A DNA stretch of 56,699 bases from an uncultured Gammaproteobacteria bacterium (GTDB lineage: Bacteria; Patescibacteriota; Patescibacteriia; Magasanikbacterales; GWA2-37-8). A program made the position numbers and the translations under genes. The DNA lies in assembly GCA_964356495.1 (NCBI GenBank), contig CAYHHR010000002.1:1-56699 (forward strand). The letters are read 5' to 3'. The first letter of the stretch is position 1, and each line of letters starts with the position of its first letter. A model generated the notes under the pieces. The model was not told where the DNA came from, did not search any database, and saw only the letters and a program-made list of their open reading frames with translations. Of this stretch, positions 1 to 56,699 are shown one piece after another.

Positions 1-1
1 G

Positions 2-1351
2 ATGATTGAAAATATTTTGCAGTTTGAAAAAGATTATCCCGGCGCTAAAATTTTTAAACTTGAAACAAATTATCGCTCCAGCCGGGAAATTTTGGAAGTG
101 GCAAACAGTATCATCGAAAATAATCGTGAGCAGTACAAAAAAAGTTTGAAGACGGTCTTGGAAGGTGAGAAGCCCGATCTGTTTCCACAGTTAGACCAGC
201 AGTCCGAGGGACAATTCGTGGCGGAAAAAATCGCGGGGCTGCTCAAGGCCGGCACTTCGCCCTCAGAAATCTCGGTGCTATTCCGGGCCGCTCATCATTC
301 GCAGATGCTTGAAGTTGAGCTTGTCCAACGCGGGATCGAGTATGATTATCGCGGCGGCGTGCGATTTTTCGAGCGCAGCCACATCAAGGATGTGCTGGCA
401 TTTTTGCGTGTTCTAAATAACGTCGCCGATTCGGCCGCCTGGCTGCGCCTCCTCATGCACGAGGAGGGGATCGGGCCAGTCGCAGCGCAGAAAATTATCG
501 AGACGCTTCGCGCTCTGCCATCGGCAAATGTAGTTGTTGACGCGGGTCGTTCCGCGCTTTCCGGCAAGGCGTTGCTTGGTTGGGAAAATTTTGCTATTAT
601 CTGGGGTCAGTTGCTCCAGGCGCCGATCACTGTGCCGAACGAACTCATTCAAACAATTCTGAAATCTTCGTACCGCGATTATCTGGAAACGGAGTTTGTC
701 GACAGTAAAGAGAGAATGCAGGATCTGATGCAGCTCGCAATTTTCGCGGAAAAGTTTGACGACCTTTCGGAATTTCTCGCGAGTACGACGTTGCAGGAAA
801 CGTTCGCTCCTCCGACCTACCTCTCTCCGGCTCTCTCCTCTGCGGAGGCAGAGAGGGATGTTGAACCCTCGCCTCCGCAGAGGAGAGGGCAGGGAGAGGT
901 CTCGCTCACCAAACGGCAGGGTGAGGATTCGGGCAAGGTCGTCCTCTCTACCGTCCATCAGGCCAAAGGTCTCGAATGGGAAGCGGTTTTCATCATCAAT
1001 CTCGCCAACGGTTCGTTTCCGAGCGAGCGTTCGGCGCGCGAACCGAGAGGGCTCGAGGAGGAACGTCGTCTTTTGTATGTGGCAATCACGCGCGCGAAAA
1101 GGAAACTGGTTTTGACTTACCCGATGGCAGGGGGGATGTATGGTGATTTTCTTTCCGGCCCGAGCCGTTTCCTCGACGAGATAAATCCGGATTTTATCAA
1201 CGACCATTCGCTGTTATCCTCGGACGTGACGGTGCTGAATGACCCGTCGGAAGGAGTGGAATATGTGAGCGAAGACCCCGCCTCTTCGGCGGACGGGGCG
1301 CCCAAAAAGTTCAGTCCGGGGAGTTTCCTACGGGATATAAATGATTTGTGA
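2..1351 (+). CDS. UvrD/PcrA/Rep-family ATP-dependent DNA helicase, C-terminal part (5' end outside window)
   Basis: Superfamily-1 helicase motifs are present: LETNYRSS (motif IV), VVLSTVHQAKGLEWEAVF (motif V) and RRLLYVAITRAKRKL (motif VI). The ORF runs to the window edge. It contains the in-frame repeat A1. Confidence 0.85.
   Translation: MIENILQFEKDYPGAKIFKLETNYRSSREILEVANSIIENNREQYKKSLKTVLEGEKPDLFPQLDQQSEGQFVAEKIAGLLKAGTSPSEISVLFRAAHHSQMLEVELVQRGIEYDYRGGVRFFERSHIKDVLAFLRVLNNVADSAAWLRLLMHEEGIGPVAAQKIIETLRALPSANVVVDAGRSALSGKALLGWENFAIIWGQLLQAPITVPNELIQTILKSSYRDYLETEFVDSKERMQDLMQLAIFAEKFDDLSEFLASTTLQETFAPPTYLSPALSSAEAERDVEPSPPQRRGQGEVSLTKRQGEDSGKVVLSTVHQAKGLEWEAVFIINLANGSFPSERSAREPRGLEEERRLLYVAITRAKRKLVLTYPMAGGMYGDFLSGPSRFLDEINPDFINDHSLLSSDVTVLNDPSEGVEYVSEDPASSADGAPKKFSPGSFLRDINDL
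814..907 (+). repeat. Family A palindromic element, copy A1, in frame inside the UvrD-like CDS
   Basis: About 94 bp that is near-identical to 7664..7757. Both copies encode the same 19 aa (ERDVEPSPPQRRGQGEVSL). Nested inverted repeats: ctgcggagg/cctccgcag, and ctctctcc../..ggagaggtctcgct. Confidence 0.85.
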
Positions 1352-1356
1352 TTGTC

Positions 1357-1378
1357 ATTCCCGACCAGGATCGGGAAT
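1357..1378 (+). terminator. Hairpin after the helicase stop codon (attcccga-N6-tcgggaat)
   Basis: Perfect 8-bp stem right after the TGA, preceded by the 'ttgtcat' prefix also seen at 5460 and 25419. There is no T-tract, so terminator function is uncertain. Confidence 0.35.
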
Positions 1379-1395
1379 CCACGATTGGTTATCAC

Positions 1396-1424
1396 TTGAC
1401 ATATATCTAAAATATAGCTATAAT
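1396..1424 (+). promoter_or_regulatory. Sigma70-like promoter for the TA pair
   Basis: TTGACA, 17-nt spacer, TATAAT, ending 35 nt upstream of the ATG at 1460. Confidence 0.5.
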
Positions 1425-1459
1425 ATATACATACTAAATTACTCTTAATTATTTACAAT

Positions 1460-1735
1460 ATGGTCACACAAGTAATTTTCAAAATTGATAAAAAACTTAA
1501 GGACAAAGCAATGGCCAAAGCGCAGGATGAAGGGATTGCGTTTTCATCGGTTCTTAAATTTGCCACCAAGGCCTTTGTGGATGGTGATTTTGAGGTTGGA
1601 ATCAAAATGCATAGCGAACTAAATCCGCGAACCAAAAGGATGCTTGCTCGTGAAATTCAAGAAATAAAGGAGGGGAAAAACATGTCTCCAAGTTTCTCCT
1701 CTGTCGCGGAGATGCGAAAATTTCTAGAAGCGTAG
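1460..1735 (+). CDS. RelB/DinJ-like antitoxin
   Basis: The N-terminus (FKIDKKLKDKAMAKAQDEGIAFSSVLKFATKAFV) matches the DinJ/RelB ribbon-helix-helix pattern. The gene lies 3 nt upstream of a RelE/YafQ-like toxin gene. Confidence 0.6.
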   Translation: MVTQVIFKIDKKLKDKAMAKAQDEGIAFSSVLKFATKAFVDGDFEVGIKMHSELNPRTKRMLAREIQEIKEGKNMSPSFSSVAEMRKFLEA

Positions 1736-1738
1736 TTT

Positions 1739-1993
1739 GTGGAGGTGAAATTAAAAAAAAATTTCAAGAAAAAGTTCAGAAAACTTTTGCCAAGGGTACA
1801 GGAACAATTTTACGAACGAGTAGACTTGTTCCGACAAAATAAATTTGATAAGATTTTGAACAATCATTCGGTCGATCCGACTTATCCAAATTGTCGAAGT
1901 TTAAATATCGGTGGCGATTATCGGGCGATTTTTGAAGATCAGGGAGAGGTTGTAATATTTATCACGATTGGGACACATTCTGAGTTGTACTGA
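1739..1993 (+). CDS. RelE/YafQ-family mRNA interferase toxin (GTG start)
   Basis: 84 aa, basic N-terminus, and a C-terminal ...GDYRAIF..VVIFITIGTHSELY signature typical of YafQ/RelE toxins. Confidence 0.65.
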   Translation: MEVKLKKNFKKKFRKLLPRVQEQFYERVDLFRQNKFDKILNNHSVDPTYPNCRSLNIGGDYRAIFEDQGEVVIFITIGTHSELY

Positions 1994-1999
1994 CCGATA

Positions 2000-2028
2000 T
2001 TGACAAAAATTTCTACCTTTGGTATTAT
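2000..2028 (+). promoter_or_regulatory. Sigma70-like promoter upstream of rpsL
   Basis: TTGACA, 17-nt spacer, TATTAT. The roughly 175-nt leader contains tandem ggaaatt units (2094..2130). Confidence 0.45.
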
Positions 2029-2204
2029 CATCCCCAGAACGTCAAACAAAAAACTCGTGGCTGAGCATCATCGTTCAGTTTTTTATTTAAAATAAATTGG
2101 AAATTGGAAATTGGGATTTGGAAATTTGAGCAGCCAAACAAAAGGAAAAACGATAAATTAATAAAAACTAAATATAAAAGATTAGAACTATAATCAATGA
2201 ACGT

Positions 2205-2633
2205 ATGCCTACCCTCAATCAGTTAATTCGAAAGCCGCGCAAGGCCAACACCAGGAAGTCCAAAACGCCGGCTCTCCAGTACTCGGTCGATAATTTACAT
2301 CGCCGTGTCACCAAGTTTCCAAAAGGAAGCGGTTTTAAGCGTGGCGTCTGCACCAAGGTGTATACCACTACTCCAAGAAAACCAAACTCAGCTTTGCGCA
2401 AAGTCGCGAAGGTCCGCCTTTCAAACGGCATGGAAGTTATCGCCTATATTCCCGGCGAAGGTCATAATCTCCAGGAGCACTCCATCGTCCTCATTCGCGG
2501 CGGCCGTGTGAAAGATTTGCCTGGTGTCCGCTACCATATCGTACGCGGTATTTATGATACCCAGGGGATTGCCACTCGCCGACGCGGCCGCAGTCTCTAC
2601 GGCAGCAAGCGCCCGAAAGCAGCTAAGAAATAA
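2205..2633 (+). CDS. rpsL: 30S ribosomal protein S12
   Basis: [13 protein letters not shown]... and the conserved [13 protein letters not shown] motif. Confidence 0.97.
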
Positions 2634-2640
2634 ATTATGA

Positions 2641-2719
2641 TTACGCGGATGCGCTAGAGCGCCACAGATGTCGCAGATGTATCTGTGGTATCGGCGGGCC
2701 TCAAGGCCATCTGCGATAT
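2641..2719 (+). repeat. Family F intergenic repeat, copy F1 (rpsL-rpsG spacer)
   Basis: About 80 bp built from cgcagatg/atctgcg palindromic units. It aligns along its length with 3216..3297 and 22946..23024. Confidence 0.8.
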
Positions 2720-2736
2720 TACATTAACATATATAT

Positions 2737-3213
2737 ATGAGAGGAAAAAAAGCAAAAGTTCGCGTCATTGCGCCAGACCCAAAGTATGGCAATGCGATGA
2801 TCGGCAAATTTATCAATCACGTCATGCAACGCGGTAAGAAATCCGTCGCTATTGAAATAGTTTACCAGGCTCTCGAATCTATCGCCGCTAGCGCCAAGAA
2901 AGACGCGGTAAAAGTTTTCGAAGAGGCTCTCCGCGCCGTCCAACCCCAGCTTGAAATCCGCACCCGCCGCGTCGGTGGCGCCAACTATCAAATCCCGATG
3001 CCGGTCCGAGGCGAACGCCAGAACGCGTTGGCTTTCCGCTGGATTATCGGAGCCGCCCGCGCGAAGAAAGGACAAAAGATGGCCGAGAAATTAGCTACCG
3101 TTTTGCTTGAAGCCAGTCAGGGACTTGGCGACGCCGTGAAGAAGCGCGATGATGTGCATCGCATGGCAGAAGCCAACAAGGCTTTCGCCCACTTCGCAAG
3201 ATTTAGTAAATAA
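2737..3213 (+). CDS. rpsG: 30S ribosomal protein S7
   Basis: Conserved S7 sequence (..VEIRTRRVGGANYQIP..) in the expected position after rpsL. Confidence 0.97.
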   Translation: MRGKKAKVRVIAPDPKYGNAMIGKFINHVMQRGKKSVAIEIVYQALESIAASAKKDAVKVFEEALRAVQPQLEIRTRRVGGANYQIPMPVRGERQNALAFRWIIGAARAKKGQKMAEKLATVLLEASQGLGDAVKKRDDVHRMAEANKAFAHFARFSK

Positions 3214-3215
3214 GA

Positions 3216-3297
3216 TTATCGCAGATGCGCGCGAGCGCCGCAGATATCGCGGATGTATCAATTGTATCTGCGCGGCCTCAAGGACATCTGCGTGATT
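3216..3297 (+). repeat. Family F intergenic repeat, copy F2 (rpsG-fusA spacer)
   Basis: Aligns with F1 and F3: atcgcagatgcgc..cgccgcagat..gtatctgcg..ggcctcaagg.catctgcg. Confidence 0.8.
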
Positions 3298-3338
3298 AAA
3301 CTTATTTTCATATATAATCTTCAAAAATTAACTAATGT

Positions 3339-5444
<2,106 letters not shown>

Positions 5445-5460
5445 TCACCTCTCTAGAGTT

Positions 5461-5489
5461 GTCATCCTGAGGGTTTCACCCGAAGGATC
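5461..5489 (+). repeat. Hairpin element after fusA ('ttgtcat'-prefixed)
   Basis: gtcatcctgagggtttcacccgaaggatc has an interrupted stem (atcct/aggat, gggt/accc). It shares its prefix with the elements at 1352 and 25419. Confidence 0.3.
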
Positions 5490-5538
5490 TCTGTTTCATA
5501 AACTTACACTTTTTTTCATCTCAGAAGTGTATAAGTAT

Positions 5539-5567
5539 TTGTACTAATTCTAAAATTGAAGTATAAT
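5539..5567 (+). promoter_or_regulatory. Sigma70-like promoter, apparently leaderless for the 5574 ORF
   Basis: TTGTAC, 17-nt spacer, TATAAT. The ATG at 5574 begins 7 nt after the -10 element. Confidence 0.4.
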
Positions 5568-5573
5568 ATACAT

Positions 5574-5789
5574 ATGTCAGAAATTTTGCTAAAATATGCA
5601 ACTTTTTTGTTCCCAACACCTTCAATGTTAGAGGGGGTCGGACGAATTTTTGATTTTACGAATTCGTTAGAAAAGTATAATTCTAGCAAAGATGAAAATG
5701 AAGCGGATTTAAAAGCGACATATTTAGATTGGAAAGCGGTTGGGCAGGATATGAATTACGCCATCCATTTGTATGGGCAGGAGAAATAA
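5574..5789 (+). CDS. Small hypothetical protein (71 aa), partner of the DUF2335 gene
   Basis: The ORF-track start at 5556 falls inside the predicted promoter, so the ATG at 5574 is preferred. The ORF overlaps the downstream ORF. The region is AT-rich. Confidence 0.4.
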   Translation: MSEILLKYATFLFPTPSMLEGVGRIFDFTNSLEKYNSSKDENEADLKATYLDWKAVGQDMNYAIHLYGQEK

Positions 5790-5808
5790 AAAAAGAAAGT
5801 TTAACATC

Positions 5809-6246
5809 ATGTCACAGCTTCAATCTTCAAAACAATTCCTAAGTTCTCCAAAAGTAAACGCCATTGTAGCTCATCAGGAATACTCTGGCCCATTACCACA
5901 AGCTGAGCAATTTGAACATTATGAGGGAGTGCTAGTGGGATCGGCTAACCGGATTTTAACAATGGCAGAAAAACAAGCAGATCATAGAAGAAAAATTGAA
6001 AAAGTGGCAATATATTGCAGTAATGCAAGATCATTATTAGGTTTATTTGGGGGCTTAATAATAGCACTGGTGGGTCTGGTTGGCGGGGCATTTTTGATCT
6101 ACAAAGGGAAAAGTTTGGAAGGTTTAGGCGCATTTGTAGCAGTTTTAGTTAGTTTGTTAGTGGCTTATTTTAAAGGATTAAATCGTCAAGAAAAAGATCT
6201 CGGAATGAAAAGTGGAGCAATGCTCGGGAAGAGTTCAGGGAAGTAA
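5809..6246 (+). CDS. DUF2335-like membrane protein
   Basis: YSGPLPQAEQFEHYEGVLVGSANRILTMAEKQADHRR matches the DUF2335 signature as I remember it. Two C-terminal transmembrane (TM) segments follow. An alternative start lies at 5773. Confidence 0.6.
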   Translation: MSQLQSSKQFLSSPKVNAIVAHQEYSGPLPQAEQFEHYEGVLVGSANRILTMAEKQADHRRKIEKVAIYCSNARSLLGLFGGLIIALVGLVGGAFLIYKGKSLEGLGAFVAVLVSLLVAYFKGLNRQEKDLGMKSGAMLGKSSGK

Positions 6247-6262
6247 ATATTTTTTTAAAGAG

Positions 6263-6289
6263 TACCTAGATGCGAGTTAGGTATTTTTT
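6263..6289 (+). terminator. Rho-independent terminator after the DUF2335 gene
   Basis: tacctaN9taggta stem followed by a T6 run. Confidence 0.45.
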
Positions 6290-6333
6290 ATTTTAACTAT
6301 TGATTTTTTCTCAAAAACTGTTATCTTATACCC

Positions 6334-8577
6334 ATGAAATTCAAACTCCACTCCGACTATCAACCCGCCGGCGATCAGCCGAAAGCAATCGAACAGCTGG
6401 TCGATGGCCTTGAAAAAAATTTGAAACGCCAGACTCTCCTCGGCGTCACCGGTTCCGGAAAAACGTTCACAATCGCGAACGTGATTGAACGTGTCCAAAA
6501 ACCAACGCTCGTCATCGCTCACAACAAAACTCTTGCCGCCCAACTCTGCAATGAGTTTCGGGAATTTTTTCCGAAGAATGCCGTGGAATATTTTGTCAGT
6601 TATTATGATTATTATCAGCCGGAAGCGTACATGCCGAATTCGGATACCTATATCGAAAAGGAAGCGATGATCAACGAGGAAATCGACCGTCTTCGTCATG
6701 CCTGCACACAGGCTCTGCTGACACGCGATGATACGATTATCGTTGCGTCTGTTTCCGCGATTTATGGTCTTGGGTCGCCGTTTGAATATGAAAAAATTGT
6801 TTTGCATTTGCGAAAAGGCCAGGAACTCGATCGCCGCGCGATGCTGGAGCAGTTGATCGCGATGCAATTTGAAAGGACGAACAGCGAACTAAAATGCGGT
6901 TCGTTCCGGATGCGCGGACAAGTTTTCGAGATCATGCCGGTCAACGAGGACGCGATTTATCGTTTTGAAATTTCTGCGAGGATAACGCAGATTGAATTGA
7001 TTGACTCAATCACGCGGATAGTGAAACGCGAGGTAGAGGACGTGTGGTTGTTTCCGGCCAGACATTATGTAGTCGGTGAGGAGGGGAGAAAGCAAGCGTT
7101 TGATCGCATCAATAATGAATTGCAGAATCAGCTGGCGCTTTTCGAAAAGCAGGGCAAAGTTTTGGAATACGAAAGGCTGAAGCGCCGGGTCGCATATGAT
7201 TTGCAAATGATTAAGAACGTCGGTTACTGCAACGGCATTGAAAATTATTCTCGCCACTTCGAAGGCAGGACGGAGGGTGAACCCCCGTTTACGCTGCTCG
7301 ATTATTTTTTGCATAGGACTCAGAGGACGGCAAACCCCACCCAACCTCCCCTTGGAAAGGGGAGGGGGACATTTCTCACCGTCATCGACGAATCACACGT
7401 CACGCTTCCGCAAATTCGCAGTATGTACAACGGTGACAAGGCGCGGAAAGATACTTTGGTGGAGCACGGTTTTCGCTTGCCGAGCGCGCGTGATAATCGC
7501 CCGCTTACTTATACTGAGTTTGATTCCAAAATCGGCCAGGCAGTTTATGTTTCGGCGACGCCGAGCGAGTATGAGATGAAAGTTAGCGAACAAATCGTGG
7601 AGCAAATCGTTCGTCCGACCGGTCTTATCGATCCCGAGGTTATCGTGCGTCCGATTGTTGGGCGAGCGAGACCTCTCTCCGGCTCTCTCCTTTGCGAAGG
7701 AGAGAGGGACGTTGAACCCTCGCCTCCGCAGAGGAGAGGGCAGGGAGAGGTCTCGCTGTCACAAATCGAAGATTTAATCTTGCGCATCGAGGAGCGGGTG
7801 AAAAATAACGAACGCGTACTCGTCACCACTCTCACCAAAAAGATGGCTGAGGATTTGACGGAACATTTGAAAGAGAAAAATCTGAAGGTGGCATACCTCC
7901 ACAGCGATGTTAGTACCCTTGATCGCATTGAGGTTATTATGAATTTGCGCCTCGGTAAAAATGATGTCATCGTCGGGGTGAACCTTCTTCGTGAAGGGCT
8001 CGATATGCCGGAAGTTTCATTGGTGGCGATCCTCGACGCCGACAAGGAAGGATTTTTGCGGAGCGAAACAAGTTTGATTCAGACGATCGGCCGCGCCGCG
8101 CGCAATGTGAACGGGCAAGTTGTTTTGTATGCCGACAATATTACTGGTTCGATGAAAAGAGCGATCGAAGAAACCAATCGTCGCCGCGAAATTCAGATGG
8201 CCTACAACAAAGAGCACGGCATTACTCCGAAGACCATCCAAAAAGCGATCCGAAATATTTTGGAGGAATTTGGAATTTCCGCTGATAAAGCGAAGAATCG
8301 CAGGGCTATCGCTCGGCGCGACCGGCTCGCGACGACTACTGAGCTTGATCTGATTGGCGACGGACGCACGATAAGTGTTATAATAAAAGAAAAGGAGACG
8401 CAGATGAAGCAAGCGGCGCAAGAATTGGATTTCGAATTAGCGGCGATTTTGCGAGATGAGATACGAGAGCTGAGAGCAAGAGAAAAAACGACCGGGGTCA
8501 AAGAATTAAAAAAACAAAAAAATAATTATCATACAGGGGTCGTTATTGGCTCCTCCCCCTCACCAAGGGGGAGTTAG
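6334..8577 (+). CDS. uvrB: Excinuclease ABC subunit B
   Basis: GVTGSGKTF (Walker A), VIDESHVT, LVTTLTKKMAEDLT, LREGLD.PEVSLVAILDADKEGFLRS and a C-terminal UVR motif. At 747 aa it is longer than typical UvrB because of three repeat-derived segments. Confidence 0.95.
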   Translation: MKFKLHSDYQPAGDQPKAIEQLVDGLEKNLKRQTLLGVTGSGKTFTIANVIERVQKPTLVIAHNKTLAAQLCNEFREFFPKNAVEYFVSYYDYYQPEAYMPNSDTYIEKEAMINEEIDRLRHACTQALLTRDDTIIVASVSAIYGLGSPFEYEKIVLHLRKGQELDRRAMLEQLIAMQFERTNSELKCGSFRMRGQVFEIMPVNEDAIYRFEISARITQIELIDSITRIVKREVEDVWLFPARHYVVGEEGRKQAFDRINNELQNQLALFEKQGKVLEYERLKRRVAYDLQMIKNVGYCNGIENYSRHFEGRTEGEPPFTLLDYFLHRTQRTANPTQPPLGKGRGTFLTVIDESHVTLPQIRSMYNGDKARKDTLVEHGFRLPSARDNRPLTYTEFDSKIGQAVYVSATPSEYEMKVSEQIVEQIVRPTGLIDPEVIVRPIVGRARPLSGSLLCEGERDVEPSPPQRRGQGEVSLSQIEDLILRIEERVKNNERVLVTTLTKKMAEDLTEHLKEKNLKVAYLHSDVSTLDRIEVIMNLRLGKNDVIVGVNLLREGLDMPEVSLVAILDADKEGFLRSETSLIQTIGRAARNVNGQVVLYADNITGSMKRAIEETNRRREIQMAYNKEHGITPKTIQKAIRNILEEFGISADKAKNRRAIARRDRLATTTELDLIGDGRTISVIIKEKETQMKQAAQELDFELAAILRDEIRELRAREKTTGVKELKKQKNNYHTGVVIGSSPSPRGS
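7321..7369 (+). repeat. Family B element, copy B1, in frame in uvrB
   Basis: ggcaaaccccacccaacctccccttggaaaggggaggggga encodes ANPTQPPLGKGRG just before the DESH box. It matches 8998..9050 and 45742..45783. Confidence 0.85.
7664..7757 (+). repeat. Family A element, copy A2, in frame in uvrB
   Basis: Near-identical to A1. It inserts about 31 aa between VRPIVG and QIEDL, which are contiguous in canonical UvrB. The terminal arms (agcgagacctctc...) are inverted. Confidence 0.9.
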
Positions 8578-8598
8578 AGGGGGTTTGCCTTCCTCTGC
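8548..8598 (-). repeat. Family B element, copy B2 (reverse orientation)
   Basis: ggctcctccccctcaccaagggggagttagagggggtttgcc is the reverse complement of the B consensus. It supplies the last roughly 10 codons and the stop codon of uvrB. Confidence 0.8.
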
Positions 8599-8630
8599 CC
8601 TGCCGAGAGTTGCCTGTCGTTCAATCGTTT

Positions 8631-9059
8631 ATGTCCAAAACAAACAATCTCACCGTACAAAAAAATCGCCGTCAGGACTTAAGGAGCAACATGTCTGTAC
8701 CGGAAAAAATATTATGGAAATGGATTAAAAATGAACAACTCGGCTATAAATTTCGTCGACAACATGGTATTAAACAGTTTATTGCGGATTTCTATTGTCC
8801 AATGTTGAGTTTAGTTATTGAAATCGACGGTCGGATTCATGGTGAGGAGCCTATTGCGACAAAAGATAAATATCGGGATAATGTTATGGTTGGACTGGGA
8901 CTAATTGTTAAACGTTATACGGCTACAGAAATAAATAATAATTTAGATTGGGTTTTGAGTGATTTGAAGAATTGTTGTAGCGAACTTGCCTCGGCGCCAC
9001 AGAGGAAGGCAAACCCCACCTACCCTCCCCTTGGAAAGGGGAGGGAGCCAATGTCGTGA
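8631..9059 (+). CDS. DUF559 (Vsr/restriction-endonuclease-like) domain protein
   Basis: PEKILWKWIKNEQLGYKFRRQH...ADFYCP..LVIEIDG..H matches the DUF559 pattern. The C-terminal roughly 17 aa are encoded by repeat B3. An alternative TTG start lies at 8610. Confidence 0.7.
   Translation: MSKTNNLTVQKNRRQDLRSNMSVPEKILWKWIKNEQLGYKFRRQHGIKQFIADFYCPMLSLVIEIDGRIHGEEPIATKDKYRDNVMVGLGLIVKRYTATEINNNLDWVLSDLKNCCSELASAPQRKANPTYPPLGKGREPMS
8998..9050 (+). repeat. Family B element, copy B3
   Basis: cagaggaaggcaaaccccacctaccctccccttggaaaggggagggagcc is inverted relative to B2 across the DUF559 gene. Confidence 0.85.
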
Positions 9060-9083
9060 TTAATGTGATTGAATAGTGTAACA

Positions 9084-9716
9084 ATGAAAAACCTAACTAA
9101 AAAATTAATCACAATAGTATCAGCGCTGTTTGTAATATTAGGAATTATTTTTTTAATTTTTGTAAATATTGATATCTTGCAGGAAAAAGCGTTTGTTTTT
9201 TTTCCACCCGACGTGCCCAGCGCCACGGTTGGCCTTATCTTTGGCGGTGGTCTGAACAAAGATGGCAGTTTGAATTCAATGGTCGCGGATCGGGTAGCCG
9301 CCGGAGTGGCCCTGCTACGTTCGGGTAAAGTCGGCGAACTTATGATCACAGGCGATGATGGTAGAATTCACAGTAACGAAGTCGATGCGATGAAAAATGC
9401 GGCGCTCGAGTTAGGCGTTCCGGCGGACAAAATTCTTGTTGATCGCCACGGTTATCGCACTTATGACAGTTGCTATCGCGCGGCCAAAGTTTATGGGATC
9501 AAAAGAGTAATCGCCGTTTCACAATTTTTTCATTTGCCGAGGATAATTTTCCTTTGTGAGCATTTCGGGATCAGCACCACCGGTGTCGCGGCGGACTTTC
9601 GGAATTATGGGTTTGATTCAATTTATATGAATATTCGTGAAGTCGGAGCGAGGCTAAAAGCGTGGTGGCAGGTGAATATTTCCAGACCGGAACCGTTGGT
9701 ATTAAGCAAAGATTAA
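9084..9716 (+). CDS. SanA/YdcF (DUF218) family membrane protein
   Basis: N-terminal TM segment followed by GLIFGGG...ITGDDG...E...M...A...GVP...I..D..G..T..S, typical of SanA/DUF218. An alternative TTG start lies at 9069. Confidence 0.7.
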   Translation: MKNLTKKLITIVSALFVILGIIFLIFVNIDILQEKAFVFFPPDVPSATVGLIFGGGLNKDGSLNSMVADRVAAGVALLRSGKVGELMITGDDGRIHSNEVDAMKNAALELGVPADKILVDRHGYRTYDSCYRAAKVYGIKRVIAVSQFFHLPRIIFLCEHFGISTTGVAADFRNYGFDSIYMNIREVGARLKAWWQVNISRPEPLVLSKD

Positions 9717-9810
9717 AGCGATTGGATTTAGCATAGCGGACAACCTTTTTTTATGCTAAAATAGCTCTGGACGAATTGAGGCCAATTTTTAATGCTCAAA
9801 CTCCCTTACC

Positions 9811-11154
9811 ATGGAACCAATTCTCAAATCCGAACATATTCGAGTCACCTATAACGAAGGAAAAGACAACGAGTTTACCGCTTTGAACGATGTTAATCTT
9901 GAAGTTTACCCTCAAGAATATCTTATTTTTTTTGGACCTTCCGGTTGCGGTAAATCGACTATGCTTTATACTCTCCTCGGCATCCAGTCTCCGTCCAGCG
10001 GGAAGGTTTTTGTAAATGGTCAGGACAGTTCAAATTTTTCGGAAGCGGAGAAGAGCGTGATCTCCTCGCAATTTTTTGGTATTGTTTTTCAAAATTTTAA
10101 TTTGATTTATTCATTGAATGTTGCTGATAATGTCACTTTGCCGCAGGTATTTATAAACGTGCCGGCGCGGGAACGCAAGGAAAAAGCTGATGCCCTTATG
10201 GAACGCTTCGGGATTGCGAGCCGTTCTCATAACCTGCCGGCTAATTTATCCGGCGGTCAGCAGCAGCGTGTTGCCATTTGCCGCGCCCTCATAAACGACC
10301 CGCAGATTCTCCTTGCCGATGAACCGGTCGGAAATCTTGATAGCGAATCCGCCAGGGTGGCGATGCAAACGATAAGTGAAATTAATAAAAAAGATAAGAA
10401 AACTATTATTTTGGTTACGCACGACCCAAATTATTTGCCATTTGCCGATCGAATTTATTATTTTAGGGATGGAAAAGTGGAGCGCGTGGTGAAAAATGAA
10501 CATCCGCTCATGCCGAAAGATGTGCTCGTGAAGGTGTCTGAAAAAGAAGCGGCGGCGGTTTCGAAGGATACTTTCAAAGACATGGAAAGGTTGGCGCATA
10601 TTCACCCTTCGCTTTCCGTTGATGAACTCAAGGCTTGGATTTTGACGCAGTATCTTCTTGATGAGATGAATGTCGAACAAATGGAGCGCCTGGAAAAAAA
10701 CATGGAAGCGTTGCTCGCCGGCGCGTTGACGTTTCCTGAATTTAAGACCAGCCTTGAAACGCCTTTTTTGAAAGGCGGGGTTGGTCTTTATTATTTGACC
10801 GCGAAGAAGTACGCCGATCGGATTGAAGAGGTAATTGAGCTTGTTAAAACATTCAAGACGATCGCTTTCAAAAATAGCCACGAAAGCAGGAAGGAATTGA
10901 CTCATCTACTTCGCCATTTTGTTTTGAGCGAGTACACCTCCGACCTTTCGTATTCGCAGATTGTTCGTTTGGAAAAGGCCATCAATTCCAGGATGAACAA
11001 GGAGATTACGGCCGATGAATTTTCAGAGCTGTTGACCCGCTCGGTCATGGATGGCGGCGCGCATCTTCGCTTTGCTACCGCGGTTCATATCGGCCAGAAA
11101 TTAGAAATTATTTTGGCGGCCCTGCAACAACATATGACTTATGCAACTAGCTGA
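9811..11154 (+). CDS. ABC transporter ATP-binding protein (MacB/LolD/FtsE-like) with a roughly 220-aa C-terminal extension
   Basis: Walker A GPSGCGKST, signature LSGGQQQRVAICRAL, Walker B ILLADEPVGNLD. The extra C-terminal region shows an internal duplication. Confidence 0.9.
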   Translation: MEPILKSEHIRVTYNEGKDNEFTALNDVNLEVYPQEYLIFFGPSGCGKSTMLYTLLGIQSPSSGKVFVNGQDSSNFSEAEKSVISSQFFGIVFQNFNLIYSLNVADNVTLPQVFINVPARERKEKADALMERFGIASRSHNLPANLSGGQQQRVAICRALINDPQILLADEPVGNLDSESARVAMQTISEINKKDKKTIILVTHDPNYLPFADRIYYFRDGKVERVVKNEHPLMPKDVLVKVSEKEAAAVSKDTFKDMERLAHIHPSLSVDELKAWILTQYLLDEMNVEQMERLEKNMEALLAGALTFPEFKTSLETPFLKGGVGLYYLTAKKYADRIEEVIELVKTFKTIAFKNSHESRKELTHLLRHFVLSEYTSDLSYSQIVRLEKAINSRMNKEITADEFSELLTRSVMDGGAHLRFATAVHIGQKLEIILAALQQHMTYATS

Positions 11155-12337
11155 TCTATTTTCATTGTCAACGCGCATGTTCCGGACGCGGCCGGCTCGT
11201 ACCTGGTTGACGGTCCTCGGCATTAGCATCGGCATCAGCGCCGTGCTGTTTTTGGTGTCGCTGGGGTATGGGCTTCAAAATATAATTTTACAGAAAATAG
11301 TTTTTAATCAGGCTTTGCTTAGCCTGACTGTTACGCCCGCCAATGAGCTGATTGTTTTCAACAATAATGCCCTGGATCAACTCAAAAAAATTCCGAAAGT
11401 CGCGGATATCGCCGCGGAGACGAATTTTCCCGGGCAGGCTATCCTGGATCAGCTACATGGGACTACCGACGTGAAAGGTGTGGACGCGCGTTTTTTTGGT
11501 TACGCCGGTGTCACAGTGAGGACAGGTAAATTATTCGATGAGAAAGAGACTGACCAGGTCGTGATTTCCGATGCCGTACTGAAGCTCTGGGGCGTAAAGG
11601 AGGACAAGGATGTTATCGGCAAACAAATTCATTTGCAAATTTTACCAGCCAAATCGACCAGTTCGTCGACTCCGACGATGGTGGAGCTTTCTCATTTATA
11701 TACGATTAAAGGCGTCATCGATGACCCGCAAGACAGCTATGTTTTTGTTCCTCTTTCAGAATTAGCAAAAGATACCGAGATTGTCCGTTATGATCAGGCG
11801 AGAGTAAGAGTTGAGACAGACAAAGATATTGAACCGGTCAAAGAAATTGCCATTAGCAAGGGTTATCAAGTAGCCTCGCTTTCCGAAACGGTTGACCAGG
11901 CAAAGAAAATTTTTCAGGTTATTCAAATAGTGCTCGGCTTATTTGGCGCGGTAGCGTTGGTGGTTTCTTCTATCGGCATGTTTAATACTATGACCGTTAC
12001 CCTGCTTGAACGTACTAACGAGATCGGTATTATGCGCGCGATTGGCGCCACTAAAGCGAGTCTCAAAAAAATGTTTTTGTTTGAGTCGTTAATTATCGGA
12101 TTTTTGGGCGGGGTAGTAGGAGAAGCGATCGGTATCGCGCTTGCGGAAATATTTAATTTTGTCGTAAATAGTTTGGCCCACCGTTTTGGAGGCTCTGCCG
12201 CTGATTTGTTTTTTTTCCCTAGCTGGTTCCTTGGCGGTGTCATTATACTTTCCATGGTTATCGGTTTTCTTTCCGGTATTTTTCCGGCGCGCCGCGCGTC
12301 CAATCTTGAGCCTCTTGAAGCGCTTCGTTATAAATAA
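11141..12337 (+). CDS. ABC transporter permease, FtsX/MacB type
   Basis: TM1, a large extracytoplasmic domain, then three C-terminal TM segments with ..ERT.EIGIMRAIGA.. Overlaps the ATPase gene by 14 nt. Confidence 0.85.
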   Translation: MQLADLFSLSTRMFRTRPARTWLTVLGISIGISAVLFLVSLGYGLQNIILQKIVFNQALLSLTVTPANELIVFNNNALDQLKKIPKVADIAAETNFPGQAILDQLHGTTDVKGVDARFFGYAGVTVRTGKLFDEKETDQVVISDAVLKLWGVKEDKDVIGKQIHLQILPAKSTSSSTPTMVELSHLYTIKGVIDDPQDSYVFVPLSELAKDTEIVRYDQARVRVETDKDIEPVKEIAISKGYQVASLSETVDQAKKIFQVIQIVLGLFGAVALVVSSIGMFNTMTVTLLERTNEIGIMRAIGATKASLKKMFLFESLIIGFLGGVVGEAIGIALAEIFNFVVNSLAHRFGGSAADLFFFPSWFLGGVIILSMVIGFLSGIFPARRASNLEPLEALRYK

Positions 12338-12349
12338 TTTTATGGGTAT

Positions 12350-12379
12350 TTGACAATAGAAGGTAAGGCAGTGTAAAAT
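12350..12379 (+). promoter_or_regulatory. Putative promoter for the 12389 ORF
   Basis: TTGACA, 18-nt spacer, TAAAAT. Confidence 0.35.
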
Positions 12380-12388
12380 TTTTTAACT

Positions 12389-12820
12389 ATGAACAGTCAA
12401 CATCTCAAGAAAACGCTCCAGCTAATTCGCCGCACTGGTGATAAAGGAATAATTATCGATGAGGAAAGCGATGAACTTTTTGTGCTCATGAATGTTGAGG
12501 CGTATGAAAAGATGCTGCCACCGGTTGAAGAAATGTTGACCAACCCACCCCTACCCCGCCCAAGCGGGGAATTGCCGCGACAGGACCTTACTCGTTTAGA
12601 GGAATCGCTAGATGATTTTGTTCCGGATGATTTTGCTGAAGTAGAGGAACCACGTCGTGTCGCCCCTAGCATACCGGCCGCTCCGATTAGTTTCGCAAAA
12701 GCGGTCGAGCCGGTGGCATTTGAATTCAAACAACATAGCGTCAATCGCGAAGAAAGCCTCGCGGATGTTCCTCACGACGGCGAAGAAGAGGAGAAATTTT
12801 ACCTCGAACCAGTGGAATAG
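12389..12820 (+). CDS. Hypothetical acidic protein with a Phd/YefM-like N-terminus
   Basis: 143 aa. The N-terminus (..ELFVLMNVEAYEKM) resembles the Phd/YefM antitoxin fold. The C-terminal half is acidic. Contains the in-frame repeat C1. Confidence 0.45.
   Translation: MNSQHLKKTLQLIRRTGDKGIIIDEESDELFVLMNVEAYEKMLPPVEEMLTNPPLPRPSGELPRQDLTRLEESLDDFVPDDFAEVEEPRRVAPSIPAAPISFAKAVEPVAFEFKQHSVNREESLADVPHDGEEEEKFYLEPVE
12539..12572 (+). repeat. Family C element, copy C1, in frame
   Basis: ccaacccacccctaccccgcccaagcggggaatt encodes NPPLPRPSGEL. It matches 46009..46042 in the same frame and 25385..25417 as reverse complement. Confidence 0.85.
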
Positions 12821-12992
12821 CTTGTCCACAAACTCCCTCTTGCATTATTTTTGGAATCTGTTATAATGTAGAACGCTTCATAAGGAAGCATTATTTTATA
12901 TAATTTATCATAAAAACCCTATATCTAGGGGATGCGGCTGGACACAAATCTTGTCCCGACCACTCGGGGCAGAGCTGCACACAAGTAAATGT

Positions 12993-14183
12993 ATGGCGGA
13001 ATTTATTCGCTCGAAGCCACACGTTAACGTTGGTACAATCGGCCACGTTGACCACGGCAAAACCACTCTCACTGCGGCTATCCTCGCGGTGCTCACAGCT
13101 CACGGTATGACGGCGCAAAAGAAAGGCGTCGACGACCTCGATAAGGCCCCAGAATCAAAGGCCCGTGGTATTACTATTTCCACTGCTCATGTGGAATATG
13201 AGACTACCGCTCGTCACTATGCCCACGTTGATTGTCCAGGACATGCTGACTACGTCAAGAACATGATTACCGGCGCGGCTCAGATGGACGGCGCTATCCT
13301 CGTTGTTTCTGCCGCTGACGGCCCAATGCCTCAGACTCGCGAGCACATTCTTCTCGCTCACCAGGTAGGCGTGCAATACATCGTAGTTTTCCTCAACAAA
13401 GTCGACATGGTTTCCGATCCGGAGCTCATCGATCTTGTCGAAGCTGAAGTGCGCGATCTTCTCACCAAATACAAATTCCCTGGCGACAAAGTGCCAGTTA
13501 TCCGCGGTTCAGCCCTCAAGGCTCTCCAGAATCCATCTGACGAAGCCGCTTCCAAGCCAGTTCTTGAGCTCATGAAGGCGGTTGATGAATATATCCCAAA
13601 TCCAGTTCGCGTGACCGACAAACCATTCCTCATGCCGATTGAAGACGTCTTCTCTATCGAAGGCCGAGGTACTGTGGTTACCGGTCGTATTGAGCGCGGT
13701 ATCATCAAGATTAACGATGAAGTAGCGATCGTTGGTTTGAAGGAAGAAGTTTCCAAGACCATCGTTACCGGTATCGAAATGTTCAACAAGAATTTGAAAG
13801 AAGGCCAAGCTGGTGACAACGCAGGTATCCTTCTTCGCGGTACCAAAAAGGAAGAAGTAGAACGCGGTATGGTACTTGCAAAACCTGGCTCAATCACTCC
13901 TCACACTGAATTTGAAGCTGAAGTTTATATCCTTACCAAAGACGAAGGTGGCCGCCATAAACCATTCTTCAAAGGATACAAACCACAATTCTACATCCGC
14001 ACCACTGACGTAACTGGCGAGGTAGAACTCCCAGCCGGAGTAGAGATGGTTATGCCAGGAGACACCTTGAAAATGAAAGTGAAGCTTATCGTTCCGGTAG
14101 CTATGGAAGAGAAGATGAACTTCGCTATACGCGAAGGCGGCCGAACGGTCGGCGCCGGCGTGGTAGTCGGAATCAGCAAATAA
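12993..14183 (+). CDS. tuf: Elongation factor Tu
   Basis: [34 protein letters not shown] and NKVD. The ATG at 12993 gives a canonical N-terminus; the ORF-track start at 12951 is probably too early. Confidence 0.97.
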
Positions 14184-14188
14184 TGACA

Positions 14189-14223
14189 GGGGGCTCTGAC
14201 AATGTGTCGGGGCCCTTTTTTTC
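14189..14223 (+). terminator. Rho-independent terminator after tuf
   Basis: gggctctgaca-atg-tgtcggggccc stem (with G.U pairs) followed by a T8 run. Confidence 0.6.
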
Positions 14224-14266
14224 GAAAAAGCTCTTTCAATTTATTTAGCTCTTTAATCTAATCAAC

Positions 14267-14635
14267 ATGACTGCAGAGAAAAAAATCCAAACTGAGAAAA
14301 CTAAAGTTGCCGCTCCAGCCAAGGAAGAAGCCGCCAGCCGTATTCGCATCAAGATCCGCGCTTACGACAATCGTATTATCGATCAAGCCACCAAGACCAT
14401 CGTTGAAACGGTAAATCGTTTTGAGGCCAAGGTTGTGGGGCCGGTACCGCTTCCAACTGAGAAACGCAAGTTCACCGTCAACCGCTCAACTTTCGTGCAT
14501 AAGGACGCCCGAGAACAATTTGAGATGCGTATTCATAAGCGCTTGGTTGATATTTTGAATGCCACTCCGAAGTGTATTGATGCTTTGATGAGTTTAAGCT
14601 TGCCTGCCGGTGTTGATATCGAGGTCAAGATGTAA
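14267..14635 (+). CDS. rpsJ: 30S ribosomal protein S10 (with N-terminal extension)
   Basis: [10 protein letters not shown]...LPT.K..FTV.RS.FV.K..REQFE.R.HKRL. Confidence 0.95.
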
Positions 14636-14644
14636 AGTTCTCTC

Positions 14645-14673
14645 TTGACAAGAAATTAAAATTATAGTAAACT
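14645..14673 (+). promoter_or_regulatory. Putative internal promoter between rpsJ and rplC
   Basis: TTGACA, 17-nt spacer, TAAACT, starting about 10 nt after the rpsJ stop codon. Confidence 0.35.
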
Positions 14674-14694
14674 GCGGTTAGTTAAAATTATCTA

Positions 14695-14803
14695 GCTTTC
14701 ACGTAAATAAGATTGAACCACGAATATTTGCACGAATAAATCACAAATCGATTAGTGCCGATTAGTGCAGACATTAGTGGTCCAAAAACATTTACACGAA
14801 AGC
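14695..14803 (+). repeat. Family G element, copy G1
   Basis: The core gaaccacgaat..ttgcacgaat..cacaaat..attagtg..attagtgcagacattagtgg is enclosed by the inverted arms gctttcacgtaaat / atttacacgaaagc. Confidence 0.75.
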
Positions 14804-14859
14804 ATGATGATGCGAGGTGAATCTATTAAAAATAGCCAAAAATTTAGCCTTTTTGGAAT

Positions 14860-14944
14860 GGGGCTAGAAGCGGAACCACGAATTTTATTCACGGATCAAC
14901 ACAAATTAGTGATGATTCGTGCAAACATTAGTGGCCCCTTCTAG
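14860..14944 (+). repeat. Family G element, copy G2
   Basis: The core ggaaccacgaat..ttcacggat..cacaaattagtg..attcgtgcaaacattagtgg aligns with G1. It is enclosed by the arms ggggctagaag / cttctag. Confidence 0.75.
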
Positions 14945-14964
14945 TTTTTTAAATGGAAGAAAGT

Positions 14965-15654
14965 ATGAAATTTATCTTAGGCAAAAAAATCGGCATGACG
15001 CAGGTTTTTTCTAAGAACGGAGACGTGATTCCAGTCACCAGAGTGGAAGCCGGCCCGTGTCAGGTTGTACAAATTAAAGACGGCAAAAAAGATAATGCAA
15101 TCGCTTTGCAGTTAGGTTTTGGCACGCCTCGAAGTTACAAAGTAACAAAGCCGATGACTGGGCATTTGAAAGGTTTAGAACCAGCCCAGTTCCTTCATGA
15201 TTTCGGGATGGAATCGGTAGACAAATTCGAGAGAGGTGATGTTGTCACCGTTGATACTTTTGTCGCTGGGGACAAGGTCGCCGTTATAGGCGTTTCAAAG
15301 GGTAAAGGTTTTGCCGGTGTCGTAAAGCGCCACCATTTCCGCGGTGCTCCAGCTACCCATGGTCACAAACACGATCTACGCATGCCTGGTTCGATCGGAG
15401 CCGGCGGTGTACAGCGCGTTTTCAAAGGGATGCGCATGGGCGGACGAATGGGTACCGATCAGGTCACCGTCAAGAATTTAGAAATTGTAAATATTTTACC
15501 AGAGCAGAATGAACTTCAGATCAAAGGAGCTATTCCTGGTGGTCGCGGAGGATTCATTATTATTACTGCCGAGGGAGAATTAAAGGTTCAGAAGTCCGCC
15601 TCATCGGCGGATCAGCCGGAGAGGCTGAAAAGTAAAGAGGAAGCGAAAGTTTAA
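14965..15654 (+). CDS. rplC: 50S ribosomal protein L3
   Basis: MKFILGKKIGMTQVF... and GKGFAGVVKRH.F. An alternative ATG lies at 14953. The C-terminal tail is encoded by repeat J1. Confidence 0.95.
   Translation: MKFILGKKIGMTQVFSKNGDVIPVTRVEAGPCQVVQIKDGKKDNAIALQLGFGTPRSYKVTKPMTGHLKGLEPAQFLHDFGMESVDKFERGDVVTVDTFVAGDKVAVIGVSKGKGFAGVVKRHHFRGAPATHGHKHDLRMPGSIGAGGVQRVFKGMRMGGRMGTDQVTVKNLEIVNILPEQNELQIKGAIPGGRGGFIIITAEGELKVQKSASSADQPERLKSKEEAKV
15595..15630 (+). repeat. Family J element, copy J1, in frame at the rplC 3' end
   Basis: tccgcctcatcggcggatcagccggagaggctgaaa (two hairpins) matches 19052..19087. It encodes SASSADQPERLK. Confidence 0.8.
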
Positions 15655-15659
15655 AAAAT

Positions 15660-16289
15660 ATGAAAACAAAAGTTTTTAATTTATCAGGTAAGGAAGTAAA
15701 GGAACTCGATTTGGACGAGAAGATTTTCAATGTTGCCGTAAAGCCGGAAATTATCCACGAAGTTTTTGTCGCTCAGCGCAATAACGCGCGCGAATCATGG
15801 GCCGACACCAAAAATCGCGGTGAAGTTCATGGCGGCGGCAAGAAGCCGTGGCAACAGAAAGGCACCGGTCGCGCCCGTCACGGTTCGATTCGTTCCCCGA
15901 TTTGGAAGGGCGGCGGCGTGGCATTTGGTCCGCTTTCAATCCGCAATTACGTTACCAAGATTAACAAAAAAACCCGACGCCTTGCTACCCGCATGTGTTT
16001 GTCCGACAAGGCTCAAAATGGCGCGCTTTGGGTGGTGGAAGATTTTTCTTTCGCTGAACCGAAGACCAAATTATTTGCCGCTTTTTTAAAAGCTTTACCA
16101 GCCAAACAGAGAACCTTTTTGGTTGTGACTGCCGGCAAAGACGCCAAGGTTTTGAAAGTTACCAGTAATTTGAAAACAATTAAGACCGCCCGCGCTGAAG
16201 ATTTGAATGTTGTTGATATATTGTCGAAACAAGCTGTGGTAGTAAGTGTTGATGGTATTAAAAAAATAGAGGAAATCTTAAGTAAATAA
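15660..16289 (+). CDS. rplD: 50S ribosomal protein L4
   Basis: KPWQQKGTGRARHGSIRSP.W.GGGV.FGP. Confidence 0.95.
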   Translation: MKTKVFNLSGKEVKELDLDEKIFNVAVKPEIIHEVFVAQRNNARESWADTKNRGEVHGGGKKPWQQKGTGRARHGSIRSPIWKGGGVAFGPLSIRNYVTKINKKTRRLATRMCLSDKAQNGALWVVEDFSFAEPKTKLFAAFLKALPAKQRTFLVVTAGKDAKVLKVTSNLKTIKTARAEDLNVVDILSKQAVVVSVDGIKKIEEILSK

Positions 16290-16294
16290 TTAAC

Positions 16295-16376
16295 AATTAT
16301 CAGTTATCAATTATCAAATAATTACCAATTATTCAATTAACAAACTTGATAGGTGATAAATGGTAATTGATAAATA
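16295..16376 (+). repeat. Family H AT-rich palindromic element, copy H1 (rplD-rplW spacer)
   Basis: atcagttatcaattatcaa ... gtgataaatggtaattgataa shares both arms with 46667..46727. Confidence 0.7.
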
Positions 16377-16385
16377 TCGAAAAAT

Positions 16386-16784
16386 ATGGGAATAATGGAT
16401 AAATTACGAAAAACCAAAACTGCCAAAGCCCCAAAGACTGAGGCGGTTGAAGTTGAACAAAAAGTTGTCGCTCCCGCGAATGTCGCGAAAGCTTCAGGCC
16501 AGACCCTCCGGGTAATTGTTCGACCGTTGGTTACTGAGAAGTCAGCTACCGCGCAGAGCGCGTTCCGAACCTACTCCTTTATAGTTGATAAAACTGCCAA
16601 CAAAACTCAGATCATTGCCGCAGTGAAGGAACTTTATGGAGTTAGTCCGACTTCAGTCCGAGTTTTGAATGTTGAAGGACACCGCGTTCGTTTTGGCAAA
16701 GGCCAGGGCAAACGATCAGATTTTAAGAAAGCGATGGTCACTTTGAAACCAGGCGATTCAATCACTATTCACGAAGGCGTTTAA
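16386..16784 (+). CDS. rplW: 50S ribosomal protein L23 (N-terminal extension)
   Basis: ..RPLVTEKS......YSF.V...ANK..I..AV..LYGV.. in the expected operon position. Confidence 0.93.
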
Positions 16785-16789
16785 ATTTT

Positions 16790-17635
16790 ATGCCGATTAT
16801 TGTCTACAAACCAACCAGTCCAGGACGCCGCAATTCTTCTACGGATGCTTTTTCTGATATCACAAAATTTGAACCGGAGAAGAGCTTGATCCAGATTATC
16901 AAGAAAAATTCTGGACGCAACAACCAGGGTGTGATTACCGTTCGCCATCAGGGCGGCGGCGCGAAGAAATATTATCGCCTAGTTGATTTCAAACAAGTAA
17001 AATATGGCATGGAAGCCGAAGTGAAAGCGATCGAATACGATCCAAATCGCGGCGCTCGCATTGCCCTTATTCAGTACACCGACGGCACCAAATCCTACAT
17101 CCTCGCTCCGGAAGCCTTACCAGTTGGCGCCAAAGTTTTTTCTTCCGACAAAGCGATCGAAGCCAAAACCGGCAACCGCATGCCGCTGAAATTTATTCCG
17201 GCCGGTCTATTTATTTTCAACGTTGAATTAACTCCTGGTCGTGGCGGTCAACTCGCGCGCGGCGCCGGACTCAGCGCTCAGCTGGTCGGTACTGAAGGAG
17301 AATACGCTCAGATCAAATTACCTTCCGGAGAAATTCGAGCGGTACCGTTTGATTGCGCCGCTACGGTTGGCGTGCTCAGCAACCCGGATCGCCGTCTTAT
17401 CCGCTGGGGCAAGGCTGGACGCATGCGTCATCGCGGTATCAAACCAACTGTCAAAGGAAAGAATATGAACCCGGTTGATCACCCGCATGGTGGTGGTGAA
17501 GGCCACAGTCCGATTGGTCAAAGACGCGGTCCGATGACGATCTACGGAAAGAAAGCCCGCGGTGTTCGCACCAGAAAACCACAGAAGTGGAGCGACAAGT
17601 TTATTGTTCAATCCCGTCGTGTTAAAGCTGAATAA
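16790..17635 (+). CDS. rplB: 50S ribosomal protein L2
   Basis: GRNN.G.IT.RH.GGG.K..YR..DF and the [13 protein letters not shown] motif. Confidence 0.97.
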
Positions 17636-17647
17636 TTTTTTTGAAAT

Positions 17648-17998
17648 ATGTCACGAAGTTTAAAAAAAGGCGCCTACGTTGATCCTCGAGTATTGAAGAA
17701 GGTAGTGGCCTTGAAAAATAGCGGCAAACGCGCGCCAATCAAGACTTGGTCCCGCGCCTGCGTCATCTCTCCGGAGATGGTGGGCGTGACGTTTTTGGTG
17801 CACAATGGCAAAGACTTTTTATCAGTATTAGTTGATGAAAATATGGTCGGACATCGGCTTGGAGAATTTTCTCCAACTCGCAAATTCGTCCGCCATGGTG
17901 GTAAGATGGCCAAGGAACAGGAAGCCGCCGCGGTAGCGAAAGCCGCTCCCGCCCCCGCTGAAGCTACGGCGGGCAAGCCGGCTGCCGTCAAGAAATAA
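17648..17998 (+). CDS. rpsS: 30S ribosomal protein S19 (Ala-rich C-terminal extension)
   Basis: SRSLKKG.YVD..L.KK.....IKTWSR...I.PEMVG....VHNGK. Confidence 0.95.
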
Positions 17999-18008
17999 TT
18001 TATAATGT

Positions 18009-18389
18009 ATGACACAACCGGTAACAGCATCACTTAGATACTATCGAATGGGCCCGAAAAAGCTCCGTCTGATTGTGGACCTTATTCGCGGCAAGCGCGT
18101 AACTCGCGCTCAGTCGATACTTAGCCTCCTCAACAAAAAAGGCGCGAAGCCGATGTTGAAGTTGCTTAATTCTGCTGTTGCTAACGCAAAACACAATTAT
18201 AATCTTGGTTTGGAAAATTTGATTGTGAAGTCGATTATGGTTGATGGCGGTCCGATGCTGAAAAGATTTATGCCGAAAGCGCACGGCCGCGCGACACCGG
18301 TAAGAGAAAGAACGTCACATGTGAGCCTAGTTCTCGAAGCACTTGAAATGAAACAAAAAGCTAAATCTGAAAGCAAAAAAACTAATTAA
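18009..18389 (+). CDS. rplV: 50S ribosomal protein L22
   Basis: ..PKKLRLIVDLIRGK....A...L.......A......L.SA.ANA..N. Confidence 0.95.
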   Translation: MTQPVTASLRYYRMGPKKLRLIVDLIRGKRVTRAQSILSLLNKKGAKPMLKLLNSAVANAKHNYNLGLENLIVKSIMVDGGPMLKRFMPKAHGRATPVRERTSHVSLVLEALEMKQKAKSESKKTN

Positions 18390-18394
18390 ATTTT

Positions 18395-19108
18395 ATGGGT
18401 CACAAAGTCCATCCAAAAATTCATCGCATCCCTTACATATTTCCTTGGGATTCACGCTGGTTCGCGAAGCGCGATCAGATGCCTGGTTTTTTGAAACAAG
18501 AAATTGCGATCAGGGAATTTTTGTTAAAGAAATTAAAAGAAGCCAGCGTTGATTCGATCAGCATCGAGAGAACGCCAAAAGATCTTTCGATCACTATCCT
18601 CGCCGGCAAACCGGGCGTGGTAATCGGCCGCGGGGGACAGGGACTTGAATTGATCCGAAAAGAAATCGAAAAGAAAATTTTACAATTTAAAACAAAAGTC
18701 AAATTAAATATTCAGCCGGTTCAACAGCCAGCTTTGTCAGCCGCGATTGTGGCGCAGAACATTGTTCTTGATATCGAAAAGCGTCTGCCGTTCCGCCGCG
18801 TTATGAAACAGACGATTGAGAAAGTGATGGCCGCCGGCGCCAAAGGAGTAAAGATCGGTATGGCTGGTCGCCTCAACGGCGTGGAAATCGCCCGTCGCGA
18901 AAAATTGGCCGCCGGTAAAATGTCGCTTATAACTTTACGCAGCAATGTTGATTACGCGCTCGCCGAAGCACACACGATGTATGGCAAGATCGGCGTCAAA
19001 GTCTGGATTTATTTTGGAGAAACTTTTGCGAAGAAAGACAAGTTTGAAAAATCCGCCTCTACGGCGGATCAGCCGAAGAGGCTGAAAGGCGACGAATCCA
19101 AAGTCTAA
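18395..19108 (+). CDS. rpsC: 30S ribosomal protein S3
   Basis: MGHKVHP...R......W.S.WFA and the KH-domain motif GVVIGRGG. The C-terminal tail is encoded by repeat J2. Confidence 0.96.
19052..19087 (+). repeat. Family J element, copy J2, in frame at the rpsC 3' end
   Basis: tccgcctctacggcggatcagccgaagaggctgaaa differs from J1 at only a few positions. It encodes [12 protein letters not shown]. Confidence 0.8.
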
Positions 19109-19119
19109 AGTCGAATAAT

Positions 19120-19545
19120 ATGTTATTACCAAAGAAAGTACAACACAGAAAATGGCACAAAGGCCGCCGACGCCAGAAGGGTGTTGCAACGCGCGCGAAT
19201 TCGATTGATTTCGGAGATTTCGGTCTCAAGAGCCAGGGCTACGGTTGGGTAACCAGCCGCCAGATTGAGTCTGCCCGCCGTGTTCTTACTCGTTATGTCC
19301 GCCGCGGTGGCAAGGTTTGGATTCGAATTTTCCCGGATAAACCAGTCACCATGAAAGGCAACGAAACCCCGATGGGTGGCGGAAAGGGCGCTCCGGATCA
19401 TTATGTCGCCGTCGTGAAGCCAGGAACAATGTTGTTTGAAATGGTAGGTGTTACCCGCGTACAAGCTATGGAAGCCATGAATATGGCCAGTTACAAATTC
19501 GGCGTCAAGACCAAGTTTATTGAGAAAAATTTTATAACCGTTTAA
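19120..19545 (+). CDS. rplP: 50S ribosomal protein L16
   Basis: MLLPKK.K.RK...GR..G.A.RG....FG.FGL. Confidence 0.96.
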
Positions 19546-19566
19546 TTATATGGGCTACGCCACATA

Positions 19567-19624
19567 TAATCTAATTCGCTCGGAAATGAAAATTAATTTT
19601 CATTTCGCTCACTCATTACGATTA
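19567..19624 (+). repeat. Family I hairpin element, copy I1, abutting the rpmC ATG
   Basis: taatctaattcgctcggaaatgaaaattaattttcatttcgctcactcattacgatta is the reverse complement of 38480..38537 with a few mismatches. Confidence 0.8.
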
Positions 19625-19806
19625 TGGATTTCGCGGATTTAAAAGCCAAAAGCAAAGCGGAACTAGGTGATTTATTGAAAGAATTAGATCAGAAGTTGTT
19701 TGTGTTTCGTCTTCAGGCCCACATGCGCCGCTTGAAGCAGGTGCATGAGATTAGTGCCCTCCGCCGAACTATCGCCCGCGTTCACATGTTATTAGATACC
19801 AAGTAA
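19624..19806 (+). CDS. rpmC: 50S ribosomal protein L29
   Basis: 60 aa with ..LK..S..EL...L.EL...LF.LR.Q... in the expected operon position. Confidence 0.9.
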   Translation: MDFADLKAKSKAELGDLLKELDQKLFVFRLQAHMRRLKQVHEISALRRTIARVHMLLDTK

Positions 19807-19813
19807 TTTTTAT

Positions 19814-20080
19814 ATGGAAAAGCAACCGGAAAAAATTTATCGAACTTTCAACGGCGTGGTAACATCGACTTCAATGCAGAAGACAATCACTGTTCAGGTT
19901 GATTTTATGAAGATGAACGAAAAGTACCAGAAGAAATACCGTGTTAGCAAGAAATTTCATGTCCATGATGAAAAAGGCGCCGTCAAGGTTGGGGACAAGG
20001 TAGTTTTTGTGGAATGCCGCCCGCTTTCAAAAACAAAGCGCTGGCGTTTGATGGAAGTAGAAGTCGAGAAGAAACCATAA
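19814..20080 (+). CDS. rpsQ: 30S ribosomal protein S17
   Basis: ..G.V.S..M.KTI.V.V.......KY.K.....KK...HDE......GD.V...E.RPLSK.K.W. Confidence 0.95.
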   Translation: MEKQPEKIYRTFNGVVTSTSMQKTITVQVDFMKMNEKYQKKYRVSKKFHVHDEKGAVKVGDKVVFVECRPLSKTKRWRLMEVEVEKKP

Positions 20081-20095
20081 TATAAGCATAAGAAT

Positions 20096-20467
20096 ATGAT
20101 TCAACATCGCGCAATGCTAGCAGTCGCTGATAATACCGGAGCCAAAAAGCTCCAATGCATCCGCGTGCTTGATGGCTACAAAAAACGCTATGCGAGACTT
20201 GGCGACGTTATCACATGTGTTGTGAAGGAAGCCGCTCCGCGCGGATTGGTAAAGAAGAGCGAAATTGTCCACGCCGTGATTGTCCGCCAACGCAAAGAAA
20301 CTCGCCGCACTGATGGCACTTATGTCCGCTTTGATGAAAATGCCGTGGTAATTATTGATCGCGCCAGCAAAGAGCCAAAAGGTACGCGTATTTTCGGACC
20401 GGTCGCGCGCGAACTCAGAACCAAAGGTTTCCAAAAGATTATTTCACTAGCCCCGGAAGTTGTTTAA
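20096..20467 (+). CDS. rplN: 50S ribosomal protein L14
   Basis: MIQ....L.VADN.GAK...CI.VL.G.... and the C-terminal SLAPEVV. Confidence 0.97.
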
Positions 20468-20474
20468 TAATTGT

Positions 20475-20783
20475 ATGAAGATTAAAACTAACGACAAAGT
20501 AAAAATTTTAAGCGGTAAAGACAAAGGCAAAATTGGCAAAGTTGTTCAGGTTTTCCCGGATGACGGTAAGCTGGTAGTAGAAGGATTGAATATTATCAAG
20601 AAGCATCTGAAAACACGTTCAAAGAGCGAGAAAGGACAAGTGCTGGAACTCGCCGCTCCGTTTTTCATGAGCAAAGCCGCGTTGGTCTGCCCGAAATGCG
20701 AGAAACCGGTTCGCGTCGGATATAAATTAGAAAATGATAAAAAAATACGAGTTTGCCGCAAATGCGGTCAATCAATCGACTAA
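20475..20783 (+). CDS. rplX: 50S ribosomal protein L24 (with CxxC...CxxC)
   Basis: MKIKTNDKV.ILSGKDKGK.GKV..V. The ATG at 20475 follows the rplN stop codon. Contains CPKC...CRKC. Confidence 0.93.
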   Translation: MKIKTNDKVKILSGKDKGKIGKVVQVFPDDGKLVVEGLNIIKKHLKTRSKSEKGQVLELAAPFFMSKAALVCPKCEKPVRVGYKLENDKKIRVCRKCGQSID

Positions 20784-20787
20784 TATT

Positions 20788-21327
20788 ATGATGACATTAT
20801 ACGAAAAATACAAAAAGGAAATCGTTCCCGCTCTCAAGATCGAGCTTGGCATGAAAAATGTCATGCAGGTTCCAAAGATCAAGAAGGTTGTGGTTAACGC
20901 CGGTATTGGTCGCTTTGTAAAAGAAGCTAATTTTATCGAAAACGTAGAGAAGAATATTGCCCGCATCACCGGACAAAAGCCAATTCGTACCCGCGCCAAG
21001 AAAGCCATTTCAAATTTCAAAATTCGTGAAGGTCAGGAAATCGGCGTTACCGTTACGCTCCGTGGCAAAAGAATGTATGAATTTCTTGAAAAGTTAACCA
21101 GGATTACTTTCCCGCGCGTCCGCGATTTCCATGGTATCTCTGATAAGAGTTTCGACAAGCAGGGAAATTATACGATTGGTTTCAAAGAAACAGTTGCTTT
21201 CCCGGAAATCAAAATGGATGAGATCGACAAGATGCACGGCCTACAGCTGATTATCAATACTACCGCGAAGAACAAAGTCGAAGGTCGCGCTCTGCTTTCT
21301 CATATGGGTTTTCCTTTTTCTAAATAA
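20788..21327 (+). CDS. rplE: 50S ribosomal protein L5
   Basis: L.EKYKKEIVPAL...........P.I.KVV.N.G.G.. The ATG at 20788 follows the rplX stop codon. Confidence 0.95.
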   Translation: MMTLYEKYKKEIVPALKIELGMKNVMQVPKIKKVVVNAGIGRFVKEANFIENVEKNIARITGQKPIRTRAKKAISNFKIREGQEIGVTVTLRGKRMYEFLEKLTRITFPRVRDFHGISDKSFDKQGNYTIGFKETVAFPEIKMDEIDKMHGLQLIINTTAKNKVEGRALLSHMGFPFSK

Positions 21328-21330
21328 TAT

Positions 21331-21516
21331 ATGGCTACGTACGCACAAATTGCAAAATCAAGCCGCAAACCGAAATTTTCCACCCGAATTGTCCGACGCT
21401 GTTGGAATTGCGGACGCCGCCGCGGTTTTATCGGCGCGTTCAACCTATGTCGTATTTGTTTTAGAGAGTTTGCGAACGCCGGTCTCATTCCGGGAGTGCG
21501 TAAATCAAGTTGGTAA
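21331..21516 (+). CDS. rpsN: 30S ribosomal protein S14, short zinc-binding (type Z) form
   Basis: 61 aa with the pattern C.NCGR..G......LCR.CFRE.A..G.IPGV.K.SW. Confidence 0.93.
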   Translation: MATYAQIAKSSRKPKFSTRIVRRCWNCGRRRGFIGAFNLCRICFREFANAGLIPGVRKSSW

Positions 21517-21517
21517 T

Positions 21518-21551
21518 GTGCCTCATCGGCACATCCGCCGCTGAGGCGGAT
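21518..21551 (+). repeat. Double hairpin after rpsN, possibly related to family J (J3)
   Basis: gtgcctcatcggcac followed by atccgccgctgaggcggat. It shares the cctcatcgg and tccgcc..ggcgga arms with J1 and J2. The family assignment is tentative. Confidence 0.4.
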
Positions 21552-21597
21552 TCTACTGAATAAATAATATTTTTCAAGATAACAAATATCAAGTCGT

Positions 21598-21987
21598 ATG
21601 ATGACCGATCCAATCGCTGACATGTTAACCAGAATACGAAACGCTTCTTTAGTGCAGAAAAAAGAAGCTGCTATTCCGTATTCAAAGTTAAAACTATCTA
21701 TCGCCAAAATTTTGGAGCGTGAAGGTTATGTGTCCAAAGTTGAGGAAACCAAGACCAAGCCGGCTTTTATTGTTGTTACCCTGAAATATCATGGCCGCGA
21801 TAGCGCGATCGCTCATTTGGAGCGCCTCAGCACTCCCGGTCATCGCCGCTATGTGAAAAAAGAAAAGATTGAAAAAATCTTGAACGGTCTTGGGCTTTCG
21901 ATTTTGTCCACGCCAAAAGGAATTATGACCGGCGCTGAAGCGGTGAAGAAAAATGTCGGCGGAGAATTACTTTGTGAAATATATTAA
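21598..21987 (+). CDS. rpsH: 30S ribosomal protein S8
   Basis: MTDPIADMLTRIRNA. Confidence 0.96.
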   Translation: MMTDPIADMLTRIRNASLVQKKEAAIPYSKLKLSIAKILEREGYVSKVEETKTKPAFIVVTLKYHGRDSAIAHLERLSTPGHRRYVKKEKIEKILNGLGLSILSTPKGIMTGAEAVKKNVGGELLCEIY

Positions 21988-21997
21988 TTTGTAGTTT

Positions 21998-22549
21998 ATG
22001 TCCCGTATTGGCAAAAAAATTAGAATATTACCAGCCGGAGTAACTCTTGAGATAAAGGGTAGTGAGCTGATTGTCAAAGGTCCGAAAGGAACTTTGGTTC
22101 AGAAGGTTCATCCGCGCATTACCGTTGTGAACAACAATGGCGAGGTGACGGTGCAGGTTGTTAATGGCGAGAACAAACGCGATCGCGCTCTTTGGGGAAC
22201 TTTTTCCAGCCTGATCGAGAATATGATTGACGGCGTTACCAAAGGTTTCAAAAAGCAACTCGAAGTTAATGGTGTCGGTTTCAAAGCAAACCTCAAAGGC
22301 GCTAATTTGAATCTTGAAGTCGGCTATACCAATGCGGTTGAGATTAAACCGCTCACCGGGATAAGTTTTAAAGTTGAGAAAAATATTATTACAGTTGAAG
22401 GAACTGACAAGCAGGTGGTAGGCGAGATGGCAGCTATGATTCGCCGTGTCAGGAAGCCTGAGCCATACAAAGGCAAAGGTATTAAATATGTTGATGAAGT
22501 AATTCAGCGCAAGGCCGGCAAGACCGCCGCCAAAGCAGCCGCTGTCTAA
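21998..22549 (+). CDS. rplF: 50S ribosomal protein L6
   Basis: MSRIGKK.I..P.GV......G....VKGPKG.L. Confidence 0.96.
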   Translation: MSRIGKKIRILPAGVTLEIKGSELIVKGPKGTLVQKVHPRITVVNNNGEVTVQVVNGENKRDRALWGTFSSLIENMIDGVTKGFKKQLEVNGVGFKANLKGANLNLEVGYTNAVEIKPLTGISFKVEKNIITVEGTDKQVVGEMAAMIRRVRKPEPYKGKGIKYVDEVIQRKAGKTAAKAAAV

Positions 22550-22562
22550 TCTAACATTCATT

Positions 22563-22937
22563 ATGAAACGTTTAGTTAAAACAACCAAAAATTCACTGAG
22601 AGAAGTCCGCCACGACCGCATCCGCAGCCATCTCCATGGTACGAAAACTGCGCCGCGTCTTTCGGTTTTCCGCTCCCTTAGAAATATGACCGCTCAGCTG
22701 GTGGACGATGAAGCCGGCAAAACGCTTGTTTTTGTAAACAGCGGCAGTCTGAAACACAAAAAAGTTGAAGGCAAAGCCGGCAAGGTTGCGATGGCATTCC
22801 AGGTGGGAGAGAAAATCGCCGAATTAGCAAAAGCCAAAGGCATCAGCCAGGTTGTGTTTGACCGTGGCGGCTACCGTTATCACGGTCGCGTCGCGGCCCT
22901 CGCTGAAGGTGCTCGCGCCGGCGGCTTACAATTTTAA
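22563..22937 (+). CDS. rplR: 50S ribosomal protein L18
   Basis: ..R..R.R..I.GT...PRL.VFRS......Q..DD......VFDRGGY.YHGRV.A.A..ARE.GL.F. Confidence 0.95.
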   Translation: MKRLVKTTKNSLREVRHDRIRSHLHGTKTAPRLSVFRSLRNMTAQLVDDEAGKTLVFVNSGSLKHKKVEGKAGKVAMAFQVGEKIAELAKAKGISQVVFDRGGYRYHGRVAALAEGARAGGLQF

Positions 22938-22945
22938 TGATATAA

Positions 22946-23024
22946 TATCGCAGATGCGCATAGCGCGCCGCAGATGTCGCAGATGTATCTGCGTAATCTG
23001 CGGGCCCCAAGGCTATCTGTGTAA
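22946..23024 (+). repeat. Family F intergenic repeat, copy F3 (rplR-rpsE spacer)
   Basis: atatcgcagatgcgcatagcgcgccgcagatgtcgcagatgtatctgcgtaatctgcgggccccaaggctatctgtg aligns with F1 and F2. Confidence 0.8.
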
Positions 23025-23036
23025 TAAACGTAAAAT

Positions 23037-23576
23037 ATGAACAAAGGATCACGAAGAGGTGGGCGAGAAAGAGAAAAGTCAGAGTTTGACCAATTTATTT
23101 TAGATATTGCCAGGGTGACGCGCGTCACGCAAGGCGGCAAGCATTTGAGTTTCCGCGTCTGTGTTATCCTTGGCGATCGACACGGAACTGTCGGATTCGG
23201 CGTCGCGAAAGGCAAAGACGTCCAACTCGGAGTAGAGAAAGCGGTGCACCAGGCGAAGAAGCATATGATCAAGGTGCCAATCGTACGAGACACTCTTCCT
23301 CACATGGTAGTCCGAAAGTATAAGGCCGCCATGGTCATGTTGAAGCCGGCTCCAAGAGGTTCCGGTATTATCGCTGGCGGAGCGGCACGCGTGGTGCTCG
23401 AGCTCGCCGGCATCCCGAACGTTTCTTCAAAAATTCTCGGCAAAACCAAAAATAAAATCGCGATCGTAAAGGCTACCTTTGACGCTCTCCAGAGTTTCAA
23501 GCGCGTGCCTGTTTCAATGAAAAAAATAACTTCACCGGTTGTCGTCGAAACTAAAACTGAAGAAAAAGCTAAATAA
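23037..23576 (+). CDS. rpsE: 30S ribosomal protein S5
   Basis: ..I.RV.RV..GG....F...V.VGD..G.VG.G.GKA..V..A..KA. Confidence 0.95.
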   Translation: MNKGSRRGGREREKSEFDQFILDIARVTRVTQGGKHLSFRVCVILGDRHGTVGFGVAKGKDVQLGVEKAVHQAKKHMIKVPIVRDTLPHMVVRKYKAAMVMLKPAPRGSGIIAGGAARVVLELAGIPNVSSKILGKTKNKIAIVKATFDALQSFKRVPVSMKKITSPVVVETKTEEKAK

Positions 23577-23582
23577 AGTTTT

Positions 23583-24050
23583 ATGTTACAAGTACACACT
23601 ATCAAAGCCGCTTTCGGCGCGAAGCATCGAGTAAAACGCGTTGGCAGAGGGAACGCCTCCGGTCACGGTACGATGTCGACGCGCGGCGGCAAGGGTCAGA
23701 CTGCCCGATCCGGCGGCAGCCGCGGCCTCGCCCAAAAAGGTTTCCGTCGTCTGATGCAGTCCGCTCCAAAATTGCGCGGTTTCAAAGCGTTGAATCCCGG
23801 TCCAACTGAGGTTTACTTGATGGATTTAGAGAAACATTTTGCGGCCGGTGAAACGGTTGATTTGAAATCACTCATCGAAAAGCATTTGCTTAGCATCAAT
23901 GCTACGTCTGCTAAACTTGTTCTAAAAGGAGATTTGACCAAGAAATTAATCGTCGCTATTCCTTGCACCAAAGGGGCGGCTGAAAAAGTAAAAGCCGTTG
24001 GTGGGACGCTGAGCGTCCATGAAACCACGCTAAGCGTGGTGGGGAAGTAA
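23583..24050 (+). CDS. rplO: 50S ribosomal protein L15
   Basis: ..K.R.RVGRG..SG.G.....G.KGQ.ARSG. The gene starts 6 nt after rpsE, leaving no room for an L30 gene. Confidence 0.93.
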   Translation: MLQVHTIKAAFGAKHRVKRVGRGNASGHGTMSTRGGKGQTARSGGSRGLAQKGFRRLMQSAPKLRGFKALNPGPTEVYLMDLEKHFAAGETVDLKSLIEKHLLSINATSAKLVLKGDLTKKLIVAIPCTKGAAEKVKAVGGTLSVHETTLSVVGK

Positions 24051-24065
24051 AATAATTATTTTCTT

Positions 24066-25340
24066 ATGTGGGAAAAGCTAACCCGTATTTGGAAGATTAA
24101 GGATGTACGAAATAACGTATTGGTTGTCCTTGGGCTGTTGGCTATTGTCAGGTTGGTTGCCCACATTCCAATTCCTGGGGTTGATCTTGTAAATCTTCGC
24201 AATTATCTCGCCGGTAATCAGATCCTGGGACTTCTTAATATTCTTTCCGGCGGAACGATGGAGACTTTTTCGATCGTTATGTTGGCGGTCGGTCCTTATA
24301 TTACCGCTTCAATTATTTTTCAACTCTTGACCATGATTCTCCCGTCCCTTGAGGAGCTGTCAAAGGAAGGCGAGGGTGGTCAACAGAAGATTAACATGTA
24401 TACCCGTTGGCTCACGGTTCCGTTAGCGATTATTCAGTCATACGCGATGATCCGCCTTCTCAACCAGTCGGGGCAAAGAATCCTTTTGGATCTTACTCCG
24501 TTCCGCGTTATTACGATCATGCTGACAATTTCCGCCGGGACGATGTTCCTCGTGTGGATCGGGGAATTGATTTCCGAGAAAAAAGTCGGCAATGGCATCT
24601 CACTCATCATTTTTGCCGGTATTATTAGCAGTATTCCAAACGCCCTTCGAACTATCGCCCTGAACTATGATCCTTCACAGTTTTATACATATGTTTTGTT
24701 TATCGCGATTGCTATTATCACGATTGCTGGCGTTGTATTTATTACTGAAGGCCAGCGCAACATTCCAGTAAGCTATGCGAAACAAGTCAGGGGTAATAAA
24801 GTTTTTGGCGGTTCCAGCACCCATTTGCCATTTCGAGTTAACATGGCCGGTGTTATCCCGATCATTTTCGCGGTATCAATCATGTTGTTTCCGTCAATGA
24901 TTTCACAATTTTTTGTAAACGCGAACTCCGCCTTCCTCCGTCACATTGCCTCTGGCACGATGGGTCTATTCCAAAATCAGGTTTTCTATAACATTTTATA
25001 CTTTGTTCTTATCTTTGGTTTTACTTTTTTCTACACTTCAGTGGTGTTCCAGCCGCAAAAAATTGCCGAAAATCTCCAGAAGCAAGGCGGTTTTATCCCG
25101 GGAATCAGGCCTGGCACTGAAACTGAGAAGTATCTTGCGAGCACCATGAATAGAATAAATTTCTTCGGCGCAATTTTCCTCGGCGTGATTGCGATTTTGC
25201 CGCTTCTTGCGAAAGGCGCGGTGGGCACCAACGCTCTCCGAATCGGCGGTACGAGCCTTCTCATCGTCGTGGCAGTGGCGATCGAGACGGCGAAGCAGAT
25301 TGAGTCACAGTTGACGATGCATGAGTACGATACGATTTAA
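24066..25340 (+). CDS. secY: Preprotein translocase subunit SecY
   Basis: 424 aa, multi-TM, with ..GG....SI..LG..PYI.ASI..QLL and G.GISLIIF.GI motifs. Confidence 0.96.
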   Translation: MWEKLTRIWKIKDVRNNVLVVLGLLAIVRLVAHIPIPGVDLVNLRNYLAGNQILGLLNILSGGTMETFSIVMLAVGPYITASIIFQLLTMILPSLEELSKEGEGGQQKINMYTRWLTVPLAIIQSYAMIRLLNQSGQRILLDLTPFRVITIMLTISAGTMFLVWIGELISEKKVGNGISLIIFAGIISSIPNALRTIALNYDPSQFYTYVLFIAIAIITIAGVVFITEGQRNIPVSYAKQVRGNKVFGGSSTHLPFRVNMAGVIPIIFAVSIMLFPSMISQFFVNANSAFLRHIASGTMGLFQNQVFYNILYFVLIFGFTFFYTSVVFQPQKIAENLQKQGGFIPGIRPGTETEKYLASTMNRINFFGAIFLGVIAILPLLAKGAVGTNALRIGGTSLLIVVAVAIETAKQIESQLTMHEYDTI

Positions 25341-25358
25341 TTATAAATTTCGAAAAAG

Positions 25359-25381
25359 CCATCCCAAAAGGGTGGTTTTTT
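25359..25381 (+). terminator. Rho-independent terminator after secY
   Basis: cca(t)ccc-aaaa-gggtgg stem with one bulged T, followed by a T6 run. Confidence 0.5.
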
Positions 25382-25384
25382 GTA

Positions 25385-25417
25385 TTCCCCGCTTGGGCGG
25401 GGTAGGGGTGGGTTGGC
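25385..25417 (-). repeat. Family C element, copy C2 (intergenic, reverse orientation)
   Basis: ttccccgcttgggcggggtaggggtgggttggc is the reverse complement of C1 and C3. Confidence 0.85.
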
Positions 25418-25570
25418 GTTGTCATTGTCCTCCTCTTCCTTAAGAGGAGGTGCCCAACAGGGCGGAGGAGTTTCGTCGTCGATTTGTGTCGTCGCGAACC
25501 CGACTCCTCCGTCTCGCGCGAGCGAGCCACCTCCCCTTGAGAAAGGGGAGGACAGACAGTGCCTTACCAT
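25418..25570. repeat. Cluster of nested G/C-rich hairpin elements (family D)
   Basis: Three hairpins: cctcctctt-cctt-aagaggagg; ggaggagt...actcctcc; and gagcgagccacctccccttgagaaaggggagg, which looks like a hybrid of the family A arm and the family B hairpin. Confidence 0.7.
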
Positions 25571-25611
25571 TCTTTGTTTGGCCAAAATTAGCCAAGATCG
25601 TCGATTTAGGG

Positions 25612-25640
25612 TTGACAAAAGTCGAAATTTGTAGTATAAT
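25612..25640 (+). promoter_or_regulatory. Consensus sigma70 promoter
   Basis: TTGACA, 17-nt spacer, TATAAT, upstream of the ORF at 25709. Confidence 0.55.
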
Positions 25641-25708
25641 AATAAGCTGGTAATTCATGAAGTTGCTATACCACGCCGCAATCCTGCGGCAAAACGGGAG
25701 AAACAATC

Positions 25709-25963
25709 GTGAGTATCGGCGAGAAACTCGTTGTGACTTTCTTGTGTATGATGTTGGGGTGTTTATTGATGTCCGCGGTAATGCTCCCTCTTTTCATCTA
25801 CCAAGCGGCCGTGAAAACGCCGGCGCAGAAGGTTTGTGAAACCAAGGCAGTTTTCTTCCGCGACCCCATCAAGGCGGATGTTTGCTACGGGTTATCTGTT
25901 GTCCCAATCTCCTGCGACCAGGTGAAGGACAAGCTGGAGGATTACACTTCACCCAAGAACTGA
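25709..25963 (+). CDS. Small membrane/secreted hypothetical protein (GTG start)
   Basis: 84 aa with a hydrophobic N-terminal segment. The sequence gggag lies upstream of the GTG. A consensus promoter precedes the ORF and a strong terminator follows it. Confidence 0.45.
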   Translation: MSIGEKLVVTFLCMMLGCLLMSAVMLPLFIYQAAVKTPAQKVCETKAVFFRDPIKADVCYGLSVVPISCDQVKDKLEDYTSPKN

Positions 25964-25982
25964 GCAGAACAATCTGCTCCAC

Positions 25983-26020
25983 GAGCCGGACCTTTCAAGG
26001 TGCCGGCTCTTACTTTTTTA
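25983..26020 (+). terminator. Rho-independent terminator
   Basis: gagccgg-N13-ccggctc stem followed by a T-rich tail (ttactttttt). Confidence 0.6.
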
Positions 26021-26027
26021 CCAACTT

Positions 26028-26130
26028 CTCTCCCCTTTTAGGGGAGAGGCGAGGAGAGGGGAATTGTTTGGAAGTTTCGAGTTCGCGCGAATACCCCACC
26101 CACTGTCCCTCCCCTAATAGGGGAGGGGAA
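26028..26130 (+). repeat. Family E composite element, copy E1 (about 103 bp)
   Basis: ctctcccctttaggggagag + gcgaggagagggg..gttcgcg..ataccccacc..ccctcccctaataggggaggg aligns along its length with 44359..44463. Confidence 0.8.
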
Positions 26131-26140
26131 TTATGAAGGC

Positions 26141-26169
26141 TTGAAAAATCATGGTGTTTTTGTTATAGT
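26141..26169 (+). promoter_or_regulatory. Putative promoter for the 26197 ORF
   Basis: TTGAAA, 17-nt spacer, TATAGT. Confidence 0.45.
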
Positions 26170-26196
26170 AATCCTACTTAATTTTATTCAATTACT

Positions 26197-26487
26197 ATGG
26201 GTTTTTTTAGCTCCCCAGCGGAAAAATACTCGCAAATTGAACACAATTTTCCAACCGAGAAAATTAAACATATTTTTAACGCTCTTCGGATGACTAATTT
26301 GAATAATAACGAAGAGGATATCGTGGAGGCAGCCTTGATTGCGCGCAAGGGCAATGATGGCAAGATTTCCCTGCGTCAGATTTACAATACTCTGCATCAG
26401 TTGAAGCAAGAGTATAAAATCAGTAAAATTGATGAGCATAAGCTGATGGATATATTTGTCGAACATTTTAATGAATTTGAAAAATAA
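26197..26487 (+). CDS. Hypothetical protein (96 aa)
   Basis: Intact ORF with its own promoter-like sequence. I recognise no family. Confidence 0.4.
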   Translation: MGFFSSPAEKYSQIEHNFPTEKIKHIFNALRMTNLNNNEEDIVEAALIARKGNDGKISLRQIYNTLHQLKQEYKISKIDEHKLMDIFVEHFNEFEK

Positions 26488-26499
26488 GGTTACAAATCT

Positions 26500-27069
26500 G
26501 TGAAAAAAATCATCATTTTCCTAGGCGCGCCGGGGTCCGGTAAGGGGACACAGGCCAAAAATTTAGCGAAGAAATACAGTTTTAACCATCTCTCGACAGG
26601 TGAGTTGCTTCGTGCACTTGAAAAAAAATCGAAGCTGACCGCCGAGGAAAAAAGAAATTTAGAAAAGGTTAAAAAAGGTTTATTGGTGCCGGATGCATTT
26701 ATTTACGAATTAGCTTTTGCCGCTTTGAAGTCAATTTTTAAAAGTGGGAAGAGCGTGGTTCTGGACGGAGCAATTAGAAATCTGGCTCAAGCAAAGAAGT
26801 TTGAAAAATTTTTTGAGTCGGAGAAGAAGGTGGATGCGGTGATAGTGATCGAGGTCGCCATTACTGATGAAGAGGCATTCAAACGAATGATCGGTCGTAA
26901 ACGTGTTGATGATGAACCGGAAATTATGAAACAACGAATCAAGGTTCAGGGGAATAATTCTATCGCGCCGATACGGGAGTATTATCGTTCGCTCGGCGTA
27001 TTGAGAAAAGTTGATGGCATGGGATCGATTGATGAAGTGTTTGAGTTGATTCAAAAAGAATTACAGTAG
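26500..27069 (+). CDS. adk: Adenylate kinase (short LID, GTG start)
   Basis: IIFLGAPGSGKGTQA..LA.KY...HLSTGELLR. The LID region has no zinc-binding cysteines. Confidence 0.9.
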   Translation: MKKIIIFLGAPGSGKGTQAKNLAKKYSFNHLSTGELLRALEKKSKLTAEEKRNLEKVKKGLLVPDAFIYELAFAALKSIFKSGKSVVLDGAIRNLAQAKKFEKFFESEKKVDAVIVIEVAITDEEAFKRMIGRKRVDDEPEIMKQRIKVQGNNSIAPIREYYRSLGVLRKVDGMGSIDEVFELIQKELQ

Positions 27070-27070
27070 T

Positions 27071-27865
27071 ATGTTGTTTAAAACTGACGAGGAAATTAAA
27101 AATTTAATCGAAGGCGGAAAACGAATGGGCGAGATTCTTGAAACTCTGGCCGCGCTTTGTCGTCCCGGTATTTCGACTTTTGAAATTGATAGTGCGGCTG
27201 AAAAATTAATCCGCAAAGCCGGCGGCAAGCCCGCCTTCAAAGGTTACAAAACTCACGTTTCCGATCGGCCATTTCCAGCAACGATCTGCGCTTCGTTGAA
27301 TTCGGAATTAGTCCATGGCATTCCGCGCAAAAATGTTATTTTGAAGGACGGTGATATTTTTAGTATCGATATCGGTATGCTATGGCCGTCGCGAGGCGGA
27401 GTTTTTACTGATACAGCTATCACCGTGCCGATTGGCGAGATTTCGGAAAAGACTAAAAAGTTGCTCGAGGTTACGCGAAAGTCGCTCGAAAAAGGGTTGG
27501 CGGCGGTGAAGCCCGGCAATTCGATTGCCAGCGTTGGCAAGGCGGTCGAATCATACGTGAAGTCGCAGGGGAGTTATGGGATTGTGCGCGATTTGGTTGG
27601 GCACGGGGTTGGTCACGCGGTGCACGAGGATCCTTTTATTCCGAATTATTATGACAAGAATTTGGAATCCATGAAATTTGAACCGGGAATGGTAGTTGCG
27701 ATTGAGCCGATGATCGCGCTTGGTGATTGGCGAGTTAAAACCATGCCGGACGGCTGGACTATAAAGATGGCCGATGATTCACTCTCGGCGCACTTTGAAC
27801 ACACTGCGGTTGTCACTAAAGACGGAAATATAATTGTGACGAGAAGGCCCCACGAAACCGTATGA
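27071..27865 (+). CDS. map: Methionine aminopeptidase, type I
   Basis: ..VHGIP.....L..GDI...D.G.......D.A.T...G..... and GHG.G...HE.P. Confidence 0.93.
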   Translation: MLFKTDEEIKNLIEGGKRMGEILETLAALCRPGISTFEIDSAAEKLIRKAGGKPAFKGYKTHVSDRPFPATICASLNSELVHGIPRKNVILKDGDIFSIDIGMLWPSRGGVFTDTAITVPIGEISEKTKKLLEVTRKSLEKGLAAVKPGNSIASVGKAVESYVKSQGSYGIVRDLVGHGVGHAVHEDPFIPNYYDKNLESMKFEPGMVVAIEPMIALGDWRVKTMPDGWTIKMADDSLSAHFEHTAVVTKDGNIIVTRRPHETV

Positions 27866-28254
27866 ACATTCTAGCAATTGACTACGGCAGTAAACGAATT
27901 GGCCTCGCATGGACTGACAGCAGCCTTGGTGTTATTTTGCCGTTTGGTTTGGTAGAAAAGCCAAGCCTCAAGGATAAGGTAAAAGAACTCGCTGAAATAA
28001 TTGCGAAAGAAAAAGCCCAGAAAGTTATTGTCGGTTTTCCACTTGGACTTAACGGCAAAGAAAACGCGAACACCGAACGGGTAAAAAAATTTGTATTTGA
28101 TCTGCAGAAACTTATTAAAGCGCCGGTTGAGTATCACGATGAGCGTTTTTCTTCATATGCCGCGGACGCGGCGGGCGCCGGTGTAAGTCGGGATGAAAGA
28201 GCGGCAATGATAATTCTGGAGGGTTATCTTGAAAGCCGAAAGAAAAATAAGTAA
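27862..28254 (+). CDS. ruvX: Holliday-junction resolvase-like protein RuvX/YqgF
   Basis: ILAIDYGSKRIGLAWTD and ...DERFSS..A. Overlaps map by 4 nt. Confidence 0.85.
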   Translation: MNILAIDYGSKRIGLAWTDSSLGVILPFGLVEKPSLKDKVKELAEIIAKEKAQKVIVGFPLGLNGKENANTERVKKFVFDLQKLIKAPVEYHDERFSSYAADAAGAGVSRDERAAMIILEGYLESRKKNK

Positions 28255-28255
28255 T

Positions 28256-28798
28256 ATGCTTGCTCTCACGTTGAGTCGCCATGACTTCCGGGAATATGAT
28301 CAGCGAATTGGATTTTATACCAAGGAAATTGGGAAAATTGAGACGATCGCCCGCGGTGTAAAAAAAATAGTATCGAAGAATGCTTCCGCCCTGGAGCCAT
28401 TCGCGCTTTTGGAAATAGAGCTCGCGCCGGGCCGGGAACTCACCTATATCACTAGGGCGCAAACAATAAGTTTTTTTAAAAATGTACGTGATAATTTTGA
28501 GAAGAATTTGCTGGGTTGCTACTGTCTAAATCTGGTTAATGATGCGGTTCAGCCGGGAGAAAAAGATGACAAAATTTTCGATCTGTTGTTAAATTTTTTA
28601 GAAGACCTTGATTCTGTCGCGGAAGTAAATACCAAGACTGCTTATGATTTTATTCTGAGGTTTCTCGGCGTTCTGGGTTTTGCGCCGAAAGTCGATAAAG
28701 CCGCCGGTCCCTGGGTAATTCCTTATGCTGAGTATCATCTTAACCGTAAAGTCGTGGATATTGTTAATTTTAGAGAAAAGCTTTATAGTTTTTCATAA
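28256..28798 (+). CDS. recO: DNA repair protein RecO (short form)
   Basis: The N-terminal OB-fold pattern (..L....FRE.D.....YT.E.GK......G..K..SK....LEPF..LE.EL) matches RecO. The ATG at 28256 follows the ruvX stop codon. Confidence 0.7.
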   Translation: MLALTLSRHDFREYDQRIGFYTKEIGKIETIARGVKKIVSKNASALEPFALLEIELAPGRELTYITRAQTISFFKNVRDNFEKNLLGCYCLNLVNDAVQPGEKDDKIFDLLLNFLEDLDSVAEVNTKTAYDFILRFLGVLGFAPKVDKAAGPWVIPYAEYHLNRKVVDIVNFREKLYSFS

Positions 28799-28808
28799 AT
28801 AAAATAGT

Positions 28809-30098
28809 ATGATTGTTTATATTAATCAATTCAAGGATTTTGTCGGACAGGAGGTGACGATTCGCGGCTGGGTTCACAATAAGCGTTCCTCAGGACCGAT
28901 TTCCTTTCTTGAGATTCGTGATGGTCATGGCTGGACGCAAGCGGTCGCGGCGAAAAATTCACTCAGCGAAGCGGCTTGGGCAGCTACTGAAAGCAGCACA
29001 CAAGAATCGTCGGTAGAGATTACGGGCAAGGTCGCGAAGCATCCCAAACGCGAAAATGTTTTTGAGCTTCAAGTTTCTGATCTGAAAGTTATTCAGCGTT
29101 CAGAGGATTTTCCGATTGCCAAAAAGGAACATGGTCCGGACTTTCTCATGGACAATCGGCATCTTTGGCTACGTAGCAAACGCCAGTGGGCGATTTTACG
29201 AATCCGTGATTCCGTAATTACCGCGATCAATGAGTATTTGCATCAAAATTATTTCATCAAAGTTGACTCGCCGGTGTTCACTCCAAATGCCTGTGAAGGA
29301 ACAACTACTTTGTTCCCGGTGCCATATTTTGATCTCGGCACCGCTTATCTTTCGCAGTCCGGTCAGCTTTATATTGAAGCGGCGATCGCGTCGGTCGGAC
29401 GCTGTTATGATTTCGGTCCGGTTTTTCGCGCCGAAAAAAGTAAGACCAAGCGCCACCTCACTGAATTTTGGATGATGGACGCGGAAGCGGCTTTCGTGGA
29501 GCACGATGAGAATTTGAATATTCAGGAAGGACTCGTTCGTCATATTGTCCGCTATATTTTGCAACATTGCGCGGAGGAGTTGACGATGCTCGAACGCGAT
29601 GTCGAAAAATTAAAGAAAGCCGATGCGCCGTTCACGCGTTTTACATATGACGCGGCTGTAAAAAAATTGAATGAATTTGGTTCGGATATTAAATATGGCG
29701 AGGATTTGGGAAATGACGACGAGGGATTGTTGACGAAAGATAGTTTGGTCCCGGTATTTATCGAAAAGTGGCCGAAGGAAATTAAGCCGTTTTATATGAA
29801 GCTCGATAAGGAAAATAAATTGGCGCTCAATGATGATCTGATCGCGACCGACGGCGGGGGAGAGATTATTGGCGGTAGCCAGCGCGAAGAAAATGTCGAT
29901 GTGTTGATTGGTCGCATGAAGACTGAAGGGCTGAATCAAGCTGATTACGAGTGGTATTTGGATACGCGCCGCTATGGCTCAGTGCCGCATTCCGGTTTTG
30001 GGATTGGCCTCGAGCGCGTCGTCCGCTGGATCACCGGCGTCGAACATGTCCGGGAATGCATCCCGTTCGCGAGGACGATCGGCAGATTGAAGCCTTAG
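28809..30098 (+). CDS. asnS: Asparagine--tRNA ligase (class IIb)
   Basis: Motif 2 FRAEKSKTKRHLTEFWMMDAE, GGSQRE, and RYGSVPHSGFGIGLER. The FWM and VPH features favour AsnRS over archaeal-type AspRS. Confidence 0.75.
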   Translation: MIVYINQFKDFVGQEVTIRGWVHNKRSSGPISFLEIRDGHGWTQAVAAKNSLSEAAWAATESSTQESSVEITGKVAKHPKRENVFELQVSDLKVIQRSEDFPIAKKEHGPDFLMDNRHLWLRSKRQWAILRIRDSVITAINEYLHQNYFIKVDSPVFTPNACEGTTTLFPVPYFDLGTAYLSQSGQLYIEAAIASVGRCYDFGPVFRAEKSKTKRHLTEFWMMDAEAAFVEHDENLNIQEGLVRHIVRYILQHCAEELTMLERDVEKLKKADAPFTRFTYDAAVKKLNEFGSDIKYGEDLGNDDEGLLTKDSLVPVFIEKWPKEIKPFYMKLDKENKLALNDDLIATDGGGEIIGGSQREENVDVLIGRMKTEGLNQADYEWYLDTRRYGSVPHSGFGIGLERVVRWITGVEHVRECIPFARTIGRLKP

Positions 30099-31021
30099 TC
30101 CTCGGGAAGTAAAGTTACTTCAACAATTTCGGGAGGAGTCAAAAATCGGATCGCGAACAGCGACTCGCCCAGACCGTGCGTCACGAGAATCGGCAGGCCG
30201 CGCCAATTGAAAAATCCATCATAATATTTTTTACCGAGCTTTAGTCTGGCGTTTCCAATCGGACCGATAAACGGCAGGTGAACTTGCCCGCCATGAGTGT
30301 GGCCGGCAAGTACTAAGCTCGGTTTTTTTATTTTTTCCGGGTAAGATAGGATAGTGTCCGGGTTATGCGTTAGCACCAGAAGTGGCAGATCGTTTTTTGC
30401 GGATTTGATATTTTCCCACGAAGCCTTTTGTGCCCACAGGTCGTCAGTGCCATAAAGTTCTAAATTCTGGCCGCGCACGGAAACGCTGGCGAGCGAATTA
30501 CGAAGGATAATTACACCGGTCTTTTTAAGTGCCTCCATAACTGTTTCATGACGATCGGTAAATACTTTTTTCGGCTGATCGATTTTTTCATCGTAGTCTA
30601 ATCCATATTCATGGTTTCCAAGGACCGCATAGACGGGCATTTTTTTGGCTAATTTGGCAAACTCACGCAGGTCGCGCGCCTCCTTATCCGACGAAAAGTA
30701 TTCATTTGAAATTAAATCTCCGCCGAGAAAAACTAGGTCAGGTTTCAAATCAACAATTTTTTTAATAATTCGGTGGAGAAAACTTTTGCCTTTGAATTTC
30801 TTTATTTGAAGATCGGCGATGAAGGCGATCTTTATTGGTTTTTTGATGCCGGAAATCTTGCGGTTGAATTTTTTTATTTTTAAAAAATACGGCTCGAGAT
30901 GGATGTAGAACAAACCGGCCAGCAATATCCAGAGGACTGCCGACAGGGTCGGCGAATTAGAATAAACAAGCAGTACAGAAAGTGTGGCAGTTCCCGCCAA
31001 TAGGACTGAATACATTATCAT
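30095..31021 (-). CDS. Membrane-anchored metallophosphoesterase (YkuE-like)
   Basis: Two N-terminal TM segments, then the calcineurin-like motifs ADLQ, GGDLI, GNHE and GHTHGGQ. Confidence 0.85.
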   Translation of the reverse strand: MIMYSVLLAGTATLSVLLVYSNSPTLSAVLWILLAGLFYIHLEPYFLKIKKFNRKISGIKKPIKIAFIADLQIKKFKGKSFLHRIIKKIVDLKPDLVFLGGDLISNEYFSSDKEARDLREFAKLAKKMPVYAVLGNHEYGLDYDEKIDQPKKVFTDRHETVMEALKKTGVIILRNSLASVSVRGQNLELYGTDDLWAQKASWENIKSAKNDLPLLVLTHNPDTILSYPEKIKKPSLVLAGHTHGGQVHLPFIGPIGNARLKLGKKYYDGFFNWRGLPILVTHGLGESLFAIRFLTPPEIVEVTLLPED

Positions 31022-31042
31022 ATGAGGGTACTTATAGAATAT

Positions 31043-31909
31043 TTATTCATCTCGAGCGGTCAGATGAATAAGATCCGGCGGTACCTTTCTAACTCGCACT
31101 GTCTGTTTGCCTTCCATAACTAATCTTACTAATCTATGCAGTCCGTCCAAGGTCAACCATTTTCCTTTTTTGTTTTTCATTATATCAATCGGGTAGGAAG
31201 TGTCCGCCTTCTTAATTTTGTCTTGGTGTTCCGGGTAATGATCAAGGTTATTCATCACTTCTTTTGGAGTAAAAACAATATTACCCTGTATGTCTTCCCA
31301 AAAAGGCACATCTAAAATCCAAAGTAATTCTTCAATGTTCATTTCCTCAATTGGGACTTTTAACGCCCATAATTTTGTATTATCTCTCCAAAAAGGTAAA
31401 TCAAAAGCATGTTCCACATGTCGGGGGTCAACATGAGTTTCTTGGTTTTCTTTTTTCGGTTTTGTGAGAATTATATTGCCAGCGTTAGTTACACCTTTTA
31501 CAACAAAGCCAAACGACTTATAAAAAGTTGTTAGATGTGTAGATGCAGGGTCGTGCGTAATGGAAAAATAAGTATACAAGTTTGGGTATTTATTTTTTAA
31601 TATCATATTTATCAGTGTCTTTCCGACACCTTTTTTCCGATGTTCCTTTTTTACAAATAAGCCGTCGATAAAAATGGAATTTGGAAAATAACGCCGGTCT
31701 TTATCAAAAAATTGGCATAAAATATATCCGATTACCTCGTCATGAATTTTTGCAACCCACACCAACTTATTTTTTAGTGCTAAGTCGATTTCGGCGGCAA
31801 TTTTAATTTTTGTTTTTGTATCATCATCTTCGTATAACAACGAATGCAGTTTGATTATAGCATTTTTGTCTTTTGAGGTTGCTGATGAGTATATTATGTC
31901 GTCAGACAT
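31043..31909 (-). CDS. GNAT N-acetyltransferase fused to a ParB/Srx-like C-terminal domain
   Basis: The N-terminal half has a GNAT acetyl-CoA motif (V.KEHRKKGVGKTL). The C-terminus (..YPIDIMKNKKGKWLTLDGLHRLVRLVMEG..V.V) fits the ParB/sulfiredoxin DGxHR core. The gene is AT-rich. Confidence 0.55.
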   Translation of the reverse strand: MSDDIIYSSATSKDKNAIIKLHSLLYEDDDTKTKIKIAAEIDLALKNKLVWVAKIHDEVIGYILCQFFDKDRRYFPNSIFIDGLFVKKEHRKKGVGKTLINMILKNKYPNLYTYFSITHDPASTHLTTFYKSFGFVVKGVTNAGNIILTKPKKENQETHVDPRHVEHAFDLPFWRDNTKLWALKVPIEEMNIEELLWILDVPFWEDIQGNIVFTPKEVMNNLDHYPEHQDKIKKADTSYPIDIMKNKKGKWLTLDGLHRLVRLVMEGKQTVRVRKVPPDLIHLTARDE

Positions 31910-31918
31910 ATGATGATT

Positions 31919-32488
31919 CTAGTCTTTTTTTAACTTAATTAGATCGATAAATTCACGTGCATTTTTTGAAATTCTGATGTTATAGCGAGTTTTTCTTCCT
32001 TTAACCAAAATTGTATATTTGTTGGCTTTGAATTTTAATGAGTCAATAATCTCCATTACATCTATGGCAAGTGAAGGTGTTGTGGTTACAAAATTCACCA
32101 TTATGTAGCCTCTGTCATTATAAATCGAACCGTCGGTTTCTATTAGCCCTCTTAGGCAGGCAATTGAATATTTTGCATCACTTTTAATCCAATTTGGTAT
32201 CTTGACTTTTTGCACGTTTTTACTGCCGCCCTTCGCCTTCCAGCCCAATAGTTGTTCCCACTTATTCGAATAGCAGCTTATATCGACGTAGCTGTCTTTA
32301 CCGCCCTTAATAGTCGATACTTTATTTTTCGGAGCCACTAGCTGAATTGATTCACAAATGCGTTTAATAAGTTTTGGATAATTTGTATCGCAGGTTATTC
32401 TCAATCTAACAGCCCGGCCATTTGGATTAGAAAGATTTCCATCGCCAAGCGCTAGCCCTATTACGTAGGCTAGAATTTTCTTTTTCAT
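31919..32488 (-). CDS. Free-standing double-motif LAGLIDADG homing-endonuclease-like protein
   Basis: Two LAGLIDADG motifs: LAYVIGLALGDGNL and IACLRGLIETDGSI. The ATG at 32488 is preferred because the longer ORF-track start overlaps tRNA-Leu. Confidence 0.75.
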   Translation of the reverse strand: MKKKILAYVIGLALGDGNLSNPNGRAVRLRITCDTNYPKLIKRICESIQLVAPKNKVSTIKGGKDSYVDISCYSNKWEQLLGWKAKGGSKNVQKVKIPNWIKSDAKYSIACLRGLIETDGSIYNDRGYIMVNFVTTTPSLAIDVMEIIDSLKFKANKYTILVKGRKTRYNIRISKNAREFIDLIKLKKD

Positions 32489-32504
32489 ATTTGAATTGGT
32501 ATAG

Positions 32505-32586
32505 TGCCGCCGGTCGGAATCGAACCGACATGCCGTTAAGCGCACGATTTTGAGTCGTGAGTGTCTACCAGTTCCACCACGGCGGC
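32505..32586 (-). tRNA. tRNA-Leu (anticodon CAA)
   Basis: Cloverleaf read on the minus strand: GCCGCCG acceptor stem, anticodon arm CACGA-CTCAAAA-TCGTG, long variable arm, and GGTTCGATTCC T-arm. CCA is not encoded. Confidence 0.85.
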
Positions 32587-32705
32587 TAAACGTGTATCAA
32601 GCTAGTACCACGGGAAAAATTATGGTAATTTTACCGATAAACTGGCCTTTTGTCAATCCTTAGATAATATGATAAACTAAAGGGGTTCGAAGTTCAAAAA
32701 ATTCT

Positions 32706-33479
32706 ATGTCAGTGACAATTTCGGTTGTAAATCAGAAGGGTGGAGTGGGGAAGACTACTACTGCTTTGAATTTAGCGGCTGCCTTGGCTGACTCCGGTAA
32801 GTTTGTATTGTTGGTTGATCTTGATCCGCAGGGCAACGCCACTTCTGGGCTGGGCATCAAAAACCAGGAACTAGAAAAAGGGCTATACCATGCGTTGATT
32901 TCTGAACAACGACTGCATGATATTATTATTAATACCGCTCATGCCGGCTTGCGCGTTGTTCCTTCGACGCCTGATCTCGCCGGAGCAAATGTTGAACTCG
33001 TAAATGTCGAAGGGCGTGAAACAAAATTGTTAGATATTCTTAGTGAGGTGAAGCATGCATATGATTTTATTATTATTGACTCTCCGCCCTCGCTTGGTCT
33101 TCTGACTCTGAACGGCCTGGTCGCCGCCGATAAAATTCTTATTCCGGTTCAGGCGGAATATTACGCGCTCGAGGGTCTTGGGCAACTGCTTCGCACGATT
33201 GACCTGGTGCGTGAGAATATCAAGCCGGAGCTTCAGGTGCTCGGCGCGATCCTCACGATGTATGACGGACGCAATCGTTTGTCCGATGAAGTAATGCATG
33301 AATTATATAAATTTTTTCCGAACAATATTTTTAGATCGGTGATTCCCCGCACTGTTCGTCTGGCCGAGGCGCCAAGCTTTGGCAAGAGCATTTTTCATTA
33401 TGAGCCTAGCGGCAAGGGCGCGAAGGCCTATGAACGGCTGGCGCGAGAAGTTTTAGATTATTTTGAAAAGAATAAGTAG
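32706..33479 (+). CDS. parA: Chromosome partitioning ATPase ParA/Soj
   Basis: Deviant Walker A (NQKGGVGKTTT), plus DLDPQGN and IIDSPPS. Confidence 0.93.
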   Translation: MSVTISVVNQKGGVGKTTTALNLAAALADSGKFVLLVDLDPQGNATSGLGIKNQELEKGLYHALISEQRLHDIIINTAHAGLRVVPSTPDLAGANVELVNVEGRETKLLDILSEVKHAYDFIIIDSPPSLGLLTLNGLVAADKILIPVQAEYYALEGLGQLLRTIDLVRENIKPELQVLGAILTMYDGRNRLSDEVMHELYKFFPNNIFRSVIPRTVRLAEAPSFGKSIFHYEPSGKGAKAYERLAREVLDYFEKNK

Positions 33480-33519
33480 TTTTTGAAATTTGTAATTTTG
33501 ATTTTGAAATTTATATTAT

Positions 33520-34374
33520 ATGTCCATGGGTCGAGGCCTCGGGGCGATACTTAGTCCCACCACAGGCCGAAAAAAACAAACATTTAATACCGGCGAAAAT
33601 GTTCCCTCAGGAGCGGAGCGTATTTGGCTCATACCGTTGTCGGAAATAATGCCGAACCCCGATCAGCCTCGCCGGAATTTCAAGGAGGAAGAACTACGGG
33701 AACTGGCGGACTCAATCCGAGAACACGGCGTTCTTCAGCCGATTTTAGTTTCTGAAAAAACTGATGGGGGTTACGAGTTGATTGCCGGTGAGCGGCGTTT
33801 TCGGGCTTCAAAACTTTTGAATTTACCTACTATTCCGGCTTTGGTTAAGGAATTTAAAGACGAACAAAAATTAGAGGTGGCCTTGATTGAAAATATCCAG
33901 CGTTCCGAACTTAATCCGCTCGAAGAGGCTTTCGCTTATCAGAGGCTTATGGATGAATTTGGCCTGACACAGGAAGAGGTCGCCTTGAAAGTCGGAAAAA
34001 GCCGTTCGGCGATCGCGAACGCGGTTCGATTGCTCACTTTGCCTGAGGAAATACAAAACGCGCTCATCGAAGGAAAAATTTCTACCAGCCAGGCGCGAGC
34101 TTTGCTTGGTATTGCTGATTCGAAAACTCAAGCGGAGGTTCTGCAATCAATGTTAGGAAATAAAATTACGGTTCGCGATCTTGAGCAGAAAGTTCGTGAG
34201 AATAAGGGCACGGTTAGCCGGCGTGATCCGAACGTTATCTATATCGAAGAGGAACTTCGCGGCAAACTCGGCACCAAAGTCTCGGTTTCTAAGAAAGGCG
34301 AAGCTGGCACCATTACCATTCATTTTTTCTCAAAGGAAGAGCTGGAAGAAATTGTTCGGAAGATTTTGGATTAG
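33520..34374 (+). CDS. parB: Chromosome partitioning protein ParB/Spo0J
   Basis: ..I.PNP.QPR..F.EEEL.ELA.SI...G.LQPI.V, GERR.RA and a helix-turn-helix (HTH) region. Confidence 0.93.
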   Translation: MSMGRGLGAILSPTTGRKKQTFNTGENVPSGAERIWLIPLSEIMPNPDQPRRNFKEEELRELADSIREHGVLQPILVSEKTDGGYELIAGERRFRASKLLNLPTIPALVKEFKDEQKLEVALIENIQRSELNPLEEAFAYQRLMDEFGLTQEEVALKVGKSRSAIANAVRLLTLPEEIQNALIEGKISTSQARALLGIADSKTQAEVLQSMLGNKITVRDLEQKVRENKGTVSRRDPNVIYIEEELRGKLGTKVSVSKKGEAGTITIHFFSKEELEEIVRKILD

Positions 34375-35867
34375 CCTTTCTTTTTCGGTAAAATCATTTT
34401 CACAAATGAATTGATCGAGGATTGCATTTTATTTTTTATTTGCGATCGCGCCTGGTGGGTTTTGACTGATTTCAACCAGTCAGCGCTCGGGCTTTTTCTA
34501 TTTTTATCGACTATAATTTCGACAATGTCTCCGCTTCGCAGGGGCGTGTTTAAATTTACCATAATGTCGTTGACCTTGGCGCCGGCATAGTGATTGCCGA
34601 TATCGGAGTGGACCGCGTAGGCGAAATCAACCGGCGTCGCGTCTTCCGGTAAATCTATCACGTCGCCTTTCGGAGTAAATGTGAAAATTCGATTACGGAA
34701 AAAATCGATCTTTAGAGTTTCGAGATCGGCTAAATTGTGCAAAATTTCTTTTTGGATTTCGGCCAATTGTTTGGCCCAGACAACATCCTTGGCCGGCAAC
34801 CGCAGGCCTTTTTCATCATACAGCCAATGAGCGGCGACACCGAATTCCGCTTCGTAATGCATCTGTTGAGTGCGAATTTGAAATTCGATCATTTTACCAT
34901 CAAGTCCGAAGACGGTGGTATGGAGCGAAGAATAACCGTTCGGTTTCGGTTGTGCGATGTAGTCCTTGATTCTTCCCTTAGCTGGCCGCCAAAGTTTATG
35001 GATGACGCCGAGCGTGGCATAGCAATCAGCAATATCAGCGACGATTATTCTGAGGGCGACGATGTCATAAATTTTTTCCGTTTCCCAATTTTTTTTGATT
35101 AATTTTTGGTAAAAACTGTAAAGTTGCTTTTTGCGTCCATGGGTATCGATGAATTTGACGCCGGCCGCTTTAAGTTCTTCCTGCAATAGTCCAAGCACGC
35201 GATCGATGTATGCTTCGCCTTCATCAAACAACCGATCGCGGATTTTTTTGGTTCGATCGTATTCTTTGGGGTAGGCGTAGGGAAATGCCAAATCTTCAAG
35301 TAAAGCCTTGAATTCTCCCATGCCGAGACGATGGGCGATCGGCGCGTAAATCTCTATGCTCTCAAGCGCGATTCGGTAGCGTTTTTTTTCTTCAAGATCG
35401 CCGAGTGTGCTGAGGTTGTGGATTCGGTCGGCGAATTTTATGATCATGACGCGGACATCCTCGGCCATCGCTACGAACATTTTTCGAAGATTTTCTATGT
35501 ATCTTTGCGCGCCGCGATATTTCAATTTTCCAAGCTTGGTGATGCCACGAACCATTCCGGCGATGTCCGGGCCGAAATCGCGCTCAATTTCTTCGATCGT
35601 GACGGTCGTATCTTCGGGTACGTCATGCAGAAGCGCCGCCGCGATGATGGGAACATCGATGCGCATGGTAGTGAGAAGATAGGCGGTGGCGAGAGGGTGG
35701 GTGATGTATGGTTCGCCGGATTTTCTTAATTGGCCATGGTGCGCTTTGTCAGCGAGATCGTAGGCGCGCCAAATTATATCCAGTTCAGAAAGCGGCGCGT
35801 ACTTTTTTAGCCCGACAATAATGTCGTTGATGCTTAGCTTATCTGGGATTGATATTGTGCGCGACAT
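34371..35867 (-). CDS. Bifunctional (p)ppGpp synthetase/hydrolase, short Rel/SpoT homolog (HD + synthetase + TGS, no C-terminal ACT/RRM region)
   Basis: HD motifs (HGQLRKSGEPYITHPL, LLHDVPED), synthetase motifs (DYIAQPKPNGYSSLHT, EFQIRT..MH), and TGS (IFTFTPKGDVIDLP.GATPVDFAY..H). Confidence 0.9.
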   Translation of the reverse strand: MSRTISIPDKLSINDIIVGLKKYAPLSELDIIWRAYDLADKAHHGQLRKSGEPYITHPLATAYLLTTMRIDVPIIAAALLHDVPEDTTVTIEEIERDFGPDIAGMVRGITKLGKLKYRGAQRYIENLRKMFVAMAEDVRVMIIKFADRIHNLSTLGDLEEKKRYRIALESIEIYAPIAHRLGMGEFKALLEDLAFPYAYPKEYDRTKKIRDRLFDEGEAYIDRVLGLLQEELKAAGVKFIDTHGRKKQLYSFYQKLIKKNWETEKIYDIVALRIIVADIADCYATLGVIHKLWRPAKGRIKDYIAQPKPNGYSSLHTTVFGLDGKMIEFQIRTQQMHYEAEFGVAAHWLYDEKGLRLPAKDVVWAKQLAEIQKEILHNLADLETLKIDFFRNRIFTFTPKGDVIDLPEDATPVDFAYAVHSDIGNHYAGAKVNDIMVNLNTPLRSGDIVEIIVDKNRKSPSADWLKSVKTHQARSQIKNKMQSSINSFVKMILPKKKG

Positions 35868-35877
35868 AAAAATTTGC

Positions 35878-38451
35878 TTATGCTCTTTTTTTCGTTCTTT
35901 TCTTGCTCTTTTTTTGTTTTAGCAAGTCAATTGCTTCAGCGAGAGTCATTTGTTCCAAGTTTGTATCTTTGGGAACGGAAGCAAAAGTTCGGGTTCCATT
36001 TGAAATGTAAGGGCCGTATTGGCCTTCAAGGACTTGCACCGGTTTATTTGTATCCGGGTCTAGGCCAAACTCCCTCAGGACAGTAGATTTCCGGCGGCGG
36101 CTCTTTTTTTCCTGCGCGTATATTTCTTCCGCTTCAGCGAGCGTTATGGTTAAAATATCTTTTTCTTTCGGTATGGATCTGAAATCACCCGCCTTTTTTA
36201 GGTACGGTCCGAATTTGCCGACGCTGGCCAGAATTTTTTCACCATTACTTTCACCTATAATCAATGGAAAAGAAATTATTTTTCTGGCAAGTTCCGGTGT
36301 AATGGTGTCGATATTTATTGTTTGGCTGATTGGTAAGTGTTTTGGACCATACGACAGGGCGACTTTTTTGGCCTTCTTTATTCCTTTGCCCTTTGTAGCC
36401 CTGGCGGAGGAGGGCACGTCTTCACCCAGCTGTAAGTAAGGGCCATAACGTCCGTTGCGTCTGGTAATTTCAAGGCCGGTTTCCAAATCGGTGGTTATTA
36501 CCTCGGGGCCTTGCGGCCGGCTTAATAGCTCAAGCGCTTTTTCTAAATTTAATTCGGCTGGCGGTATATTGTCAGGAATAGAAGCGGTATTATTTTCACC
36601 GCCCTCGCCGCGTTGAATGTATGGTCCATATTTACCGCTTTTTATTACTAAAGGTTTATTTGTTTTTTCGTCTAGACCAACCTCAAGCGTCGGATAGCCT
36701 TCAGCTTCGGAAGCATGTGTTACTTTCGCGTGGAAACCTTCTTTGGCGTCTCCATAAAAATCCTTTATGTAAGGAATCCATTTTTCTTTGCCTTCGGCGA
36801 CATTGTCCAGGTCGTCCTCCATTTTGGAAGTGAAATGAACGTCAACCAATTTGGAGAAGTATTGTTTTAGATAATGGTCGGTAATCATCGCCGTATAGGT
36901 CGGGACCAGGGCTTGGCCTTGTTTGATGGCGTATTCGCGCTCGGTGATGGTGTCCAAAATTGTGGCATAGGTAGACGGACGACCGACCCCCTCGGTTTCA
37001 AGTTTTTTGATCAGACTGGCTTCCGTGTAGCGGGCCGGCGGCAAAGTAGTGTGGCCTTCTTTTTCGACGGTTAAAGCCTTAACTTCCTGGTTTTCCTTTA
37101 AAATCGGCAAATGGACTTCTTGGTTTTCCAAGGCCGCTTCCGGATCGTCGGAACCCTCCACGTAGGCGCGCATGAAACCGGCGAATTTAATTCGCTTTCC
37201 TTTGGATTCAAACACCGCTTTTTCAATATTGATTTTTACGGACTGAGTGACCAGCTCGGCATTTTTCATTTGGCAGGCGACAGTACGTTTCCAAATCATG
37301 TCGTATAATTTGGCTTCTTCCGGACTGACCGCCTTCGCGACATCGGACGGATGTTGGAAATGACTGCCCGCCGGGCGAATAGCTTCGTGAGCTTCTTGCG
37401 CTAATTTTGATTTGTTGGCGAATGTTTTTGGCGCGGCAGACAAATATTCATTGCCAAATTCCTGAGCGGCTTCGCGCGCGGCGGTGATCGCCTGATCGGA
37501 GAGATTTACCGAATCAGTACGCATGTAGGTGATATAACCATTCTCATACAATGATTGAGCGGTTCTCATTGTTTGACGCGCCGCCCAACCAAATTTGCGG
37601 CTGGCTTCCTGTTGGATGGTGGAAGTGATAAATGGGGGGTAGGGATGTGTTTGGTATGGTGTTTCCGTAATTTCGGATATGAGCCACGGCTTAGCGGCCA
37701 AAAGTTTTTTGGCCAAGGCGGTGGCAGCTTCCTCATTTAGTAAAGTAAAATCTTCCGGTTTTTTTATTTTGCCGGTATTTTCATCAAAGTCTTTTCCGGA
37801 TGGAATTATTTTTTCCTCGTATTTTATCAGATGAGCTTCGAAACTGTCATTTCCTGTTTCTAATTTTGCCGTCAAATCAAAATAGGTGCTTGATTTGAAT
37901 CGAGCGCGTTCTTTTTCTCTTTCGACGATCAAATTTACCGCGACTGATTGCACGCGTCCGGCTGACAATCCATAGCGGACTTTTTTCCAAAGGAGTGGTG
38001 ATAATTCATAACCGACCAGGCGATCGAGCACCCGTCTTGCTTGCTGAGCATCCACCAAATTCATGTTCAATTCTCGCGGATTTTTAATGGCGTCTTCAAT
38101 CGCGGTTTTGGTAATTTCATGAAAAACCAGACGTTTTACTTTTTTGGCATCAATTTTTAGCAGTTCAGCCAGATGCCAGGAAATAGCTTCTCCTTCGCGG
38201 TCTCCGTCAGACGCGAACAAAATATCATCAGCCGACTTCGCGAGTTTGCGCAACTGCGCTACCCGCTGTTTTTTACTGTCCGGGATTTCATAATTCGGTT
38301 CAAACGTACCACTTTCAATATCCACTCCCATCTGGCTTTTTGGCAAATCACGGACATGACCAAAAGAGGATTCGACAATATATCCCTTTCCTAAAAATTT
38401 CGAGATTGTTTTGGCTTTTGTAGGTGATTCCACGATGACCAGAGTTGACAT
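35878..38451 (-). CDS. topA: DNA topoisomerase I
   Basis: Toprim (LVIVESP.KAKTI) and the active-site region (GYITYMRTDS). The C-terminus carries four G[KRQ][YF]GPY[IL] repeats without zinc-ribbon cysteines. Confidence 0.95.
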   Translation of the reverse strand: MSTLVIVESPTKAKTISKFLGKGYIVESSFGHVRDLPKSQMGVDIESGTFEPNYEIPDSKKQRVAQLRKLAKSADDILFASDGDREGEAISWHLAELLKIDAKKVKRLVFHEITKTAIEDAIKNPRELNMNLVDAQQARRVLDRLVGYELSPLLWKKVRYGLSAGRVQSVAVNLIVEREKERARFKSSTYFDLTAKLETGNDSFEAHLIKYEEKIIPSGKDFDENTGKIKKPEDFTLLNEEAATALAKKLLAAKPWLISEITETPYQTHPYPPFITSTIQQEASRKFGWAARQTMRTAQSLYENGYITYMRTDSVNLSDQAITAAREAAQEFGNEYLSAAPKTFANKSKLAQEAHEAIRPAGSHFQHPSDVAKAVSPEEAKLYDMIWKRTVACQMKNAELVTQSVKINIEKAVFESKGKRIKFAGFMRAYVEGSDDPEAALENQEVHLPILKENQEVKALTVEKEGHTTLPPARYTEASLIKKLETEGVGRPSTYATILDTITEREYAIKQGQALVPTYTAMITDHYLKQYFSKLVDVHFTSKMEDDLDNVAEGKEKWIPYIKDFYGDAKEGFHAKVTHASEAEGYPTLEVGLDEKTNKPLVIKSGKYGPYIQRGEGGENNTASIPDNIPPAELNLEKALELLSRPQGPEVITTDLETGLEITRRNGRYGPYLQLGEDVPSSARATKGKGIKKAKKVALSYGPKHLPISQTINIDTITPELARKIISFPLIIGESNGEKILASVGKFGPYLKKAGDFRSIPKEKDILTITLAEAEEIYAQEKKSRRRKSTVLREFGLDPDTNKPVQVLEGQYGPYISNGTRTFASVPKDTNLEQMTLAEAIDLLKQKKSKKRTKKRA

Positions 38452-38479
38452 ATGACAAAAAATTATAGGCTACTCATTA

Positions 38480-38537
38480 TAATCGTAATGAGTGAGTGAA
38501 ATGAAAATTTATTTTCATTTCCGAGCGAATTAGATTA
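38480..38537 (-). repeat. Family I hairpin element, copy I2 (upstream of topA)
   Basis: Reverse complement of I1 with the central hairpin ggaaatgaaaat..attttcatttc. It lies 28 nt upstream of the topA ATG, in the same orientation relative to the gene as I1 has to rpmC. Confidence 0.8.
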
Positions 38538-38595
38538 TATCGAAGATATATATATACCTATTCAAATTACACGCATTTTCACTCAGTGTCAATTT

Positions 38596-39675
38596 TTAGG
38601 CCCATTGATAGGTCATTCCGCCGAGGTTTTGAATTTTTGCTTTAAGTTCGAGAAGCGTTAAGGCGCCGGTTAGACTGCTGGCTGGAATTTTAGTTATTTT
38701 GATGATTTCATCGATATGCTTCGGCCCCGCGCTGATAGCGGCAAAAATTTTTTCTTCAATGTCATTTTCCGGCGCCGGTCTCGAAAAGGTTTGTGTTTTA
38801 AGGCTGTCGAGGTGGAGAAGTCCGAGAATGTCCGCGGCTGAGGTGACAAGCGCCGCGCCTTTTCTCAAAAATTCGTTGCCGCCGGCTCCTAGTAAAGAAT
38901 TAATCGGATGCGGGACTACCAAAACTTCGCGGTTGTAATCAAGGCAACGCGCGGCAGTAATGAGAGCGCCCGACTCAAGCGGAGCCTCGGTGATCAAGGT
39001 CGCCATCGAAAGTCCGGCGATAATCCGGTTGCGAGCCGGAAATGAGTAGGGAGTAGGTTTGAATCCGGGTGGGTATTCGGAAATTATGCCGCCACCCTTC
39101 GCGACGATTTCGTCCGCTAACCCCAGATGAGAAAGCGGCGAGACAGTGGATCGATCAACGCCCGAACCGAGTACGGCAAAAGTTTTACCGCCGGCTTCGA
39201 GGGCGGCAGCGTGGGCGATGCCGTCGATTCCTAGAGCTAGTCCGCTGACGATCGCGACGCCCGCCGCGGCTAATTCTTTCACCAAGTCTTCGGTTACTTT
39301 TCTGCCGTAGGCGGTGCAGCGACGGGTGCCGACGACACTAAGAATCGGGAGACTGTTATCCGGCAACTTACCTCGATAAAAAATTATCGCCGGTGGATCG
39401 GAAATTTCTTTTAGTAGTTTCGGGTAGTCGGAGTCATTGATGGAACTTGTCTGTACGCCGGCCTCCGCCAGCTCGCGTGTGATTTTTTCAACCGGCGCGG
39501 TTTCTCGCCAGCTCATAAATTCTTCAGCGATGGCCGGGTCGAGTCCGGCGGCGACTAGTTCTTCTAATTCCGCCAGCCAGATTGCCGCCGGATTTGGGAA
39601 GGCCTTCAATAGGCGTTTGCCTCGACCGACGGAATATTTTGGAAAGTAACAGAGCGCGGCGTGAAAGTTTAGCAT
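38596..39675 (-). CDS. dprA: DNA processing protein DprA/Smf
   Basis: ..AIVSGLALGIDGIAH.AAL..GG.T.AVLG.G.D..YP. The ATG at 39675 avoids the overlap with pth that the longer ORF-track start creates. Confidence 0.88.
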   Translation of the reverse strand: MLNFHAALCYFPKYSVGRGKRLLKAFPNPAAIWLAELEELVAAGLDPAIAEEFMSWRETAPVEKITRELAEAGVQTSSINDSDYPKLLKEISDPPAIIFYRGKLPDNSLPILSVVGTRRCTAYGRKVTEDLVKELAAAGVAIVSGLALGIDGIAHAAALEAGGKTFAVLGSGVDRSTVSPLSHLGLADEIVAKGGGIISEYPPGFKPTPYSFPARNRIIAGLSMATLITEAPLESGALITAARCLDYNREVLVVPHPINSLLGAGGNEFLRKGAALVTSAADILGLLHLDSLKTQTFSRPAPENDIEEKIFAAISAGPKHIDEIIKITKIPASSLTGALTLLELKAKIQNLGGMTYQWA

Positions 39676-39676
39676 A

Positions 39677-40216
39677 CTAGGAGGCGAGCCAAGTTTTGAC
39701 GTCGCTGACGACATGGTTGAAGATCGTTTTGAGTTCGTTCGTCTCTTCCTTGGTAAATTTTCCGAGAACAAAATCAGCCGTATCAATAATTTTTTGATCG
39801 CGCGGACTGACGCCGATGCGAATCCTCATGAAGTTCTCGGTGCCAAGTTTTTCGATGATGGAGCGGACGCCATTGTGACCGGCCGGACCGCGGCTGCTTT
39901 GCATACGGGTTTCTCCGAGCGGAATATCTTTATCGTCGTGGATAACAAGCAGATCCGCCAGGGTAAGTTTGTAGAAACTCATGGCGGCTTGCACGGCCGT
40001 ACCGGAGTCGTTCATGAAGGTCTGCGGCATCATCATTAGAATATTTTGACGACCAAGTTTTGCCCGCATCATTCTGGCGTTAATTTTTTTATCCAACAAA
40101 AATTCATTTTTGAGTTCTAAGGCTTCGACGAGTTGTAAAAGCGCGGAAAAACCAACATTATGTCTAGTCAAAATGTATTCATCACCCGGATTTCCAAGTC
40201 CGACGATAAGTTTCAT
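39677..40216 (-). CDS. pth: Peptidyl-tRNA hydrolase
   Basis: MKLIVGLGNPG.EY..TRHN.GF and ..GHNG..S. Confidence 0.93.
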   Translation of the reverse strand: MKLIVGLGNPGDEYILTRHNVGFSALLQLVEALELKNEFLLDKKINARMMRAKLGRQNILMMMPQTFMNDSGTAVQAAMSFYKLTLADLLVIHDDKDIPLGETRMQSSRGPAGHNGVRSIIEKLGTENFMRIRIGVSPRDQKIIDTADFVLGKFTKEETNELKTIFNHVVSDVKTWLAS

Positions 40217-40223
40217 AGGAAAA

Positions 40224-41606
40224 TTATTGTGGAGTATAGGTATGATGTTTTAGTTTGCTGAGTTTCATGACGATCGGCGCGGCGAAAAATCCGAACTCTT
40301 CGCGCAGACGATTGCTGACGTAATGAACGTAGGAAATATGCACGGAGGTGTTTGATTTGACGATCAGTTCAAACATCGGCGGATTGTAACCGAGCTGGTT
40401 AATAGCGAGAATCTTTGGATGTCGGACGCCACGGTCTTTGGTCGGGAGGCGGCGGCGGGTAACGCGCTGGAGGAAATCTTTCAGAACCTCTTCAGTCAGA
40501 ACTATCTGGCGGCCTTCCCAAGCTTGTTTGATGAGCGGGAAAATTTGGTGGACGCGGTAGCCGGTCTTGGCGCTGACGAAGACGATCGGCGCGAAATCAA
40601 GATGGGGGAACGAGCCGTAGAGGTCTTTCTTTTTTTCATTTCGGAATTCATCGGAATTGTCATCGGCTTTGTCCCATTTATTGACGACGATTATCACGCT
40701 GCGTGTGTGTTCGCGGAGGAGGCCGGCGAGCTGTTGGTCCTGATCGGCGATCGGTTCGGTGGAATCAAGCACCAAGAGGACGATGTCGCATTTGTTTATG
40801 GTGGCAATGCTTTTTTGAATACCGATTCGTTCGAGTTCGCCGCTGACTTTGGCTTTGCGGCGGATACCGGCGGTATCGACAAATTGAATCAGACCCTGTT
40901 CGGTTTCGACCAGCGTGTCGTGCGGTTCTCTGGTCGTGTGGGCGAGTGGATTGACGATTACGCGCTCTTCACCGATTAATTTATTGAACAGGGAAGATTT
41001 TCCGACATTTGGACGGCCCATGATCGCAACCTTGAGTGGTTTTACTTCTTCATAGTTTTTCGGCTGGCGTGTTTGTTTGCCGAGTTGTTTGTAAATTGCG
41101 TCGAGCAGATCGCCGAGGTTGGCGCCGCTGGTAGCTGAGATCGGCAGTGGCACTCCAAGTCCGAGTCTTCGCCATTCGCCTTCATGGATGCGTGAATGCA
41201 GATTGATGCTGTCGGCTTTGTTCGCGACGAGCAGAATTGGTTTGTCTTTAGCTTTGGTGCGAAGGCGCTTCGCTAGTTCGATTTCTTGTGGCAGAAGTCC
41301 GCTCTGAATGTCAGTGACGAAGACAATCACGTCGGCTTCCTTGATCGCGATCTCGGTTTGCTTGATAATGTCTTCCTCAAGCGGGACATCTTCGGAAAAA
41401 GTAAGTCCGCCGGTGTCGACGAGCCGGAATTGTTTGCCGCGCCAAGAAGCCGCGGCGATGTTGCGCGTGCGGGTGGTGCCGGCGATTGGGGAGACAATTG
41501 CCAGATTTTGTTCAATGAGTTTATTGAACAGTGAAGATTTGCCGACATTCACTCTTCCGATTAGAGCGACTACCGGCAGATCGTGGTCGATGATTTTTGT
41601 GGTCAT
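40224..41606 (-). CDS. der: Ribosome-associated GTPase Der/EngA
   Basis: Two tandem G domains (GRVNVGKSSLFN, GRPNVGKSSLFN) followed by a C-terminal KH-like domain. Confidence 0.93.
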   Translation of the reverse strand: MTTKIIDHDLPVVALIGRVNVGKSSLFNKLIEQNLAIVSPIAGTTRTRNIAAASWRGKQFRLVDTGGLTFSEDVPLEEDIIKQTEIAIKEADVIVFVTDIQSGLLPQEIELAKRLRTKAKDKPILLVANKADSINLHSRIHEGEWRRLGLGVPLPISATSGANLGDLLDAIYKQLGKQTRQPKNYEEVKPLKVAIMGRPNVGKSSLFNKLIGEERVIVNPLAHTTREPHDTLVETEQGLIQFVDTAGIRRKAKVSGELERIGIQKSIATINKCDIVLLVLDSTEPIADQDQQLAGLLREHTRSVIIVVNKWDKADDNSDEFRNEKKKDLYGSFPHLDFAPIVFVSAKTGYRVHQIFPLIKQAWEGRQIVLTEEVLKDFLQRVTRRRLPTKDRGVRHPKILAINQLGYNPPMFELIVKSNTSVHISYVHYVSNRLREEFGFFAAPIVMKLSKLKHHTYTPQ

Positions 41607-41610
41607 AAAA

Positions 41611-43095
41611 TTATTCCTTAGTATCAGTGCCGAGAATTATTAGAATATCGGCGTCTTTATTGTATTTCATTCCGGTTTCGTCTTCCGGTGTCGAGGTATT
41701 GTCGTAGGTTTCAGATAGCCAGCTTGGTAAGGTTCTGGTGCTGGCGGCTTCGAGCAAACGCGAGAGTTCAGCAGTGGAAGAAGCGTTGACTTTATCGGAA
41801 AGCAGATATATCACTGAATGCTGAACTGGTCGGGCCAGGCTGTTGCTCACCATGATTACATTATAGCCTTTGTCTGCTAATTTTTTCTCGGTGCGCGCGG
41901 CGAGGCCGGGGATCCAGGTGCCATTTTCAATTTCAATTTTTATCTTATTGAGATTTGAAACGGACAAAGAAATACCGGAGTCGGTTTTGTTCAGACCAGG
42001 CGTTTGTTTGGAGGATACAAGTCCGAAGACATTTTGGATCGCCGTGTTTATTGTATCAAAATTACCAGTTTTGGGCGAAAGCATGAAGGCGCCGTTCTCA
42101 CCGGTGGTGTTTATAAGGTAGCCGTCAGTACTGCTGTCGAGAACTAATTTTTTACCGGCAAAAGCGTTTTTAGCGGTGGAAGCCAGGAAAGTCAGCTCAG
42201 CGATATTCAGGTTGGTGCTGGTGTGCTTTACTGCGGAATCGTACATCTTTTTTAGTTGTGCTGGGTTGGCATAAGTTCCAAGTGAAAGCATTTTTTCTTT
42301 TACCGCTTCGAGAATAAGTTGTTGGCGTCTGGAACGAGCGAAATCCGAACCTTCGCCGTCATTGCCATGCCGGGAGCGCGCGAAAATCAAGGCGTGTTCG
42401 CCGTCTAAAGTCTGAGGGCCGGTGTCAAAGTGAATAGTGGTATATGAAAAATTTGGACCGGGGTAATTGTTGTCGGTAAAGGCATTCGGAACATTAACAT
42501 CTATCCCGCCGATCTCATCAATCAGTTCCTCAAAAGCGGTAAAATCGACGCGGAGGTAGTAGGGGATTTTAAGATTGAAAGTTTTTTCAAAAATTTGCCT
42601 CGCGTACTCTCCGCCATTTCCAGGCTGTTCGGCTTCTCCGTAAGCGTCGGCGCTGTTAATTTTGCGCCAGCCGTGACCATTAATCTGCGCGCCAAGATCT
42701 CGCGGGACCGATATCAACGCTACTTCGTTGGTGCTCGGTTTGATGCTCGCAATAATGTTTGTGTCGCTGAGGTAAGGACCGTCGTGTCCGGGTCCGCCGA
42801 TGCCGAGTAGAAGGATGTTGATTCGGTCTTCGTCCTGCCCGATCAGCACATTCTTCGGCTGAAAGATAAAGTTTTTGACGGTTTCGAAAAAACTTAATTT
42901 ACGGGGCGCCAGGATGTTTGTGTATTGGTTCCCCTCTGTCCTGACAATGGTGCGTACTAGGAAAACCCCGACAATTATTGAGATTAAAATGAAAATCCAA
43001 AAAAAGACCGGTCGTTTTGTTTTCGCCGGCACCCCGGTTATTAGCGAATCTTTCGGATTCAATGAATTTAGAAGATTAATCGGTTCATGTTCCAT
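41611..43095 (-). CDS. LytR-CpsA-Psr (LCP) family cell-envelope protein with a LytR_C-like C-terminal domain
   Basis: N-terminal TM segment, then INILLLGIGG.......LSDT.I.ASI......V.LISVPRDL. Confidence 0.85.
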   Translation of the reverse strand: MEHEPINLLNSLNPKDSLITGVPAKTKRPVFFWIFILISIIVGVFLVRTIVRTEGNQYTNILAPRKLSFFETVKNFIFQPKNVLIGQDEDRINILLLGIGGPGHDGPYLSDTNIIASIKPSTNEVALISVPRDLGAQINGHGWRKINSADAYGEAEQPGNGGEYARQIFEKTFNLKIPYYLRVDFTAFEELIDEIGGIDVNVPNAFTDNNYPGPNFSYTTIHFDTGPQTLDGEHALIFARSRHGNDGEGSDFARSRRQQLILEAVKEKMLSLGTYANPAQLKKMYDSAVKHTSTNLNIAELTFLASTAKNAFAGKKLVLDSSTDGYLINTTGENGAFMLSPKTGNFDTINTAIQNVFGLVSSKQTPGLNKTDSGISLSVSNLNKIKIEIENGTWIPGLAARTEKKLADKGYNVIMVSNSLARPVQHSVIYLLSDKVNASSTAELSRLLEAASTRTLPSWLSETYDNTSTPEDETGMKYNKDADILIILGTDTKE

Positions 43096-43152
43096 ACAGT
43101 TTTTATCGTCGATATTGGTGCATTATAGCATAATACCGATATTTTTTCAATC

Positions 43153-43181
43153 TTGATATAAGACTGGCTTTATGTTATAGT
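43153..43181 (+). promoter_or_regulatory. Putative promoter for tRNA-Val
   Basis: TTGATA, 17-nt spacer, TATAGT, ending about 39 nt upstream of the tRNA. Confidence 0.45.
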
Positions 43182-43219
43182 AAAAACATAATTAACCAGT
43201 GTCGGTGCTGAACAAAAAC

Positions 43220-43293
43220 GGATGATTAGCTCAGCTGGTTAGAGCGTTGCATTCACATTGCAAAGGCCACTGGTTCAAATCCAGTATCATCCA
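43220..43293 (+). tRNA. tRNA-Val (anticodon CAC)
   Basis: GGATGAT acceptor stem, GCTC/GAGC D-stem, anticodon arm TTGCA-TTCACAT-TGCAA, and GGTTCAAATCC T-arm. Confidence 0.85.
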
Positions 43294-43294
43294 C

Positions 43295-43340
43295 GACGCT
43301 TAGCGTCGTTTAAGGGACGCTCAGCGTCCCACCACGCTAG
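43295..43340 (+). repeat. Two tandem short hairpins after tRNA-Val
   Basis: cgacgc-tta-gcgtcg and gggacgc-tca-gcgtccc share the core gacgctNagcgtc. Confidence 0.5.
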
Positions 43341-43348
43341 CAAGAAAT

Positions 43349-43855
43349 ATGCCAAAAGATTTAACCAAAGAACAGGTGAATACCGGACGCGTGGTATTTG
43401 AATGGCTCATCAATGAATATGAGCAGTATGATCGTAGCCGCCGCTGGTATTTTTTGATGATTTTTTTTGGGTTGTTGCTGGTCGCGTACGCTTTGCTCAC
43501 GGCGAATTATTTATTTGCTCTCGTAGTTATTTTATTCGGCATCGTGCTATATGTTCACGAGATTCAGCCGCCCATTGAGGTATATTTTGGCATCACCGAA
43601 ACCGGGATTATCATCGGTCGTAAGTTTTATCGTTACAGCGAGCTTGAAGGATTTTGGCTGATCTACAATCCGCCCGAAGTTAAAAATTTATATTTCCGCC
43701 TAAAAAATGTCGTTCGTTTTCGCGTAAAGATTCCTCTCCTTGATTATGATCCGCGGCCGGTTCGGGAATATATCAAACAATTTTTGACTGAAGAAACAGA
43801 GCACGAAGAGGAACCGTTGTCGGATCGTCTAGCCAGGGTTTTGAAAATTCATTGA
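43349..43855 (+). CDS. Hypothetical membrane protein (two TM segments plus a soluble C-terminal domain)
   Basis: 168-aa ORF with two adjacent hydrophobic helices, followed by a strong terminator. Confidence 0.55.
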   Translation: MPKDLTKEQVNTGRVVFEWLINEYEQYDRSRRWYFLMIFFGLLLVAYALLTANYLFALVVILFGIVLYVHEIQPPIEVYFGITETGIIIGRKFYRYSELEGFWLIYNPPEVKNLYFRLKNVVRFRVKIPLLDYDPRPVREYIKQFLTEETEHEEEPLSDRLARVLKIH

Positions 43856-43868
43856 AAATTTTGGAATA

Positions 43869-43896
43869 AAAAACACTCCGCATTGCGGAGTGTTTT
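43869..43896. terminator. Bidirectional hairpin terminator
   Basis: aaaacactccgc-att-gcggagtgtttt is a perfect 12-bp stem with an A-run on one side and a T-run on the other. It lies between a convergent CDS and tRNA-Arg. Confidence 0.7.
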
Positions 43897-43899
43897 AGT

Positions 43900-43974
43900 T
43901 GGTGCACCCATTAGGAGTCGAACCTAAATTTTCGGCTTCGCAGGCCAATGTCCTATCCATTGAACGATGGGTGC
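43900..43974 (-). tRNA. tRNA-Arg (anticodon GCG as read by eye), CCA encoded
   Basis: Minus strand: GCACCCA acceptor stem, anticodon arm TTGGC-CTGCGAA-GCCGA, T-arm TTAGG-TTCGACT-CCTAA, then ACCA. The isotype is inferred from the anticodon only. Confidence 0.65.
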
Positions 43975-44108
43975 ATTTTTGCAATTTTTACATCAAAATA
44001 CTGGCTGTGAGTATAACATATAGGGCATCTTATTTCAAGGGTTTGGCTTGACAGGCCATATAATTGCTTGTAGTGTTGGCTTAGTCAATCCCTGCGGAGG
44101 AAAACAAA

Positions 44109-44273
44109 GTGAAGATCAACATTTACCATCGCATCATTGAGTTCATTTGTTATTCCGGCATATTTATGGTGTTTTTTTCCATGAGCATGTGGAATGCGAT
44201 ATTTTCCGCCGCGTGCATCATCTTCGTTGTTGAGGTGCTCGTTCGTCTCCTGGACTGGCTCGGCAATAAGTAA
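44109..44273 (+). CDS. Small hydrophobic ORF (54 aa, GTG start), absent from the ORF track
   Basis: ggagg lies 6 nt upstream of the GTG. It encodes VKINIYHRIIEFICYSGIFMVFFSMSMWNAIFSAACIIFVVEVLVRLLDWLGNK, which contains two hydrophobic stretches. Confidence 0.35.
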   Translation: MKINIYHRIIEFICYSGIFMVFFSMSMWNAIFSAACIIFVVEVLVRLLDWLGNK

Positions 44274-44300
44274 TTGAGACGTTCCTGCCTCACCCCAGAC

Positions 44301-44345
44301 GCCCCGCGCGGATTAATTTCCCCGGGGCTTTCACTTTTTATTTTC
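44301..44345 (+). terminator. Possible terminator after the small ORF
   Basis: gccccg-N16-cggggc stem followed by a T-rich tract. The large loop weakens the call. Confidence 0.3.
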
Positions 44346-44358
44346 TTTTTTTGTATCG

Positions 44359-44463
44359 CTCCCTCCCTCTATTAGGGGAGGGGCAGGAGAGGGGTATCGT
44401 TGGGGATTTTCGTTCGTGGGGATACCCCCATCCTCGCCTTCCCCCTAATAGGGGGAAGGGAAA
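44359..44463 (+). repeat. Family E composite element, copy E2 (about 105 bp)
   Basis: ctccctccctctattaggggaggg + gcaggagagggg..gttcgtgggg..atacccccatc..ccttccccctaatagggggaaggg aligns with E1. Confidence 0.8.
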
Positions 44464-44504
44464 CCGATAAGTGAAAATGACATTCGGCCTGTGCGTGTTA
44501 TAAT

Positions 44505-46664
44505 ATGGTTCATATGGATCTCCAAACTAGGATCGAAGCTCTAAACAAAGTCGGGAAGACGACTGCTAAAAAGCTGGAACGGCTTGGTATTTTTACTGTT
44601 AATAATTTACTTCATCATTATCCGTTTCGTTACGAAGATTTTAGCCGCGTCGCGCCGATCAAGGATTTGCGCGAGGGCGATTCGGTGACGGTGAAAGGCG
44701 TGATTGAATTGATCGCCAATCGTCGGATTCGCAACCGACGCAGTCTTACCGAAGCCCTGCTTACCGATGAGACCGGCAGTATCAGGCTGATCTGGTTTAA
44801 TCAGCCGTACCTCACAAAAAATCTCGAGACCGGCACGGAAGTATATATTTCCGGCGTGATAAAACATGATGCGCTCGGTTTGCAGTTCGTGAGTCCCGCC
44901 TATGAATTAGCCTCGCGACGTAATATTCACACCGCTCGCCTGGTGCCGATGTATCCTCTCACCGAAGGGATCACACAGAAGCAGGTGAGATTTTTGGTTG
45001 AGCAATCATTGCCGGCCGCGCCAACCATAAGTGATTGGTTGCCGGAGAAAATTAAGAAGGAAAATAATCTGATCGCGTTGCAGGGGGCGATTAAGCAAAT
45101 TCATTTTCCAGAATCTGACGCGCAAATGAATTTGGCCACCGAGCGTCTGAAGTTTGATGAATTATTTTTGATTCAGCTCCAGGCGGAACTCGCTCGCCAC
45201 GAGCAAACTATTCTAAGGGCGCCAGTGTTGGCATTTCATGAGGAAGAAATAAAAAAGTTTGTGGCTGGTCTGCCGTTTACTCTCACCAAGGATCAAAAAA
45301 TTTCGGCTTGGGAAATTCTACAAAATATTGCCGGCGAAGTGCCGATGAACCGGCTGTTGTCCGGCGACGTCGGATCCGGCAAGACCGTGGTCGCCGCCGT
45401 TGCTCTCTACAATACCGTTCTTTCCGGTTTCCAGGGGATCATGATGGCGCCAACGGAGATTTTGGCAACGCAGCATTTTGATTCGGTCTGCAGATTGTTG
45501 CAGGATCAGACGCTAGTATTGTTTACTCGTTCACATCATTTAATATTTAAGAATCGAGAGAAGTTCGAGGTTTCAAAGAAAGAACTGCAAAAGATAATCG
45601 CCACCGGCGAAGCGAACGTGATCATTGGGACGCATGCTTTGCTGTCGGAAGGGGTTGAGTTTAAAAATGTTGGCCTCGTGGTCGTGGACGAACAGCATCG
45701 TTTCGGAGTATTGCAGAGGAAAGTGATTAAGAGCAAAGGAGGGCAAACCCCACCTAACCTCCCCTTGGAAAGGGGAGGGAGCCACGCCGTGCACTTTCTC
45801 AGCATGACGGCGACGCCGATCCCGCGTTCGCTCGCTCTGATGGTCTATGGTGATCTTGATGTTTCTGTAATCAGAGAAATGCCGCCGGGAAGAAAACCGG
45901 TTATGACCAGGATCGTCGAGCCGCGAAATCGCGACAAGGCTTATGAATTTATTCGAAAAGAAGTTGGGAAAGGCGGACAGGTGTTTGTGGTTTGTCCGTT
46001 GATTGACGCCAACCCACCCCTACCCCGTCCGAGCGGGGACTTCATTGTGAATGATAAAAAATCGGTAATGACTGAATACAAAAAATTATCTGAAAATATT
46101 TTTCCGAATTTGAGAGTCAATTATCTCCACGGTAAGATGAAAGGTGAAGAAAAAGAAAAAATAATGGCGCAGTTTAAAAATAAGGAATATGATATTCTGG
46201 TTTCGACTTCGGTGATCGAAGTCGGAGTGGATGTGCCAAACGCGACCATTATGTTGATCGAGGGAGCCGAGCGGTTTGGGTTGGCGCAGCTGCATCAGTT
46301 CAGAGGGAGAGTGGGGAGGGGCGACCGGCAGTCTTATTGTTTTGTATTTACGGACAGCGAGACCTCTCCCTACCCTCTCCTCTGTGGAGGCGAGGGTTCA
46401 CGAACTATGGAGCGGTTGCGTTTTTTTGAAAAACATCAGAACGGTTTCGAGCTGGCCGAAAAAGATTTGGAGTTGCGTGGTCCCGGGGAAGTCTATGGGA
46501 CGACGCAGAGCGGAATGATGCAACTCCGCCTAGCTAAGCTTTCGGACACCGCGTTAATAAAAAAAGCCCGCGAGTCAGCGCGAGTTATTTCATCTCAACT
46601 TTCAGAATTCCCGGAGCTCATTAAAAAAATGAAAGAGTGGGAAGAGTCGGTGCACTTAGAATGA
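44505..46664 (+). CDS. recG: ATP-dependent DNA helicase RecG
   Basis: Wedge/OB N-terminal domain, then GDVGSGKT, VVDEQHRFGV, MTATPIPRSLA, VIEVGVDVPNA and FRGRVGRG. Carries three in-frame repeat insertions. Confidence 0.95.
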   Translation: MVHMDLQTRIEALNKVGKTTAKKLERLGIFTVNNLLHHYPFRYEDFSRVAPIKDLREGDSVTVKGVIELIANRRIRNRRSLTEALLTDETGSIRLIWFNQPYLTKNLETGTEVYISGVIKHDALGLQFVSPAYELASRRNIHTARLVPMYPLTEGITQKQVRFLVEQSLPAAPTISDWLPEKIKKENNLIALQGAIKQIHFPESDAQMNLATERLKFDELFLIQLQAELARHEQTILRAPVLAFHEEEIKKFVAGLPFTLTKDQKISAWEILQNIAGEVPMNRLLSGDVGSGKTVVAAVALYNTVLSGFQGIMMAPTEILATQHFDSVCRLLQDQTLVLFTRSHHLIFKNREKFEVSKKELQKIIATGEANVIIGTHALLSEGVEFKNVGLVVVDEQHRFGVLQRKVIKSKGGQTPPNLPLERGGSHAVHFLSMTATPIPRSLALMVYGDLDVSVIREMPPGRKPVMTRIVEPRNRDKAYEFIRKEVGKGGQVFVVCPLIDANPPLPRPSGDFIVNDKKSVMTEYKKLSENIFPNLRVNYLHGKMKGEEKEKIMAQFKNKEYDILVSTSVIEVGVDVPNATIMLIEGAERFGLAQLHQFRGRVGRGDRQSYCFVFTDSETSPYPLLCGGEGSRTMERLRFFEKHQNGFELAEKDLELRGPGEVYGTTQSGMMQLRLAKLSDTALIKKARESARVISSQLSEFPELIKKMKEWEESVHLE
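45742..45783 (+). repeat. Family B element, copy B4, in frame in recG
   Basis: ggcaaaccccacctaacctccccttggaaaggggagggagcc is read in a different frame from B1 and B3 (QTPPNLPLERGGS). It lies between helicase motifs II and III. Confidence 0.85.
46009..46042 (+). repeat. Family C element, copy C3, in frame in recG
   Basis: ccaacccacccctaccccgtccgagcggggactt encodes NPPLPRPSGDF, in the same frame as C1. Confidence 0.85.
46356..46402 (-). repeat. Family A half-element, copy A3 (reverse orientation), in frame in recG
   Basis: agcgagacctctccctaccctctcctctgtggaggcgagggttca is the reverse complement of the right half of A1 and A2. It encodes ETSPYPLLCGGEGS. Confidence 0.8.
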
Positions 46665-46666
46665 AT

Positions 46667-46727
46667 GTATCAGTTATCAGGTATCAATTATCAATTTTTG
46701 ATACATAATAAGTGATAATTGGTAATT
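46667..46727. repeat. Family H element, copy H2 (between convergent recG and radA)
   Basis: gtatcagttatcaggtatcaattatcaa...gtgataattggtaatt shares both arms with H1. Confidence 0.7.
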
Positions 46728-46732
46728 TTCGT

Positions 46733-48091
46733 TTAAGTGTGTTTGATGATCTCCTGGATATTTTTGATATCGAGGATTTTAATTCTCCCACTCCCCCCCG
46801 TCCCCTCTCGGGCAGAGGGGGATATATTCTTTCCGATGTTAGATAGCACTCGTTTCAACCCGAGCTGTTCGCATTCTTTAATTCTTTTTTCAATCTGAAC
46901 AATCGGCCGAACTTCGCCGCCGAGTCCGACTTCTCCGAAGACGACGAGATCGCCGCCGAGGGGTTTGTCTTTGTAGGCGCTCGCGATGGCGAGAGCGATG
47001 GCGAGGTCAGCCGCCGGTTCGTCGGCAGTAAGTCCGCCGGCGATGTTGATGTGGATATCGTAGCTTTCGAGTTGGAGTTTGGCGCGTTTTTGTAGAACGG
47101 CGATGAGGACGTGCAGACGATTCAAATCAAAACCGCTGGCCTTGCGGGTCGGATAGCCAAAGGCGGTCTTGGTGACCAAGGCTTGAACCTCGACGAGAAG
47201 CGGGCGCGTACCCTCGATGAGGCAGGTCAGAACGTTTCCCGGTAGATTTTCTCCTCGCTCCGAGAGAAAAGCGGCGGAAGGATTTTTGACTTCGCGTAGA
47301 CCGCCCTCATGCATTTGGAATACTCCGACTTCATCAGTTGATCCGAAACGATTTTTCACGGTTCTGAGGATTCGATAAAAATGATGTCGGTCACCCTCGA
47401 GATATACGACCGTGTCTACCAGATGTTCGAGAGTTTTTGGCCCGGCGACGATGCCTTCTTTGGTGACATGGCCGACGATGATGGCGGTGGTCGAAGTTGG
47501 CTTCACGGCCTCGAGGAGTTTGGTGGTGCAAGCGCGGATCTGAGTGGGGGAGCCGGCTTCGCCCTCGACTTCATTTGAAAAAATTGTTTGCATCGAGTCG
47601 ATGATCACGAGCGTTGGTTTTTGAAACAGAATCGTCGCGATGATTATTTCGATGTTAGTTTCGTTGGCGAGCTCTAAGGTTTTGGAATTTATGTTGAGTC
47701 GATCGGCGCGAAGTTTTATTTGGCCGATTGATTCTTCTCCGGAAATTACCAGCGAGTTCGGAATTTTTGCGGCCATTTCGATCGTTAGGGTAGATTTTCC
47801 GATTCCTGGTTCGCCGCCGAGCAGGATCAGACTGCCGGGGACGAGACCGCCACCCAGCACCCGATCAAGTTCGTCGATATTAGTTTTTACTCGTTTGACA
47901 CCTTCACTTTTTATTTCTCCAAGCTTTACCGTCTTCGCCGGTTCAACGTCAGATTTTTTATTTTCTGCTCCTGTCATTTTACCTTCGGCGATTGTGCCCC
48001 ATTTTCCGCATTCTAAACAACGTCCAGTCCATTTGGAGTACTGAGCGTCGCAGGAGGAACATTTGAAGATGGTTTTATTGTCGTTTTTCAC
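46733..48091 (-). CDS. radA: DNA repair protein RadA/Sms
   Basis: N-terminal zinc finger (CSSC..C.ECGKW), Walker A (GGEPGIGKSTL), KNRFG, and a Lon-like C-terminal domain. Contains a repeat-derived insertion near the C-terminus. Confidence 0.95.
   Translation of the reverse strand: MKNDNKTIFKCSSCDAQYSKWTGRCLECGKWGTIAEGKMTGAENKKSDVEPAKTVKLGEIKSEGVKRVKTNIDELDRVLGGGLVPGSLILLGGEPGIGKSTLTIEMAAKIPNSLVISGEESIGQIKLRADRLNINSKTLELANETNIEIIIATILFQKPTLVIIDSMQTIFSNEVEGEAGSPTQIRACTTKLLEAVKPTSTTAIIVGHVTKEGIVAGPKTLEHLVDTVVYLEGDRHHFYRILRTVKNRFGSTDEVGVFQMHEGGLREVKNPSAAFLSERGENLPGNVLTCLIEGTRPLLVEVQALVTKTAFGYPTRKASGFDLNRLHVLIAVLQKRAKLQLESYDIHINIAGGLTADEPAADLAIALAIASAYKDKPLGGDLVVFGEVGLGGEVRPIVQIEKRIKECEQLGLKRVLSNIGKNISPSAREGTGGSGRIKILDIKNIQEIIKHT
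46784..46823. repeat. G/C-rich hairpin element K, in frame in the radA 3' region
   Basis: tctcccactcccccccgtcccctctcgggcagagggggat contains the hairpin cccctct-cgggc-agagggg and resembles half of family E. It encodes SPSAREGTGGSG on the minus strand. Confidence 0.6.
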
Positions 48092-49428
48092 AGACAGCCG
48101 TTTGACATCGTGGGTTTTTCAAAATGCCAGGCTTCTATATTCAAACTGCAAAAGCCCGCATCCTTCATCGCTTGAATCACCGCTGCTTGGCAAGGATCCG
48201 CTCGGCAGGGGTCAGTGGCCGGATTGCTCGTGCAGTCTTTTTGCTGGACACATTGGACACCATTTTTTTCTCCCCACACATCAACCGCCCTCCCAGTAGT
48301 ATGTGGACAATTTTTTGGATCATTTTGATACAATGGACACGTGTATGGCGCGCCCGGTTTTGGGTTGCAATCGAGGGATCCGACCGGATTTTGGCAATTT
48401 TTCTGTATGAGCGCGATTTGTTGATCAAGGGAACGTAACCCACTGGCAACATAAAGCAAAATATTTTGGTTTTTCAGATTAACCGCGGCGGTTTGGAGCG
48501 CCGGAAGGATCGTAATGTTATCAACCAGAACACCATTATTCGCAGTTAGATTGTCGCCGAGTACGTCTACTTGGTTTGCGGCCGAGGCAGGTGCTTGGCC
48601 GGTGGTGATCCCGAATTCATGTTCCTCTGGAGCTGGATAAATAAATTTCACCTTCAACGCCTTAAACTGCACTAGCTCTGGATTGATAGTATAGAATAAA
48701 AAATATGAACTCCAGAGGATCATCAGTCCGATGACGGCCTGGGTAATATTTTTCACGCCGGCATTTTTTTGCTCGCCACCAGCGGATACTGTGATGCGAA
48801 AGCCACCAACGACGATCATGATCGCCGCTAGGATACTTGATGCCGCAAGCGCGAATTTATAAACCGCGGCTAGATATTCGGCTAGAGAGGTGAGGTGGAG
48901 GTAACCCTCCGAATCAACCGTTTGGTCAATTGGTTTAAAATTCAGACCAGGGATTTTTATTTCCAGCGAGGGGTTGCTTATTTTGACTACCTCGCCGATC
49001 CCGAGGATGCCGGTTGCGTTCGGGTCTGTTGGCGGAACAATCTGTGGAGCGTTCGGATCGTAGTAGCAAGTGTCGTTTAGACATTTAGGTGTCCCTGGTT
49101 GTTTGCAATCGACGGCATTCATACAGGGAAGAAAGCTGTTGGTGAGGCCAAAATCTTCGCAACTGGCCGGCGAGCAGGTATCGGTAGAGCAGTAAATGCA
49201 GTTGGAATACCTTACTTCCTGAGTTCCACCGCTAATTCCTTGGCCAGAAACATAGTCCGTTAATTCCCCGGCGCATTCAAACGCTGAAGCTACCGGTTTG
49301 CCGTAGCAGGGGGTTGGAGAGTCTAATTGTGGAACGGTGGTGCATTTACACGATCCGGCAGAAACAAATTTCGGCTGTAAAAAAAACACCAACCCAACAC
49401 TCAAAATCAAAAAAAGAAAACGCTTCAT
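48088..49428 (-). CDS. Secreted Cys-rich protein with a central VirB2/TrbC-like pilin TM hairpin and a C-terminal VanY/M15-type peptidase domain
   Basis: Signal peptide, then 12 Cys in the first roughly 120 aa. AASSILAAIMIVVGGFRITVSAGGEQKNAGVKNITQAVIGLMILW fits the T4SS-pilin-like pattern. The C-terminus has SGLRSLDQQ, HTTGRAVDV and EAWHFE, as in M15 peptidases. Confidence 0.6.
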   Translation of the reverse strand: MKRFLFLILSVGLVFFLQPKFVSAGSCKCTTVPQLDSPTPCYGKPVASAFECAGELTDYVSGQGISGGTQEVRYSNCIYCSTDTCSPASCEDFGLTNSFLPCMNAVDCKQPGTPKCLNDTCYYDPNAPQIVPPTDPNATGILGIGEVVKISNPSLEIKIPGLNFKPIDQTVDSEGYLHLTSLAEYLAAVYKFALAASSILAAIMIVVGGFRITVSAGGEQKNAGVKNITQAVIGLMILWSSYFLFYTINPELVQFKALKVKFIYPAPEEHEFGITTGQAPASAANQVDVLGDNLTANNGVLVDNITILPALQTAAVNLKNQNILLYVASGLRSLDQQIALIQKNCQNPVGSLDCNPKPGAPYTCPLYQNDPKNCPHTTGRAVDVWGEKNGVQCVQQKDCTSNPATDPCRADPCQAAVIQAMKDAGFCSLNIEAWHFEKPTMSNGCL

Positions 49429-49430
49429 AA

Positions 49431-50081
49431 CTATTTAGCGGTTAAAGTCGAGAGCAAATCGGAAATATTGATATCCAGTTTCGTATTTAATTTTTTATTG
49501 TTTATAAATATTAAAGGCGGCGCGCCAAGTTCGAGGCCTCTCGCTTCGTCGTAATCTTTTTGGATGGCTGCGATAGTATTTTCGGACGCCAGGCAGGCCG
49601 ACCATAAAGGCAGATCAAGTCGCGTGTCCTCGGCGGCTTTCTGGAGTCCGGACTGGCGCAAATCGTAATCGCGCGAAATTAAATTATCCAAAAATGACCA
49701 AAGTTTATGCTGTAGTCCGGCGCAGTAGGCGGCCTTATGGGCGAGGACACCGTCGGAAAAGAGCTGCGCGACCGGCGCGTGTTTGAAGACAAGACGAACC
49801 CCGGGATTTTTTTCAGCAAAGCTACTCAGCTCCTCGTGTAAGATTCGGGCTTTGGAATTTCCGAGATCTTGGTATTCGACGACGATTAATTGTCCGCCCG
49901 GATTCAGACTTTGATCAGTGGGAGAAATGTTGAGCGGAGTGCTAGCGTCGGCGATGAGTGGTTCGGTTGAGGCCGAGGTCGTGATTGATTGAAAATTATT
50001 AATTTCTTTCCAAAGCATGAGACCGATAATGGTCGTGAGGATGAGGAGGATGGCGTAGAGTTTTTTGTTGGTGAAGGTCAT
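49431..50081 (-). CDS. DsbA/thioredoxin-fold protein lacking the CXXC active site
   Basis: N-terminal TM segment. It aligns to the DsbA-like pattern (..VEY.D......AR...E.......VR.VFKH.P.....AH.AA.CAG.Q.K.W.F...L...GAPPLIFIN.K), but GNSK stands where CPxC is expected. Confidence 0.6.
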   Translation of the reverse strand: MTFTNKKLYAILLILTTIIGLMLWKEINNFQSITTSASTEPLIADASTPLNISPTDQSLNPGGQLIVVEYQDLGNSKARILHEELSSFAEKNPGVRLVFKHAPVAQLFSDGVLAHKAAYCAGLQHKLWSFLDNLISRDYDLRQSGLQKAAEDTRLDLPLWSACLASENTIAAIQKDYDEARGLELGAPPLIFINNKKLNTKLDINISDLLSTLTAK

Positions 50082-50087
50082 ATAGTT

Positions 50088-51320
50088 TTAGAGAGCAACC
50101 TGGAAGGCGCCGGTTTGATGGTGGTCCGTAAAAATTACTTTTCGGCCGGCGGCATCGTAGGAAATAGAATCAATCGTGTAATCTTTGTCGAGCGGCAGGG
50201 GGGTGCGAATGCCGGTCTTGATGTCAATTCGGAAGAGATCGTCAGGGGTGTCGGCCGCGATGGCAGGCGACATGCCGGCGCCTTCGGGCAGAGATCGCGG
50301 CACCCCGCAAACGAGCGTGCTGTCATCGGCAAAGGCGCATTTTTTGGCCCAGGTGTTTACCTGCAAAAGTTGCCGGCCGGCGCCGATATTATCTCCGTAG
50401 GAATTTACGATCCAGAGTTCCGGTTTGAAATCGCTGCGCGCGCTGTCGACGCTATAAAGTAATTTTTGTCCGGTGGGCGACCATTGCGGCTGAAAATCCA
50501 GCCCCTCAACCACGATGGATTTGAAATTTTCTCCATGCAACCCGAGGAACAATATTTCCTTGCGGTCGGCGCCTTGCGCTTCGCCAGTTTGGGAGAAGGC
50601 GACCGTCTGCCGGCTTGGCGACCAATCCATTGTTACTTTGTCGGCGTTGTTGCCGAGCGGTTCGATCAGTTGAGCGCCTGAGCCGTCGTCTTTGGTGGTA
50701 ATCAGCCAGCGATTTTCCGGCGCGAGGCCGAGACTCTTGGCAGCCAGCTCGGTGCTGTCGGGCGAGAAGCTAAAATCTTCCCAGTGTTTCGGGAGCGAAG
50801 TTTGAGTTTTGGTTTCGAAGTTGTAAATAATTTTGCTGTTGTCGGGATATTCGATGACGGCCTTGTTGGCCGTTTTTGCCCAGACGACGTTTTGAACATT
50901 ATAAAATACCTGGTCGCTCAGCGAGCGCATTTTTCCGTCTGGCCCCAGGGAATAAAATTTCCCATCAGTTTCGTTATGAAAGCGAACGCTGCCATTTGAT
51001 AGAGAAGGGAAGAGCGCGTTTTCGGAGATGAGTTTGGTGACCGCCGCCGGTTTATAATAATTTTCATTGGTGGAACCGATGATGACGTTCGCGCTCGGCA
51101 ATATCCCTGGCCCGCTAACGCCGGCGCCGCCGGTAGTGGTGGCGCGAAAACCGGCGCCCGGTAAAGCTCCGCTCGGTACGCCGCCCGGTCCGATTGCTCC
51201 CGGTTGACTTGGCCCTCCGGTCTGTCCTTTTTTGAAAACGCTATAGAGCGCGAAACCAATTACAAAAGTGATACCGAGGAGGCCGATGATAAGGAGGAGG
51301 CGTTTGAGAGTGGGGTTCAT
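50088..51320 (-). CDS. Membrane-anchored TolB-like beta-propeller (PD40 repeat) protein
   Basis: N-terminal TM segment, a Gly/Pro-rich linker, then repeated F/W-SPD/SP..G..LA/Y motifs (FSFSPDSTELA, MDWSPSRQTVAF, PQWSPTGQKLLY). Confidence 0.65.
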   Translation of the reverse strand: MNPTLKRLLLIIGLLGITFVIGFALYSVFKKGQTGGPSQPGAIGPGGVPSGALPGAGFRATTTGGAGVSGPGILPSANVIIGSTNENYYKPAAVTKLISENALFPSLSNGSVRFHNETDGKFYSLGPDGKMRSLSDQVFYNVQNVVWAKTANKAVIEYPDNSKIIYNFETKTQTSLPKHWEDFSFSPDSTELAAKSLGLAPENRWLITTKDDGSGAQLIEPLGNNADKVTMDWSPSRQTVAFSQTGEAQGADRKEILFLGLHGENFKSIVVEGLDFQPQWSPTGQKLLYSVDSARSDFKPELWIVNSYGDNIGAGRQLLQVNTWAKKCAFADDSTLVCGVPRSLPEGAGMSPAIAADTPDDLFRIDIKTGIRTPLPLDKDYTIDSISYDAAGRKVIFTDHHQTGAFQVAL

Positions 51321-51357
51321 AATTAGTGAAAATTTTTAATTTTGCAATTTTTAAAAA

Positions 51358-52089
51358 CTACGCGGCATTTTGAACTTGTTCGCGCGCGGCGGAAATCTCC
51401 ATTCCTCGTAGATCGGCCAGCGCCGCCTTTCGTTGCTGTTCTTGTTGGAATTGTTTTTCTAGTGGTACTAAAATTTTGTTTATTTCTTTTATCGCCTTAA
51501 CTATCGTTTTTGTTATTGGTCCTTCTTTGTAGAATATATAAACTATTATCCAGGGAATATAAATAATAATCAATAATATCGGGATGATGATAGTCTCAGA
51601 TAAGAGCGAAAAAGCTTCGCCCCAAGACATCGAACCGTCATAAATAGCCGCGCCGGTTTTTGCCAATTTTAATTTCCCTCTAATTTTTTGTAAAGTTTTA
51701 ATTTTTAATGCCAAGTTTGATTTTGCCATGAAACGGTTTATTAAGGCGCTGACAAAAGGTATTTTTTTGATTACCATACCCATCGGACCGTTGAAAAGTT
51801 TGCTGGCAAGATTCGCGCCTAAATCTTTTTCTTCTGAGAGTTTAACCATGGCTTTTCTGATATTTTCACTTCGCTGTCGATTGACATCCAGTTTCGTTTT
51901 GATGTCTCTTTGTTGATCTTCTCCGACTTCCTCTTGCGCTCCGGCGGGAGCCTTTTTCGAAACAGTCGTAATATCGCCGGAAATTTCTCCGGACCGGTCG
52001 TCATTCATCATGAGGCCAGAAGACACCGCGGTTTGATCGTTCGCGGCTAGGTCCGGCGGGTTTGCCATCGCATTCTCTCCTTCGGCCAT
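51358..52089 (-). CDS. Hypothetical membrane protein
   Basis: 243 aa with an acidic, disordered-looking N-terminus, one strong TM segment (IIIPILLIIIYIPWIIVYIF) and a coiled-coil-like C-terminus. It is tightly packed in the clpC-radA strand block. Confidence 0.5.
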   Translation of the reverse strand: MAEGENAMANPPDLAANDQTAVSSGLMMNDDRSGEISGDITTVSKKAPAGAQEEVGEDQQRDIKTKLDVNRQRSENIRKAMVKLSEEKDLGANLASKLFNGPMGMVIKKIPFVSALINRFMAKSNLALKIKTLQKIRGKLKLAKTGAAIYDGSMSWGEAFSLLSETIIIPILLIIIYIPWIIVYIFYKEGPITKTIVKAIKEINKILVPLEKQFQQEQQRKAALADLRGMEISAAREQVQNAA

Positions 52090-52094
52090 AGAAA

Positions 52095-54599
52095 TTATTT
52101 AACTAATAAAGTATTGTCGCTGACGACCAGCGTGTAACTTTTTTTTACTTTTCGTCGCAGAATTATATCGGTCATTAGTCCCTCCACCTGTTCGCGAATC
52201 AATCTTCGGACATCGCGCGCGCCGCTCTTCGCCTCCGGCAGTTGCGAGATCACCCACTTCAGCACTTTCTCATCGGGCAGAATCGCAGTTTGATAATGGC
52301 GGAGCTGTTCGTTGAAACGTTTTAGTTCGAGTTCGGCGAGCCTCTCCAGTATCGAAGTGTCCAAGGTATTGAAGAAACAAACGCGATCAAGCCGGTTGAT
52401 CACTTCCGGGGAGAAATATTCTTTGAGTTTGTCCGTCAGGCGCTGTCGCGTTTCCTTGGCATTTTCGGTCGCGTTGCCGAATCCAAATGAATTTTTTTTC
52501 AATTCTTCGGAGCCATAGGAAGTGGTCAGAATTATGATCGCGTGGCGAAGCGAGACCGTCTTGCCGGTCGAATCCGTAATTTGTCCGTTCTCGAGGATTT
52601 GTAACAATAATTTCACGATGTCGCGGTGCGCTTTATCGATCTCATCGAACAGAACTACGCAGTGCGGGTTCATTTTAATTTTATCAGTAAAGTGGTTGCT
52701 TTCCTTGTAGCCGATATATCCGGCCGGGGAACCGAGCAGCTTCGAAACACCGAAGCTCTCGTTGAATTCGCTCATGTCTAATTTTATGAAGGCTTCCGGA
52801 TTGGCATAGAGGACTTTGGCGAGAGTCTTCGCGAGTTCGGTTTTGCCGACGCCGCTTTCGCCGACGAATAAGCATGAGGCGAGCGGCCGTTCGGGATTGC
52901 TGAGGCCGAGCTTCGCGCCGCGTATCAATCGGCTGACGTCCCTCACCGTTTCATCTTGTCCGACAATAAATTTTTTTAGTTTCGCTTCAAGCTGATCGAG
53001 CGACTCCGAATCGTCCAGCAAAAGATCGCTTGGCTTAGTGCCGATGATCTTCGCGACCTGTTCGAGAACATCGCGTTCGGTGATCGCGCCGACCATGACG
53101 ATTTTTTTATCCCTGCTTTCCACGGCGGCTTTTTTTAGCTCGGCGCGAAGCTCATCTTCTTCTTTTTTGAGACGAACCGCATCGGTGAATTTATCCGCTC
53201 TGGCCGCGGTTTCTTTGGCGGCAACGGTTTTTTCCAGTTTTTGCTCCAGCCGTGAAATTTTACTTTGCGGTCCGGCCTTGATTGTCAGGCGTTTCGCGGC
53301 CGCGGTTTCATCGATGAGGTCGATCGCTTTGTCAGGCAAAAATTTATTGGTGATGTAGCGCTGAGATAGGCGAACGGCGGCGGCGATCGCTTCGTCGCCG
53401 ATTATAATTTTGTGGTAAAGCTCATAATTTTGTTTCACGCCTTTCAGAATGGTGGTGGCGTCTTCGACGCTGGGCTCTCGCGCGAAAATAGTTTGGAAGC
53501 GGCGCTCAAGAGCGGCGTCATTTTCAATGTATTTTTTGTATTCGGCTGGAGTGGTCGCGCCGATACAGCGTAACTGTCCGCGGGAGAGCGGCGGCTTCAG
53601 GATGTTGGCGGCGTCCATCGTGCCTCCATTACTTCCGGCGCCGACGATATTGTGAACTTCATCAATAAATAAAATAATGTTTGGATTGTTGATCGCTTCG
53701 TCGATAACTTGGCGGAGGCGCGCTTCAAATTCGCCGCGATAAATCGTGCCGGCGATCAGCATGCTCATGTCGAGACAATAAATTTTTTTGGTTGAAAGGA
53801 GGTCCGGAACTTTCCCCTCGATAATTCTTTTGGCAAGGCCTTCGACAATCGCGGTTTTGCCGACGCCCGGTTCGCCGAGCAGAAGCGGATTATTTTTGGT
53901 GCGGCGGCAGAGGATTTGGATAACGCGTTCAATCTCGTTTTCCCGTCCGATTACCGGGTCAATATTTTTTTGGATTGAGGGATCGGTAAGGTCGGAAGCA
54001 AAAAAACTCAAAGCCGATTCTTTCTTTTTGGCGGACTTTGGCAGGGCGGCCCCCTCGAGGTTGATATTATCGGTGATGTTCTCCTCGATTTTTTTGACTA
54101 CTTCGGCGACTTCGGTGAGGTGAGGGAAGTGCGTGGCGTTGGCGAGCACGGTGTCAATTTGTCTTTGGAGATCGTCGATATCGACGGCATTAACCTGTAA
54201 AATATCCAGCGTCAGCGGATCTTCGAATTTCACAAGCGCCGCGAGCAGGTGCTCGGTCCCGATGTAGTTGTGTCGATTTTCCTCCGAGATTATCATTGCT
54301 TTTTCTAAGACATCTTTGGTATTTTGTGAGAGCGGAGTCATGGTGTCGTCGGTCGCCTTTCCCGACGTGTGGAGCATATCAACTTTGCGCGTCGGAAGGC
54401 TGAGCAGAGCCTCCTCGATCGATTTGGTAGTGATTTGGACGCGGCTCACGATTTCGGTGGCTACCGAACCGTGTTGATTTGAGATTGAAAAGAAGAGGTG
54501 GATCGGTTCAACCTCGATATTTTTCAGTTCCGCGCTAAGATGGATACTGCGGGCCAGTACGTCTCGAAGATGAGAAGAAAAACGGTCTAAAAGATTCAT
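52095..54599 (-). CDS. clpC: Class I Clp/Hsp100 AAA+ ATPase, ClpC-like
   Basis: Clp_N repeats, two AAA modules ([30 protein letters not shown]), and a short middle domain. An FGF loop (KNSFGFGN) sits where ClpP-docking loops occur. The length of 834 aa fits ClpC better than ClpB. Confidence 0.85.
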
Positions 54600-54655
54600 A
54601 AAATATTGCTAATTTAGTACGGATATTGTACACTGTTTTTATTCGTTAGTCAAAA

Positions 54656-56041
54656 ATGTATCGTATGGATTTCAACCCTGAAATTTTCAAGGCGTATGAC
54701 ATCCGCGGCCTCGTTCGCGGCGATCTTTCGGAAGAGCTTGCTTATCGAATCGGACGTGGTTTTGTGGCTTTTTTACGCTCTGGAGCAAATTTGCATGAAA
54801 ATCAATCAATCGTCGTCGGACGCGACATGCGCGAGAGCGGTCCGTTTTTATCCGCGGCGGTAATGCGCGGCATTCAGGATGAAGGGGTGAATGTCACGAA
54901 CATCGGTCTGACCTCGACGCCGCTCTTTAATTTTGCCTGCGCCAATTTTCCGGAATACGCCGGCGGCATCATGGTGACAGCCAGTCATAATCCCGCAGAA
55001 TATAATGGTTTCAAATTGACGATGGGCAATGGGTTGCCGGTCGGAAGGGGCAACGGCATGGAGGCGACGCGCGATTTAGTTGATCGAAATGATTTTGCGG
55101 ATCAGCCTAAGCATGGCGAGATCAAGACCCGCGATGTTTTCCCGGAATATCTGGAAAGAATTTTTGAATTAGTGACACCCGATACTATCAAACCCCTGAA
55201 GATCGTCATCGACGCCGGCAACGGCATGGCGGACGTAACTTTCCCTAAAATTTTAAAACATTTACCGGTCGAGACGACCTATTTGTTCCTCGAACCGGAC
55301 GGACGTTTTCCAAATCATGAAGCCAATCCTCTCAAAACTGAAACCTTGCAGGCATTGCAAAAAAAGGTAGTTGAGATGAAAGCGGATTTCGGGTTTGCGC
55401 TAGACGGCGACGCCGACCGTATCGGCCTTGTCGATGAGAAGGGACAGATCGTGCCGGCTTCGATCGTCGGCGCGCTGGTCGGTCTTGAAGTTTTGCAGAC
55501 GCACCCTGGCGCCCGCATGCTCTACGATCTGCGTTCGAGCGCGATCGTGAAGGAAGTCTGGGAGAAGGCTGGCGCGACCACAGAGATGTGCATGGTCGGG
55601 CACGCTCTAATCAAAAAAATGATGGCGACGACCAAAGCTGACTTCGCGAGCGAACTTTCCATGCATCTTTATTATGCCGATCTTTTTAATCTCGAATCAT
55701 CAGATCTTTCGTTGCTCTATATTTTGCGAATGCTTTCGCGTGATGGCCAGACGTTGAGCGGTATTGTGAAGCCGCTTCAGAAATATTTTCATTCCGGGGA
55801 AATAAATTTTAAAATCACTGATAAGGAAGCAATTTTGAAAAAACTTGAAAAGAAATATACTTCAAAAACAAATAAAATTTCGCATCTCGACGGATTGTGG
55901 GTAAAGACTCCGTGGGGCATGATTAGTGTCCGTGCTAGCAATACCGAACCGGTGCTCCGATTGAATTTGGAGGCTGATTCTCAGGAAAAAATGGAAGAAG
56001 AACTTCAAAAAATTGAGAAGATTATAAATTCGGCGGATTAG
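54656..56041 (+). CDS. Phosphomannomutase/phosphoglucomutase family protein
   Basis: Active-site TASHNPAEYNGFK, the metal site FALDGDADR, and the four-domain length of 461 aa. Confidence 0.9.
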   Translation: MYRMDFNPEIFKAYDIRGLVRGDLSEELAYRIGRGFVAFLRSGANLHENQSIVVGRDMRESGPFLSAAVMRGIQDEGVNVTNIGLTSTPLFNFACANFPEYAGGIMVTASHNPAEYNGFKLTMGNGLPVGRGNGMEATRDLVDRNDFADQPKHGEIKTRDVFPEYLERIFELVTPDTIKPLKIVIDAGNGMADVTFPKILKHLPVETTYLFLEPDGRFPNHEANPLKTETLQALQKKVVEMKADFGFALDGDADRIGLVDEKGQIVPASIVGALVGLEVLQTHPGARMLYDLRSSAIVKEVWEKAGATTEMCMVGHALIKKMMATTKADFASELSMHLYYADLFNLESSDLSLLYILRMLSRDGQTLSGIVKPLQKYFHSGEINFKITDKEAILKKLEKKYTSKTNKISHLDGLWVKTPWGMISVRASNTEPVLRLNLEADSQEKMEEELQKIEKIINSAD

Positions 56042-56080
56042 AGTGGCTTATTTCAGCTGAAAAAAGTTAATTTGATCATA

Positions 56081-56107
56081 AACCGCTTGACAAACAAGCG
56101 GTTTTTT
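56081..56107 (+). terminator. Rho-independent terminator after the PMM/PGM gene
   Basis: aaccgctt-gacaaac-aagcggtt stem followed by a T-run. It overlaps the -35 element of the next promoter. Confidence 0.6.
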
Positions 56108-56115
56108 GGTATAAT
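56087..56115 (+). promoter_or_regulatory. Consensus sigma70 promoter
   Basis: TTGACA, 17-nt spacer, TATAAT. Confidence 0.5.
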
Positions 56116-56195
56116 TTAGCACTTTTAATTTTACGGCGTATATTTTCTAGCACATGGGGTGCTGGCGAATATAAGCCATTTCGAGGAGAGTTGTC

Positions 56196-56363
56196 ATGGG
56201 GAATACCCCCAACGATTCGAAAGCAGCTCCGACGGAGTCTGTCACGAACGAAGAGACGGGCGTGGCGGAGTCCAGCTTGATCGATGACCCCGATTACGAG
56301 TTCGATCTCGACGGCTACCCGCCGACGACGTCGCCGGACATGCCGGACGGAGGCGGCTTCTAG
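56196..56363 (+). CDS. Small acidic Pro/Asp-rich ORF (55 aa), GC-rich, absent from the ORF track
   Basis: gaggagag lies 5 nt upstream of the ATG. It encodes MGNTPNDSKAAPTESVTNEETGVAESSLIDDPDYEFDLDGYPPTTSPDMPDGGGF. A consensus promoter lies upstream and a hairpin downstream. Confidence 0.35.
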   Translation: MGNTPNDSKAAPTESVTNEETGVAESSLIDDPDYEFDLDGYPPTTSPDMPDGGGF

Positions 56364-56383
56364 GCCGTAGCAGTACGCAAAAT

Positions 56384-56411
56384 CCGTTCCTGACGAAGTT
56401 GTCAGGGACGG
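56384..56411. terminator. Hairpin between the convergent small ORF and the HicB-like gene
   Basis: ccgttcctgac-gaagtt-gtcagggacgg forms an 11-bp stem with one G.U pair. It overlaps the hicB-like stop codon. Confidence 0.5.
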
Positions 56412-56593
56412 GTTCTTTCTTTAGCAACTACTTCCAAACATAATTCAATCGCTTCCTTCGCGCGTTCCCGAAGTTTCTCATAGGTTTTCGCTTGGGTCAC
56501 GCAACCGGGCAAAGCGGGCACTTGCGCGACAAAATAGCCGTCCTCGCCGCGTTCAATAATTACTTTGTAGTTTCGTATTTTTGCAGTTTTCAT
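56402..56593 (-). CDS. HicB-like antitoxin (UPF0150 family)
   Basis: YKVIIERGEDGYFVAQVPALPGCVTQAKTYEKLRERAKEAIELCLE is the typical HicB/UPF0150 N-terminal domain. No hicA ORF is visible in the roughly 100 nt upstream. Confidence 0.7.
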   Translation of the reverse strand: MKTAKIRNYKVIIERGEDGYFVAQVPALPGCVTQAKTYEKLRERAKEAIELCLEVVAKERTRP

Positions 56594-56649
56594 ATTGAGT
56601 TGAGTATATCAATTATGACGGTCGCGGTCAAATATGTATTTATAAATAT

Positions 56650-56679
56650 TTGACTGAAAGTGTCGGGGGGGGGTATTAT
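56650..56679 (+). promoter_or_regulatory. Promoter-like element with a G9 homopolymer in the spacer
   Basis: TTGACT, 18-nt spacer ending in nine consecutive G (56665..56673), then TATTAT. The downstream gene lies outside the window. Confidence 0.4.
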
Positions 56680-56699
56680 GGGAGCATAATTTATAAATT

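Follow-up and report, generated by a model that had tools for sequence, protein, structure and literature searches.

Gene content and organization of the locus

The window, by which we mean the entire 56,699-nucleotide stretch of DNA analysed, carries a run of six minus-strand open reading frames at positions 46733-54599: clpC, four genes designated here A, B, C, and D, and radA (Table 1). Coordinates were verified against the window. An earlier note on this DNA had described four packed same-strand genes between clpC and radA; these are real, and the gaps from clpC through A, B, C, and D to radA match its values exactly, at 5, 37, 6, 2, and -4 nt. In the final overlap, the stop of D and the start of radA share the four nucleotides GTGA. 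The rest of the window around this cassette consists entirely of core genes.

Table 1. Features of the clpC-radA region, listed in the direction of transcription, with coordinates in the window.
Feature	Position	Strand	Evidence or remarks
Sigma-70-like promoter match	54625..54653	-	TTGACT-17-TACAAT; best consensus match only
clpC-type AAA+ unfoldase, 834 aa	52095..54599	-	Clp_N, two AAA modules, AAA_lid_9, ClpB_D2-small
Gene A, 243 aa	51358..52089	-	Hydropathy and charge counts; acidic N-terminus, membrane hairpin
Gene B, 410 aa	50088..51320	-	AlphaFold model pLDDT 79; weak PD40/TolB matches
Gene C, 216 aa	49431..50081	-	Thioredoxin_4, 23.5 bits (cut-off 23.2)
Gene D, 446 aa	48088..49428	-	Sec signal, two Cys-rich ectodomains, two-helix membrane hairpin
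D residues 25-125, Cys-rich, beta-rich N-terminal ectodomain	49054..49356	-	Model pLDDT ~70-80
D residues 150-262, VirB2-like pilin core	48643..48981	-	PF18895, E = 2e-5; model helices
D residues 285-446, M15 (LAS-fold) zinc peptidase	48091..48576	-	Invariant catalytic columns; pLDDT >90
radA/sms, 452 aa	46733..48091	-	TIGR00416, 515 bits (cut-off 403)
Terminator-like hairpin, then T-run	46567..46584	-	~150 nt past radA, within convergent recG 3' end

The promoter-like site lies in the 56-nt spacer between clpC and a divergent phosphoglucomutase gene (PGM), and is the likely start of a predicted transcription unit clpC-A-B-C-D-radA, of which the terminator-like hairpin is the likely end. A scan of the window for minus-strand terminator-like sites found none between A and radA. 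Gene packing and these candidate signals suggest that A, B, C, and D are co-expressed, and that A-B-C-D-radA would be co-transcribed.

The clpC product is a double-AAA+ ATPase of the ClpA/B family, with all of its matches to ClpA/ClpB-family NCBIfam models falling under the equivalog cut-offs. The Bacillus subtilis operon reads ctsR-mcsA-mcsB-clpC-radA-disA. As there, clpC and radA in the window share a strand and one probable transcription unit, but here four envelope genes separate the two, and ctsR, mcsA, mcsB, and disA are missing.

Products of the four genes

Each of the four genes encodes a membrane-bound or extracytoplasmic product, as the earlier note had proposed. It had called A a membrane protein with an acidic N-terminus, and both traits are evident: the first 62 residues hold 13 Asp or Glu vs 4 Lys or Arg, and a single 34-residue hydrophobic stretch, at residues 157-190, forms the hairpin. 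The low-complexity acidic region is followed by a basic amphipathic segment, the hairpin, and a charged C-terminal tail that is probably helical. Both termini are probably cytoplasmic, and the protein is probably mostly cytoplasmic with its membrane hairpin as a tether. No Pfam or NCBIfam family matched A. In the loci compared, the A position is always occupied by one ORF, of 142 to 834 aa, and these ORFs have in common a core motif, ET-IIxP-I. A jackhmmer search gathered a family of 76 loci, all Magasanikbacteria-type. Identity to the closest species is 54% for A vs 94% for B. By these comparisons A is a fast-evolving family, which profile searches find only in Magasanikbacteria-type loci.

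The AlphaFold model of B shows an N-terminal transmembrane (TM) anchor (residues 3-31), a disordered Gly/Pro-rich linker (32-89), and a beta-propeller (94-410), probably of seven blades; two Cys residues, C328 and C338, are invariant. An anchored propeller was thus correctly foreseen, while its description as TolB-like holds only in the sense of a PD40 propeller fold. PD40 and TolB profile matches fall far under their cut-offs (TolB, 22.6 bits vs 343), and Foldseek finds generic propellers only (tricorn, WD40, oligogalacturonate lyase). B resembles TolB and other PD40 proteins in having a PD40-type propeller that lies outside the membrane. Unlike TolB, it lacks the TolB N-terminal domain, has no tol-pal genes nearby, is TM-anchored and probably seven-bladed, and belongs to a monoderm. 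B has 282 relatives among GTDB species representatives, and 241 clusters (50% identity, E <= 1e-30). Among the matches listed, lengths are about 400-430 aa, save a few shorter and likely partial sequences, and no fused extra domain occurs. The identity of B between species tracks that of clpC, radA, and recG, a slow rate like that of housekeeping genes, and B is the slow-evolving anchor of the module.

C is TM-anchored (residues 6-28), and its thioredoxin fold is DsbA-like and includes a helical insert. It had been read as a DsbA-fold protein without CXXC; the Thioredoxin_4 match agrees, and GNSK stands at the position of the CXXC of orthologues. Conservation extends to the cis-Pro region, PPLIFINNK, and to two Cys residues elsewhere in the protein. 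In an alignment of 81 orthologues, 58 have CXXC and 23 do not. On a neighbor-joining tree of 127 B proteins, CXXC is the root state of C and at least ten losses are required; the window falls in a clade of 12 members whose C proteins lack the motif.

D was described earlier as a Cys-rich, pilin-like protein fused to an M15 peptidase, and each part of that description is sustained, by 22 Cys residues, the PF18895 match, and the M15 fold. Twelve of the Cys residues are N-terminal, ten are C-terminal, and none are in the hairpin. The signal peptide ends in a conserved A-G-S-C motif that could be a lipobox. Among orthologues the N-terminal ectodomain ranges from 60 to 400 aa, and that of the window is 52% identical to its counterpart in the closest species, vs 90% for the pilin core. 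The core consists of a conserved P-x-L-x-I-x-IPG lead-in, long TM helices at 181-214 and 219-248 with basic residues in the short loop between them, and an NP-x-LV-x-FK tail. It is the sole core of this type in the window, scoring 25.0 bits to the T4SS_pilin model, under the Pfam cut-off of 26.6; the model matches 43 of 81 D orthologues, with a best E-value of 6e-9.

The M15 domain has an intact catalytic set (R332, H376-x6-D383, and E432-x-W-H435) in columns invariant across the alignment, and a role in cell-wall remodelling, suggested previously, would be compatible with this site. Its best Foldseek matches are VanX (1r44), the endolysin Ply500 (2vo9), VanY (5hnm), LysB4, and LdcB. These share the fold and the zinc and catalytic residues R, H-x6-D, and E-x-x-H with D, but at 14-24% identity only, and D differs in its Cys-rich insertions and its fusion to a pilin core; the VanY profile match is weak. 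Across orthologues the D position carries M15/VanY, Amidase_2, SLT, NlpC/P60, C39-like, M23, GDSL, or metallophosphoesterase domains. The enzyme is M15 in the window, NlpC/P60 in a relative whose B is 85% identical, C39-like at 68%, and Amidase_2 at 64%.

Conservation and genomic neighbors

Magasanikbacteria belong to class ABY1 of the Patescibacteria. About 80 of their genomes, each representing a species, have the order PGM-clpC-A-B-C-D-radA-recG, with B 47-94% identical to that of the window; in about 80 loci clpC precedes the position of A. The four-gene set is strongly co-conserved in groundwater Magasanikbacteria; wherever a Magasanikbacteria locus has enough flank, A-B-C-D lie, with hardly an exception, between clpC and radA. 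The set proposed in the earlier note therefore stands as co-conserved, but D is not a fixed member: about 12 loci have it in duplicate, two (L032 and L059) lack it, and its enzyme is exchanged as described above.

The same note had the cassette inserted between clpC and radA. That picture gives way to a wider conserved unit, B-C-D-radA(-recG). What precedes it differs between loci, being clpC-A in some and a type IV secretion system (T4SS) operon, LemA/M48/PGM, or a divergently transcribed type IV pilus operon in others. The order B-C-D-radA holds down to 36-40% identity in B despite changed flanks, and radA is the constant downstream partner in all lineages compared. The pairing of clpC with radA is not the conserved feature, because radA in relatives keeps B-C-D and not clpC. 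By gene order, clpC is the upstream neighbor in Magasanikbacteria, outside the class-wide module. The cassette in the window is the Magasanikbacteria form of a B-C-D envelope module common to ABY1 Patescibacteria.

In seven loci from sister ABY1 lineages (L005, L090-L092, L150, L165, and L154), the module follows same-strand, Pfam-verified genes for PrgI, a TraC-like protein, VirB4, and T4SS_pilin; L141 has T4SS genes and comFC no more than 5 kb away. Linkage to T4SS is found in a minority, about eight of the loci with enough flank, and no T4SS genes occur within 10 kb in the window or in any Magasanikbacteria locus. VirB4 is present in all seven genomes of our Magasanikbacteria loci that are also scored in Table S1 of PMC12102498, and a T4SS therefore exists there, unlinked from the module. 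Some lineages have a divergent type IV pilus operon upstream and comFC downstream. In five loci B is instead associated with type IV pilus genes, and B is for that reason not T4SS-specific.

A proposed accessory of T4SS and pilus machines

A link to T4SS, hinted at by the pilin domain of D, is the main functional lead, and the earlier note did not draw it. The PF18895 core is a mark of Patescibacteria T4SS loci (PMC12102498), and D shares it with these MPF-FATA-like systems and their arrays of VirB2-like pilins (PMC10633639, PMC12102498). A published survey of Patescibacteria T4SS found that ABY1 loci often contain comF, recG, and radA, an association reproduced here, and that most VirB2-bearing genomes have no recognizable VirB1, a gap that a pilin-hydrolase fusion such as D would fill. 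In contrast to those systems, published repertoires list no propeller, DsbA-like protein, or pilin-enzyme fusion, and D, with its large ectodomains, far exceeds a typical pilin of about 100 aa.

VirB1 in diderms and PrgK, TraG, and TcpG in monoderm conjugation are membrane-tethered peptidoglycan hydrolases encoded with T4SS; the wall hydrolases PrgK and TraG have SLT, CHAP-type, and LytM/M23 domains. These types overlap with the enzymes at the D position (SLT, CHAP/NlpC-like, M23), but D of the window is an M15 zinc peptidase rather than a transglycosylase or CHAP protein, and is anchored by a pilin-type hairpin instead of a single TM helix. At the level of Pfam profiles, D showed no homology to VirB1 or PrgK. 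Thioredoxin-fold proteins are likewise encoded by T4SS: TrbB of the F plasmid is an isomerase with CXXC, while TraF of the same plasmid lacks the motif and is required for pilus extension with no redox chemistry involved (PMC11315126). C resembles this pair, encoded beside a pilus-forming T4SS, in having an extracytoplasmic thioredoxin fold, and both CXXC states occur among its orthologues. The likeness is one of fold; C is DsbA-like (Thioredoxin_4, helical insert) and TM-anchored, and its two states arose by repeated loss within one orthologous family rather than as a pair of paralogues. The competence-induced murein hydrolases of streptococci, CbpD and LytF, are co-regulated with DNA-uptake and recombination genes including radA, LytF reportedly aiding extrusion of the competence pilus (PMC12424861). 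Compared with these proteins, D has no homology in anchor or architecture, and co-regulation at our locus is read from gene order only.

We propose, with middling confidence, that B-C-D is an ABY1-wide accessory for wall opening and protein folding that serves the Patescibacteria T4SS or pilus and DNA-transfer apparatus, with radA co-transcribed. The module would depend on a monoderm-type T4SS with VirB2-like pilins, and in some lineages would serve a type IV pilus/competence system. D would be exported by Sec and held in the membrane by its VirB2-like two-helix hairpin, the two Cys-rich domains being exposed on the cell exterior, where its M15 peptidase would cleave peptidoglycan stem peptides locally. 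C with CXXC would be a membrane-tethered, DsbA-like folder of the disulfide-rich ectodomains of D; without CXXC, as in the window, its part may be limited to chaperoning or scaffolding them, as F-plasmid TraF might suggest. B, its propeller on a long flexible linker, would be the conserved scaffold that places the complex in the wall, and A a lineage-specific, cytoplasm-facing membrane-hairpin partner, the four proteins presumably in physical contact.

Several observations sit less easily with such an accessory. No known VirB2 pilin approaches D in size, and the D of the window narrowly misses the PF18895 cut-off. Adjacency also carries less weight in genomes as compact and broadly syntenic as those of Patescibacteria than in larger ones.

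Rapid swaps of the D enzyme and tandem copies are unexpected if the target is the cell's own constant wall. An alternative reading is a host-directed weapon. D-type proteins would then be polymorphic lytic effectors with B and C as assembly factors, the pilin core anchoring D at the contact zone or building it into a T4SS pilus, and exchangeable enzymes and Cys-rich binding domains would be displayed to breach the host envelope. The enzyme varies among close relatives while the pilin core stays about 90% identical, the N-terminal domain is hypervariable too, and tandem copies can differ in enzyme (C39-like and SLT in L014). The GDSL-lipase and metallophosphoesterase variants, not classic wall hydrolases, recall antibacterial-effector repertoires. 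Cultivated Patescibacteria are obligate epibionts whose essential T4SS is a speculated effector route (PMC10633639, PMC11665869). We nonetheless regard this possibility as doubtful: a two-helix anchor and a linker as short as about 35 residues would hold the enzyme near the producer's wall unless D is cleaved or polymerised, no evident immunity gene adjoins D, and wall hydrolases of secretion machines likewise vary among mobile elements.

It is rather improbable that B-C-D is a general module of peptidoglycan turnover, growth, or division unrelated to secretion, its neighbors (radA, clpC, T4SS, pili) reflecting the frozen synteny of small genomes and the pilin-like hairpin being a mere anchor. 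B, one per locus and unfused among the matches listed, is conserved like clpC, radA, and recG; core genes surround the cassette; most loci have no nearby secretion genes; and M15 LD-/DD-carboxypeptidases, LdcB for example, serve in ordinary wall maturation. However, changes of catalytic class between sister species, and the loss and doubling of D, are not expected of such a module, and the hairpin, a conserved core of the PF18895 type, is too specific to be a generic anchor. Upstream partners, moreover, were gained repeatedly and independently from trans-envelope machines, not from mur, fts, or mre genes.

That these are four unrelated membrane genes, merely packed between two housekeeping genes, is very improbable: relatives of A are undetected beyond one order, but B-C-D-radA keeps its order to 36-40% identity in B even where its surroundings differ, the genes overlap or lie 2-6 nt apart, and a disulfide-rich exported enzyme (D) logically adjoins a DsbA-like protein (C).

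Gene layout and transcription signals

Four minus-strand genes separate clpC from radA, and we refer to them as A (a membrane-hairpin protein), B (a propeller), C (DsbA-like) and D (a pilin core followed by an M15 peptidase). The ORF listing reproduces exactly the spacing of 5, 37, 6, 2 and -4 nt from clpC to radA given by an earlier note on this DNA, and a GTGA is common to the D stop codon and the radA GTG start. In the Bacillus-type operon ctsR-mcsA-mcsB lie upstream and clpC is followed directly by radA and disA, whereas here four genes split clpC from radA, a divergent phosphoglucomutase gene (PGM) lies 5' of clpC, and a convergent recG lies 3' of radA. Annotated parts of the window consist throughout of core genes, for translation and secretion (S12/S7/EF-G, secY-adk-map), repair and recombination (uvrB, ruvX, recO), chromosome and stress functions (parAB, relA/spoT, topA, dprA), along with pth, der, a LytR-family gene, recG and the phosphoglucomutase gene.

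The 56-nt spacer 5' of clpC contains the region's top sigma-70-like match, and a second, weaker promoter-like site falls within A. Minus-strand terminator-like sites occur only within clpC and about 150 nt past radA, with none between A and radA. These signals make a single six-gene transcription unit, clpC-A-B-C-D-radA, plausible but unproven. Rfam and tRNA scans gave no match within or next to the A-D cassette. Among public sequencing runs containing the region, the DNA runs that carry a label are groundwater metagenomes, and none is an RNA run.

Features of the window and of homologous loci, with coordinates on the sequence named
Sequence	Feature	Position	Strand	Description
Window	clpC	52095-54599	minus	ClpA/B-family double-AAA+ ATPase
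Window	gene A	51358-52089	minus	243 aa
Window	promoter-like site within A	51666-51694		second, weaker site
Window	gene B	50088-51320	minus	410 aa
Window	gene C	49431-50081	minus	216 aa
Window	gene D	48088-49428	minus	446 aa
Window	D signal peptide	49350-49428	minus	residues 1-27
Window	radA	46733-48091	minus	RadA/Sms; TIGR00416 515 bits, cut-off 403
Window	membrane protein gene adjoining recG	43349-43855		168 aa; weak DUF5673 match
Window	palindromic repeats in recG	45734-45784, 46006-46044, 46353-46400
Window	palindromic repeats in uvrB	7321-7371, 7696-7757
Window	palindromic repeat in uvrD-like gene	845-906
Window	other palindromic repeats	9000-9050, 12540-12573, 25381-25419
Window	secY-adk gap	25341-26499		1.15 kb
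Window	low-GC segment	31000-32600		34% GC against about 46%
L005	pilin-core protein	6648-8030		T4SS-linked
L090	pilin-core proteins	8353-9936, 11976-13487		T4SS-linked
L150	pilin-core protein	8474-9964		T4SS-linked
L141	ComFC-type gene	12690-13382		end of T4SS operon, beside recG
L156, L160, L161, L164, L149	gene B	about 10000-11200		divergent, pilus-linked

Conservation of the locus

Homologous loci were compared on 10 contigs or genomes reached through D homologues and in 80 GTDB species representatives reached through B, with classification by phmmer; the locus scans took the best 80 of 282 relatives and the best 80 of 252, and ORF calling was crude, each ORF starting at the first start codon past a stop, before the phmmer step. 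The homologues of both D and B belong to Patescibacteria, the named records being Candidatus Magasanikbacteria of the class ABY1. Dozens of the GTDB species-representative MAGs (L010-L016, L020, L024, L025 and many more) are titled "uncultured Gammaproteobacteria bacterium"; judged by gene content, such titles on Magasanikbacteria-type loci are apparently placeholders or mislabels.

The order PGM(-), clpC, A position, B, C, D, radA, recG(-) is kept in nearly all loci with sufficient flank, so the four genes are indeed co-conserved elsewhere between clpC and radA. Over all loci, the invariant unit is B-C-D-radA(-recG). Its upstream neighbour is clpC-A in about 80 loci, a type IV secretion system (T4SS) in about 8, a type IV pilus operon in 5, and LemA/M48/PGM in 7. 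Because the upstream partner varies while B-C-D-radA is constant, the earlier description of a cassette inserted between clpC and radA has to be narrowed to one order-level state, and does not give the origin of the unit. A recent mobile insertion is rejected, since base composition and GC skew across 46-55 kb are unremarkable, no flanking repeats surround the cassette, and the arrangement is order-wide.

Evolutionary rates across the locus are very unequal. Compared with the nearest species (locus L008), identity is 94% for B, 91% for radA, 90% for the pilin core of D, 89% for recG and 88% for C, but only 54-56% for A, 52% for the N-terminal domain of D and 34% for its C-terminal domain. The gene by recG with a weak DUF5673 match, present in the window as the 168-aa membrane protein, has an equivalent in most loci and is common to Magasanikbacteria-type, T4SS-linked and Buchananbacteria-like ones.

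Protein D: a pilin core with an exchangeable enzyme domain

In the AlphaFold model of D (pLDDT 80), a signal peptide leads into a beta-rich domain that holds 12 Cys; after a disordered spacer come the transmembrane (TM) helices and, at pLDDT above 90, a C-terminal domain that holds 10 Cys. Hydropathy and the model agree on a signal-peptide helix at 2-16 and on long TM helices at 181-214 and 219-248, the loop between them being SAGGEQKNAGVK. This is the VirB2/TrbC-type layout, a signal peptide and then two hydrophobic helices with a short cytoplasmic loop; with the signal peptide cleaved, both ectodomains are predicted to face outward. Against the T4SS_pilin model PF18895, D of the window scores 25.0 bits (cut-off 26.6, E = 2e-5), while D proteins of L008, P0013 and L002 clear the cut-off with 27.9-30 bits, and matches at E < 1e-3 come from 43 of the 81 D orthologues. 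VirB2/TrbC-type pilins are small mature proteins of roughly 70-120 aa, with little beyond the hairpin. D, in contrast, has 446 aa, with an ectodomain of about 100-150 aa before the hairpin and about 190 aa after it, and has no adjoining virB4 in the window, although sister lineages do have T4SS context. The window encodes no further pilin-core gene.

In the C-terminal domain, residues R332, H376-x6-D383 and E432-x-W-H435 are invariant among 22 homologues and complete the M15 set of zinc ligands (H-x6-D plus a C-terminal His), catalytic Glu and conserved Arg, which makes an active zinc peptidase probable. Foldseek matches VanX (1r44), Ply500 (2vo9), VanY (5hnm) and LdcB (4mph) with probability 1.00, and LysB4 is also among the fold matches. 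The VanY profile gives 17.3 bits for D of the window, under the cut-off of 25, and E = 1e-12 to 1e-13 for orthologues. The PF18895-type helices, 22 Cys and LAS fold bear out the earlier reading of D as a Cys-rich, pilin-like protein joined to an M15 domain. The signal peptide ends in a conserved A-G-S-C, likewise found in the aligned homologues (alignment A3), and this motif agrees with the loose lipobox pattern of PROSITE; lipidation of D at Cys27, in addition to its hairpin anchor, is one possibility, and the other is that Cys27 is merely the first disulfide Cys.

The 81 proteins at the D position share a constant pilin core but differ in the C-terminal enzyme: VanY (17 proteins), Peptidase_C39_2 (11), Amidase_2 (10), Peptidase_M15 (9), SLT (6), GDSL lipase (3), Metallophos (3), Peptidase_M15_4 (2) and M23 (1). 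Swaps occur even among close relatives. The window (B identity 100%) has M15, and protein P0013 has NlpC/P60 at a B identity of about 85%, a figure that holds if, as is probable, P0013 shares a contig with P0052, a B homologue 85% identical to that of the window. At B identities of 68%, 64% and 61%, loci L009, L011 and L014 have a C39-like enzyme, Amidase_2, and a tandem D pair with C39-like and SLT domains, respectively. Tandem duplicates of D are present in about 12 loci, and D is absent from two.

Proteins B, C and A

The model of B (pLDDT 79) has a TM helix at 3-31, a disordered Gly/Pro-rich linker at 32-89, and then a beta-propeller, for which Foldseek finds generic propellers only, mostly seven-bladed WD40 proteins. 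Scores against PD40 and TolB profiles are far under their cut-offs; TIGR02800 (TolB), with a cut-off of 343, gives 22.6 bits and aligns to only two blades. B differs from TolB in that it has no equivalog-level match, no N-terminal domain of the TolB kind and no tol-pal context, the window containing no tol or pal gene. In the earlier description of a membrane-anchored, TolB-like propeller, the propeller and its anchor stand according to the model, and the likeness to TolB holds only at the level of a PD40 propeller fold. A search of PDB chains with the B profile gave a chance Rhs match (E = 0.3) as its sole result. The family comprises 241 clusters at 50% identity (E <= 1e-30); the hits listed are about 400-430 aa long except for a few that are shorter and probably partial, and an extra domain is seen in none of them.

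C is a TM-anchored protein with a DsbA-like thioredoxin fold. It scores 23.5 bits against Thioredoxin_4 (cut-off 23.2) and 21.4 bits against DSBA (under the cut-off of 25.6), and neighbouring orthologues are annotated as both; the profile match supports a thioredoxin fold with a helical insert. GNSK occupies the position of the CXXC of orthologues, and C is, as had been proposed, a DsbA-fold protein without CXXC. The motif is present in 95 of 127 C orthologues. Mapped on an approximate neighbour-joining tree built from B, CXXC is ancestral at the root and must have been lost independently at least 10 times; C of the window belongs to a CXXC-less clade of 12 members. The disappearance of CXXC from C does not track loss of Cys in D, which in CXXC-less lineages is still Cys-rich (22 Cys). 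That CXXC is lost repeatedly while D stays Cys-rich argues for a role of C independent of redox chemistry. The occurrence of C orthologues both with and without CXXC has a direct precedent in the F-plasmid T4SS, where TrbB, with CXXC, is an isomerase and TraF, without it, is needed for pilus extension (PMC11315126).

A matches no family among Pfam and NCBIfam profiles. Residues 1-62 are acidic (13 D/E against 4 K/R), residues 63-156 basic (20 K/R), and a single hydrophobic stretch of 34 residues (157-190) has a central Pro and positive charge on either side. The claim of a membrane protein with an acidic N-terminus therefore holds, and the composition of the stretch suggests a membrane hairpin with both termini cytoplasmic. 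The A position is always a single ORF, of 142-834 aa across loci. In T4SS-linked loci, small membrane proteins between virB4 and the pilin gene (the ORF labelled x176 and its equivalents) share with A the position, the architecture and an "ETII.PI" motif. Homology between A and these proteins is unsupported, as Jackhmmer found no link in either direction and hhalign gave a probability of 27% over 17 hydrophobic columns.

Linkage to type IV secretion and type IV pilus genes

T4SS genes precede B-C-D in several sister lineages, where the taxonomy of the metagenome contigs, T4SS- and pilus-linked alike, is by similarity only. Locus L005, reached through a D homologue, reads T4_651-PrgI-TraC-like-VirB4-x188-x176-pilin-B-C-D-radA-recG (T4_651 and x188 being ORF labels). 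A metagenome scan seeded with its B found the same arrangement in L090-L092, and more distant versions occur in L150, L154 and L165; by Pfam, L150 encodes PrgI, a TraC-like protein, a VirB4-type ATPase and a strong T4SS_pilin (E = 3e-11). The pilin-core proteins of L005, L090 and L150 have a different, Cys-rich C-terminal extension of roughly 250-330 aa that ends in a conserved C-x-LNIT-x-x-(E/Q)(F/Y)P-(D/A)R; it has no Pfam match in our scan of the L150 protein or on record for the L005 protein.

In the Buchananbacteria-like locus L141, clpC-A-like-B adjoins recG, comFC and an inverted T4SS operon, T4_651-PrgI-TraC-like-VirB4-x188-comFC. The ComFC-type gene at the operon end is consistent with published competence genes in ABY1 T4SS loci, which commonly carry comF, recG and radA (PMC12102498). 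In five further loci, B is divergent beside pilM, pilN/O-like ORFs, pilB, pilC and a pilin gene, and is followed 3' by comFC or, in L149, by C-D-radA. Pilus-linked B loci have a ComFC-like gene and then thrS, with a small CPHC thioredoxin-like membrane protein a few genes downstream.

The window itself differs from the monoderm (MPF-FATA-like) T4SS of Patescibacteria in that the VirB4, VirB3/PrgI, TrsD/TraC-like and VirB6/VirB8-like partners are absent. Its annotated ORFs include no secretion-system genes, and VirB4, PrgI and TraC-like genes are found neither among them nor within 10 kb in Magasanikbacteria loci. VirB4 is nevertheless marked present in all seven Magasanikbacteria genomes checked (L015, L042, L044, L060, L071, L081 and L085) in Table S1 of PMC12102498, so a T4SS exists in these genomes, more than 10 kb away from the module. 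A homology search with VirB4 of L141 returned closer relatives in all of its best 120 matches, those with a class name being mostly Buchananbacteria.

Published surveys of the T4SSs of Patescibacteria, in which the system is essential, list VirB2-like pilin arrays and few VirB1-like wall hydrolases; VirB2-like pilins are frequent, and a recognisable VirB1 is missing from most VirB2-bearing genomes (PMC12102498). The surveys searched list no propeller or thioredoxin-fold T4SS partner, and the portion of the PMC12102498 supplement available as searchable text makes no mention of Thioredoxin_4, PD40, VanY or RadA near virB4. Full-text search found no literature describing a module of propeller, DsbA-like protein and pilin-hydrolase, fusions of a pilin with an enzyme, or the linkage of B-C-D with radA. 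Pilin and wall-hydrolase functions as such are already known in association with T4SSs.

Possible roles of the module

We give an even chance to the best-supported reading, in which B-C-D serves ABY1 Patescibacteria as an accessory to their trans-envelope transfer apparatus and would depend on the T4SS for function. D would be a peptidoglycan peptidase tethered to the membrane by a VirB2-like hairpin, filling the wall-hydrolase role that VirB1, PrgK and TraG hold in other T4SSs. C would interact with D, folding or chaperoning its disulfide-rich ectodomains; B, on its flexible linker, would be a conserved scaffold, and A a lineage-specific partner facing the cytoplasm. The main rival, that D proteins are polymorphic lytic effectors directed at a host, would account better for the swapped domains, the tandem paralogues and the variants with a lipase or phosphoesterase, but it would require the membrane-anchored D to be released or polymerised, and we consider it unlikely, if well worth keeping in view. 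Housekeeping wall turnover agrees with the conservation of B and fits poorly with the turnover of D and its specific pilin core; we hold it to be quite unlikely, and were it correct the module would be a well-documented lineage-specific operon of modest interest. Pure chance packing of the four genes is very improbable given the depth of synteny.

As an accessory of a transfer apparatus, the module would supply concrete candidates for passage of the machine through the wall, its own or that of a host, in ultrasmall monoderms, and would connect envelope machinery with recombination genes in a way open to test. It is slow-evolving, linked to radA class-wide, and adjoins a T4SS operon in several lineages; its pilin-core proteins have outer domains swapped among at least eight enzyme types, and its CXXC-plus and CXXC-minus DsbA-like orthologues form a natural series. 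A more speculative scheme, which we regard as distinctly improbable, takes the PF18895 core as a true pilin in a polymorphic "enzyme-on-a-pilin" system: ABY1 T4SS-type filaments or contact-zone arrays would bear exchangeable lytic enzymes and Cys-rich binding domains, open the host wall and feed T4SS- or pilus-based uptake of DNA and nutrients, with B as wall-spanning assembly platform and C as dedicated foldase or chaperone. If true, such a route would account for the tight association of the genes with radA, recG and comFC.

Other features of the window

Several families of GC-rich palindromic repeats, 35-60 nt long, are scattered over the window (for example CCCCACCTAACCTCCCCTTGGAAAGGGGAGGGAGCC). 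None lies in the four cassette genes. Several copies sit in housekeeping ORFs with the reading frame intact, and in thus sparing the frame they resemble the in-frame palindromic elements of Rickettsia. Repeat copies are also present in the gap between secY and adk, where ORFs do not exceed 96 aa and Rfam gives no match; the gap may represent either a gene in decay or a spacer rich in repeats in the otherwise tight ribosomal-protein/secY/adk/map cluster. The low-GC segment contains ORFs for a GNAT acetyltransferase and for a LAGLIDADG-domain protein and adjoins tRNA-Leu(caa), which the maximal ORF overlaps; the segment has the look of a small island gained by transfer or of the remnant of a homing endonuclease.
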